NCBI GenBank assembly: GCA_009103225.1
Contig: RHPI01003599.1
Location: 1-64,000 of the forward strand
DNA length: 64,000 bases
Source of the DNA: Chlorokybus atmophyticus
Taxonomy: Eukaryota > Plantae > Mesostigma and Chlorokybus algae
Direction: 5' to 3'
In this document: piece after piece, positions 1 to 64,000 of the stretch
Numbering within the stretch: position 1 is the stretch's first letter
Layout of the letters: the number at the start of each line of letters is the position of its first letter
Position numbers and translations under genes: made by a program
The notes under the pieces: generated by a model
What the model saw: the letters and a program-made list of their open reading frames with translations, nothing else
Told to the model about the DNA's origin: nothing
Database searches by the model: none

Positions 1-83
1 CCTAACCCTAACCCTAACCCTAACCCTAACCCTAACCCTAACCCTAACCCTAACCCTAACCCTAACCCTAACCCTAACCCTAA
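1..83. repeat. Terminal telomere tract (CCCTAA)n, TTAGGG type
   Basis: About 14 perfect CCCTAA units from base 1, C-rich on the + strand as expected at the left end of a chromosome. Confidence 0.97.
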
Positions 84-351
84 TCAACGGATTTAGGGTT
101 TGCGGCAGTTCCGCCACTACCCGTACTTATGTGTGTGAGCTGTTACATGCTTGTCCTGCGTCATCCCACCTTAGGCCCGGCGGATGACGGGGACTAAACT
201 CCCCGAAACCGGTACTGGGCGGTGGGCTTGAAGGTAAGTGTGTAATAGAGCTCATGCTTAGCATACTAGCAATTTGCTAGTATTTTTACAAGTTGTCCAC
301 AAAAACATTCCGAAAAAACAAGTGTTTACATTACCCATTACCGTATTCAAT
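84..351 (+). mobile_element. Putative 3' fragment (pLTR-like) of a telomere-associated Penelope-like retroelement, or a non-autonomous derivative
   Basis: Unique 268-bp segment bounded by telomeric repeats on both sides. It contains a hammerhead-like fold (175-220) and a consensus splice donor AAG|GTAAGT (231-239). No RT coding sequence was seen. Confidence 0.4.
175..220 (+). ncRNA. Minimal type-I hammerhead ribozyme-like motif (core variant)
   Basis: Stem I GCCCGG(175-180)/CUGGGC(215-220). Core CGGAUGA(181-187). Stem II GGGGA(189-193)/UCCCC(200-204). GAA(205-207), then A208-CCGG-U213 (palindromic ACCGGU), with a GUA cleavage triplet at 212-214. Deviations from consensus: U4 is G, and there is an extra C188 after A9. 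Confidence 0.55.
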
Positions 352-378
352 CCTAACCCTAACCCTAACCCTAACCCC
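352..378. repeat. Internal telomeric tract (~4.5 CCCTAA units)
   Basis: cctaaccctaaccctaaccctaacccc, same orientation as the terminal tract. Confidence 0.92.
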
Positions 379-2905
379 AAACACCCTGATGGTGCCTTTT
401 GCAATTACTGTGCGCCCTGCAGCCCATCTATGAGAAACGTGGCCGTTTAGGACTGTGACATGCATAAGCAATGTGGTGGCTCATGTTGTGCTGTGCATAT
501 GGGCCAATACGGCATCAACCAAGCCCTGTAAGCGCATGAGCAATGCAGGTATACAACGTTGGGAAGTCATACGTTGCAAATTGCAAAGGTGTCCGCTTTA
601 TGTGTATTATGTGTTGTGTCGAGATAGGTGGACCGACGTTGCATACCCTGCAAGTCTTGCAACACCCATGACTAGCGTGCTCTCGGCTCCTGCAAGCCTT
701 GCTCCCACAACTGATCAATGTCACATACAATCTGATAGAAAAACACACTATATACACACAGCATGCAGTATGGGCATGCACCCATTCATCCATCCTGCTT
801 ATTTATATTTTGATTGATTACATACCCAACTACTACATGGCAATCATTCCACTCCGCTAGTTGTGCATGACTAGCAGTGTCATTATATGTTGTGACGTTC
901 AAGCTTTGAAGTAACAAGAGCTTCACAGAACAATTATTGTGTATGTACGTTTGTTCATACTGTTGACATAAAGTGTGTCTTACTGGCCAATCTGATATGT
1001 ACTTGTATTGGAACACATTGAGCACTATGTGAGCACTGCATGAGTTCATGCAGTGCCATCTTATGATGTACTACGGATATCAGCCCGGACTGGATACTTG
1101 GAGTAGATATTTGCATTAGGATAGGAGTATTCTCCTGTATGGGGCTGCCTAGGGTATATAGGCCGTGGCACGACCGCCATTAAATTAAACTCTCACTTGT
1201 AGCCCTTTACACTTGCACTTACAAGGTTTGAGGTCTCCCTGGTGCTGTGTGCGACTTGTAGGTTGTGCTTGCATATGCATGTATAGAGCTGTTTGCTCTG
1301 TAGGATAATGAAGGTGTATGCACAACTCCTCTCTGATGACAGACTGGCAGCAGTCCTGCCAACAAATAGAGTAAACCCAATTATCTGACATTGTGCGTGA
1401 TATGCCTAATATGTTGTCACATTGATGGAGACGTGTATCATACGCATAATGCGCCGAGCCACATCCCATGCGTGATGGGTTCACAATCATGTCGACAACT
1501 TTGATTTGAGTAATGGCATCATCAGTACTTTGAGAAGGGACCAACAAACTATGTAGTCCCCCAAGCTTGGTATGAGCCAGCAGTCACTAAACAAGCTCCT
1601 TAACCAAGGATGCATGTGAACAAGCACACAGAAGTCATGCAAGGCGTTCGTGCGTGGTTAAAGATTGGCTAAGTAATGCAAGTTCACGTGCTGCAAGCAC
1701 TCGACAAACGGGTGCTAATGAATGCAAAACAAGTGCTAAGGCGGCTATGCAAGGCATGCAAAAAATTGTGTTATGTAGAGGGTGGTGAATTACACAGGCA
1801 ACCGCGCCACAGTGTCAACAGTATTGCGCAAGAGAAAGAGGCAAAACACTCAAGTGCACACAAAGGCAAAAGAGATGGGTACACAACAAGAGGGTGCACG
1901 TGTCAACTTCTTACAAGTTGTATGCTCACATAAGGCAGCATGCATGCACGCGGTTCGCCCAAGCTAATGGTGACTTTTGGAAGTTTGCGGAGTAACGCCG
2001 CCGCTTCCGCGCTAGTCCACTTACTCGCAACTTATTTACTCGACCGCCTTCTTAAATTTACTTAGAGAAGATGTCGATGTCGGCCACCGCCACCACTCTC
2101 GCATATCATTGCTGACACGTGAGGAGGTGTCGATGGGTCTTGGCACGCTGTCCGTCACCTTGTGAACCAATTCAACCGATCCTGCTAGTGGGAGCGCACC
2201 AGGGGTGCGAGGGGGAAGTGCGTGTCGAGTGTCAACAGCGTGACAGGCAATTTGCCTTACGGTACTTGCAAATCACAACTACCATGTGCAATGTGACATG
2301 TATATAAATTTTAAATAGCTTAAGTTTTTCCCTACATAGCCATAACCCTTTTTGGCCCATTATTCTGCAAAATACGGCGCGCCAAAGTTGGGGTGTGAGG
2401 GGTGTCCGCCCTCAAATGAACCACCCTTAGCTTGATGACTCACAAAACGCCCGTCGGTTCTTCTGGGTGAAAGCTCGTATCCGCGTGAAATTACGTAAAA
2501 TAAGTTTTTTATGATCGTACACATGTAATGTAAAAACACCACTCCATTCAATCGTCACATGACCAAGTTACAACGTGCCCAACTTTGAGGCAATCACACC
2601 CGTTCTTGACCTAAAACCAAACATTTTGTTTAATCCATAACTCCCCGCCTACCAAGCCGTTTGCCTACGTTCAAGGCTCTACGGACAGGTATTGCAGAGG
2701 CTTCCTACATCCGAAAGTTTGGCCGCGAAAGGACGATTACCCTAGCAGATATATCGGCAATCAACCCCTATACGGTATAGGGGCTATACCGCAAGTTAGG
2801 GCCCATTCCCAAGTTAGGGCAGTTTACCCTAGTTTTTGAAAACCCTGCCGCTTCGAGCCTATCCGCGGCACCTGGGCGGCAGCAGCGGCGGCGGCGGGCG
2901 GGTGG

Positions 2906-4688
2906 ATGGCGGTGACGGCGGCGGCGGCAGCGACGGCGGCCGGACGACTCAGGTCAGAGTGTTGTACATTTGCCGCGTTGTTGCCCTCCTCACCGCCGCC
3001 GCCGCCGCCGTCCTCGCCGTCGCCATCGGCTTCGTCGCCGTTGTTGTCTTCATCGTTGTCGCCGCGCAGCGCCGCCGCAGCCACATTACAGGGCCGAGCG
3101 GACGGGCGATGGACAGGCTACGGCCATCTTCAGCCGACAATCAGGTGCGCCTCTGCCTTAGCCGCAATGCAGCCCTATTGCCCCGTTTTTGTTTTGTTGT
3201 TGTTGTTGTTGTTCAGTGGCTGTGTTGTCTTCCAGGGGTAGGGCGAGGTTGAGGGTAGGCGCGGCGGCGGGGTGGGCGGCGAGGGCGTCGCTGTCGGGCG
3301 GGTTGGTAGGGCCGGCAGGGAAGCTGCCGTCAAGGGGCTGGAGGGGGCGCGCTCTCTGCTCTATAGCCAGGGATGTCAAGGGGGGGTAAGCTCGAATTGC
3401 ATGTCTTGCCAATTCAAGATTGCACACACACTGCACTTGCATTCAGTGTGTGCAATTGTTCTTCCTAGCAGCGTTAGCAGCAGCAGTGCTAGTGGGGGTT
3501 TGGGTGCGGGAGAAGGGGAGGGAGCAGCAGCAGCAGCCGGCGCGGCTTCATCATCATCATCATCATCATCGTCATCATCATCACCATCCGCACCGTCATT
3601 TGAGCGGGTGGGGAGGGACACGGAGCGAACTCTTCGCACGCGGGTTGTGTATGGGATCGCGATCGGCGTGAGTGCGGGGGCGACGCTGTTGGGGGGGTCT
3701 GGTGCGCTTGCGGTGGCGTTGAGCGGGATCGTCTGGCAGGGCGCGAGGGAGTACCTGCAGCTGATCAATGCGAAGAAGGTGCTGCGCGGGGCCCCGCCGC
3801 TGCCACCTTTCGCGTCCGATCTCGCACGCGCGTGCGCCGCCGCCCTCCCAACCCTCACGTGGCTCAGCGGCGGCCGCCTCGGGGCCTGCATGGCCCTCGC
3901 TACCTTTGCCGTGCTCATGGCCGTGCTGCTCCAACCGCCCGGTGTGGACACGCCTCCGCCGGCCTTCAGCCAGTTCTCCTCGGCCGTATTTGGGATGTTC
4001 TACTGCGCGTACTTGCCGTCATTGTGGGTCAAGCTCAGGGCGTTGGCCGTACCCGCGGGACCCCCGCCCGCGTGGTGGCCCCTCGCACCCACCTCGTGGA
4101 CCGTCGGGCTCGTGTCCACGCTCGTGGGCTTCGCGTGCGTCATCGGCGCCGACAGTGGGGCGTACCTTGGTGGGAGAGTGTGGGGCCGCACGCCTCTTTC
4201 TGCCATCTCACCCAACAAGACCGTGGAGGGCGCCGCTTTCGGGGCCGCCACCTCCGTGGGCGTGGCGCTCTTTGGCCGCGCGCTCCTCGGCTGGCCCGCC
4301 TCCCCCGTCTACGCAGCCGGACTCGCGCTGGTCATCTTTGCGGCAGCGCTCTGCGGCGACCTCATTGAGAGCCTCCTCAAGCGGGACGCAGGGGTCAAGG
4401 ATTCGGGGACGCTCATCCCGGGCCACGGTAAGCGCGTGGTTTGCGTGGGTGAGCAGGTGTGCAGTGTTTTGGAGCGTCCCTGCATAGGCAAGCGTGCATT
4501 TATGTGGATTTATGTGCGCTTGTGTGGAGTTGCTGTTGCAATGTCGCAGTGAGCAGCATTGTTGACACAACAACTCCTTGCGTTGTGCGTGTGCAGGTGG
4601 TGTCCTCGACCGAGTAGATAGCTACGTCTTCACAGGGGCGCTCGTCTACTTTGTGGTAAAAAGGGTGCTGCCGTTTTTTGGCGCGTAG
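2906..4688 (+). CDS. cdsA: Plastid-type phosphatidate cytidylyltransferase (CDP-diacylglycerol synthase, CDS4/5-like)
   Basis: Exons ~2906-3144, 3236-3385, 3469-4427, 4597-4688 join in phase across GT-AG introns. Motifs DSGAYLGG, SPNKTVEGA and [32 protein letters not shown]. Ala/Ser/Arg-rich transit-like N-terminus. Confidence 0.93.
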
Positions 4689-5792
4689 CAGGTCCTAGTT
4701 GGTTATAATCAAGCCAGCTGTCCACGCCGCCTGCTCTACTACTGGCAGAGCAAAGAGCTGCCACCTGCGGGGTGCAGCACGAGGTTGAGCCTAACCCGGG
4801 GTGAGGGCGTGGGAGGGTAAGGGGTGAGGGAATTGGAAACGAGAGAGAGAGAGAGAGACAGAGCTTGCTGGAGGCAGGTTGACACTCTCGCTCTCTCTAG
4901 CTGCAGGTCCTCCTTCTCGCTACCATCCTTATTGCCAAGTTAGCAACCGTGTATCTAGGCTTGTTACCTGTATGTAGGTGTGCAGTAGGTGTGAACTGAC
5001 GATATATGACATGATATGGCCCAGCCGATGCTTAGCATAAAACTTTCGTTCACCACAACGTCCACCTTTCATTACACTACAACCATCATGCAAAGTGCAG
5101 GCATATCCTGCCAGATGTCGGAGAGCCAGTACATCTTTCAGCTGTATACTTACCCCACAATTTCTACCGTACGAGCTTTGCCATGTCCTGACACCGACAA
5201 GCACATATACGAGGCAGCTAACTAGAGCATATGTCAAGGACATGCTGCCTGTTGTGCGGTGATGGCCACTAACATGCATGTCTAGCGGGGACGTAAAGGG
5301 TAGTGGCGCGTGTTAGGTAGCAACAAGCAGAAGATACTGGCCCGGTGGTGGCATATGATCATGCTTGCATGCTGTTTGTGTGTGCGCTTGTGCTTCTGCA
5401 TAATGCATGTACGAAACTACCTCGATCATATCATGTACAGTTGTGCAAACCATGCTTGCACCATGATAGCCTGTAGTACAACTGGATGGTACAACATATG
5501 CAAGTGGCAGTATGCAATGGACTGCATGGGTGACAGTTGCAGAACACAGCAGCGGATAGTGGTCGAAGTTCAGTTTGCCTAGAGATAGCCTAATGGATGC
5601 AGACATGACGAGCCAAGTGCACTTGCCAGCACAGTAACACAACAATGGTCGTATGGACAGCAACCGCAGCATCATTATCAACATGTTGTCAACCGCGTCC
5701 CACCCCAAATAATGACCGCAAACCTGACTTCATGCACCCCAAACCCTCCACACAACTTTCTACTGTCGTGCAATCCCTGTCATCGTCAGACC

Positions 5793-8700
5793 TCAGACGC
5801 AGGGCACCACGCGAATAACAGCGCACTGCTGCTCAACATTGTACATGGTGACCACCAGCTGTCCCGGCTTAACCAGGCCCACACTCTTGGCATATTGGAT
5901 GGCGTCGTCCACGCACGCTTTGGCAGCCGCGGGGGGTGGCAGGTGCTCAGATTTGCCAGTAACCACAACGGGTATGAGGCCGCGGGTCAGCAGGCACTGC
6001 CTTGCAACCTGATGGCCGCTGAGGTCTCGCTGCTTAAAGCCGATGTCGTCACGGGCGCGGCCTCGCGGCACCACACCCACCACAACCGGACAAGATGGCC
6101 TGTACTTGGCGATCAGCCGCGCAGCGTTGCCACTGGCTGCGAGTACTACAATCAGTTGGGCATTGATCATGGACGCGCATGACACCGCCGACGACGCCAG
6201 CGCCTCAATCACCGGCATGGCGCCTTTCCTGTTGGTTGTAGACGACCGCAGCATAGCCTGCGAACACATTGTATGCAAACGCTCATCCTTCAGGCAGTAA
6301 ATTCAACACAGTACCCTCTGTGCAGCAAACGACACATGCATTTGTTTTGAGATTGCAAGACAACAGCGACTGACCTGTGCAAGTGCCTGGTTGTCAATGG
6401 ACTTTTCAGACTCCTCACAGATGCTGGCCATAATCTGGACTGCTTCTTTGGGATAGCCACCTGCAGCAGTCTCACCCGACAACATGACGCAATCGGTGCC
6501 GTCCAGCACCGCGTTGGCCACATCTGTTGCCTCAGCCCTGTACAACCAGTGTTTTTGGTTCTGTACAGGCAATCTGCATGCACAGTGCAGAGTGGCCGCA
6601 TACCACGCAGCAATGACGTTACACGTGCATCGCATGCACACACGCCAACTTTCATGCTGTACGTTAACAAGCAATTTTCCAACAGGACTTGCCTTGTTGG
6701 TCTGGGATTCTTAATCATGGACTCCAGCATCTGAGTGGCTGTAATGACAGGCTTTCCAGCAATGTTGCACTTGTGGATGATGACCTTCTGAATATGGAAC
6801 ATCTTTTCCAAAGGAACCTCCATCCCCAAGTCGCCTCGGGCCACCATGATGGCGTCTGATGCCTCGATGATGGGGTCAATGTTCCTCAACCCCTCCTGAT
6901 TTTCGACTTTGGAAATGAGGCGAATGCCTCGCCCCGCATGTCCAAGGGCACCCCTATCACGTTTAGCATCAGCAGGCATGTCACACGTCAACTGTACTCA
7001 CTGCCTTGCAAACACTTTGCATGTTACCCCCACAATGCACGAACCCGCAATACAGAAGTTCCAGACAATGCCCACACCATGTGTCTTACTGACCTAACAC
7101 GGTGCACATCCGCTGCGCATCGCACGAACGAAATCGCAACAAAGTCCACGTCATTCTTGACACCCCACATCAAGTCCTCCTCGTCCTTTTGTGTCAAAAT
7201 GGGGAGATCAACATCCACGCCAGGCAAGTTGCAGTTCTTCCTCTCGCCAATTGTCGCGGTGTTCAAACACAGACATTTTGCACTTCCCGACATGATGTCG
7301 GTCTCCAAAACCTGGCAACAGTAATGAGCATGCTGTGTAGCTGGACAGAAAAGTTGACACCTGCCAACATGTGGCTGTATATATATACCTGCAGGATCAA
7401 AGACCCGTCAGCAATGAGGACCTTGTCTCCTGGTTTGCACAGCGCCGGCATCTGATGATAGGTGATTGCAATAGTGGCGTCGTCGCCAAGGACGGTGTAG
7501 TCTGTGGTCACGGTGACCGTGCTGCCCTCCGTGTACGTTGCGGGCCCGCCACCCTTCAACATACCTGTCCTGATCTCCGGGCCTTTGGTGTCCAACAACA
7601 CACCGCAAAGCTGGCCAGTGAGCTCACATGCCTGACACACAAATCCACCATACGTGGCATCTATCAGTACCATCCCAGTGACAATTGCTGACGTTGAGAG
7701 GCTGCATGCTAATGCATTGTGCCAAGAACCATTCGTTTCCAAGTGTGCCACTGTCAGCCACTGTAAGCATGCCTAGAGTACCAACCCAGCTGCCATGCAC
7801 GCACCATTGAAGGTTCTACTGCTGCGGCATACCTACAACTGAGTCACATGCACAACGTAGCCATGTGACCGAGCGTAATTACAACCAGAATGCACACCTG
7901 TCGCAGGTTTTCCAGGGTTTCCGAGTGGTACTCGTGCGATCCATGAGAGAAATTGAATCGTGCAACGCCCATGCCAGCTCTCAAGAGCTCAACAATCTGC
8001 TCCACCGTGCGTGAGGACGGCCCCAGAGTGCAAACAATGTGCGTCTGTTTTGAGTAGATACGCTTGGGTTTGACAAGAGGAGGAGCAACAGCAACAGGTT
8101 CCAAATCGATTGGATCTGCCGTGTCCAGAAAACTCAGATCCTGGAGGTAAACAAGACACATTGTGTCATGTTCTGCGTTGTTGAAAGCTGCATGAAAAGT
8201 ACAACCTCTATGCATGTGCCTGCGCATGCATGCCGGGTTTTCTTGTTTATCAATTAATCACCTGGTGCACGTTGCCTGGTTGGATGAGTGTGCATGGTGC
8301 AGGAAGAGTGGCGGTGAGATGCGCCTCATAATTCTTGTTGCTGCCATTGCCCCCGGACCCGTTGCCGTTATTGCTGCTGTTGCTTTTGCCCTTGCCCTTG
8401 CCCTTGCTGATACTGGTGGTGCTGGTGCTGGTGCTGCTGCTGCTGTTCCCTTGCTCCCGCTCCCCAACCCCCAAACGGCTGTACTGCTTCACCTGCTTCA
8501 CGTCCCGCACAAGAGGAGATTACACAAAGGCTTGAACAGACAAAAGACAAGACAGCAAGCAGCATCATCACAGCATGTACCTGGCCGGTTGCGGTAGCGC
8601 CGTCGCCATCGCCGGCTGCGGCACTTGCTGAGGTGCGTCTTGTCCTCCTCCTGCTGCTGCTGCTTGAGGAGGACGAAGAGCAGCATGAAGAAGCTGCAAA

Positions 8701-8883
8701 ATTCACTGTCTGGACATCTCTTGTGGAGGCTATTCCAGCAAAATCACCACGGAGAACGCTCGACACCCTCGCAAGGCGCAAAGCCTGAGGCTGGGCCGCT
8801 GCCGCAGGAGAGCTCCTGCCCCGAAGCCCAACTCCCGCCGCAGCAGGTAGCTCAAAGACAGCCGTCGCAGCGCTCACCGCCAT
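5793..8883 (-). CDS. PYK: Pyruvate kinase (cytosolic-class core with a long N-terminal extension)
   Basis: Multi-exon. Motifs [48 protein letters not shown] and [41 protein letters not shown]. Stop at 5793. The start (ATG 8883) and exon 2 (8492-8262) are less certain. Confidence 0.93.
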
Positions 8884-10856
8884 GACGGACGACGGCAACC
8901 CCCGCTCTGCCTCCTGCTCCTGCTCCTCCTCCTCCTCCTCCTTCGCCGCCGCCGCCCAGCGCAACAATGCTGCCCCTACGCTGGCCACGGATGCCTATGA
9001 GCCAGACGAGCTGGTGGGGGTTGCGGATATCCGCTGGCGGGTGGCATGCAGCGCGTATGCCATATCAGCCAGCGCTGGCACCCGCGGCGCGGGGGCGATA
9101 TCGCTTTTTCGATGTTTTTCAGCCTCCACTCTGCTGCTGCGCTGCGGGCGACCAACGCGAGCCGTGCGTTTTGTCGCTGATGGGGAATGCATTGCGAGTA
9201 AAGTTGTGACTCGCCATTTGTGAGGGTCGTGAACTGCTCGAGACATCATGACACCTAATGGTGCTGTGTTTAGGCAATAGAGTTCATGACTTGGCGTTGC
9301 TAGCTTTTGCAACTTGTTGATGAGCATCAACCAACTTGGAGTCTCCAGATTGGAGAACGTGTGGCTATAGTGCGTCATAACCCATGTTGCGTACCTTGAC
9401 GGAATGACGTATAGAATGAATGCTCATGATCATGGCTATACACCTTGGATTCATTGACTATGTATTACTTCTATTTACTATTATGTTGTATGCTATTAGT
9501 TCATTCAACATGACTTTATAAGCACGCGCAAGTATGACCTTGATATAATGTATATGGTAACATGCGCATGCAGATCATAATGTACATGACCTTACGCTAA
9601 TGCTACGTAAGCATGTCGCGTGTGAATGGTTACTGAATTCACACGTGATTGCCCATTCCTTTTTTAGCCTGCCAAACGGCATGATAATACTAAGCTATAA
9701 GTAAATATGTGAGCATACCGTATATGTGGGTGTGGATTGTGTGGCACTTCGTATACAAAAGCAGGGCGAAGCTACGCGGCCGCTACAATTGAACATTTAT
9801 GTTTGCAATGTACGTCCTGTTTAAGATGGGCAACGGGAGCTCAACCTCAAGCAACAAAGCGTGCGAGCGAAAGCTATGCTGATCGGATAATGTTTCATGC
9901 TACAAGCTTATCGGAAAGATGTACACATCTAACATGTGCGATTTGCACAGCTAAAGTGTGCGGTTCAATTGTGCACAAGTCAGTCCCCCCCCCCCNCACA
10001 AGTCACCCCCCCCCCCCCTCTCTTTGCCTTTTCATTTCGTCCTCACACATTGGGCTTACAAACCAGCACGACCTTCACTGACAATAATAATTTAACCTGA
10101 CATTACATATCCTGTTGTTGTGGTAAAAACATTTACCACGTATGCACATGTGTGCCCATGGTGATGTGTATACATATGCGCAGGTGCATATACACACGCG
10201 TATGCACACTGTGTGCCCACACATTGTCTTTGATCAGCCAACGATATGCGACATGATGTGTGCATATGCGTTGCACGCTTGCAATTGCATGTGTATGCGT
10301 TCAACATGTTGAGCCTATATCGCTACCCACGTGCTTGCTCTTATCACGGTCACTACATGCAAGCTCTCTCAAACTTGCGCCTATCACATCAATGCACACA
10401 TGCATCATTTTAGTTGAGCTTGAGACATGCGATTGGAGTGCTATGTACATGTCTAGCACGTATTTACACCTCACCGCAACACGTTGAGTGCAAAGCTTAT
10501 TGAGAGTCGCGATGCCCCTCTGTGTAACACACGGCCCTGTGGGCAGGTGATTACATGTGCATGCGCATGCGCCTGCGCATGCTTGCATGCCATACCCTGT
10601 TAACCAGTGGCTAATATGGTAGTAGGGGTAGTGTAGTGTATTATTTTGAGAAGATGAGCCTGGTGGTGACTCACAGGTTCGGAACCTTACATGATGTAAA
10701 TATTGTGCGCCATGTCACTATGCATGCGATTTGCTATGCATGTCACTATTCATGTGACATCATTGCGCATTGTTTGTACATGAACTCATGAGACTTGTGT
10801 ACACTTGTGCGTGTCTGCGGGTGTGATTTCGTGCGCAAAAGTGCGAAACACTTAGA

Positions 10857-10858
<2 letters not shown>

Positions 10859-10945
<87 letters not shown>

Positions 10946-10953
10946 NGAGAGAG
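10859..10953. repeat. (GA)n microsatellite
   Basis: Uninterrupted GA run of ~95 bp containing one N. Confidence 0.97.
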
Positions 10954-11299
10954 GTGAGCTGATCCGCATAAGTCCAAGTGAGGGAGGCGTCATGCAACAT
11001 GTTAGGTTACTGGGTGATACGTTTACCTGTGCATGGCATGCGACAGCAGGCAGCGTATAGACGCCTTGTGGCTCACTGCGACCATGCTCGAGCCCCCATT
11101 GAGTGACTGAGCCATACCACTTTATAGATTGAGAACAACAATGTATTTGTTACTGAGCACATGCTGCACGCTTGAGTCAAACTCAACGAGTGCCATTTGG
11201 CATGCAGCAGCTTATCTGCATGACACATTGTAAACGCAGGGGGAACAATTTTTGCAAAGTTGCTGTTGCTGCTATTGTTGCCGACAGCAGGCTGAACTG

Positions 11300-14200
11300 G
11301 CGTACGGAATGTCACATCTGCCCACTCAAGCCATGGATGATAAATATGACAAGATGAAAAAGCAGCAGCAGCAGCACGAAGCACGCCACAGCAATCAAGG
11401 CCTTCTTGATGATGTTTTCCATCAACCACATGAGTCGGGGTGGGGAGTTGCCAACGTCTTCCAAGTCAGGGAGTGTGTCGAGGGTGTTGAACGCGCGCGT
11501 CCGCAGCTTATTTCAAAGAAGATTTAGGCGTTCTTGTTGTCAATGCTGCGAAGGAGAGTGTTGCGCTGAAGCCCTTCAGCACAGTGATCGTTCAATGCCT
11601 CGTGCATGCGTTCAAGTCGGCCATCAACTTGACGCCTCCCACGCGCAAAATGCTTCTGCTCTTACCCTGCGCAGCACATAGCAAACGTACACAACACGAT
11701 GTTACTCTACTCTCTCCCTGATACACACACCTTTGCACAGGCTGATTAACGCACATGTGCGTGCGTTTACAAGATCAGACAGGCACACTGGTGTGTAGGC
11801 AGTTCAAGAACACGTTGCATCATCTGCTCAGCGTTGCAAGCAATCAACGGCCATTCTTGCCATGGGTGTACAGCAAGGAGTAGTGTCTTCTTGCTGTGCG
11901 TCAACATGACATGCGGCACATATGCAATTATGTGCACTCCTTTGTGTGTTGCATGCAATAAGTTGAGAACATCGACAAGCAAGAAATGGCGTGCACTTCT
12001 ACCCCCCCCCTCAGTNNNNNNNNNNNNNNNNNNNNNNNNNNNNNNNNNNNNNNNNNNNNNNNNNNNNNNNNNNNNNNNNNNNNNNNNNNNNNNNNNNNNN
12101 NNNNNNNNNNNNNNNNNNNNNNNNNNNNNNNNNNNNNNNNNNNNNNNNNNNNCCCCCCCCCCCCCCCCCCCCCCCCTTCCCGCAGTTCTCACCTGAGTAC
12201 ACCACTTGGTCCGTGCCTTGTACTGTGCAACAGTGATCGCAGCATACGTATGCGGCCGCATGCGCGCGAGCGGAGTCTCCCGCAAACACCACGCTCTTTG
12301 CATCGCCCAACTTGGCCAACAAGTACAAGTGCATGTGCACTTGAAACAGCGGCGCTACGCCTGCTGCCAATGTGATGTCTTCATCGGTGAGATAGTTGCG
12401 TGCCAAGCCGTCCCTTTTCCTGAACAAGAGTGCACGTACACCATGCTTGAAACGGTAACTTCTGGACTTCTCTTTGTGTACTACATTTCCAATGCTCGCT
12501 TCGCGTAGGTAATCAAGCTGACTGGACGGCTGTCATGTGCCTCCACTGTGCAGTTGCGGATGACTTCCATTAGCTCGGTGGAGATTGGCGAGCCGAGTTT
12601 GCATGCAACCAGCATCACCGTGCATACAACTCCCGGAAGCAGCCAAAAGTGCTTGCTCGCCGGTGTACATGTGTGCAAGCGCACGTGTGAGTGCAAGGTG
12701 TGTGCGCGCATTTGAGCGTGCATGTACTTGTGCGTGTGCACGTCTGGAGGCGTGTGCCAATGTGTGTGCGCATGCGCATGTCCAAGTTCTTGAGCATGCT
12801 TGCACGTTGGTCAATGGAACGACTCATACAATGATTAAAAGATGCACACACACTTGCCTGCTGCTCAGCACAAAGTTTATGTGCAGGCTGCTCAAGCGTA
12901 TAATCATCTGAAGCTGCGGAGCTGTCACCAAGCACCTGCCACTGCAAGTTTTGACTAGATCTCTCTCATGTTTTGCTTATTGTTTGAGTTGTCCGCCCAT
13001 CATAGGGCACTTGGCAGCAGCTTCATACCTGCACTTGCACAGAGCGGTTGCAGCGCCCGCTTCATGCTACGATCAGCGTGCAAGCGGCTCACTTGCATAG
13101 CTCTCCATGAGGACTTGTACACGATACCTGCACCGTAAAAAGTTTTATATTCGTGCGTGTGCCTGTGTGGGAGTGCATATCTACGCATACGTGAGCGTTT
13201 TTGCGTGTCTGTGCATGTAGTTTTACAAGCAGTGGACCCTACAGCAGAATGTAAGGGAGCATGCTAATGCATGAAGGCACGTACCCGTTAGCTGGGCGTC
13301 TTAGCAGCAGACCACCTTGACGCTCTGGCCAGCACATTGTTGTTGGTACTCGTCAGCACATGAGCTCCTATCCATGAATATGTTGCATGAGCCTTGCACG
13401 AGCTGGCAAGTATGGTGCTATGTTGCAAATGTAAATGCACACACGCACGCGAGCACAGTGACTTGTACACTCCCATGAAGTTACACTTGCACTCGAACAC
13501 GCACAGCCGCTCATGCCATGTGCATGCACACTGCACTTACCAACATGTTGTAGTGCTGCAGTCTTTGGCATACCCATGTCGGCTGTAAATGAGATGTGGC
13601 CTCTTGCGGATTCGGTTGGCAGATTGTACCACCACACTGTCGTCAAACACGAGCAAAGAGGCGTCAAGAGCACGTAGAGACGTCTAGCAGTATCAAAGCG
13701 TGTTGTAAGCAGTTGGGATGCAATCATACAAGCAGTAGCATGCGCAGTTCGATCCTGCCAATGTAACATTCAGTGCAATACTCAATATTGTACTATATTG
13801 TTCATCATAGCATTCAACGAACGTCAGCATGGAAATCAAAACCTCACTGCCTTTAACCAACATGTCAAGATCTGCCTCTGCAAGGATAGCACACCGGGCA
13901 GGCTGGTAGTTGTCACTAGTAGTTGTCACTGTGTGGTTGTTGCGGGAATGTTGTGTGCGATGGTGCTGCTGATTGGCGTGGGTGCACATGCACACATGAC
14001 ACTGCAATTTTTTGGATCCCTGGTGTTGAGTCACAGATTACAAGTCACTGTTGTCCAGCGTGATGCTCACACACATGTTGGCACCTTGCGCTGTGCTAAG
14101 CAAGCGTCATCTATACAAAGACATGCTAGGTGCCAGCCAGCTGAGCAGGCTGGACACCACTGCACACTCAACATGCACCCTGCCGTGTGTGATGCTGCTT

Positions 14201-14900
14201 GCAGCAACATACCTCTGCAGGCCTAACACATCAGGTTGCTATTGACCACGAACGGCGGCCGTGGCATGTGCGTGCGTAGGCTTGCATGCAGCGGCATTAC
14301 CATTGTCTGTATGGCTCGGCTGGTCAGCTGAGATGAGATGAGCAATGGCAAACTGAGAATGAATCACATTACACGATTAAGCGACATTCAGAATGAGATT
14401 GAAGCCGCTCACATACTGTTATCGCAGAGGCACAGCACACGTCTCGCATGCTCAAGCAAGCCAGTCGTATCTTGCACCGACAAGTGCAAGCAGCAACTAG
14501 TTGGTTGCAACCCACCAGCTGAGCAGAGGCGGCCAGCAGCAGAGGCCACCATTACCCTCAGGTAGATCCCCCACGTAGCTCGCACGCTACTCCCTTCCAG
14601 CCTCCACCGCCTCCTCCTTGTCCTTCTCCGCCGCCGCCTGCGCCTCTGCGCCTCATGCACACGCAGTAATCGTACGCTTGTGCCAACCTTGTCCCAAGGC
14701 CCTCGTGCTTACTTCCATAGAGGGCGGCACGCAAAACTGGCTGGGCGTCGGTATTGCATCTCTCTCAGAGGCCTGTCGGATACAGACCCTTCCAGCTTAG
14801 TTGGGCTGCGCTGTTTGCTGCTTGCTGCCTGTCTGGTGGCGGTGGCGGTGGTGCGGTAGCTAGTGGTGTGTAATTAGCTACGGCAGAGCTTGGCGGAAAG
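11300..14900 (-). pseudogene. Possible decayed, intron-containing coding relic of unknown identity
   Basis: Protein-like frames broken by stops, e.g. ...HSGGT*QPSSQLDYLREASIGNVVHKEKSRSYRFKHGVRALLFRKRDGLARNYLTDEDITLAAGVAPLF..., ending at a G|GTGAG donor (12193). No family recognised; boundaries are rough. Confidence 0.25.
12016..12152. other. Assembly gap (N run) flanked by poly-C
   Basis: 137 Ns, followed by 24 Cs and preceded by a 9-C run. Confidence 0.98.
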
Positions 14901-16816
14901 AGGAGTTGCCGTTGGCGGTCGGTGTGGTGCCGATATCATGGTGGGCCTCAAGCCCGTTGCGGGTGTTGTGGCGGAGCTACTGATTTCAGCAGACATGCTG
15001 TGCTCAATGTGTGCGGATTGCATGCTTGTGTCATGGCGCCTCATTATGCCTTGCCTTGCGCCTTGCTATAGTTGAGCACTTAACTAGCCTCTAGGTTGTT
15101 CCAGAACGAATCACACTCCGTATGCTTGAGTAGCATGCGTCGGCTGGCCCACATATCTAGCAACTTCACCAGGTTGGCGGCTTGCTCGGCTGTAGCTAAA
15201 GCTAATGGGCTTGCTGTTCACAATCAGTGGATCAAGATGCATGGAAGCTTGACGTAGTTGCTCTTACGAGTTGCGTGTGTGTGATCAGCGCTGCTATAGA
15301 AGCGGGTTGAGGGTGATTCTGCACACGATTTTCGTTTTCGTGAGTTATCCCATGCTTGTTAGAGTAATCATGCGGATGAGGTGGACGTGTTGGACGTCTC
15401 TCGTGCATTCATCAATCGTCTACTTGCATGTGTTCAAATGGTGTTTTGCAACACCCGTAACATAAAATTGACTGGCTAGCCCCATAAGCCTTGGCCCAGC
15501 AGTGGGTCAGCAGCCAATTGATAAGGAACAAACAAACATGCAACCTTTGTTGCACACGGCTTGAATATAACTGTTTCAACTCAACGTGTGATAAAACAAA
15601 CATATCACGAACATCGCTTGAAGTGCGGGCAGTACTGAAACCGCTAGCTTTATACACAAGTGAATAACAAGCACTTTTTTGAATTGGTGTGCAATCTTGT
15701 TCGTTGACATGTAAAGGAATAAGCTTGCACCATTACCCAAACATGTGTTTTCGCCTCACGCTAATTATGTGCGCTCGAAGTATATCATCCTTTACAACAA
15801 TGTCCTGTCATGCTTGAAGGCAACTTATGTACTTGTTGGTTGCAAATCTGCATCATATAAGTATAGCACCATCCTGGATCAACATCCAAACTCATTTGCT
15901 CCACTTTACCTTGCTGATTTGTTTACGTGCATTAACAAGGACACTTGGTATCAGGTTGGGAACCCGTCACACAGTGTTATGGGTGTCGACTCCACTGTGG
16001 AGTCCACTGCGGAGAGTCTCTTGATAGCAAAAGCCGGGATTTCATCACAATTGCTTTGGTTGAAACCTGGCACAGCGGGTATTTTTGGCATGGGATGTCG
16101 ACCACCTTCGCGCCGGAGGGCTCCGCCGCACGTGCGCGTCGGCGTTCACACCACACGCCGCGCGACCGCTCCACGTCACCCTGGCATCGTCGCGAGCTTT
16201 TCGTAGTCTGCGCTTGCCAAAACGGGGTTTGGCCGTCAAACCGCCGGTCATGCACGCACATCATCGCAGCCCAGCGGATGGGCTGGTAGCCGGTAGCGTA
16301 CACACGCAGCCGGCCGGCCTCCGCGCCACCGATCTCAGGCCACCAGGAACCCGCCCAGCTGCCAGCGGCCCAGCTCGCACGCATCCAAAACAAGAAAAAA
16401 TATCTCACGCGCAGTTAAAACCAACTGTTGTCGTTGTGGTTGCGCGCAGCGCACTTGACGCCTGCCTACTTAGGCCTACACTGCAACGGCCGTCCCGTTT
16501 GGTTTCGCTTTGCTCGAGGAGTGTCCGTCGTGGAACTTTACCAGTGCGGCGATTGGTTCCTGCGCCGCTGGCGAGAGAGCGAGAGAGCGAGACAACACAT
16601 TGAGAGGCCTGCGCTTGCGGGCCACTTCCCGCCGTAGGACTCGACCACGGCAGAGCTAGCAGTTGGGGTGTGGCTGGCAGTGTAGCAAGGAGCAGCATTG
16701 CGGTGGTAGCGGCGGCGGCAGGGTTAGGGCGTGTGGCGACAGCTGGTCTGGGAGGCCGCGTTGTGGGTGTGGGCGTGAAGCTTGCTGCTGCGGGTCGCCA
16801 GGCAGCTGCTTTCAAC

Positions 16817-18748
16817 ATGGCGGTGGCGTTCTCCGCCATGCACACGGCAGCCGCCGCCGCCGCCCCAGCCACCGCCCGCCTGCCCTCCGTGCAGCAGCGT
16901 GGTAGGGCGGCTGCTGGTGTGGCAGGCGCACGAATCCAGCGTGTCGTCGTCCCCAGGCCGTGCCGCCTGGGCCCCGGCCTGGCGCCGGCCCGCCCGCAGC
17001 GCAGCCTCACAGCCCGCTGCGTGCTGGAGAAGAACGCTCCCGCCGCCCCCGCCGTCCCGCCCGAATCAGAGGCAGCCAGCCTCTTCTCAGCGGCACAGCA
17101 ACCCGAAGCACAGAAGCCCGTAGGCCAGCCCATTTGGCTGTCGGATGTCGTTGTCACAAACAAGTAAGTGAACACCTAGTTATCCCTGCTGGAGCGCGTG
17201 CGCTTTCTATCTTGGTGAGTGTGATTGTGCGATACCAGCTAATAAATCTTGCTGTACACACACAACCGCGTTGGCCTTGTCTCGTGCATGCATGGGCACG
17301 GACATGGCTAGCCAAGCAAGCAGTGAGAGACTTGGCTTCATGTTGACAAGCAGCTTATGAGATTTTAGGCCTTGCGCTTTGAGCATTCAGCAACACAGCC
17401 ACTCATATGTGCTACCCTCAGGCGCAATTACTGGTTTGACCGAGAATGGGCGCCGACGGACATCGGCTACGTCGTGTTCATGTCGGCCATGCATATAGCC
17501 TGCCTCTGGGCGCCAGCAACGTTTTCGTGGGGCAACGTTGCCCTATTTGCTGGCTTGTACTTCATTACAGGCTGCCTTGGAATTACACTGTCATTCCACC
17601 GCAACCTCTCACACAAGGCCTTCAAATTGCCAAAGTGGCTGGAGTACACCTTTGCATACTGCGGCGTGCAGGCAGTGCAGGTAAATAGTTGAAGCTGACT
17701 CTTTACATGTTGTGGGGTGGGGTTACTGAGTTACTGTGTTGGGTCTCATCAGGGTGACCCCTTGGAGTGGGTGAGCTCTCACCGGTATCACCATGCAAAC
17801 TGTGACACCCTGGAGGATCCGCACACACCTTATGAAGGATTCTGGTGGAGCCACATGGGTTGGCTGCTTGACGAGAAGGCAACTCTGAAAAGGGTGAGTG
17901 CAGGCATGACTGACATGTGTTTGGCTTGTGTAATAGTTTGTACCTTTTTGTGGCCCAGTGCAATGTGCTGATGAGGTGTCTCGCAGGTTGGGGCACGTGC
18001 AAATATTGCGGACATGGAGTCGCAGCCTTTCTACAAGTGGATCCAGAAGACGTACATTGCTCACCCAATCGCGTTCGCTGGGCTGTTGTACGCTTTTGGC
18101 GGTCTGCCAGCCATTATCTGGGGCATGGTGAGTGCAATATATGTGCGGTGCTGTCTTCATTCATCTCCTCTGCTAAACTGGTCACTTGTTGGTCAGCATG
18201 ATAAGTACTTTTTAGGTAGTGTGTAGTTTGCATTTTGTGTGGGAAAAGCGCACCTTGAGAGATCTGTTCCCCGCAGTGCTTGAGAGTGGTGTGGGTGTAT
18301 CACATCACCTGGCTGGTGAACTCCGCCTCACACGTGTGGGGCAACCAATCATGGAACACTGGCGACCTGTCCAGAAACAACTGGTGCGTACATCCACATT
18401 CTCCTCCTGCTTCTTGCCCGTCAATATGCACACAAGTTTGCATTTCGATTGTATTGTTATGTCCATGGTACTCATGGCAGTCGGTATGCATCAGCTCAAG
18501 TGCCATGTTGCATACCTCCATTGACACATGAATGCAGGTGGGTGGCAGTCCTGGCTTTTGGGGAGGGGTGGCACAACAACCACCACGCTTTTGAGTACTC
18601 TGCTCGACACGGGTTGCAGTGGTGGCAGTGGGATCCCACTTGGTACGTCATCAAGGGGTTGGAGAAGGTCGGCCTTGCTACCAACGTCAAGCTGCCAAGG
18701 GCTGAGCATCAAAGGAGGCTGGCTTTTGAGACAGCCCCTTCGAGCTAA
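16817..18748 (+). CDS. ADS: Plastid acyl-lipid delta-9/delta-7 desaturase (ADS/FAD5-like)
   Basis: Exons 16817-17163, 17422-17680, 17753-17893, 17987-18127, 18277-18383, 18538-18748. Three His boxes (SFHRNLSH, WVSSHRYHH, GEGWHNNHHAF) and a transit-peptide-like N-terminus. Confidence 0.93.
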
Positions 18749-21106
18749 GTAGCGTGTCAATGTTGCTGTGGTGCAGTGAGTGCTGTGAGTGGTTGCGCAC
18801 TTGCAGAAAGTTGGGGGCTGTCGGGTGGGGCCAAAGGATGTTGTGGGATGTAGGCGCTGTTCAGAAAATTGATGTTGTTGATATTGTATTGCAGTTGGCC
18901 AGGGCGTGAGCATTTTTGCGCATAGGTTGGTAGGCATTCGTGTGCTAAGCCGTGGTCAGTTGGTGTAAAAGACAAGTTTACATGTATCACGCCCAGCAGG
19001 GTGTTGTAAGATGGTGGAGTAGATGTTGAGGTTTTACGCTGTGCATGGTGTGCCGTGTGAGCTGAACATGCAAGGTGTTTGTGTGACGTGAATATTTTGC
19101 CATGCTCGCAATTCATTGGTCGAGAGTGGGATGTAGCAGCATTTGTCAATGAATGTCATATATCAATTCTTCCGTTTTGGTGAGCCTGTTGCAATTGGGC
19201 TGCAATAACCGCAAGCCATCAAGATTATCAGGTAGTCAATGTAGGCCAGGAGGGGTTATATTCTGTACAGGATCTGCAAGACGCCATTGTGTATCCGCAA
19301 CATCCAGCACCTGCTTCGGCACGGTCAGAGTAGCCACAGTCAATTCACGCCAAGTACAATCTCTGCACATGGTTCACACAGATGGTGGGCATAAGGTATA
19401 CGTTGATTTGCACAGCATGCTCACACAATAGCGTCTTCAATTTTCTGTACACGATCTGCACTACAATAGCTAGCAACGATCAGCAAGCGGTAGCACACAG
19501 CAAGCAGCAAGAGAGGAGCAGACAAGAAAACTATTGCCAACCCTCGGGGCCCTATACTACAGCTAGTGCTCTATGTGCGTGCAGTGCAAAGGGCAGGCAG
19601 CTGCAAGGGCGTTGTGGACCAACCTGTGGACCAGCGAGGGAGAGTAGAAGGTGGGTTAGTCCGTGGGCTGGAGGAGTAGGAAGACAGCAAGAGCTGAGCT
19701 GTGTTGTGCAGTGTAGTGCTGTGCAGAATGCGCAGCCCTCACTCCTTGGCCCTCCCGCCAACCGTGCAGTCTTGGTGGCGGCTGTGGGGGCTTGGACTTA
19801 CGTTGGGTCTTGCAGTAACGATGGCTTAAGACCTGCAACTGCTAACTCATACCACATGCCATCAATGCTGCAACGGTCATATTCAGACATGCCAAATCAC
19901 ATAGCACATAATTAGACTTGATGTGAGATCCATTCACAGGGCCAAGACCATGACTTGCATGTGTAACATATATGCAATGTTATGCATGTGACCCTATTGC
20001 ATTGTGAACATGACATGCACACACACGCACACTTGCACACGCCAGCAAACAACTTCTTACACCACCGGGCTACCTATACAAACTAGGTAGCTACTTTCGC
20101 TAAGCCCTTGCCCCGTTAGTCAACATGCATGCGTAGTTACCTGTACACAAGTAGAGTCCCCACAGTTAGGCACCGGTGTGGCTGTAGTTGTGGCAGCAGC
20201 ACAAAGCAGACGGACTCCCCCTCCCTCTGCTCCCTCGCTCTCTCTCCACCCGCCGCCCTGCTTCTCTCTTGGCAGTCTGCGCCCCTGCTGCTGTTGACGC
20301 TGCCAGGGTTGCAGTGTCAACGTCAGCAGTACGCAACTGCGTGCAAGGCTGTCGCGACTTGCCCGCATGGTCGTCAGTGGCTGAATGTCGCATGCTGTGC
20401 CAGTGCAGTCGGTTGTGGTTTGGGGCTGGCAGTTAGGTGCTGCGGTGGGGTTGGGTGGTGGGGTTGGAGCGACATTTGCTTCGCACGGGCAGGCTGCGGT
20501 GTACGGGGTGCTCCCTGTACTTGCCATTGCTGTTACCCACTGACAGGCCTCCCAATTGATAACGTATTAGTAACAAGTTGAGCTAGTGACATGTTCCCGT
20601 AATAACCAACTTCACGGGACTTGGAGCCCGGCCTTCCCAATGGGCTACCCAAATAGGGAACGGTGTTTGAGTACAAAGAAATGGTGTACGAGGTGCTCTG
20701 GCATATAATCAACAATTTTTATATAGCTAACAAGATGAGCATGTGATTCACACAAATGGTGGTTAATCTGCGTCACAACCAACAAGACGACACATTGTCT
20801 CCCACCTTAGGCACAGGAACGTGTCCCTCAACTCCGTCACAACCTTCGGCAACGTTTTACTGCATTACAAGCTCCCTACACACTCCACCCCAACACACAC
20901 GGACAATCACTCGCGCTGAAGCACGCCAATGCACATGCAGACATCAAAGTATGTTGACGACATGTGCAGCACACATTGTGCGTTGATACTTTACACTCAC
21001 ACAACACTGCATGCAATCGCCACCCAGCAATCATGTGCACAAGTGACAATTCAGCATATGGTGGTGTCCAAGGCAAGAGTTTTTTACCTCTGCCTAGCCT
21101 AAAGCC

Positions 21107-22922
21107 CTAGCTACCAAGCTCCTGTTTGGCGCAGTACTGCGCAAAAGCAGGCTTCATCAGCCTGCTCTGGTCTATGCTAATCGCTTTCTGCACCGCGAGT
21201 GTGGCTGGACTGCCACTGTCAGACAGAGCAGCAGGCTGGGCGACTGTTGTATCCAATATGCTACAACCGGGATGGCTAGCTAGAGTGCTAGGAGAATGAA
21301 AGCGGCAACCAGCCCGGTTCGAGCAGACTCCGCATGCCTCAAGTGCAGGGCATATGTACGTGTGCTTCATGACGCACTGCAGGAATCAAACAACAAGGCA
21401 CGCAATGCACATTGCGCGTGCACCGTGACATTAGTAAGCAAGACAGCAGCTATGCTGGCAACATGCAGACACCGGCAGACACAAGCAGCACCACACATTG
21501 ACGCATCACACCAGAGTATATTGAGCCAAGATCTGTACCTGATCTCCATCTGGGCAGTAGCCGCGCAGGAAGCGCTGACAAACCGGTGCCTTTGGGTTGA
21601 CATTTACATGCCTGTAAGGACACTGCTCGCGTGTGCACACTCCCTGAAGGAAATGCGAACAGACAGGCATGCGATGCGGCATGACTTTATGTTGCAGCAG
21701 GCAACCTTCACCGGCACAAGTGCCCTTGAGCCATCGCGTACAGACAGCGACCTGCAACAGAAGAGGTACAGCTCTGTCACTGAAACTTCACTAAAGCAGC
21801 AACTGCACATCACCTGCAGCGCGTGCGCGCATATGTGCGTGCGTGCGTGCGTGCGTGCCTGTGGTGTCGTACCTTGTCTGGGTCGTGAATGTACTTGCAG
21901 CTGTCTGGCTTATTGCACTTGCCAAACCGTGTGAAGAACAAGCAGTGCTGCCGCTTTGTCACTTTGCGCAAGTGCGCATTCAGCAAAGTCTTCCTGACCC
22001 ACATGGTTGCCGCCTTTGACCTTACACGCTTACGCTGGTTGCCGTTGCCTTGTTCTGGAGCTTTGCGCTTTCTGCTGGTTATTGATATAGGAACGGGAGC
22101 AGCATATGCTGGTTCATATTGACTTGTATTGTCATTGCCTCTGTCGCGCACCTAACAACAACTCCACTTGAACGTAAAGCTCACGTTGTAACACCAGAAG
22201 TTCATGACGCCAAAGCACGCAACATATAGAAACAGGCCCTCATAGCACTTGATTCAGTCACTTACCAGCTGCAAACTGTGCCTAAACTTCTTGTGGTACG
22301 TGTTCAGCCCAGGTAAAGGCCGATCCCATGTCCAATGCCGTTTGAGCTTGCGAGCCCTGCGCAAACTGGCGACTCTAAGCTTGCACAACCGCACTTGCAG
22401 TGGGGTGCAAGGTTTGAGCGATTGAGCAACTTTGAGCTCGCTGCGAACAAGCTGCTTTCGTCCCCTCCTTATATAGACCGTGCCAGCACCCTTCCCATCA
22501 GAAATTTTCGCAACAGCTGGTTGTTGCTTGACACGCACCAACTTGTGAGCAGTCTGCACGTAAGAAGCAGTTGACGGGCCGACCAACTGTGCGGGCATCT
22601 GTGCACGCGTCTCTTTTGTGCTTTGAGCAGCGGTGGCAGGAGTAGAGTCCACACGAGACCATGTTTTGTTCCTGCGCAATGCACCCTTGGCAAGCTGCCG
22701 AGGTTTTGGTGGAGAGAACCTCCCGCGCACTATGCCACTCAACCCAGCGGCAGGTTGAGCAGGGCTAGATGGCTGACTTCCAAGCGACTTGCGCCGCCAC
22801 GTGCGAGTGTTGACCTTGCTGTACAAGCCTTGGAGCACTGACTGGGTTGCTGGCGCGGAGACAATTGTGTCTTGGTGCCGCTGCCATACCCGCGATGCAG
22901 ACCGTTGTGTGCGAGTTGCCAT
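21107..22922 (-). CDS. Tandem CCCH zinc-finger protein, ZC3H3/Red5-like
   Basis: Four exons. C-terminal array CLFFTRFGKCNKPDSCKYIH, CTRWLKGTCAGEGCLLQH, CSHFLQGVCTREQCPYRH, CQRFLRGYCPDGDQCVMKH, CPALEACGVCSNRAGCRFH. Basic low-complexity N-terminus; start uncertain. Confidence 0.82.
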
Positions 22923-23105
22923 GCTTGAAACTCAAGCCTTGAGATGTAAACACGCACAAAGCTTCTCCTTGTGATTCTCACACTAAACTACCTCTCCCAA
23001 GCCCAACCCCTCCCGGTAAACTCTCCTGCTCTCCCTCCCAAAATCTAGCAGCTAATTGCAGCAACAATAACAGTTGCGCCTTGACTAATCCACAACTCTA
23101 CAAAC

Positions 23106-23750
23106 TCAACCTGTTCTGCGAATGATGTGCAGACCACTGTCAGTATCTACAATGTCGCTGGTCTCACCAACCTGCGCAGCAAGCACATAACGCGGTCACT
23201 TACCTGTCAGCCAAAGTTCAGCACGCGTGACTGTGCGCTGACACTACTGCATGCAGTACACAGCTGAAAGCAACACTCAGAACAGCACAACCCCAGATGA
23301 GCATGGCCTTCATATGCTGCAAACGGGAAGGACAATCTGACACACACACAACTTCACAGCAGTAACACGACGCAATACCTGCAGTGCAAACGCCGCCTCC
23401 TCAAACGGGCGCTGCATCTGTCCCTTGCCAAAGTAGCCCAAATCCCCTCCCCGCTTGGCACTGTTGCAGTCACTCTGCGCCTCAGCTACCTGCACGCAAG
23501 CTTGCTGTCAACTCAACTAGACAACAAAGAGCATAATATCACGGCAACGAGCCCCAACATCACCAAGCACCTCTTCAAAAGGAGCGCCATCGTTGACAGC
23601 GGCTTGCAAGGCGATGAGCTTCTTCCTGGCGGCCTCCTTGCTTCTCTTCTTGATGTCGACGCCGTCAGGGTCTCTCCAGGAAGAAAGGCGGCGGGACTCG
23701 TTGTGCTTCACCAAGATGTGACTGGCGCGCACCTTGTCGACGCTAGCCAT
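23106..23750 (-). CDS. PIN1: Pin1-type parvulin peptidyl-prolyl isomerase (plant type, no WW domain)
   Basis: Three exons give [16 protein letters not shown]...[53 protein letters not shown]. Confidence 0.94.
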
Positions 23751-23833
23751 GCCCTCCCAGCCCCCGGCTCCCGCCTCCTCCCGAAGCCAGCCGCAACCCG
23801 GACCCCTCCGTGCTGCCTCACGCACCCCAGACC

Positions 23834-23842
23834 AAACCCTAA
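23834..23842. promoter_or_regulatory. Telo-box (AAACCCTAA) upstream of PIN1
   Basis: Exact plant telo-box ~85 bp upstream of the ATG. A second one (TAGGGTTT) lies at 30856-30863, upstream of the hypothetical gene. Confidence 0.4.
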
Positions 23843-24512
23843 CCCCGCTGAGTCACCCTCCACCTCCAAGCAACGCACAACAAGCAGCAAGCCCGAAACC
23901 TGTCTTCTGTGCACTCCCGAAGCTTCCAAAGAACAACCACTATCAGCGATGAAGGCAACACCGACAGCGACGCCCGCACCACCCCCACCGCCGCCCACAA
24001 CGCCGGCAACGTCGTCGTCCAAGGGCTGAAGCGTATCAACCCGGTAATGGATATTGTTACTTCCGTAGTCTCGAGTATCGACGGGAAAACCGTTACAAGC
24101 TCTCCGACCGGTCAGCCGGTGGAGTGGCGGCTGTTCGGTTCTGCAACAACGCGTTTCAACCGGTCTGCTCTGCCAGCACTGTCGGTTGGCAACCGGTGTG
24201 CCGTGTTCGCATGCAGGGCAGGGCGGGAGCGTCGTCGTCGTCGGTGTTGTCGTCGTCGTTGGCGTCTTTGTCGGGAGCCTGGGCATGAGGAGAAACAGTA
24301 CTGCAGCTTAGCTTGACATAAGTATGACATGCAAAGCGCAGTGCTGCATCACTGCAAGACAGTGCGGAGACACATGGGGCCGTTGAGCCATGGCTGAGCA
24401 CGGTGGTGGCCGCCTGTTGCAGCTGCTTTGAACTAACGGGATGCGCAATCTGAAGGGGCCAACTCCACTGCCTTGATTCATTAGCTTACTGCAGTTCTTT
24501 GCTTGTGTCGCC

Positions 24513-27500
24513 ATGTCGTTGTTCAAGGCTAGAGACTGGTGGACAGCTCGCTGTGGCGACGGCAGCGAGGAGTTCCACACTGCTGCCCTCTGCGTCGCCA
24601 ATGTGGACAACGACCCTAGCAATGACGGTAGGGCTTGAATTGATGTGTGCTCAATCACCTTGTCAACTGTTGATGCTGGACATGCTGCTCGCAAGCTTAA
24701 CCTATCTGTATGCTGAGCGTTGCGCAATCCGCAGCGAAGATTATTACTGGCAGCTTGGAGGGCATGCTGAGGGTGTTCAAGCCGCAGCAGCGAGACTTCC
24801 GTGTGGAGGATCTGCTGCTGGAGGTTGAGCTGCCGCTGCCCATCTTGCAGCTGGCTGTAGGGCGCTTCAGTGCGTGAGTGCCGCATGCATTGCCCTTGCT
24901 GATATGCTGCTTGACTGCTGAGATGGAGTCACAGAATACGCACAGCATCCATAACACAATGCTCTTTGACAAACATGGCATGATGTATGGTTCGTAGGTA
25001 TAACAAGCATTGTACGAAATATTAGCACAGTTTTGTTGGACAATCTTGAGTGTTGCACTGCAACCTGCAAGTTGACGTCAGGAACGCACACATAACACAT
25101 CATCATACCCATGTCAGCTGTGGTTGGCTGATGCACTGCTTTGGCAGCGCTGCGCCAGGCCAACATGCACTCGCTGTACTCCACCCGAGGCGGCTGGCAG
25201 TCTTTGCGCTTGGTGCAGTAGGCAGTGCCGCTTCTTCCGCTGCCGCGGGTCAGCAGGCAAGCTGCTTGGCGCTAACATTGCTGTACGAGCACCAGCTGGA
25301 GCGCACTGCGTGCAACATGACACATGGCCCTTTTGGTGGCGCTCCCGGTACATGTGGTTGATACTTGAGCCAGAGATTGCATGTGACAGAAGCCATCCAA
25401 TGTCGTGCATGCTCACAAAAGACTGATGACACGCTCAGGTGGTGTGGACTACATATGCGTCCAGTCCATGGATGGGCAGCTGATGTTCTTTGAGCATGAA
25501 GCTCTGGCGTTCACGCGATTCTTGCCGAGTTTTGTTGTGCCTGGCCCGCTGGCCTATTGCCAACGGACAGACACCTTCATCACGTTCAATTCCTCGTTCG
25601 CAGTGGAGTGCTACAAGTGAGAGATGCTGAGCGCACATCAGCATCAGCGTTCCATTGGTCATAGGTTTCCCTCATTGGCAGGTATCAAGTGTTGGCTGTC
25701 TCTTCTGCAGAGCAAAGAGGGGAGCCTGTCGGACTCAATCAGTCCAAGCGCGTGCAGGTTCTGGTTGCTAGTGCAGATGCACATGGACACTATCTGCATG
25801 ATGGCTAATGCGTCGTGATATGACAGTGCGATTGGTCCCTCATCTTGGAGGAGCCTGCTCTGGACGCAAGGATAGGGCGGGTTTCGTCCGGCCTTTTGGC
25901 CAACCAAGTCGACATTGTCGTGTTAAGTACGCGCGCCTCTATGCTGTGGTGGAAACCATGCCAAGTGTGCTGCTTTCCAGTTGTGTAGATGTGCGTGCTT
26001 GAGTTGGCCAGTGCACGCAGACTCGGCTTGTAATCCTGGGTTGGGAGTCTGACAGAATTCTTGTTTCAGCTGAGCGCCAAGTTCTGTGCATACAAGAAAA
26101 TGGTTGCATTCGGTCGCAGAAGCGTCTTGACTACAGTCCTGCGTGCCTCTGTACATACCCGCGTGGGGACAATGGTACTGCTTTGCCAATGCCACAATGC
26201 CATTGAATATTGCATAGAAGCCTGTTGTGGATTAACTGGCTCTTTGACTCACCCTTTTCATCTTTGTTGCGCAGGCATGATGGACAACATTATGGTTGGA
26301 GCAGCAACTGGGTCGTTGCTGGTGTACAGAGAGTCTCAGCTTGCTTGGGCTGCCAAGTATGACGCAGCGCTGGCGGCTCTGGCAGTGTCTTCCTTTGGGT
26401 ACGTGCTGTGGTGCGGCAGCCTCTCCCAAACTGTTCGTTACAGTCAATGGTTGTGTACAGAGGCCTTCGTGGGCTAGTTGTCGGCCTCACGGATGATGGA
26501 CGATTGTCCGTCATGTACATGGGGACGGATCCGGTCTCTCAGGTATGCTTAGCGCTGCATGCACGTGCTTCTAGTTTTGCTGAGTACTATACTGACAGCA
26601 TGATCAGCATGATTCAGGCATGTGAGGTGTGCTTGTTGACTCAACAAGCCATGTTGAGAGAAACTCACTCACGCAGATCTGGGTCAGCTTTTGTCACAAA
26701 TGTCTTACAAGAGCTGACACATGTACGCCTAAGTTCAGTCAATTTGCAACAATGATACGACACATTCTGTAAAGTCGCCGCATCCAACACTGTTTGGACT
26801 GCAACCTGCTGCTAACCAGCAGCTACCATGTTTCTTCCAGGGTGTGAACGCGCCTGCGCCCACCATGGTGGACAATCTGCGGTATGAAGAGATGGACGCC
26901 GAGCATCGCCGTTTGTTGCAGCAGATTAGAGACGTAACTGTCGGTGAGTGATTGCAGTACACCATTGCCAGTCACTCTACAGTGCAAATGTTTTGTATTG
27001 CTTTGTAGACACATCTAGTGCTGACCTTGCTGCCTGCCGCTTCAGATGGCAAACAGGAACCTGCGAATGCGTTGGTCCTGCGTGCTCAAGTCCCAACTAG
27101 GCTAGATTCTGGCACAGAGGTGATTATTATGTTGGAGTGACCGCAAGCTGCTGTACTGAATGCTGCAACGCTTACACTAGTCAGTAACTGCTATCAACTT
27201 CTGATTGCAGGATGAGCCACACCATGGCACGACTTCGCAAGCAACAGTTACTGCTCGCCTGTTTTTGAACTACACCGGCAGGGACACTATCCAAAACATA
27301 CAAGTTGCTGTCAGCGTGCCGCTGCCGATTGCGTGTGCACAGGAGACATTTACCATTGCTTCTCTCGGTACATATTCCTCATCTTGCACAGCAATTGCCC
27401 AACATGCCATAAGTTGCATTGCTAAACAAACTGACCCACTTGCCTTTGTAGCTGGCGGTCAGCGCACCCCTGCAATAGTTCCCATTGAGCTCAGTTGGGC

Positions 27501-29043
27501 TTCATCAAGTCAAGGGCTTGCTGCACCATGGTTCACATCAGCACACGTGGCAGTAACGTATGTCACCAACGACGGAGCCCCGCGCACTGCGAGTTGTGAA
27601 CTTCACTTACCACTCGCTCTCTTTGCACAGTCTGTACCTCCGGTGAAGAAGGCAGGCTACAAGGTACACTGCACCTCAAGCAGTAGCATGTTTTGTGTTA
27701 TAGATGAGCGCTTTGCATGCTTGGCAGGTAATACGAGCTTGACAACATGGCATGGTTCTTGCAGATCACACTGGACACAAACCGAGATCCCGTTGACTTG
27801 ACAGAGTTGTTTGATGACTTTGTGCCGTCCACGAGCGATGGTGGAGGTAGTGTGTTGTCCCTAAGGTACCGCTCAGGGCATGACTGCACCATACTCGTAT
27901 CCAAAAGCGCAGGTAAGCAGATTGCTGTGTGACAACAGTATGGTTTGACCACCTCAACGAACATTGCCAACTTGCAGGTCGTTATCGGCTGCAGTCCAGC
28001 ACGTTCGAGGCTCTGTGGCTGCTGTCGCATGAGCTCTGTCATCGATTGACAGCGCACTACAATGCCATCGAGCAATCAAAAACAAAGAAGCTGCAATCCT
28101 TTGCCATCACTTTCGAGGAACCTTTGCCGCTTCAAGATTACTTCGCAGTCGTGGACGCGCACTTCAACGTGCGAAACTAGGCAGCATGCGTGTTCTCCGT
28201 CCATTCTCACGGTGTATCTCACAATCTGTACTGGCAGGCACGCATGGCGATGGCAACCGCAAGCAAGCTGGTTGATGACAAATCAACACAACTGAGAGCT
28301 ATTCAGAAGCGGCTGTTAGTGCGATTCCGAGACAAAACTCCTGCCTCATTGACACATCTGGACCTGTTGTTCCAGGTACATGGTGATGACAGCAATGCCC
28401 GTGATGTTGCTTGTGGTTGTTGATGTGACTGAATGCAGGGCGCATACGAGCAACTATCAGAGGCCATAGAGCAGCTGGAGTCCTGTCAGAGAGATACACA
28501 ACAAGCAGCAGTGCGCTTGGCCGGTGGCACTCGCGTCATGTTGCTGCTTCTGAGGTGTGTATGTCCTCCATCAAAGAAACGACTATGTATTGCACTTGTA
28601 CACATAGCAATCAATGCGTGAAGTAAATGTGGCATGCGCAGGTTGAAATGCAAGCTTAGCGATGCAGAATGCGCAGTGTTGGAAAGCTATTTGCCGCCTG
28701 TATTGGACGAAAGCGCTGAGCAGGTGAGAGAGATGCGTGTACTGGACCAACAATAACCACAAGTTGTTGGGTACTGCTTACCATGTTGGCAATGGCATTC
28801 CAGCTGCAAGATGCACTATACAATGAAGCTGAGAGGTCACACTTGTAACAGGGCTGGGAGGAGACAACAGAAGCAGCTCTGCAGTATCTGTCGCGGACAG
28901 TTTTTGCGAAGCACGCAAAGGAGGGTTTTAGTGTGCAGCTCCAAGAGCCTCTCCAAGACACGGTCAAGCTAAAAAAGCAGATTACCAATCTGTGCGAGAA
29001 GCTAGCATCAGGCGCTTCGCTGATTAAGCAGAGTAAACAATAA
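24513..29043 (+). CDS. BBS9: Bardet-Biedl syndrome 9 / PTHB1 (BBSome core subunit)
   Basis: N-terminus MSLFKARDWW...LCVANVDND, then IITGSLEGMLRVF, ICVQSMDGQLMFFE, VPGPLAYCQRTD, YRLQSSTFEALWL and AIQKRLLVRFRDKTPASL. Many GT-AG exons; those I checked join in phase. Stop TAA at 29041-29043. Confidence 0.92.
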
Positions 29044-29825
29044 TAATGTACTGCCAACGAGCAAGCTGCTGGCCAAGTTGCAACTGATCAATATTGTCAT
29101 GGGGTCAGCGATCCTGATGTCCCACAGCTGTTGCTTGCTGTTGTCTGCTGTCACACAGCACATCCAGCATGCATATACTCATATGCGTTCTATTCTAATG
29201 TGCACGCAAGCGTGGTCAAAGCCCTGCTGATTGTGCCTGTGTTGCACACATCAGCAGGGCTTTGACCGAAGCCGTGGGCGCATAGATGGTGCGGGTGGAT
29301 CATGTGCAAGCATGAGCATTCATTGTTGAAAAGTTACATTACTTGCGGCACACATCAAGAGTCATCGCTGGTGTCATGCTTGCAACCTGATGACTTGCAG
29401 TGCCTGGATGGAGAGTTGCTTGGATGCAAATGACATCAGTTGAAGGGGCCACAAGGTGGATCACAATGGAATGCACAAGCCACAAACAGCTGCAATAAGC
29501 TGAATCAAATGTATGCAATCCATGTGTAGGGTTTACAGCTCACACAATGCTCGGGCACCCCCGGACATTTTAGCACGCCCTACACAGCGAAAGAAACAAA
29601 CAACTGCATCACAATTTGCCATTAGGAGAAAGGACTCCACGCTCCTACTGGATGACCACCACAGCCCACATCACACACGCCACAGTGCAGGGCTGTACAA
29701 GACAACTAAACTGTCACTTCTTGAGAAGGACTGCCATCAGCTGCCCCAAAACACCAACACACCAAAACTGCTTTATTGCGTGCTATATACACAACCGGCC
29801 TCGTCTCCAAGCTACAACGCCTTGG

Positions 29826-30735
29826 TCACCTACTACTACTGCGCTGCAAGGAGGAGGCAACAAACCCGGGCAGCGACTCGGGGTAGAACAGCTGGCGCAC
29901 GGCCCAAAGGTCCACAACTCCATTTGAGACCCCCACACACGGCGTGTACTGCCGCACATTCATCTGCGGCGTCTTCGGCAACAGCTGCTGCAAACCGAGC
30001 CGAGACTCGCGCAAGATCCCCGTCGCTGCTGTCATGAGCATCTTGCCTTTGCCTTTGGAGGATGAAAGCAGCCTCGATGAACTTGATGACTGAGCTGTTG
30101 TAATGTTGTTGTGTGCATTCGAGCTCAATGCCGGTGGCCTCTCAATTGATCGCTGCACTTGTGTGATGGCAGTTGTGTTGTGCTTCGCATCGGATGAGCT
30201 GTTGAGGCCCTTCACTCTGTTGTAAAGGTAGCGAGGCAGTCGCATTGACTCTTTAACAAGACGGTTTGCCCTCGTGCGCGAAACTGGGTTCTTGAATATC
30301 CTCATGTTTAGCCTGTACACTCGCCGATATATCCGATGGAAGCCGTATGTCTGCAAAAGAGGCTCAATCAGTTGGTTATGTACGGCCATCAACCGAAGTC
30401 GGAGAATAGGCCGTAAGCATGCACAGAACAGTTTAGACCAGGTTCGATTCAAGATCTCATCTACTCAGTAAGCCATCTGCCAGCTGGCGCACAACTTAAC
30501 AATCGCACGTAACAATCCAGAGGGTCAAGTTGAATGTTTCTTAGCAAACAACTGTAGCAAACAAGAAGAAAGAAAGCTGGTCATTCTCGCCGTAGCCCTC
30601 AACGAGCCAAGCAGTCCAGCGCATGCGCGTAAATGTGCGAACCAATTGACTCACCTTTGCGACGCCGAAAACGACAACCTTCTTTGCCAGGCTGAACAGC
30701 ACCAGCTTCGAGATGATCGCCAACGGCATAGGCAT
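29826..30735 (-). CDS. Small hypothetical protein (hydrophobic/basic N-terminus)
   Basis: Exon 1 (30735-30655, MPMPLAIISKLVLFSLAKKVVVFGVAK) splices in phase 0 (AAG|GTGAGT ... TTGCAG) to exon 2 (30350-29826, TYGFHRIYRRVYRL...). Telo-box upstream. Confidence 0.6.
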
Positions 30736-31468
30736 GATGACGACGATGAAGGGAAATGCTGAGGTGGTTGTTTACGCTCGATCTCAGATACTACACTATA
30801 CTGAACTTTTCCTGTTGCAGAGCCAACCAATGCACAAATACAGCAAGCTGCAGCCTAGGGTTTCGCCTGCTCCATGCTGTTTCGGCTCCCTTCTTCTGGA
30901 TGCTTCCGCTCGTGCTGTTGCCTCGCGTCAGGTCAACAGTGGCAGAGCGTGGGCGCCGTCGACAAACACAAGCCCCAGGCAAATTTGTAGTAGTCCTCAC
31001 AGCCAAGAGTGCAACAGCCGCAAGCACACACGCCGCCAACAACGATGACGGCGACAACGGCAATGACAAGGACAGCACGGAAGTGAGCATATGACAAGTG
31101 ACGCGGTACTGAAGTCAGCTCTGTGTTGTGCGGCAACGCACAAGCTCAAGCTGAAGCGATACTCTACTACTCTGGCACACATATCGAGCGGAGACATATA
31201 TATCCATAGTCTAATGGTCTAATCTACAGTCTCTGTTTAAGAGTACTGACAGGGTTTGCAATAAGAATACGTGCAAAGTGTACCTGCAGCGGCGGCGGCG
31301 GCGGTGCTCTGTGCGTCGTGTGTGAACGCTAGCGTTTTGGTTGTATGGGTGTGGGTGCTGCGGGGTTGCTGTTGCTGATAGGCGGAGAGGAGAACGACAG
31401 TATCAGCTAGGGTGTGGATTTCTCTCCGAAAAAAAGACAACACCAGCAGCGACGAAACGGCAGGCAGT

Positions 31469-32881
31469 ATGGATAAGGCGTTCAAGACGGTGAAGGAGGG
31501 AGAGCAGGTCAGTCATTCAAGCGGCGGTGAATGCGTTGTTTGACTGCATGTCCGTACGCAGGTCCATGCGCAGGTACATGCGAACTGTGTCTCTCCTTCT
31601 TGACAACCGCGCGATTGCACTTGTCACACATGCAATCGCCATGCCATGGTGGGCCTTCGATCAATCACATACACGCGCATGCACGCAGGCTCCTCCGGCG
31701 CCGGACGCGTTTGTTGAGTGGGCCGCATTGACCAGCTTCGGCCTCATGCTGGGCACATGGATAGGCGTCGCACGAGAAGCCCTCGACATCAACGTAAGAG
31801 AGAGTATTCAGCAGAAGCATCGTTTGTCACGCTGTGAGATTAGAGAGAGTGCACGTGTGTCATTGCATTATACTTTGTGCAGCGTGAGCAGCGTGCGAAG
31901 GGTGCGCCGGAGGAGTTGGCTGGCGAGACTGCTGCGGCGCGACGCACGCGACTGATGCACGCGTACAGAGACGAGCAGTACAGACGACTGCACAGAATGG
32001 CGTGGGCAGGAGCAAAGGGCGCAGCAAAGGTGTGTGCGCGTGCACACTTACATTCCCACATACAAATCCATGCTCGCACGCACTGTACTAACACAAGCAC
32101 ATACACCTTGTGTGTGCGCGTGTGCAAGCAAACCCAATTGCGCGTGTGCCTGCGTGCCTTCAGGCGCGTGTGCGTGCGTGTGCGTATGTGTCTTGCAGGA
32201 CCTTGTGGTGATGATGATGTGTGCTGTTGCACAGGTGGGTGGGTTTGTTGGGGTGTTCAGCGGGGTGCAAAAGTACCTGGAGTACCAGAGGCACAAGCGG
32301 GATGCGTTGAACTATGTTGCCGCGGGTGCTGCAGCTGTCACCGCCTCCTCTCTAATACGTAAGTGCGGGTTGTCAATGGTGTATGGTACTCAGAATCTAC
32401 TCAGCAGCACAGCGCGTGTTGTTGCAACCTGCGTTTAACACTGTTGTATTGGTGTGTACGTGTGCAGAAGGCGGGTCACCAGTGCAGAAGCTTCGCACGC
32501 TGGGGTCTGGTTTGCTAATCTCTACCGCCGTGTGCTTTCCTTTGGGTAAAGATGGTTTTACATTCTGCACACGTTCGCATGCCGACATGCATATGCACCC
32601 ACATGTGCACACATCCACGCGCACTTGCGCGCACACATGCATGCGCTTTTACGCATGCGTACTTGGACATGCACACAAGTGTTTGAGTTTGCATTATTTC
32701 AATCAGTGTTTGGCTGTTAGGTTACGCCGTAAGCAAGCTTCAGGACAAGTTTGACGACGACGACACTACCAGCTCTGGAGTCAACACGCAAGCTGAGGCC
32801 GCGGAGGAGGTTCAGGACTATGCCGGGAAGTCGATAGAGGTGCTGCAGGACAGCTTGAAAAAGCGCCAACAACAAGAATAG
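31469..32881 (+). CDS. Tim17/Tim22/Tim23-family (PRAT) membrane protein, similar to the At5g63000/TIMMDC1-like group
   Basis: Six exons join in phase: ...EWAALTSFGLMLGTWIG...DEQYRRLHRMAWAGAKGAAKVGGFVGVFSGVQKYLEYQRHKRDALNYVAAGAAA...TAVCFPLGYAVSKLQD...*. The family is assigned from remembered similarity. Confidence 0.72.
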
Positions 32882-33520
32882 TATTAGCTCAGTATCTGTT
32901 AGCTTCTTCACCAAGTCATGTTGGGTGCCGCCACCACTATCAACATTACAGCAACACCTTGTTGCAACCTCGCCATGTGACTCTTGAATACACTTGCGAG
33001 GGCATCGCGTACCCACATTGGTTTCATGGTGGGTAATAGCTGGTTAAGATATGCCCTTGACACGACAGTGCCGTGCTGTGCTAAACGCGTCCAGAAACAC
33101 CTTCATGTATTCGGAATTGGCAAGCACAATTGACTTAAGAGGTAAGAATGTGCACTGCTGTGGAAGCTAATGTGGTCTCCTTCTCCTGGTGAGACCACTC
33201 GCATGGATTGATTCGGCTCAGTGGGGATGTACTGAATTTCGCCCAACAACCCCACATCATCGGCCTTGCACTTTTGCGCGCCCTGGCACGCCTTTCGGCT
33301 TCAAGAGATTTGCAGCAACCTTTGCACTAGTCTTTCTCCCACGTGGCGCTCTGCAACGCGCTTTGCACCATCATCACGCAGGGGAGGAGGAAGAAGAGAC
33401 CTCATAACTATCATCCTCACTGTACAATGGTAGAGCATGCAACCTCATGACTGCTATTTCAATTTGAGTGGGGTGCATTACAAATCCATCAACAATAGGC
33501 TCCTTTTGTGTGTATGTGTA

Positions 33521-33836
33521 TCACCTATCCGGCTGGCGTGGCGGGTCATAACTGAAAGCGTCTTCTAGATCGCTCATCTCAGCGTCATACTGGCCTGCGA
33601 GGGCACCTCCACTGTTGTTGTTGTTGTTGTTTCGCGCGCCGCCGCTACCGCTACTGCTACTGAGCTCTACGCGTCCTCCCGGCGTGCTGAACAGCGGCTG
33701 CATCACGCGCTGGTCAAAGCTCTTCCACATGCGATGCGCGCCCGACACGGGAGTGAAGTCCACCTCATCATCATCATCATCCTCGACAATATCAACACCG
33801 TTCCTGCTCCTCCTACCAGTCTCACTGCTGAGACAC

Positions 33837-33871
<35 letters not shown>

Positions 33872-36521
33872 AGTTACTATCACACCACAACAATATGAGA
33901 GTCGAATACCCCAATATATGTACCTTGTTGGTGTGAGTGTTTCGTACACGCCTGTTGTGTTGGGGTCGCCGCGTAGTCCCGCGACAGCGAGCGTGGGTCC
34001 CGTGGCGGCGCCGAGCACAATGGTGGAGGTGACCACGATGAAGAGCGTCGTAGTCTCGAGGGCGCGGCTGTGCGTGGGCAGGTTCACCGCCAGCGCGTAC
34101 GCGATCGCGCCGCGCAAGCCGCACATCCACATCACCAGCTGCATTGGCGTCGTGATCTTCTGCCTCCTGTGTGTGGGCACACGTGGGTGTGTGCACGCGC
34201 ATGTGCATGTGTGGGCCTGTGAGCCCATGCATATACGCCTGGGCGCATGCCTGAGTGAGTGTGCGCGTGCGTGCGCTCGTGCATGTGTGCTTGTATAATC
34301 TTGTGTTTCTGCGTCTGGTTGCAGCAGACACGATGAAGCAAGCAGTTGAGTAATAACTCATCAACCTACCTTGTCCTGTTTGCGAGGGCTGAGAGAGGGA
34401 ACACGTTGAGCGCGCGACCAATGAGGCAGAGCGGTACTGTTGCCGTGATCATTGCAATGTCCCACACATGCTTGAACACAATGACCTGTACACCAATGCA
34501 CACACATGCTCGGTTGGCCACTGATACACTTCTCTGCTTATGTATGCATCACACTTGCCTGCAAGCCCAGGTACGCAAACACGAAAGTCTCAGCAAGGAA
34601 GGCGATGGACTCAAATGCGTGCTTCGAGCTGGACTTGGCCGCGCTCGAAACGTTGTGATAGCCGTAGTGAGCGTGGCAGATCCCGGTGAAGAATAGCGCC
34701 ATGATGCCAGACAACTGCAAATGGAACATCGTCATGAACACCACCACTAACAACAACAGCACCAGCAACAACAAGGGCAGCGGTTGTGAACATGAACACC
34801 ATTTACAGATTACTTTTTCACCTGCATTGCTTCGGCTATGAGGTACGCAAAGTACGCGGTGAGGATCACGAGTGACAGCTCAAACTTGCTGTTGGAAGTG
34901 TCCATATCAATCGCCTGCGAGGCCATGATTTACATGGTTATGAGAACCGGTTGTTCTCGGCTTGTTGATCACATAAGCTACCTTACACTCAATGGTCCAT
35001 ACCTTTAGCATGAGAGCGGCTAGCAGTGCTACCGCAACACCCACAAGGATGGATCCCAGCGACACAACAAAAAACCAACCTGCAACAGACACCACACACA
35101 AGTTAGAGCCACGCATGCCATATGGCTATACTCAATGTGTGACATACAAAGTAAGAAACTAATGATGTGTAGTGCTCACCAAAAGCGATCCCCATGGTTG
35201 GCAAACTGAACTCGACAGGCGCAGGGGACGGAGCTGAGCCGCCGCTGCCGCGTGAACCTGGTGCAGAGTAGAATGACTCGAAGGTGCGGAACAGCACGAT
35301 GGCCACGGCGTCGTTCAGCACGCTCTCCCCGAACACCACGTTGTACAGCAGTGGCGGCGCGTTCAAATCTGTTGCGTAATAAGAACATGTTTTTGAGTGA
35401 AATTACTGTTTGCGCACGCGAGCGTGCACGCGCACATATACACACGCACACACGCGCATGTGCTCGTGTTTGTGTACATGCATGTGCGATACATATACAC
35501 GCACACCCTTGTGTGCTTGCAGGTGTGCATGTGCGGTTGCACGCGTGCAAGCGGACATGTGCACACGCAGGCATACATTCACACACGCGCGCGCATGCCC
35601 GTATGCGCACACCTGCGAAGATGGCCAATGTGGCCACAGGGTCAATCGCGGATATGAGCGACCCGAACATCATGCTTTCCAGCAAAGGCGCGTCTTCAGA
35701 CAGCTCCTTAACCAGCCCCAACGCGTACAATCCATACAGCCCCAAACCCACTACCATCGTGCTGATGATCGTGCCCACCACGGCAAACAGGTTGATCGAT
35801 GTGAAGTTCCTGAAGAAATCCTGCACAGATGTATTGGTACGTGCATTGTTATGTGAGAGAAGGGATGGGTGTGAACACTCTCACCCTTTTTTTCAGGGTG
35901 AAGCCGGCAATGTAGATGATGGGTGGGAGGAAGCCGTAGAAGAATGCGCCTGGCTGGAAGCGCAGCGGCTTCTCAGAGAACTGCGGCGCAAACTTCGCTA
36001 TCACCCCAAACACCATGCCCAGCAGCATGGCAGCCCCTGTGTACGTGTGCGCGCGTGTGTATGTGTGTATACGCGTGCATGCATGCATATGCACGTGTGA
36101 CAAATGCGTGCGAGTGCGCAATGGTATTAGTGCGTGCGTGCATGCATGCATAAGCACGTGCACACGTACGGACAAATGCGTGCAAGTGTAATTATGTGTG
36201 TTTGTGCGTGCCGGTGTGTCCATGCATGTAAGCTTTACACATGCAGGCGTGTCAATGCTGTCAACTGCTGAAATGCTACGCAGTGTTCACCGCATGTGTC
36301 CCATTATCACCATCCTCATACCACTGGTTTCTCCTCATTGTCATCATTATCGTCGTCATGAGTATTCCATTCTAGCTGACTGACCTGAGTCTGGGAGAAA
36401 GAGCGACAGCCGGAACTTCTTGATGGCATAGGCGGCGACGACACAGATTATGAGGAGGATGTTGCATAGGAGGAGGTCTCTCGCCACGCCCTGCCCCTTC
36501 AGGTACGACGGGTCCGTCATT
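33521..36521 (-). CDS. NHX: Na+(K+)/H+ antiporter, CPA1 family (endosomal NHX5/6- or NHE8-like)
   Basis: Motifs FFYGFLPPIIYIAGFTLKK, FGSLISAIDPVATL, LYNVVFGESVLNDAVAIVLF, LSGIMALFFTGI, AFLAETFVFAYLG and MWMCGLRGAIAYALA. Multi-exon; the 5' end is uncertain. Confidence 0.92.
33838..33869. repeat. (AC)n microsatellite in an NHX intron
   Basis: 16 AC units. Confidence 0.95.
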
Positions 36522-37569
36522 GCTGACCCAATGCACCAACCCTATCCTCAAGCTGGTGATACTGCAATGCACCAGCAACAAGCTGCAAGTTCAATCAGCC
36601 AAGCATGCTAACGAACGACCCACTGCTCCACTAAGACTAGTTTACCAGCTATTACCACCTAATGCATCCCTATTGTGAGCGGCACAGCACAAAATTGAAC
36701 ACTCTCATACACACGGCAGCAAGCAGTGTGAGTGGTCTTGTCAGCCTCCGACAGCTGGGCGTCCAATCGCCGTGGCTTGCAGCAAGCAAGGCATGCGGTC
36801 GATTCAAAGAGAGCTTGACAATGCACTTCTTATCAGCACTTGTCGAGCACAATAAACAGAACGCGTTCCTCACACCGCCGCTGCCGCCGCCGCCGCCAGC
36901 TGTATACGACACGTGGCAGCTGACGGGAGAGCTTTAGCAGATGTCGGACGGATATCGAACGCAAAGGTTCGATATCGTTTATTCTAATGCTCAAACTTGG
37001 CTTCAATTAGGGATTGTATTGAGCAGGCGGTGTAGGCATTTGTCTCAGTGTGCATGGCGGGGGAGGGGCGGCGTGGGTGTTGAGAAGGGGGTGGGACGGT
37101 GGTAGATGAGGCGCAAGCACAGAGCGGCTTCTCTGCGGATTGGTCAAGTTAGGTGTCAAGGTGCACAGTTGGGCAAAGGCAAACGAGCATGAACTTCCAT
37201 GGCTGATTAGGTGGGTCGCAGTTGCTAACCCATGCACAGTAGCCAGCACTTGATGGTTTGTATAGTATGAGTCAACATGGCTATGGTCATCACAGAATGA
37301 ACTTGCTGATTCGTGTCTATGTTGCTAAGCACGAGGTGCAGTAGTGATGTGTTTACGTGGTAAGAGGAGTGCATTCAGACATGAGTTGTCTGTCATGCCA
37401 GCGACCACACGAAGCCTGCGCAGAACATAGTTGCATGCGTGCGCGTGTCTTTGCCTAACCGCGCAAATGAGCTCGTTTACGCCTGCATGCATAGACGTGC
37501 TCTGTGCGCGCGTGCACGCATGCATTGTAGCGTGCGTGCGTGTGCGAGCGAGTCAGCAGTAGGCATGGT

Positions 37570-38300
37570 GTAAACCAAGCGGTTCTCGTAGTGTGGACGT
37601 GCCAGCGTGGCGACAACAAGAACGCCGCGTGGAAGCGTTCCTGAAGCAAGCCTTATCAAGCCGCGTGGCCTTTGTGCAAGTCTACCAAAGGCCCAACCTT
37701 GCGTGGGACACATCCCAGGTACGCGCACACGCTTACATGTGCATGGTGATTTCAGCACACTCCACAGTCATCGCCTGTATCCTGCAGGGCTTGCCAGCAC
37801 TTGAGCCCGTCGCTGAAGTGGGGAGTTCTCTTCGCCGAGGGTGATGCGGCTGTCAGGCCGGTGGACATTGAGCGGGCTGCCGAAAAGCCGAGGTGAACGC
37901 TTCCAGAATACATTTCTGCAACTTCTGGGGCGCCGCCACCTCAAAGACGGCCAGTTGCCGAATATGTAGTCTGGAAATGCCCTGCAGGTCAGTGTGTAGT
38001 TGTCATGCTTGTTGTGCTTGCAGCGTACGCTTGCATGTCTCACCAGTCGTGCGATGCCAGGAGAAACGCACGCTATCAGCACGAGAGTATGTGTCACTTG
38101 AAGATGGATGACTCGGCCGTTAACATAGTTCCCAGTCAGCTGGACCGGGTGGTGCTTCTGGCAGTTGCTTGGCAGCAAGGATGGTACGCAGAACCCTTTT
38201 GCGGTGAAACGCGCCGTTGGCTAGAGTTTTCTCCACCAGCCGTCGAAGCAATTGCGCAACCTGTCGGGCCTGTAAGCATGCAACCACTGAGTGCAAGTTA
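37570..38300 (+). pseudogene. Possible spliced pseudogene fragment, unknown family
   Basis: Two canonical-looking introns (CAG|GTACGC...CTGCAG and CAG|GTCAGT...TTGCAG), but every joined frame contains stops. Confidence 0.25.
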
Positions 38301-38499
38301 GTGGTAGAAAGCGCTTGTGCAAGCGGGTTTCGAGCATAGCTGTGTCGCGGATGTGTTCCCGCCACGACCGTTGGCTGGAGGAGGGTCAAAAAAGCTAAGT
38401 GATGCACTGCTGAATGGTTGAACAGTACCACTCTGTGTGTACCTGGTAGAGTTGTCGCTTGAGTCAAATGGATCTGGCTTGATAGCGCAGAGGCCTGAA

Positions 38500-40012
38500 C
38501 CACACGAAAGCCAACCTTGTTACGATTGTCGAGAGATTGCCGAGCTTGCGATGACGCGCTGAGATGCACATGATCATGGCGCAAGTCCCATACTTAGCCA
38601 CGACGGGTTTATCTTTCGCGTCCATGCACCTTGTAAGGGAGTAGTTGCGCTGCAGCGCAAGCAGCAGAGGTAGAAAATGCAGACTTGTCAGCTGCTATGT
38701 GGCAAGTAGCATCTGAGTCTAGATCCCAGGTCTGAACAGATCTCAAAGTGCTGGTAGTACAAGCAACGGGTTTGTCTTGGTTCTTCACGCCCTCTAGCTT
38801 CCCTAGCTTCTTCCAACACCTCTCTTCACCATGTCCCAACATCTTACAGAAGTTGCACTTCCACACCTTTATTTTTTCCCTCTCTTCTTCTTTTCAGAAC
38901 CGCCTGAACTTGAAGAACTAGCTCCAGCACTTGGTTTGGAGCTGTAACCGGGCTTGGAAATAAAAGCAACAGCATCCGAAGCCTCCTCCTTCTTCTTGAG
39001 TCTCGGCTCAACATGAAGCAATCTTGGTATCACCTCATCTAATGTGGGTCAGTCTCAAGGCCTTCCAACACCGTGTTCAAGGTGTCAAACTCAGGCAGGT
39101 CTGGTAGTCCTGAAAGTACAGCCCAATCAACTTTAGACTCCTTCAGCTCGCTGCCCACGCTAAAAATGTGCTACTAAAGCTCTCTAGCCCTAGAGAAGTA
39201 CTTGGTGACAGTCTACTCGACTCTTTCTTCAAGGTATGAGGTCGCGCCTGAGCTGGACACGCCTAGCATTGTTCTAAGCCTTGAATGAGTTTGACAGCTT
39301 ATCTCAAGCCTGTCTAGAAGTAGAACAAGCATCCAATGCCACCAAATGTATGTCCCTCATGTTCAAACCAATGTGTGCAAGTGCTTTCCTAAAGTTTTGC
39401 TTCCACACGATGCTCTAGCTTATGGGGTATGCTTCGTCCGGGTTCGTGAAGTCCCATAAGCCCTTGTGCTCGAACAACCACTTCATGCGGCTGCTCCAAG
39501 TGCTGTCGTTGTCCTCTCTCAACGGCTCAATCACCATCTTGTCATAGCTGATCGTCATGGTTAAAAACCTCCGCCCTCACAGCAGTCTCAGGCTCCCAAA
39601 CCTCTACAGTCTCACCCAAACGGCTAGACTAAGACCAAACTACTATCAACAATGGTTTCTCCGCCAAGATGCCTACACAAGCTGAAAACCTAGCGTACGT
39701 GGGCCTATAACCTGCTGAGATGAGACATATCTAGGTGTGGATGCACCAACCCAACACACTCAAATAGTCTGTGCTAGCAAGATCACACCAAACCAAACCA
39801 GGCCAGACCAACACTGCCAGACCCACGCGCAGACCACCAGTTCTACCGCCACCAGACTCAAGCATAAGCAAAGTGAACCATGTTAAACGTGTGTGGGTGT
39901 CCTCGTATACCCAAACAGCTGTAACAACTGCCAAGAACTTAATATACAAGCTCAAGCTTGTATACAAGGCGGGTCTGATCGATATCAGACCCAGAAACGG
40001 CTCCAAGTGTCA
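38500..40012 (-). mobile_element. Degenerate Ty1/Copia relic (5' LTR-like segment, PBS, gag, protease start)
   Basis: PBS-like GGTTATAGGCCCAC at 39712-39699. Gag start MTISYDKMVIEPLREDNDSTWSSRMKWLFEHKGLWDF, zinc knuckle CNFCKMLGHGEERC and protease-like WDLDSDATCH. Many stops. Confidence 0.8.
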
Positions 40013-40147
40013 AAACTAGCTAGTCAAAGGAAACTGTTTAGACCAAAGGCGGCTAAGAACGAAGCTTAGCCTAAACCAAGTTGAATGGAGTCAAGAGACG
40101 GCTGAAGCCACGTTTTAAACTCCGACCACCAAGACTTCATTCGGAAG

Positions 40148-41767
40148 ATGCAGGAGGACTCACTTTACTACCAGTTGACGTGGATTAATGCGGAGAGGAG
40201 CAGCTTTAGCAGATCAGCAGCAGCACACTCAAAGGAGATTCAGATCCTGCAGGAGCGCCAGCGCAAAATGAAGAATGTGAGCCTACGGCAGGAGAGGAGC
40301 AGCTTTAGGACATCAGCAGCAGCACACTTAAAGGAGATTTAGAGCCTGCAAGAGCGCCAGCGCAAAGTCGAGGAGCCTCCCTCCAACAGCAGGAGCGTGA
40401 GGAGGCGGACCGCCTACGAAAAGAAAACGTAGAACTGAGTGACCGCCAGCGCCAAGCTAAGGAGGCCATGGAAAAGCTAGGGGAGAGCAGCAGCCAGCTT
40501 CAGCCGCAGGAGGACACACGTTAAAAGGCACGTGAGGAGGCGGACCGCCTACAAAAGGACAATGCCAGCCTCAGCGAGCGCCTGCACCAAGCGGAGGAGG
40601 CAAGGAAAAGCCACAGTTCAGCAATGGAGAATGTTAAAGAACAACTCCGATCGCAGGCCTCTGAACATGAGGCTAGGCGCAAGCTGCAATAAGACGTTGA
40701 CTCCATGAGTGATGAGAAGGACCGCTTGCAATATGTGCTGAGGAAAATAGAGGAGGCCATACCAAAGCCGGTGGGGAGAACAGTGGGTAGCTTCAGCCGC
40801 AGTCGCAAGCTGTGCGCAAGCTACAAACGAAGGTTGAGTCTTTGTGACTGCTGAGAGGAATGACCTGCAAGCGAAGCTGAGCAAAGCAGAGAAGGCCAAG
40901 AAACAGCTTGTTGCGGATAGCAAGAAGCCTGTAACCATGCAGGACCCGGAAGTGAAGAGGGTCAAAGATTAGCTCAATAATTGCTAAAAGACATGTGCTA
41001 TGACACATGCGCAGCTCAGTAACACATAGAATGAGCTCGATATAGCAAAGCGGCAACTGCCTGCAGCTAATGCGCCCACAGGCTATGATAGTGCCCTTGA
41101 GCAGCTCAGCCAAACACAGAAGGAGCTCGAAGACACACAGCGGCGCTTGGCTGCACTAAAAGCTCCCTCAACGCCCGCACTACCGCTAGAGGCTGAACTT
41201 TACGAGGAGCTCTTCGAACAGCAAAGGGAGATTAACGAACTTGGTATGCAGGTCGTAAACTTAAAAGCTGACCGGGAGCTCTTTGAGGGCGTGCTGATTG
41301 ATGAGTGAATGCGAGTTGTGGTGGGTGACTTCCTGGTTGAAAGTCCTAGTGCGTGAGCACGTACGTTGAGCGAAGGAGTGCGGAATACCCAGCTCATAGA
41401 ACAGTCCTTGCAAGGTTGGCAACAGCTCATTGCTTCAGAGCTTGCAATCTGCATACAAGCTCGCAATGCTTGGGCTCAGAAGAACAATCAACCGACGCGA
41501 GACACATGGAAACATGATCCTGTTGCACTGTGTATTTTAATGCAAAACACAGCGCATCATTACCACCGTGACATCAATGCACTGCGTGCAAAGAATGGGC
41601 TCCCTTGGTACACCAACACTTTGGAGGTCTTTGGTGCTCTGCAGCCGGGCCTCACTGAGTTTTTGCTCCTGCTTGATCGGAACATGGCAAACCGATTGTA
41701 TGCACACCTCACTGCGGCACAACGGCAAGTTACGCACCAGGGCCCACACAGCACCATAGCCATTTAG
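40148..41767 (+). pseudogene. Decayed coiled-coil protein gene with internal repeats
   Basis: E/Q/K/R/L-rich frames broken by stops and frameshifts (e.g. ERNDLQAKLSKAEKAKKQL, LEQLSQTQKELEDTQRRLAAL). Near-duplicated ~72-bp blocks at ~40196 and ~40295. Confidence 0.5.
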
Positions 41768-42249
41768 CATGACCTGATCGGCTACTATTTAAGCAAACTG
41801 CCATCAGCTTCACCACCACCACCACCTCCGCCATAGTGTGCACCTATTTAGTTCAGGCCTATATACATAAGTCAGTAGCGCCCATGTACTTGTTTCCGGC
41901 TATAGGTTGAACACATAGTCAGCAACTGCAGGCAGGGCTTATGGGCAACCATTCAGTGTACGTAGCCTGCAGAGCACATGTGCATAACTGTATTGAGTAA
42001 TGTTGCGATCACATGTTCATTGCTTGCCCTGCTTGCTCGGCCATCACATATGCAGTCACATGCACACGCGCACAGTGCGCATAGTTGTCTCATAGGCTGC
42101 AGTTATCCCAACTGGTCTATGACGCAGATACAAACACACGCACTTCACAACCATGCGAATGTAAGTGCAAACATACTCACTTGCTGTCTGCTGGCGTGGC
42201 TGCCAATACATGCGGTGTTGGTTGAAATTCATTCGCCGTCTATGACTTC

Positions 42250-44351
42250 TACCCCTCTCAGTCCATGCAAAGCTGGTTTTGCTGCTCCCTTGCCTTGACC
42301 AGTTGATTTTTGTTATTGCTGAGAAAGGGTCCTCCACCTGGTCACTCGCAGCTGTGCTAACCACCCAAACGCCTTGCCTCCTCCCCCCTGCCTTCTGAAG
42401 GTAGTTGACTACCATATGACCGTTGGACGGCACCTCTTTGACCATAACATCCCAAGGGGGTCATCAAGGTCTTTATCCGAAGGCTCATGCGGAAGTCTAA
42501 AGTTAACAATGGACTTGCTGTTGTGGCGCATCTCCAGGACATCCCCTTTTTTTTGGCCACACAAGCAAGGGGATGTCGGCTGCAGTCACTTTCAACTCTG
42601 TGATGTCATACTTGTACGCTCATTAAATTGCTACATCACGGTTGAGCAATACCCACACTTGCGTTGCAACTGGTCTCCTCTGATGAGCGTACATTCATCT
42701 GCCAAACGTCCAATGCCCTGTGCACCAGTGTCTCTGTCAATCAGGTCATTTCCTATGGCATCACGCTTTTTAGTATAAGGCCGCACTTGCACATGGATAG
42801 TTGACTTCCGTCAATTGAACAGGTTGATCTCAATCACCCAGCATGATGCAACAGTTGGGTTCGCCATCTTTACGTTATCAACGCGTCTGCAAATTCCAGT
42901 ATCAAAGGCTTTACATACAAGACACACGCGTGCATGGCTGTGTCATAAACGGGACTGGCACTGGACAATGCTTATGAGACTTTAAGTCACAGCAATGGAA
43001 TGCATAACTTGTAGGCACTATCCACTGTCTATGAGACTTATAGTCATAGCACTGGAATGCATAACTTGTAGGCACTATCCAGTGTTTATAAGACTTTAGG
43101 TCACATCAATGGAATGCATGGCTCATAGACACTTGATAGTGCCTATGAGAATTTAGGGTACAGCAATGGATTGCATAACTCGTAGACTAAACCACACACC
43201 TGTAGATGACCCCGTTATACAAATATGCGCGAAACTTGCGTACGCCTAAGGTGCCAGTGATATTCTCAACGCGTTTGGTTTTCAAGGCCAACGGTCCCTG
43301 AAAAAGGATAGGCTTCTTGGTGCTGCCAATAAGGATGCCCTATGCTCTGATTGATCGCATATGCTCAAAGTCTAACAATTTCTCAGCAAGGGTCTGAAGC
43401 TCCATAGCGTGCTTTTGAGTGCGCACTTTGTAATGACAGATACTACATGCTCCCCTCAAAGGCTGGTAAACCTACTGAGAGTCCGCCGTTATATCATTAG
43501 CTCGGTGGCACAACAGCTTTTCAATCCGCTGATCTTCTCGCATGCCATTGAGCGTCCTCAGAAACCATCTCCTTAATGCACGCCGCATGTAGCTGTTCTC
43601 AAACTGCTTCCCGTTGGTGAAGGTGTTAATGTAGTTGGACACAGTGCGCTCTTGCATTAAACACCAGTACACATCATGACTCCCGTGCCAGATGATGTCC
43701 TCCAGAATGTGACCGGCACCGGCCACATGCTTGTTGGGCCTTTTGTAGGTGCCAAACAGGTTCTCCAAGTAGACCCTCCAACATTGCAAAATAGCGTCAG
43801 CAAGTTCCGACAGCTCCGTACTCCAGCCATGTAGGTGAGAGCTGAGGAAGAAGATGCGGATGAGCGTTTGAAGCACAAAGCTGACATCTTTGGTTGCTTC
43901 GTATACCAAATTGGATACAGCATATGGCACAGCATACTGCACGAACAGTTGCAAGTCTTGAACCAAGCCAGGTGCTTGCTGATGCCTCATGGGAAACGTT
44001 TGCTCTTCAAGTCCATGGGGCGTGATATGCCCATCTAGGACAGCCTGTGCTCCACTTTGGCAATGTTTTCGACATGTTTTAAACTTTTTGCACCAAGCGT
44101 ACTGTGCACAAAACTCTTGCAAAGCCCTCCAACAACTGGTGCATCGTGTTATAGACGAAGTCACGTCAAGGGTTATAGTGAGTGCGTCGCATTGTGCATC
44201 AGGTAGTGCAGTCTGTATCTGGGGACACATCCCTGTGCATTCGTTGTCACTGTCATCACATAGTGCACACATAAGCACTAGTGTGGTGAGTGGTAGTGGC
44301 ATCAAGACATGCAGTAGAGCACAAACACTCTACCCTGCATACACTTTCACC
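42250..44351 (-). mobile_element. CMC (CACTA/Mirage/Chapaev)-like transposase relic, C-terminal part, 5'-truncated
   Basis: ORF 43472-44305 contains KRPNKH...HILEDIIWHGSHDVYWCLMQERTV...TNGKQFE, resembling the PNxH...HxxxDIxxxG....W...ER motif of CMC transposases. Stop-broken frames continue toward ~42250. Confidence 0.55.
42958..43196. repeat. 57-bp minisatellite, ~4 diverged units
   Basis: Units start at 42969, 43026, 43083 and 43140 (consensus like TGYYTATGAGACTTTAGGTCACAGCAATGGAATGCATAACTTGTAGGCACTATCCAS). Confidence 0.9.
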
Positions 44352-47300
44352 TGTGGACCAGCTGCATGAGCAGGCCCACCCCGTTCTCTCCAATAAACGA
44401 CCTCGGCAGCTAGAGCCCAACCTCCAATCTCACCTACGAGCGGACCAGTGACGGGAGCAACAATTGCAGCAGCAGAGACTCGCGTTCTGTCTCCGGCGTC
44501 ACTCCGATCCTGTCTACTCCTCGTTATCGAGCTTCCCCACTCTCGTCCGACAGTGACAACTACGAGATGGAGTCTTCCAGCTCAACCACGTCCCTGCGCT
44601 TTTTCAGACGCGCTGGCACCGCCTCGCTGGACGAATTCATCATTAAGTTCCATTCCAAGATGCGACAACAAGCACTGAAGAACAAAGACTAGTCGTATGA
44701 GATTTCTTTTTACATTGCTGCTCAGTATCTGGACCATGAAGCACATGATGTCTGGAAGTCTGCTGCTGAACTGCATCGAGTTGACGGCTATGGCGAGCTC
44801 GCCAGCACCATAGCATCTGCGTCACTGCAAAGTCCAGCAGTTTTCTTTCCGCCTGCCACTCCTACTGCAGTCATCGGTTTGTCCATAGCGGCAGCCATCG
44901 ACAGGGCAGAGGAGGAGGAACCTGGGTTGGTTATCGTCAACCTAACCCCTGCAGAGATTGAAATCAAGACAGCTGCACGACGGGCCTGGATCCTGGATCG
45001 AATTGCTGTTCTTAAAGATCGACGAACTGCAGCCGTTGAGGTGGGCACACCCTTACCTTTGGCAACACCTGGCTCTCGTGCGGGAGGCATTGCTTTCACC
45101 CTCGGGTCAATCGCATTGCGCGCACTAGCCATCACTGTAGGTGCTGCCATCTCTGTCTTTCCACTTAAGGACGTATACGCTGCACTTCGTCGCACCTTCC
45201 CACCGCAGACTACCAGCAAAGTGGAGGAGCTGAGATGGTTTCGGCGCAAGCCCAACGAGGACCCTATACGCCTGTACTCCAGACTGGAAGGGCTGTTGAA
45301 GGATACTGACTACAAGATCCTCAGTGATGAGGCGACTGCAGCGGTGTATGTCAATGAGTTGGATGCCACCCTGAGCGAGTCGACGCGCCTGACCCTGAAC
45401 TACAGCAGGCCCCTTGGCTACACGCTCAAGGAAGCTTTTATGACTGCACAAGCCATCCATAAGCGCTTGGTGTATGAGAAGGCAGTGCTGGACACCAACC
45501 TCAGTGCCTGACGGACTGTAGCCAGCATAACTAACAAGCCTCCTCGCCGCGAACGTGGACGGGACGCTCCACCAGCATGCGACAAAGGGAAACGGTCAGC
45601 TCATACTGCTTTGCCTGCCCCTGTGCTGTGTCATCGCTATGGACGGCATGGGCACTACAAAAAGGAGTGCACCGAAGAGTACTCAACCCTAGTCTGCAAC
45701 TACTGTTACAAGACAGGCCACTTGGAGTCAGTCTGCTGGCCCAAGTTCCCGGAGTTAGGACCTGCCAACAGCTACAACGGCAACTACTCTGATGGCTACA
45801 ACAGCAACAACACTGGAGGCCACAACAGCAACAACTCTGGTGGCTACAACAGCAACCATGCTGGAGGCCATAACAACAACAACAACTACGCCAATGATTG
45901 CAAGGAAGAGCAAGGCTACAGGGGAAAGAAACGTCCTCCTCAGCGCAAGGGACTGGAAGGACGTCCGCGCGCTGCTGCTGTTGCCGTCAAGGCTCCAGCC
46001 AACCCACTAGGATGACCATATTGCTGCCCTCATGGCGCGTATGGCACGCTTTGAGGAAGACAAGGAGCAGGACTACTGCCTGCTACTCTGCCCGATGGGC
46101 ATTGATGGCTCCGAAGCCCACGAGAGACACCAGCACTCCGTCGTGCGTATAATCATCCCGACGAGCTCGAGGGCAAGCCGCAACATCATCAGCAGCTACC
46201 TCCTCTTAAGCCACTAGTGGTGCTGCACCAGCAGCAACAGCTACACCGGCTACGACGTCGACTCCGTCAACGTCAGCAGCAACTACACCAGTTGCACAAA
46301 AAGTTAGTGCATCAGTGGGCATCGTGACGCCAACACTGGTGAGCACGCTGGCGACAGCCACTGCTGTCACCGACCTTGCAATAGTAGGTCGCACCGGTCC
46401 CGCTCCAACTGCAGGACCACCAATGTCAGCGAGCGTTGAGATCACTCTCGCGCCACTTAGCGGCACTCTCGCATCCACCGCCGGTGCCATCATCGAGCCC
46501 GCTGCCATTGCAGCACGCACGCAGCTACATTGCCCGTCCTCGACGTCATCCAGGCTGTCCCGCGAGGTCAGCAAGCTGAGCGCGCATGGGAGACCATCAT
46601 GCGTGGAGCATCTCCCACCACCATTGTTTTTGGGCATGGAGGAGAGCGCACACCGCGCGTCGAATGCAGTCATAGCGTCTTCCTAGTGCCTGAATATCAC
46701 ACCCTGCCAGAATTGACTCAGCGGCAACTGGAGGATGAAATCCTCGCCGGCACGGCGCCTCCCATTTGAGACCGCATTTTTGTGGTCAGAACACATGTTG
46801 TACTGGATTTGGCACTACAGCTGTTCTGGACTCTGCATAACAACATGCAGACTGCACCAAGCCAGCCCGCACCAGGCCGTCATGAACCTTTCGAGCCAAG
46901 CCCGCTGAACACGTATTGAGACCGGCAACCCAACGTACAGCAGCACATCTGATACAGCTGACATGCCTTTGGGTGATAGCGAAGCACGGAGACCCCTCAG
47001 TACCGTTCGGCTTTACGAGCGCTAAACCGCTGTAGAACAAGCGTTCACATGGCGGCAGAACCAAACGAGAGAAATCAACGCTAGAGCGCAAACCCTTGCT
47101 ACTGCTCGCGCTTCCGTTCTTCAACCGACAATCGCTGGCCCATTGTCCAGCATGACACCTCTCGTCGTTGAGCCCGACATTGACCAGGCGAGGGCGCTGG
47201 CCCAACAAACTAGGGGGGTGATCGCCCCTTTACTACCCGCCTTGTTGGACAACTTTTCGAACGATCAACGAGATCCAGGGAGAGGCTACCTCACACCACA

Positions 47301-47905
47301 AGGGTGTACAGAATGGAATGGAGCAGGCTCAGTCAAAGAACAGCAACTTCGCACTACGTTGTTTCGACAAGCAGCAATGCTACATCGACAAGAGGGCATC
47401 GGCCTGAGACGGATGATGGGGATGCGAGAAGGTGGCAATGCAGCTCGAGCAAGACTAGTGACTTGGCTAGTCACCAATCACCCCGCAACCCCTCTGTTCG
47501 CATACAGCATCAGGTTGTTATGGTTGGACGCCTTCCTTCGCTTGCTACGGCAAGCCTATGACGAGGTTGCCTCGGCAGCCACTGACATCTTAGAAAGAGC
47601 TCAAGAGGCCATACTGAGGCTGCCAGGGGTGGAAGCAGCACAACAATGCAGACGCATCGCAGCTGCTTATGAGCAGCATGTCCAATAGCCAGAGATTTAC
47701 CTCACTGTGCGGGCACGAGCAACAACGGTGCTAGAAGTGGGGGTGGTCAATGGCAGATGGGATGCCTACATGGCAGGGATCATAAGGGTTCCCACCGTTA
47801 CCCACGACATAAGAGCGCGGTGTATCTCCAGCCCATGCCTTAAAATTATCGCTGGAGTGACGTGGTCAACAATCCAGCAGCCACATGGGAAGGTACATTG
47901 GTCAG
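44352..47905 (+). mobile_element. Ty3/Gypsy copy 1: putative 5' LTR, gag with two CCHC knuckles and extra domain; 3'-truncated
   Basis: Homologous along ~2.3 kb to the minus-strand element at 61450-63990 (e.g. PVLCHRYGRHGHYKKEC...CNYCYKTGHLESVC; GRGYLTPQG; RARLVTWLV). Tentative TG...CA LTR at 44352-44552. Homology stops exactly where the repeat at 47906 begins. Confidence 0.8.
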
Positions 47906-48147
47906 TGCCGGGTCGAGGGGAGTCGAGGGTCACGCTGTCTCGGACAGCTGCATGGACAGCCATGCTGTGCTGAACATGCTGCTGCGCCACCTGTGTAACG
48001 CATAGCAAAAACAGAAAGATGACCTCCACCCTCATGGTGACAAGTGCTTCATGCAGCTGGTGTGCTGCTGCTGGGTAGTACGGGCAGATGAAGTCGGTGT
48101 TCTCTCTGCGAACATGCTGTGCTGTAGCATACAACATCAACAAGCCA
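47906..48147 (-). repeat. Gypsy LTR copy A (242 bp, TG...CA)
   Basis: Direct repeat of 48748-48989 with 4 mismatches. Confidence 0.88.
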
Positions 48148-48747
48148 CTACGATAGGTAGTGCTGTTTACACAGTTCTTTGCGTGAGTGGAAGAGAAATT
48201 ACATTGTTAAGTGAGGTGAATAAATGTGGTGAATGCAAGCAACACGTGGATGCCCTGATTGAGGCCAACAAGCGCACCGCGACCAAGTACACAAAGCTCA
48301 CAGCCAGGACAAGCACAGTGCACAAGAACATGCACAGGCTCTCACACGGTGAGGGGAATCTTGGGAACCAGGACGGTGTGTTTCGTAGTTCAAGTCGCTT
48401 CACAAGCTCTTAGCTTTCTCACTTACAGTGTCACCAGCTGATCCGGTGAACACTGTGCCTACTTATACAAGTCAACTCATGACTGTCCAGAACATAAGCT
48501 AACGGTCATATCGAGGCTATTTTCACAGGAAATTCCCACTCGATATAGAACCTGACTTATAACTGAACTCACAGCTGAACAGCTACGCGCGGTGCCTATG
48601 TAGACTATGGTCACGAGCTACTCTAGAGACATGACCTAGCTACTGGTCAGAGACGCGCGCGGGTTGCCATGCTGGTAAGCCGGGTGAGGGTCTCGCTGTC
48701 GGCATGCCCGATGATGACTGGCATGCTTGGGCGATAGGCATGACAGC

Positions 48748-48989
48748 TGTCGGGTCGAGGGGAGTCGAGGGTCACGCTGTCTCGGACAGCAGCATGGACA
48801 GCCATGCTGTGCTGAACATGCTGCTGCGCCACCTGTGTAACGCGTAGCAAAAACAGAAAGATGACCTCCACCCTCATGGTGACAAGTGCTTCGTGCAGCT
48901 GGTGTGCTGCTGCTGGGTAGTACGGGCAGATGAAGTCGGTGTTCTCTCTGCGAACATGCTGTGCTGTAGCATACAACATCAACAAGCCA
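48748..48989 (-). repeat. Gypsy 3' LTR copy B (242 bp, TG...CA)
   Basis: On the minus strand it is preceded by a G7 polypurine tract (48990-48996) directly after the PHD-coding end of pol. Confidence 0.88.
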
Positions 48990-49064
48990 CCCCCCCTGGG
49001 CTCTGGGGAAGGTTCCAGCTCCAGAGCTCAGCTGCTAACGCAAGTGAGGAGGGCCGTTGGTACG

Positions 49065-49199
49065 GCAATCGTCGCACTAATACTCCTCCATAGGTATCGT
49101 GTCCAAAGGTGGCTCCAGGCAGTAGCAATGTAGGCCCTTGTTGCAGCCATCGCAGAGCATCATGAGTGCGTCGTCGCCGGCGCTGCCGCAGTGTTCACA
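49065..49199 (-). pseudogene. PHD finger at the C-terminus of Gypsy integrase
   Basis: CEHCGSAGDDALMMLCDGCNKGLHCYCLEPPLDTIPMEEY*CDDC is a C4-H-C3 finger, with one TAG probably derived from TGG. Confidence 0.9.
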
Positions 49200-49291
49200 G
49201 CGTGTGCTGCGCGCGGGACGAGGGTGCTGGATACGCCCGAAGCCGGCTACGCAAGGAAGGTGACATGGCGCACAGCTCACCATGTTGTCCT

Positions 49292-51337
49292 TGTTGAAGG
49301 TATTACATGGGTGATGCTTGTATCCGGTCAGCTTGCCCTTCATACAGGAGTCGAGGGTCGAAGGTACCAGGAAGAAGCGCGTGGACTCCAGACTTAGCAA
49401 GACGGTCGAGTCATGACGGACTCCGGACCAGGCTGCTTGGTAGAGCCTTGGGACAAATCGCGTAGCTTTGTGCATATGTAAGCTTAGCAGGCGTGGCTTA
49501 GCTTGTTGGAAAGCTATGATTGTGAGCTAGACAGCGTAGCTTACAGAACAGCAATCGGCTGAGTATAGCGCACGCGGTGCTTGCCAATGTAGACGTGTGT
49601 AGAGACTGGCGGGGTATAAAGCCCTGACTTGTTGCAATGAAGAAGAGAGGTCACGATGTAGCATGTGTGCGGATGCTATGGTGGCAGTAGCAGTCATGCT
49701 CTTGTGTTGATGTTGTTGGCGTGTCACTTGCACGTGTGTATGTCAACAGGTTATGGGCCCACACATGCTTGTGTAGGTTGATGGAGTGTGTTACAATTGT
49801 ATGTGTAGCTGTAGTTGCTTTGTGGTAGTGTGGGGTTGTGAGGTCTGTGAGCAGAGAGGGCAACCAACCAAGGCCACCAGCATGGACGGCTCGAAGATTG
49901 CGATTGGACTACTGGACGTTGACGACTACAACACTTGGAGTGTGAAGATGGAGCTACTACTGGCCCACAAGGAGATGCGGAAGTACATGGACCAAGAGGA
50001 GGAGATGATGGAGATCATCTGGTGACTGAAGAAGAGTACGTGAAGTACTTGGAAGAGGAGGCGTCCTTGATACGTGGGAGCTGAAGATGTCAGCTCGTGT
50101 TGCTGAGTGCGAGGAGTACTTGGTGGAGCGTGGTGAAGCGCTTTGAGGAATGCGAGAGGCAACCCGTGGTAAGCACGTTAATGTGCTTGGTGGAAGGAAG
50201 GGGAGCAGATGGCAACCCTTGAGGTCGAGCATGGTGGAGTGTTTGATGGCCCTTCCGAGAAGGGGAGCGAGGGCAGTCCTTGGTGAAGCACGGTAAAGTG
50301 CTTGGTACTTTGGTTGAAGCATGTGGAGTGCTTGGCTGAAGGTGCATGCGAGGAAGCGAGATGAGCATCCTGGAAGCGTGATCGCTTGGAAGCTGGACAT
50401 GGAGCATCCTGGAGGCGTGAAGCTTGGAGGCTATACGCAGAAGCATGTGGACGTGGACATGAAGATGGCCATGGTGTGCGCAAGGTTGCTGCATTGACAA
50501 GGGTGGTTGAGGATGGAGTTTCAAGATACTACAAGGTCATGAGCAACAAGGAGGCACAAGTAGGTTGCGATAGCGGAGCCCGTGGGAGCTGCAAATGGTG
50601 GAAAGCAAGTTGACTAGAGGAGTCATGGGCTGATACCAGCGGCGGAGGCACTGTCAACGAGGACAGATGCAGCGGGTGCATGAAGGCAACATGTATGTAC
50701 AGCAAGGAGCAAGGTTGGTGGTCAACCATGAGGCTCGAGTTGCTGTGGAAGTGAATGAACTCAAGATCATCCATGAGAAGCATGGAGGCATGAGAAAAAG
50801 GTGAAGGCTTGCGTGAGAGCAAGCGGTGTGCGTGAGTAATGGAGGAGCTGATGTTGAAGGACAAGCTGCCCGCGTGGGAGTGTTGAAGGTATTACATGGG
50901 TGATGCTTGTATCCGGTCAGCTTGCCCTTCATACAGGAGTCGAGGGTCGAAGGTACCAGGAAGAAGCGCGTGGACTCCAGACTTAGCAAGACGGTCGAGT
51001 TATGACGGACTCCGGACCAGGCTGCTTGGTAGAGCCTTGGGAGAAATCGCGTAGCTTTGTGAATACGTAAGCTTAGCAGGCGTGGCTTAGCTTGTTGGAA
51101 AGCTATGATTGTGAGCTAGACAGCGTAGCTTACAGAACAGCAATCGGCTGAGTATAGCGCACGCGGTGCTTGCCAATGTAGACGTGTGTAGAGACTGGCG
51201 GGGTATAAAGCCCTGACTTGTTGCAATGAAGAAGAGAGGTCACGATGTAGCATGTGTGCGGATGCTATGGTGGCAGTAGCAGTCATGCTCTTGTGTTGAT
51301 GTTGTTGGCGTGTCACTTGCACGTGTGTATGTCAACA
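49292..51337 (+). mobile_element. Non-autonomous Copia-derived element (TRIM/LARD-like)
   Basis: 457-bp LTRs at 49292-49748 and 50881-51337 (4 mismatches), TSD GTCCT on both sides, PBS GGTTATGGGCCCA, PPT CGCGTGGGAG. The 1132-bp interior holds decayed gag/PR/RNase H pieces. Confidence 0.95.
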
Positions 51338-51342
51338 GTCCT

Positions 51343-52500
51343 TCAACCTTTCTCCGTTTGACCAAGGAGATCCAGCACCCCTGTGGGGTACACTTTGAGT
51401 ACCTTGTAGACGGTGCGGCCTACGGAGGTGTCAAGCGTGTCTTTGGTGGCTGCCATGCGATAGGCAAAGTCCCCCGCTTGGAACCGCCGTTGGCGCTCCT
51501 CGTAGAAGCCGCTGCGTACGCGCTCGTAGCGCAGCGTGTCGCGATGCTGCGCGATGCGCAGGTTGTTGAAGGCCATGGGGATGGTGCGCTCGAAAAGTGC
51601 GGCGCGCGTGGTGATGTCGTGGTGCATCCAGTCAGGGTCGTCAAGGTTGTTCACGACGCGATCCACCTCCTGTTGCGCACGGAAGGGGAGCAATGGTGGT
51701 CGCCCGAATAGCAGGTAGTACGGGCTGTACTCCCGCAGAGCCGCCTGCTTTGACAATCGGTATCCAAGGGCCACCCATGGGAGGTGGTCATCCCAAGTGT
51801 TCTTCTCGTACTTCAGCACGTATTTGCGGAGTGCCTTTTTGATGGTCTGTACCGTACGTTCGGCGAGGCCGTCGGCTTGAGGGTGATCACGCGAGGTACG
51901 GCGGTGGTCGATGCAACATTTGTCCAAGAGGGTGTCGAATTCCCCTCTGAACTCAGTACCTTTGTCAGTGATGACCTCGGCGCAACTGCCAAATCGGCTG
52001 AGAACGTGAGAGAGGAAGGCCTGAGACACCCCCCTGCTGCTCTTGTCGGGTAATGGCACCAGCTCCACCCATTTGGAGAAGTGCTCGATCATGACCAGGA
52101 TGTAACGGTTGCCACGCGCTGAGGGTGCCAAGTCCCCCAAGATGTCGAGCCCCCATCGGTAAAAGAGGCCGGAGATAGGGAGTGGGTGCAAGGTGGCGCT
52201 ACGCGTGTTGAGGCTGGCGCGCACCATGTCACACTGCTGGCAGTGGCTGACGAACCTTTGCACCTGTTTTGTTAATCCATACCACTAATATTGTGCCCTC
52301 ACTAGGCTGACTGTACGCTTGACACCGAAGTGTCCAAGCTTAGTGTGGAGGGAAGTGATGATGCCCTCGCGCGTGACTGGTGTCGGCACTTCCTTGTCTT
52401 CGTTGTGGAAGCGGCAATACAGCTTGTCACCTGCTCATCGATAGTGACGGGTGGGTTGGTTGACCCGGTCCTTCTCTCAAGCGCTCATGCCGGAGGGAAG
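51343..52500 (-). pseudogene. Gypsy integrase (zinc-binding H2C2 region and DDE core)
   Basis: HTKLGHFG...CQQC, RWGLDILG, EVITDKGTEF, HPQADGLAER. Four stops lie upstream of the core and there is a frameshift near 51360. Confidence 0.92.
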
Positions 52501-52664
52501 ATGGCCACTTTAAAGAAAGGAGAGTGACGGCTTGTCATGCCATATGTCCTGCCTAGTGTCGGGGGGCGCCAGCTCTGTGTCATCGACGTTAATGTCGGCT
52601 GCGTGGGCGTCTCCCAAGGGTGTGGTTGCCGCAGGGTCGGTAGACTCAAGGGCAGGAATCGCCT

Positions 52665-53916
52665 CTACCGCTGCTGAGGCCGTGGTGTTGGTCTTGTGCC
52701 ATAAGCGCAACGCGGCAGCAGCAAACATGGATGCCATGGTGGGGGCATGGTGGGAGTTGCTGCCGGGATGAGCTCATGCCGCGCTCCAGTTGCGTTGTTG
52801 GTGCTGAGGTGAGGGTTGCGACTGAGGCCATCGGTGTCTTGGTTGGTGAGGCCAGCGCGGTGGTCAATCTCAAAGTCGTATCCCTGTAACAGCAGGGCCC
52901 ATCGAGCAAGTTTCCCTGTCAGATGTTGGTTGGTCATCAGCCACTTGAGGGGCTGATGATCGGCGATCAGTTGGAACTGTCGACCAAAGAGGAAAGGTCG
53001 GAAGAAGGAGATGGCCCACACTGCAGCAAGGCACTCCCCTTCGTAGCTGCTGTAGTTGGCCTCGGCGCTGTTGTTGCTCCGGCTGGCGTATGACACCACC
53101 CGCTCCTTCTTGTTCTCATCGTGCTGCACCAGCACCGCTCCCATCCCCAGTTTGCTCCAGTCGGTGTGAAGGATGAAAGGCTTGGCGTAGTCCGCACGTT
53201 GAAGAATGGGAGCGCTGGTGAGTTTGCTCTTCAGCTCCTCGAAGGCCTGCTGTTGCGGCTCCTTCCACGCGAACTCCACCTCCTTCTTCAGTAGCTCGTT
53301 GAGGGGCCTTGCGATCTTCGCGAAGTCCTTCACGAACCGGCGATAGTAGTTGGCAAGTCCCAAGAAAGCGCGCAGGCGTGTGAGGTCTGTCGGGGCAGGG
53401 ATTGCTGCCAGAGCCTCTACTTTTGCCTGCTGCACATACACACCATGGGGCACAATCATGTGCCCTAAGTACGGCACCTTGTGGGTGAAGAAGGTACACT
53501 TGTCGTGGTGTACGGTCATCCCCACTCCCTTGAGTCGTTCCAGCACCGCTTCGATGTGCTGCAGATGCTCCTCGTTGCTGCGGCTGAAGATGAGGATGTC
53601 ATCGATGTAGCACCGCGCGCAGTTCAGCCCCTTCAAGGCTTTATCCATGACGCGTTGAAACTTGGCGGGGGCATTCTTCAGCCCGAACGGCATTACCTTC
53701 CATTGTTACAACTGTCGGTTGCCCCAGAAGGAGGTCTTGTGCTTGTCCTCGTCCTTGATGGCGATTTGGTTGTACCCCTGACGCATGTCCAGGATGCTGA
53801 AGACTTTGCAGTCTCCCACATCATCAAAAATACCCTCTGCTGTGGGCATGGGGTACCGGTCTTGCTTGGTCTTGTTGATGAGGGGGCGATAGTTGCCACA
53901 CATGCGTCGCTCTATC
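52665..53916 (-). pseudogene. Gypsy reverse transcriptase and RNase H
   Basis: FSILDMRQGYNQI, MPFGLKNAPAKFQRVM, CYIDDILIFS, FILHTDWS, EGECLAAVWAI, DHQPLKWL. One stop at 53706. The N-terminal RT part lies at 58826-~59000. Confidence 0.95.
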
Positions 53917-56900
53917 TGTTGAAGGACTAACATGCACATGTAGTTGAGGCAAGCATGGATGCACAGAGACAGAGCTACCGCCACCAGAGCATACACAAGT
54001 CACATCACATTCATCTATTACAAGTTGTCCGCTGGTTCTTATACCAGCCAGTTACACACACGTCTACGTTTGCAAGCACTGCGTAAGCTATACTCAGCCT
54101 TTAAACGCGCTCTAAGCTGTGTTGTCTTCCTTACAACTAGAGCTTTCCAACAAGCTCTTACACGCCTAATATGAGTAAGTATACGCGGAGATACAAAGCA
54201 GTTAGTAAGGCTCCAGTCTGGAGTCCGGAGTCTGGTCCGACGACGCCATCTTGCTAAGTCCGGACCTAGTGCTCGTCCTTACGACCTTCTACTCCTGTGT
54301 GGAGGGTCGATGCTGATCGTAAGTAGGAATACTCTCAACACTCCCACGCGAGCAGCTTGACCTCCAACGCTTGCTCCTGTAGTCAATCACAGATGCCAAG
54401 TCCTGCGCAACAAGTCTTGAACTTGAGCGGTGACAATGGCTTTGTCATGAAGTCCGCCAGCATGCCCTCAGTGTTGCAGTACTGGAACTCCACCTCTTTC
54501 CTTGTGACTCTGTCACGCACAAAGTGATGCATGACATCAATGTGCTTCGTCCTTGCCGAGGCGATAGGGTGCTTCAACAACTTGATGGCTCCTTGGTTGT
54601 CACAGTTGATGACGATGCACGCCATGGGGTGCTCCAAGTCTGCCATGAGCTTGCGAAGCCAGAGTGCCTCCTTCACTGCTGCTGCCGCTGCCATGTACTC
54701 AGCCTCTGATGTAGATGCTGCTGTTGTTGGCTGCAGCCTGCTGTTCCAGCTCACCACGCCTCCGTTCAGCTTGAAGACGTAGCCTGTAGTGGACCTCCTG
54801 CTGTTGAGGTCACCAGCAAAGTCCGAGTTGCAGTAGCCCTCCACCTCAGTGCTCCCGCTCCCAAACTTGATGCCAACTGTTGCGCTCCCAGCAACATAGC
54901 GTAGTACTCCCTTTGCTGCTCTCCAGTGCTCCATGCTCGGTGCAGACATGTAGCGAGCAAGTACTCCCACAGCATGTGCAACATCGGGATGTGTGCACAC
55001 TGCCAGATAGAGCATGCTGCCTACCAGCTCACCATATGAATACTGAGCCTTATCGAGTACCTCCTCATCCTTTGCCTTGATGAGGGCAGTGCCAAGTGCC
55101 AACGGTGTGGTCTTGGTCATCGCTTCAATGAGCCCAAACTTGGTGATGAGTCTTCTCACCATCTGCTCCTGACTGATCTTGATTGTGCGTGCAGCCCTGT
55201 CGCGCTCAATCACCATGCCAAGGAACCACTTGGCCTCTCCAAGATCACGAACTGAGAATGCTGCCTGTAGAGCAAGTTTCGTCTCCTGCAAGTGGTGCAC
55301 CTGCCTGGCGGTGATGATGATATCATCAACATACACGAGCAGCCAGACTTTGTTGTCTGCATGAATGAAGAGCCCAGGGTCTGCAGAGGGTGCGGTGAAG
55401 CCAAGTGCCTCCAGCTCCTTGGTGAGCTTGATGTGCCACATACGCGGTGCCTGTTGCAGCCCGTACAGTGCCTTGATCAGCTTGCACGCTGTGCCTCTCT
55501 CCCCTTCTTCATATCCAGGTGGTTGCTCGATGAAGATCTCCTCCTCCAGCTCTCCGTAGAGGAAGGCAGTCTTCACATCCAGGTGATGCAGCTCTAGGTC
55601 TTCAGCAGCAACCATAGCTAGCAGTGCACGGAAGGTGGTATGCTTACTTGCAGGTGCAAACACTTCGTTGAAGTCCACACCTTCCTGCTGCAAGAAGCCC
55701 TTTGCCACCAGTCTTGCCTTGTAGCGCTCAATGTTGCCCTGACCATCACGCTTCACCTTGAAGACCCATTTCACTGGAATGGTCTTCACTCCTTGCGGTA
55801 ACTGCTCCGGTGACCAAGTGTTTTTTGCATGGAGTGACGCAATCTCCTCGTCCATAGCACGCTGCCATTGCTCCGCATCTGGTGCTAACAATGCCTCCTC
55901 GTAGGTGCTTGGCTCCTCATTGTGCACACTGGCGACGTGTGCCTTGTGTAAGAAGTCAGGTGCCTTTCTCTCCCTCACTGGGTATCTCCGAGCTGCGTGC
56001 TCCTGCTGCAGGTGCGACTGCTTGTCTGCTACAGTGGAGTCCTGCTCACCCTTATCGTCGATGATGGCCTTGCCTGTAGCCTCCACTGTTTCAGGATGCT
56101 CCGGCTGTGCTTCATCTTCAGGAAAGAAGCCTGCTTCTGATTGTGACAATCCCTCGTGGAAAACCACCTCTCTGCTCACAATGATCTTCTGAGTGTCCTC
56201 GAGCAAGATCCTGTAAGCCTTGGAACCCGGTTCATAGCCAACGAAGATGCCCTTCTTGCTGACCGGCTCCAGCTTGTGCCTGAGCTGTTTAGGCACTAGT
56301 GCATATGCCGTGCATCCAAACACACGCATACCACTCACATCTGGTGTGGCTCCATAGAAGTGCTCCCACGGAGTCTTCTGCTCTGAGCTCACCGGAGACC
56401 TGTTGCGGATGTAGTTGGCAGTGAGTACCGCCTCCTTCCACAAACTGTCTTCCATTTTTGTGTCGCTGAGCATGGCTCGAACACGCTCCAGGAGTGTCCT
56501 GTTGAGGCGTTCAGCTGCTCCATTCTGCTGCGGGGTGTAGGGTGCCGTTGTCTCGTGGCGTATGCCCTTGCTGGCGAAGAACTCCTTCAACTCCTTGTTG
56601 ATGTACTCCCCTCCTCGATCACTCCTCATTGCCTTCATCTTGTTGCCAGACTGGGTCTCCAACAAGGCCACAACTGTGCGCACAGCTCCAGCAACTTCTG
56701 ACTTGAGCGTCAATGGAAAGATGATGGACAGCTTGCTGTAGTTGTCGAGGAATGTAGCAAAGTACCTGGCCCCTCCCTTCGCCACAATGCGCATAGGACC
56801 ACAGACATCCATGTGCACAAGCTCGCAAGGATGCTGACTGCTAGAAGAGGATGATGGGAAAGGCATAGCATGCTGCTTTGCAACCAGACATGGTTCACAA

Positions 56901-58825
56901 AGTGCACCTGGTGCTGTCTTGAGTTCTTCTGTGCTGAGATGGATGCCTTTAACCATCTTCTTAGCGACAAGGCGAGTGAGGTTGACGTAGCTGAGATGCC
57001 CGAACCTCCGATGCTATAATGTTGGCGACTCCTTGTCCTTCACGACCATGGCTTGAATGTCAATGTCCTTAGGGTGCTGCTCCACGTGGTAGAGCCCTCC
57101 CGGATCAGTGATTCCAACCATGTGCACAACCCCATCAAGGATGACTGTGCAGCCACCCTTCCGAAATAGGGTCTCCGCGCCTAAGCGCTCCGCAACCCTC
57201 ATAGAGAATAGACTCGCAATAGCCTTAGAAACATGCAGAACGTTGCGTAACAACACCTCGCGTAGTGTGTTACCAACCTTGCACTGGAGTCGTACGTTGC
57301 CAACTCCCTTAGCCACCAGTACTTCGCCACCGAAGCCCGCCACATTGATTGTGGACGTCAGCTTCCTGTAGCCCTCCATCACCTCCTTGTTTGGTGTGAG
57401 ATGACGATCGCAGCCAGAGTCCACCACCCAGAAAACTGTGCCCGCCCTCGAACTGGATGCAGTGAAGGCGACATGTTTCTCCTTGTGTCGGTGCTCGTTG
57501 CCGCTGTTGCTGGTGCTTGCTCTAGGTTGCCCCTGTTGTTTCCTCCTACAGTCCTTCACAATGTGCCCCTTCCAACCACACCAGTGGCATGTGAGGTCTT
57601 TGTGACGAGGATTGCCTGGCTTGTTGCCCTTGTACTTCTCTTCATGGTTGCTCTTCTTTGCGTGCTTGCCGGTGTAGAAGGCGACGGCATCCGCTTGCTC
57701 GTCCTTCTTCACAACCCTCTGCTCCACGGTGAGCAGCTTCGGCAGCACATCGTCCAACGTCAACTCCAATGATGACGTCTCCAGCAGGGTTGCGACGACC
57801 TCGTACTCTGCTGGTAGCCCTGCAACAATGGCCAGCACTACCTCCGTCTCCCCCATGTTGTGGCCGACGTTGATGAGGTCCGCCCACAGCTCTCTCGCGC
57901 GCGCAACATACTTTGTGATGGGTTCTGCTGCCTCCTTCCTGAGTGCGCTGAGCTGCTTGCGTAGATGCAACTTTCTGGCATTGTTCTTGGCTCTGAAAAC
58001 GGCTGATAGCTTTTCCCAAGCTTGTCTACCATCTTCACATGCAGTGAGCATGGGAAAGTGATGCGGTTTGCTGTTCAACACAAGCAAAGAGTGTGCTTCT
58101 GCTGAATGCTCTGACCACACAGTGTTCGCTCCTGGTGTTGGTGGTGGTGCCTTCGGATCAACATACTTCCACACCTTCTTATGGATGAGCAAGGCCTTCA
58201 TCTCCTCGCACCATGTGTTGTAGTTGTCGGTGTCCAGCTTTGCAATCTGCCCCTTGTCGTAGGTCGCCTCCATCTTTGTCGTGCCTGCCTTGTCTTGCAG
58301 TTGACACCCAAGGCTCTGCTACCAACAAGCTACCGTAGTGTAGAACCACTATGCACACAAGCTAGTCTCACACTCCTCAAGCGTAGTGTGGGCCCATAAC
58401 CTGTTGAAGGACTAGCATGCACATGTAGTTGAGGCAAGCATGGATGCACAGAGACAGAGCTACCGCCACCAGAGCATACACAAGTCACATTACATTCATC
58501 TATTACAAGTTGTCCGCTGGTTCTTATACCAGCCAGCTACACACACGTCTACGTTTGCAAGCTCTGCGTAAGCTATACTCAGCCTTTTGACGCGCTCTAA
58601 GCTGTGTTGTCTTTCTTACAACCAGAGCTTTCCAACAAGCTCTTACACGCCTAATATGAATAAGTATACGCGGAGATACAAAGCAGTTAGTAAGGCTCCA
58701 GTCTGGAGTCCGGAGTCTGGTCCGACGACGCCATCTTGCTAAGTCCGGACCTAGTGCTCGTCCTTACGACCTTCTACTCCTGTGTGGAGGGTCGATGCTG
58801 ATCGTATGTAGGAATACTCTCAACA
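53917..58825 (-). mobile_element. Near-intact autonomous Ty1/Copia retrotransposon
   Basis: 424-bp LTRs at 53917-54340 and 58402-58825 (~10 mismatches), PBS GGTTATGGGCCCAC, PPT CGCGTGGGAG, TSD CTATC/CTGTC (one mismatch). Confidence 0.97.
54383..58273 (-). pseudogene. Copia Gag-Pol polyprotein (Gag-knuckle-PR-IN-RT-RH) with one premature stop
   Basis: CHWCGWKGHIVKDC, WVVDSGC, L*HRRFGH (TAG at 57014-57016), HMDVCGP, SDRGGEY, QNGAAER, LDVKTAFL, YVDD, KHIDVMHHFVRD. Both ORF halves are in the same frame. Confidence 0.95.
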
Positions 58826-59339
58826 CTGTCCAGTTGCCTGCTGAATCCTTTTTCAGTGGCATGACGGTTGCTGCTGCGAAGTCCGATGTGGACTCTTCGA
58901 TAAGGCCTGCATCCAGCAGCGCCTTACATCTCTGTTCCACCAAGTCTTCTTCCAACTTGGAGAGCCTGTATTGTCGTCGGAACACCGGCTCAGTGTCCAC
59001 CAGCTCGATGTCCATCTGGTACACTGAGCATGTACCCAATTCCTTCACATTGAAGCTGAATTGGCTCCTCCATTTGTTGAAGAGAGCCTCCAGCTTCTCG
59101 CGAGTGTCTTCTGTGGCCAATGGGCCAATGGCATGGTCCCAAGAGGTTGCATTGGCAACCACGGGAATGTCCTCCACTGTCACTGCTGCTTGCTCCTCCA
59201 TGTGGATCACCTCGAGGGCTGTGTGAGCTGCCTTGGTGTCGGCCACGCGATCAGCCCACCCCCCAGCCAAGTGTTCGAGATACTCGAAGGACACGTGGCG
59301 GTCCTGCGACGCGAAGCTCAGCTCCAGCAGCCATACCAT

Positions 59340-60272
59340 GCTGTTTTGGTCCATGGCGCGACCAAGCAGCTGGCATTGCTGACTGTCCGTTAGCGATGAG
59401 CCCGTGATGCTGTTGGGGAAGAATCCTATGGCGCGTTCACGTTCGCGTGCGTTGGGTTCTTCCAGCCTGTTGGTGGTCGCATCGAACACCATCCCGTGAC
59501 CACCGTGCCGAGATGCGTAGGAGCCCGGGTAGGACACCAATGTTGGGAGTGCGCGACGGGGCTGACCGGGCTGATTGCACGGGTAGAAGTGGTTGTGGTC
59601 ATAATGTAGGACAGGTTGTGCTGTGCGGCCGGGGTCAAGGATGTCGTCGACCAGCAGGTTGCGCGGCCGAGCGCTGCGTGTGTACTCGGCGGTCATGAGT
59701 TCCTTCACGGTGGCCAAGTTTGTCCATTTGGCACGTACACGATGTGCGCGCGAGCCATGTCGTGCCGCGTTCACCTTGAGTGGGTGCCCCAGAATGGTGC
59801 AAACTTGTCGGTAGCTGGAGGCCACGTGCGGACGCTTGTCGTCCTCTGAATGCACATTTTCGATGACGTACCCCAGGGGTCTGGAGATCTGGTGGTGTTG
59901 AAGGAGGTGGATGATCCTCATCAGCTCCCAGAACAGCTTGGAGTGAGGGTTTTCGAGGCCTTGCCCCTTGCCTGCCCTGGAGTGCCCTTGGCATTCCCAT
60001 CCAGCTATTAACAGGTCGACATTGCCGAGGGACAGTAGGTGATCTTCAGTGATCAGCCGGATGTCCTGTGGCAATGCTTTGAGGCTGCCTTGCAACGCCG
60101 AGAGGGGTAGTTGACGTGGATACCTGGCGTGCAGTTGGCGTAAGTGGTGCTTGAGGACCGTTTGCGCGTGTGGGTCTGGGTCGTAGTAATAGTATTTGAC
60201 AACTTTCACGCCCGTGTTGAGGACCGCAGCAAGACCACTGCCAATGCCGCCAAACAGCTCCAACACTGTGAT
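59340..60272 (-). CDS. DNMT3-like C5 cytosine methyltransferase domain within Gypsy pol
   Basis: Motif I VLELFGGIG, motif IV AGWECQGHS (Cys at 59993-59991), motif VI YVIENV, motif VIII SRAHRVRAKWTNL, motifs IX-X ERERAIGF...LLGRAMD. No stop within the domain; in frame with PR and RT. Confidence 0.92.
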
Positions 60273-60806
60273 GCCCTGTTGCCTGCGAAAGGTGTGGAAC
60301 TCCACCACTCCGGTGGCCACCATATGGCGGTCCTGCACCTTGACGTGGCTTCGGTAGTTGGGGAAGCGCGTGGTGATCAGTGGATGGCTGAGCAAGATGT
60401 GTGCATCCACCTGTTCGCGCCAGCGCCGTTCAGCTGGGTCTTGTAATGCTACTTCCACGGTGGCATCCTCCTGCTCCTCGTTGTACGGGATGGGAGAGGA
60501 GTCGCCGGTTCGACACGGGGCCGTGGCACCAGCAGCGGCTTGCGTCCGAGCGCCGTCGTATGTGGCCATTACAGCCTTCCGGGTGCGGGCGTGGCTGCGT
60601 GTGGCCATGGCAGCCATTTTGCGTTGGGCGCGCGTGCGCGAGACCAACTCGAGAGGCAGGAAACCCTGCACCTCTCCGTCATCCTCATCCCAATGTGGCC
60701 GAAACCACGCTCACTCTGTCCAGCAGTCGAGGCCCATGCCCACAGGGAAGTTGAAGTCCTGCCCAAGCAGAAAGTCGAAGGAGCCGGCATTGGTGACCAC
60801 ACATTG

Positions 60807-61154
60807 CTAGACGATCTCGGTCGTGTGGGTTGGGTCCAGCCCTGTCAACCAAATGCAAAAGGCCTCCCTGGTGACTCCCATCAGCTTATCTCGGCTACCT
60901 GTGGCAGTGTCCAACACGTACGGGCAAGGCACCAAGTCGGAGCTGGTTATGCCTAGGGACCGCGCGAGGAAGCGCTCGATGATGACAGGCTGTGCTCCGG
61001 TGTCCAACATTACTCGCTTGGGTGCCAGACCGTTGATGGTAACGTGCTTGCCTTGGTTGGCCACCATGGCAGCATTGGCGTCGATACGCAGCCTCTTCAT
61101 ACGAGGTGTTTGTGCCTCTGACTCAGTTGTCTCAGCTGGAGGTGCTGCGCGCAT
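60807..61154 (-). pseudogene. Gypsy aspartic protease
   Basis: VMLDTGAQP active-site motif, with DFLLGQDF downstream. Stops at 60807 and ~60714. Confidence 0.85.
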
Positions 61155-61199
61155 GGCAGCCAGAGCTCCTCTGCCTGCTGGGTCCGGAGAACCCCCTCC

Positions 61200-63988
61200 T
61201 TGCCCTCTCCCTCTGCCGAACCGACCTTGTCGTAGTGGTTGTGGTAGACACGGGGGGGCCTTGGTGCTGGAGGTTCCGGCGCTGGTTGTGGTGGCGGCGC
61301 AGGTGGATGACGCCTCTGCGAAGCTGGAATCATGCCCGCGGGTGTACCCAATGGCTGTGGAGGAAACCCCGGCGGACCCAGTGTTTGTGGGCCTGCCTCG
61401 CGTTCAGCTTGCTCCGCGGCGTACGTCCATCGAACAGCATGAGCCGCTTCTCTGACCAATGTCCCTTCCCACGTGGCCGTGGGCTCGGTGTCCGTGTCGG
61501 TCTGATGATGATATTGAGGCATGGGCTGCAGGTATACGGCGCGTAGTAGCTGTCGCCGCATGTCGTGAGTGATGGTGGGGACTCGCAAGATCCCTGCCAT
61601 GTAGGCATCCCACCTTCCTTGTACCACTCCCACATCGAGCACGGTCATGGCGCGAGCGCGTAGGGTGCGCTAGAGGTCAGTCTGCTGTGCGTGTAGCTCA
61701 TGAGCAATGGCGATGCGTCGCCGTTGCCGTGCGGCTTCCACCCCTGGTAGCCGCAGCATTGCCTCTTGCACTCCCTCCAGCGTGTCCGGGGCTGTGGTGG
61801 CAGCCTCATCGTATGCTTGTCGCAGCGAACGAACGAATGCCCCCAACCATGATGCTCGATTGCCAAAGGCAAACAGGGGGACAGCAGGGTGATTGGCAAC
61901 GAGCCATGTCACGAGACGGGCTCGAGCGGCGCTGCCCTCTTGCATCCCCATCATCTGTCTTAATGTGTTGCCCTCAGGCCTGTGTAACATGACTGCTTGC
62001 CGGATGAGTGCGGTACGGAGTTGTTGCTCCCCCACCATACCAGCTCCTCCTCGTTGTGTGGTGTCCCCTTGCGGGGTGAGGTACCCTCGCCCTGCATCGC
62101 GTTGATTCTCAGGCATGTCTTCGACCAAAGGAGGCAGCAGCGGGGCGATTACCCCCCTCAATTATTGCGCCAACGCCCTCGCTTCGTCTGCAACAGTTGC
62201 GTGTCCTGGCTGCTCGATGGCGATTGCCGTGGAGTACGCTATGGTCAGCGCCGTAGAGGCGCTGGCAACATTTGCTAGCGCTCCGGTCGGTACGATAACG
62301 GTGTGTGCTGTGTCGTACGCTTGTCGGCGCGCGTCCACTTGGGCAGCTTGGTCCATTTGATAACGATGGGCCTGTTCGAGTGCAGAGAAACGCTCTTGAC
62401 GACTGCCTGGAGTGAGCCCCCGGAGAGCGGGATCAGCGCCCAGCGCGATGTCAGACATGGTGACCACGAGGTCTTGCATTTTGTGTCGCTGGAGGCCGAG
62501 TGGGTCCAGTGGTGAGGGCTCGAAGTCGATCTGTTGAGCGGGCATGGGTTGCTGCGTTTGACTGGGCGCGCCCTGCAATCGTGCGTGTAATGTCAGGAAC
62601 AACTGGACGGCCAGCTCCAATACCGCAGGTCGTTGGTAGGTGACCCCGAACAGACGATCCCGCATCTCTGGTGCAGTGCCGGCGAGGATTTCATCCTCCA
62701 GCTGTTGTTGTGTGGGTTCCGGCAGCGTGTGGTACTCTGGAGGTGGTAGGGGCAAGATGCGATCATCGCGTGCCACGCGCGTGGTGCGTTGCCCCCCTGG
62801 TCCGTACGCAATGGTGGTGGGTTCCACGTTGCGTAGAACCGACGCCTAGGCGCGCTCTGCTTGTGGCCCGCGTGGCACTTGCTGTGTGACGTCCAACGCT
62901 GGTGGCGGTGCCGTTCGTCCCTCAGGAAGTGGTGCAGTGGGTATGGCAGCACTACTGGAGGCGATGGTGGTGGCACCTGCAGCAGTCGTCGTTACTGAGG
63001 TGGCGGCTGTGAGGGTGGCAGCAGTTGCGGTTGATGTGGTCGCTTCGATGGAGGCAGGAGTGGTGGATTCACCACGTACGAACCCAACGACCATGGTTGT
63101 TGCGGCGTGGGTGCTCTCCATCACCGGGGACAGCGTGGTGCCAAGAGTGCTGACACCTGTTGTCATGGTCGGTGTGGACGCCGACGGTGTCGTCGACGGC
63201 GTCGTCCCAGCGGTGGTTGTGGCTGCCGAGGCAGCACCACTTGTGGCGTCCGACGATGCCGCTGTTGACGACGCGCCAGCTTCCCTGCGCGCACGTCTGG
63301 ATGGTTGTACGCGTGACGGCGTGGGAGTGTCCCTATCCCGTTTCGGTGCCATCAGCGCTTACCTAGCAGTATAGCAGGCTTGATAGTCCTGCTCCTTGTT
63401 CTCCAGCTGTGCCACGCGCGCCATCAGGGCTGCCACTTGGTCAATAGCCGGTGGATTGGTTGGTGCCTTTACGGCAGCAGCTCCAGCGCAAGGACGTCCC
63501 TCAAGTCCTTTGTGCTGTGGAGGGCGGTTTTTCCCTCTATAGCCAGCTTCTTCCTTGCGGGCGCCAGCGTTGTTGTTGTGGTTGGGGTTGTGGCCACCAG
63601 CGTTGTTGCCGTTGTTGCGACCACCAGCGTTGTTGCTGTTGTTGTAGCCGCCAGCGTGGTTGCTGTTGTTGTAGCCCCCGTTGTTGTTGTTGTTGTTGCC
63701 GCGATAGCCAACAGCGTTGTTGCCGTTGTTGTAGCCAATATAGGGCCGCAGCTCAGGGAACTTGAGCCAGCATACTGTCTCCAAGTGCCCCGTCTTGTGG
63801 CAGTGGTCGCACACAAGGTTGCCGTAATCTTCGGTGCACTCTTTTTGGTAGTGGCCATGTCGACCACACCGGTGGCACAGCACTGGAGCCACAAGGGCAG
63901 CATGAGCTGACCGTTTATTCTTGTAATGGATGCCTTGCGGCTCGCGGCTGCGGTCCCGCCGAAAAGGCTCTGCACTTGTGCCTGCCAT
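61200..63988 (-). pseudogene. Gypsy gag C-terminus (two CCHC knuckles, Asn/Gly-rich tract) plus a long extra region
   Basis: CHRCGRHGHYQKEC and CDHCHKTGHLETVC. ORFs 63359, 62846, 62162, 61670 and 61097 all share one frame and are separated by single stops. Confidence 0.85.
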
Positions 63989-64000
63989 AGACCGTGAGGC

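Follow-up and report, generated by a model that had tools for sequence, protein, structure and literature searches.

The window, that is, the whole 64,000-nucleotide stretch of Chlorokybus atmophyticus DNA analyzed here, begins with telomere repeats of the CCCTAA motif reported for this alga (PMC8287931). Tandem Repeats Finder (TRF) and the raw sequence showed that positions 1-83 are a perfect CCTAAC array of 13.8 copies, followed by 268 bp of unique sequence and by a short C-rich tract. This bears out the order described in an earlier interpretation of this DNA made from its letters only (hereafter, the sequence-only reading). The features of this chromosome end are:

1-83, C-rich strand on the forward strand: terminal telomere tract (CCCTAA)13.8, at the left chromosome or contig end (TRF, 100% matches).
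84-351, forward strand: unique module of 268 bp between two telomere tracts, proposed to be the 5'-truncated 3' part of a hammerhead-bearing retroelement RNA.
93-104, reverse strand: one AAACCCTAA unit resembling a telo-box, inverted in orientation, close to the 5' edge of the module (pattern search, 2 mismatches).
352-378, forward strand: interstitial C-rich telomere tract (CCTAAC)4 + CCC (TRF, 4.3 copies, perfect; pattern search).
~376-392, forward strand: degenerate telomere-like units (CCCCAA ACACCC...; from the sequence).
3272-4552: open reading frame (ORF) for a CDP-diacylglycerol synthase (Pfam CTP_transf_1), the first gene inward.
~5.8-7.8 kb, reverse strand: pyruvate kinase gene.

The pattern search also showed that, with T351 taken as C, the tract at 352-378 keeps the phase of the terminal tract, an agreement expected by chance in 1 of 6 cases. 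The degenerate units at ~376-392 look as expected for the innermost and oldest edge of a telomere. The CDP-diacylglycerol synthase product matches the EukProt entry jgi/Chlat1/8071 Chrsp75S07539 at 100% identity. The chromosome end (1-8000) is gene-dense, with housekeeping genes within ~3 kb of the telomere, and the window holds no repeated subtelomeric block. The sequence-only reading had proposed comparing 84-351 with the genome and with all other chromosome ends; within the 64-kb window, neither a seed-based repeat search nor blastn (word size 7) found a second copy of the module.

The piece is a scaffold and not gap-free (N at 9996 and 10946, and a 137-N gap at 12016-12152). These gaps would suit an assembly artefact, in which a chimeric or mis-joined read put the telomere tract 268 bp beyond a short interstitial tract that is itself genuine. 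We regard such a misassembly as very unlikely, because perfect tracts in one orientation meet the module at clean junctions, degenerate inner repeats follow the second tract, and the hammerhead-like module itself would be left unexplained.

The sequence-only reading had recognized a minimal type-I hammerhead on the C-rich strand of the module, and every one of its elements was found at its place on the forward strand by inspection of the sequence and a motif check. The bulge and the closing stem go beyond that description. All parts of the motif are on the forward strand:

165-226: type-I hammerhead-like motif, a three-way junction (sequence and descriptor; helices I and II also in the unconstrained MFE fold).
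165-170/221-226: closing stem, 6 bp.
171-174: bulge UUAG at the loop-1 position.
175-180/215-220: helix I, 6 bp with one G-U pair.
181-187: core CGGAUGA, in which G182 occupies position 4, where U is expected.
188: extra base C188, between A9 and G10.1.
189-193/200-204: helix II, 5 bp starting with G10.1-C11.1, of GGGG/CCCC design, with loop 2 at 194-199.
205-208: GAAA (from the sequence).
209-212: loop III CCGG, inside the palindrome ACCGGU, over a 1-bp helix III (A208-U213).
213-214: U213 and A214 of the GUA triplet, with the predicted cut after A214.

Three helices surround the junction and helix I is open-ended, as defines type I. In the layout that is canonical for type I, loop 1 lies between a helix I of 6 bp and a closing stem, and helix II has 4-5 bp (PMC4209133); the candidate follows it, with a 4-nt bulge after its 6-bp helix I, then the closing stem, and a helix II of 5 bp. 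For the hammerheads of Penelope-like elements (PLEs), Cervera & de la Pena (PMC4209133) described three traits that had not been built into the descriptor of their study, and all three are present in the candidate motif: a base between 9 and 10.1, the pair G10.1-C11.1, and a palindrome at 15.2-16.2/loop 3. The first of these, the extra base after A9, is tolerated and PLE-typical (PMC4209133).

The conserved core (C3 U4 G5 A6 N7 G8 A9 / G12 A13 A14 / A15.1-U16.1 / H17) is not complete: 12 of its 13 positions are present, and the sole departure is at position 4, where U4 is replaced by G182. U4 belongs to the uridine turn, and a G there is expected to leave the copy inactive or nearly so. Because G182 replaces the U of this turn, we predict that the ribozyme of this copy is probably dead or nearly so. 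Hammerhead cores are conserved 'almost without exception', and the rare variants usually impair cleavage (PMC3088659).

The resemblance was compared with chance using a descriptor that allowed at most 1 mismatch among the conserved positions and 0-1 extra base after A9, excluded G at H17, and required helices I and II of 4 bp or more each, with G10.1-C11.1 in helix II, as well as a palindrome of 2-8 nt at 15.1-16.1. Across the two strands of the 64-kb window, it matched a single site, the candidate. It had no match in 19.2 Mb of dinucleotide shuffles and none in 128 Mb of first-order Markov sequence (total null ~147 Mb), and the null rate is at most ~2.3e-8 per strand-base, which corresponds to <0.003 matches per window and ~1e-5 per 268-bp module. 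Relaxing the descriptor (2 mismatches, any helix III) produced two further matches in the window, both weak, and a tandem or dispersed second hammerhead was not found in the window even with 2 mismatches. The candidate is well above the descriptor minimum, with a 12-bp helix I carrying a bulge at the loop-1 position, a 5-bp helix II, and a 6-nt palindrome. This confirms that the motif is a non-random hammerhead look-alike, far beyond chance.

These values bear directly on the explanation that the module is ordinary subtelomeric sequence with an interstitial telomere tract and that its hammerhead resemblance is a coincidence. One wrong core position and an extra base are what a coincidence could leave, the Rfam models described below are silent, and many kinds of motif could have been matched post hoc. 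Against this stand the null rate per base and per module, the extent to which the candidate exceeds the descriptor minimum, and an asymmetry of G-U pairs in the surrounding hairpin that points to structured RNA (see below). We consider a coincidence highly improbable.

Control sequences came from a metagenome scan with a degenerate 21-base pattern derived from 183-214, which yielded 12 loci. Eight of them represent a conserved bacterial coding stretch that shares the 21 specified bases without helix I and were judged to be chance matches. The other 4 are real hammerheads of unrelated elements (one cut by a contig end) and served as controls and design comparators, not as homologues. The descriptor recovered five canonical hammerheads, in the loci L001, L009, and L006, and rejected the 8 bacterial look-alikes. 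Because the metagenome matches had been selected by sharing the letters of the candidate, a covariance model built from them would be circular, and they were kept out of any covariance model for scoring the candidate. Two of the loci, on lake-metagenome contigs, carry hammerheads of very similar design:

L001, 439-468 and 1065-1094: hammerheads of the form CUGAUGA-GGGG...CCCC-GAAACCGGUA.
L009, 166-193 and 765-792, reverse strand: hammerheads of the form CUGAUGA-GGGG...CCCC-GAAACCGGUA.

L001 consists of tandem units of 626 bp and L009 of tandem units of 599 bp, with one canonical type-I hammerhead per unit, and the hammerheads of the two loci differ by compensatory changes in helix I. Both are retrozyme-like repeats. 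As examples of tandem hammerhead repeats and of non-LTR retrozymes (metazoan type), L001 and L009 have in common with the candidate the GGGG/CCCC helix II, GAAACCGGUA, and small non-coding units. However, retrozymes are head-to-tail repeats with one hammerhead per ~170-630 bp unit, whereas the candidate is a single motif within the window, has no tandem copy, and is flanked by telomere repeats, so that the head-to-tail repeats, each with a hammerhead, that define a non-LTR retrozyme are missing from the window. The third locus, L006 (573-750), is non-tandem and contains a canonical hammerhead with an extra base after A9, the 5' half of which is one arm of a ~165-nt inverted repeat; both the extra base and the position of the hammerhead within a long hairpin are as in the candidate. 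In Rfam, the L006 hairpin gave a weak miRNA-precursor-like report.

A search with hammerhead models of the Infernal type had also been suggested by the sequence-only reading, and it was negative: the Rfam hammerhead families (clan CL00010) gave no match at the gathering threshold in the window, at E<=10 in 1-1200, or at E<=10 with the 73-nt motif. With the canonical controls, the L001 hammerheads scored 19.2 bits on Hammerhead_HH9 against a threshold of 52, and those of L009 and L006 were not reported. Because the same models barely see or altogether miss canonical hammerheads with a short helix III, the silence of Rfam on the candidate is weak evidence.

The motif lies at the tip of a larger fold, the elements of which are likewise on the forward strand:

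133-257 (133-183 with 209-257): long imperfect hairpin, tipped by the hammerhead-like junction (MFE and centroid folds of 84-351).
159-166: CGUCAUCC, complementary over all 8 nt to the core stretch GGAUGACG at 182-189 (from the sequence; not chosen in the MFE fold).
231-239: splice-donor-like AAG/GUAAGU directly after the closing stem, with candidate acceptors AG at 279-280 or 291-292 (sequence only).
263-283: hairpin formed by a perfect 9-bp palindrome, AUACUAGCA / UGCUAGUAU, around a 3-nt loop (fold and sequence).

According to the pair list, 7 of the 42 pairs in the hairpin at 133-257 are G-U, and A-C oppositions are absent (sign test ~0.02, post hoc). Because 7 G-U against 0 A-C is what selection on a forward-strand RNA would give, this strand is favored. 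In addition, the fold of 84-351 had a z-score of -3.8 on the forward strand (0 of 200 shuffles as good) versus -2.5 on the reverse strand. The polarity of the motif, the G-U versus A-C asymmetry, the better z-score, and the donor-like site, which corresponds to the consensus splice donor noticed in the sequence-only reading, thus agree on the forward strand as the RNA strand. Pairing of 159-166 with 182-189 may provide an alternative helix that sequesters the core. Thermodynamic folds of the monomer, of the dimer, and of a G182U version had core bases paired by the energy model in all cases, and because this happened in every version folded, the energy model is no judge of catalytic competence. 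The segment 164-174 weakly resembles a plant USE box, which was judged to be chance.

With the forward strand as sense, the C-rich tract at 352-378 is on the 3' side of the RNA and the terminal tract caps its 5' side. Such an arrangement is known from retroelements of chromosome ends. The C-rich 3' repeats of Athena/Terminon and Coprina elements pair with the G-rich overhang, and these elements are mostly 5'-truncated and capped by short telomere tracts (PMC6431247, PMC8557442). In the endonuclease-deficient PLEs of telomeres, represented by Athena/Terminons of bdelloid rotifers, Coprina of fungi, and the Selaginella elements, the sense strand is the C-rich strand, as in the candidate (PMC6431247, PMC8557442, PMC4209133). 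Like the candidate, elements of this type have short reverse-complement telomere repeats on the 3' side, a 5' side that is cut short and telomere-capped, and a type-I hammerhead near the 3' end. At the Chlorokybus locus, the tract at 1-83 abuts base 84 and genes lie to the right, so that a 5'-truncated, telomere-capped module has its 3' end facing the centromere. The likeness is not complete. In Terminons the C-rich repeats are immediately downstream of the hammerhead (PMC6431247), whereas the reverse-complement repeats of the candidate, although present on the 3' side at 352-378, are 125 nt away from it (226 to 352). Unlike Athena, Terminon, or Coprina elements, the candidate has only 268 bp, no reverse transcriptase (RT) at or near the locus, a G at position 4, and no chain of units.

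Altogether, these results lead us to give roughly an even chance to the reading that a hammerhead-derived relic, very probably of a retroelement RNA, is present on the forward strand between telomere tracts in an orientation that fits overhang-primed reverse transcription. Most likely, 84-351 would derive from a Penelope-like retroelement, or from a non-autonomous derivative resembling a retrozyme, whose 3' end was copied into DNA at this chromosome end in 5'-truncated form. We infer the following course of events. The telomere would have been eroded to ~four repeats, and the C-rich (CCCUAA)n 3' end of the RNA would have paired with the G-rich overhang. A reverse transcriptase would then have extended the G strand along the RNA through the hairpin and the hammerhead, stopping or being truncated at base 84, and telomerase would finally have healed the end by adding new TTAGGG repeats (1-83). 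The tract at 352-378 would accordingly be either the primer-binding repeats of the RNA 3' terminus, or the stump of the former telomere, or both. In the parent element, the ribozyme may have served in processing or as a 3'-terminal fold.

The sequence-only reading had proposed a telomere-healing, endonuclease-deficient PLE. This proposal is partly supported. The orientation, the three PLE-hammerhead traits, the capped 5' side, and the documented occurrence of PLEs in Chlorokybus atmophyticus (PMC8557442) agree with it, whereas the distance of 125 nt to the repeats and the lack of an RT in the 64 kb do not. A linked PLE RT ORF without a GIY-YIG domain, which that reading had anticipated, was not found within the window: Pfam searches of 20 ORFs, among them every ORF of 300 aa or longer, identified no PLE-type RT in the 64 kb, and there was none in the first 12 kb (1-12 kb). 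The missing RT is compatible with a 5'-truncated copy, which need not keep it.

The same hammerhead retroelement fragment could have entered the telomere differently, by target-primed reverse transcription into a standing telomere array, in which case 1-83 would be old telomere. An endonuclease-bearing Chlamys-type element with a preference for C-rich microsatellites would be an example. Telomere repeats on both sides, in phase if T351 stands for C, are as expected from a clean insertion, and 5' truncation is usual in target-primed insertions. Chlamys-type PLEs have been curated from Chlorokybus atmophyticus itself and insert preferentially in (CA)n and (C)n repeats (PMC8557442). However, flanks in phase arise by chance in 1 of 6 cases, the proximal repeats number only ~4, as would be likelier for an eroded end than for a random site within an array, and the described Chlorokybus Chlamys elements have no canonical hammerheads even with relaxed descriptors (Craig et al., PMC8557442). 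If T351 is taken as C, the telomere phase runs on across the module, and end attachment followed by healing is therefore inseparable from array insertion at this locus. Healing is likewise not distinguishable there from capture at the DNA level (see below). On balance we hold insertion into an array to be unlikely.

Retroelements that reside in or on telomere repeats in a fixed orientation are also known from the TRAS and SART elements of Bombyx and from endonuclease-independent LINE insertion at dysfunctional telomeres. These end in poly(A) and have no hammerhead, whereas inspection of the module 84-351 revealed neither poly(A) or another terminal hallmark nor LINE features. The same observation, together with the shortness of the module and its lack of an RT, would suit a capture at the DNA level, in which end joining, template switching, or break-induced copying brought in a fragment with a hammerhead relic that was then capped by telomerase, without reverse transcription. 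Such a capture would leave unexplained why the motif is sense on the C-rich strand (a 1 in 2 chance) and why the C-rich tract is on the 3' side, and no donor locus was found within the window; we deem it improbable, to a degree similar to that of array insertion. A read-through of telomerase RNA, in which the module would be the 5' part of that RNA, was also considered. Its polarity fits, but plant-type telomerase RNAs measure only ~250-300 nt and carry the template close to their 5' end, which counts against it, and no type-3 promoter or terminator features are evident. This candidate was rejected as having a very low probability.

Returning to overhang-primed attachment of a hammerhead-bearing retroelement, similar systems are also known in the Chlamys-2 elements of Chara braunii and the endonuclease-lacking PLE-X elements of Chara, Selaginella, and mosses, which belong to the same plant lineage as the candidate. 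In the cited literature, these three groups are the only ones of the green lineage with hammerhead-bearing PLEs, and the hammerheads described are of the canonical type (PMC8557442, PMC4209133). In layout, the candidate resembles the Chlamys-2 and PLE-X hammerheads, which follow the canonical type-I style: helix I has 6 bp and a bulge at loop 1, helix II has 4-5 bp, and helix III is very short. These elements are dispersed genome-wide or target 28S rDNA, not telomeres. For hammerheads in Chlorokybus, a literature search yielded only the negative statement of Craig et al. (PMC8557442). Because those authors found no canonical hammerheads in its Chlamys elements, the parent of the module would be a previously undescribed family. 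A broader proposal, that Chlorokybus has undescribed telomere-attaching hammerhead retroelements, either an endonuclease-free PLE or its small non-coding parasite, that join eroded ends by way of C-rich 3' repeats and thereby act as a back-up cap, is rather doubtful at present.

PLEs are the closest relatives of telomerase, and their endonuclease-free, hammerhead-bearing, end-capping forms are central to ideas on the origin of telomerase. A correctly oriented hammerhead relic that is flanked by telomere tracts, in a streptophyte from one of the earliest branches, would extend the end-capping lifestyle of PLEs to algae. The broader proposal, if true, would trace the Athena/Coprina lifestyle back to the base of the plant lineage, within a genome in which the PLEs known so far are devoid of hammerheads. 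As one short, probably inactive fragment, the locus is of value as a lead and not as a demonstrated system, and it provides a concrete sequence for finding the parent element in the genome.

The only RTs that Pfam identified in the window are of Copia and Gypsy type and fall at 51-58 kb, where a Copia element sits within Gypsy remnants:

53916-58700, reverse strand: near-intact Copia-type LTR retrotransposon, with a gag ORF at 57014-58273 and an integrase-RT ORF at 54383-56956.
51343-53693: Gypsy-type RT/RNase H and integrase fragments adjoining the Copia element.

Direct repeats of at least 300 bp with 97% identity flank the Copia element (53916-54215 and 58401-58700). Immediately beside its LTR, a 635-aa ORF on the reverse strand (58764-60671) weakly matches the C-5 cytosine DNA methylase domain (Pfam E = 2.8e-10). 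The transposon-rich region at 45-64 kb is bracketed by long inverted repeats that have diverged to 71-76% complementarity (47429-47810 versus 61560-61941, and 45590-45778 versus 63728-63916). Coding-like GTTGTT/CAACAA repeat arrays are present at 45771-45890 and 63569-63731, and 42957-43184 contains 4 tandem copies of a non-coding 57-bp unit with 79-82% identity to the reference copy.
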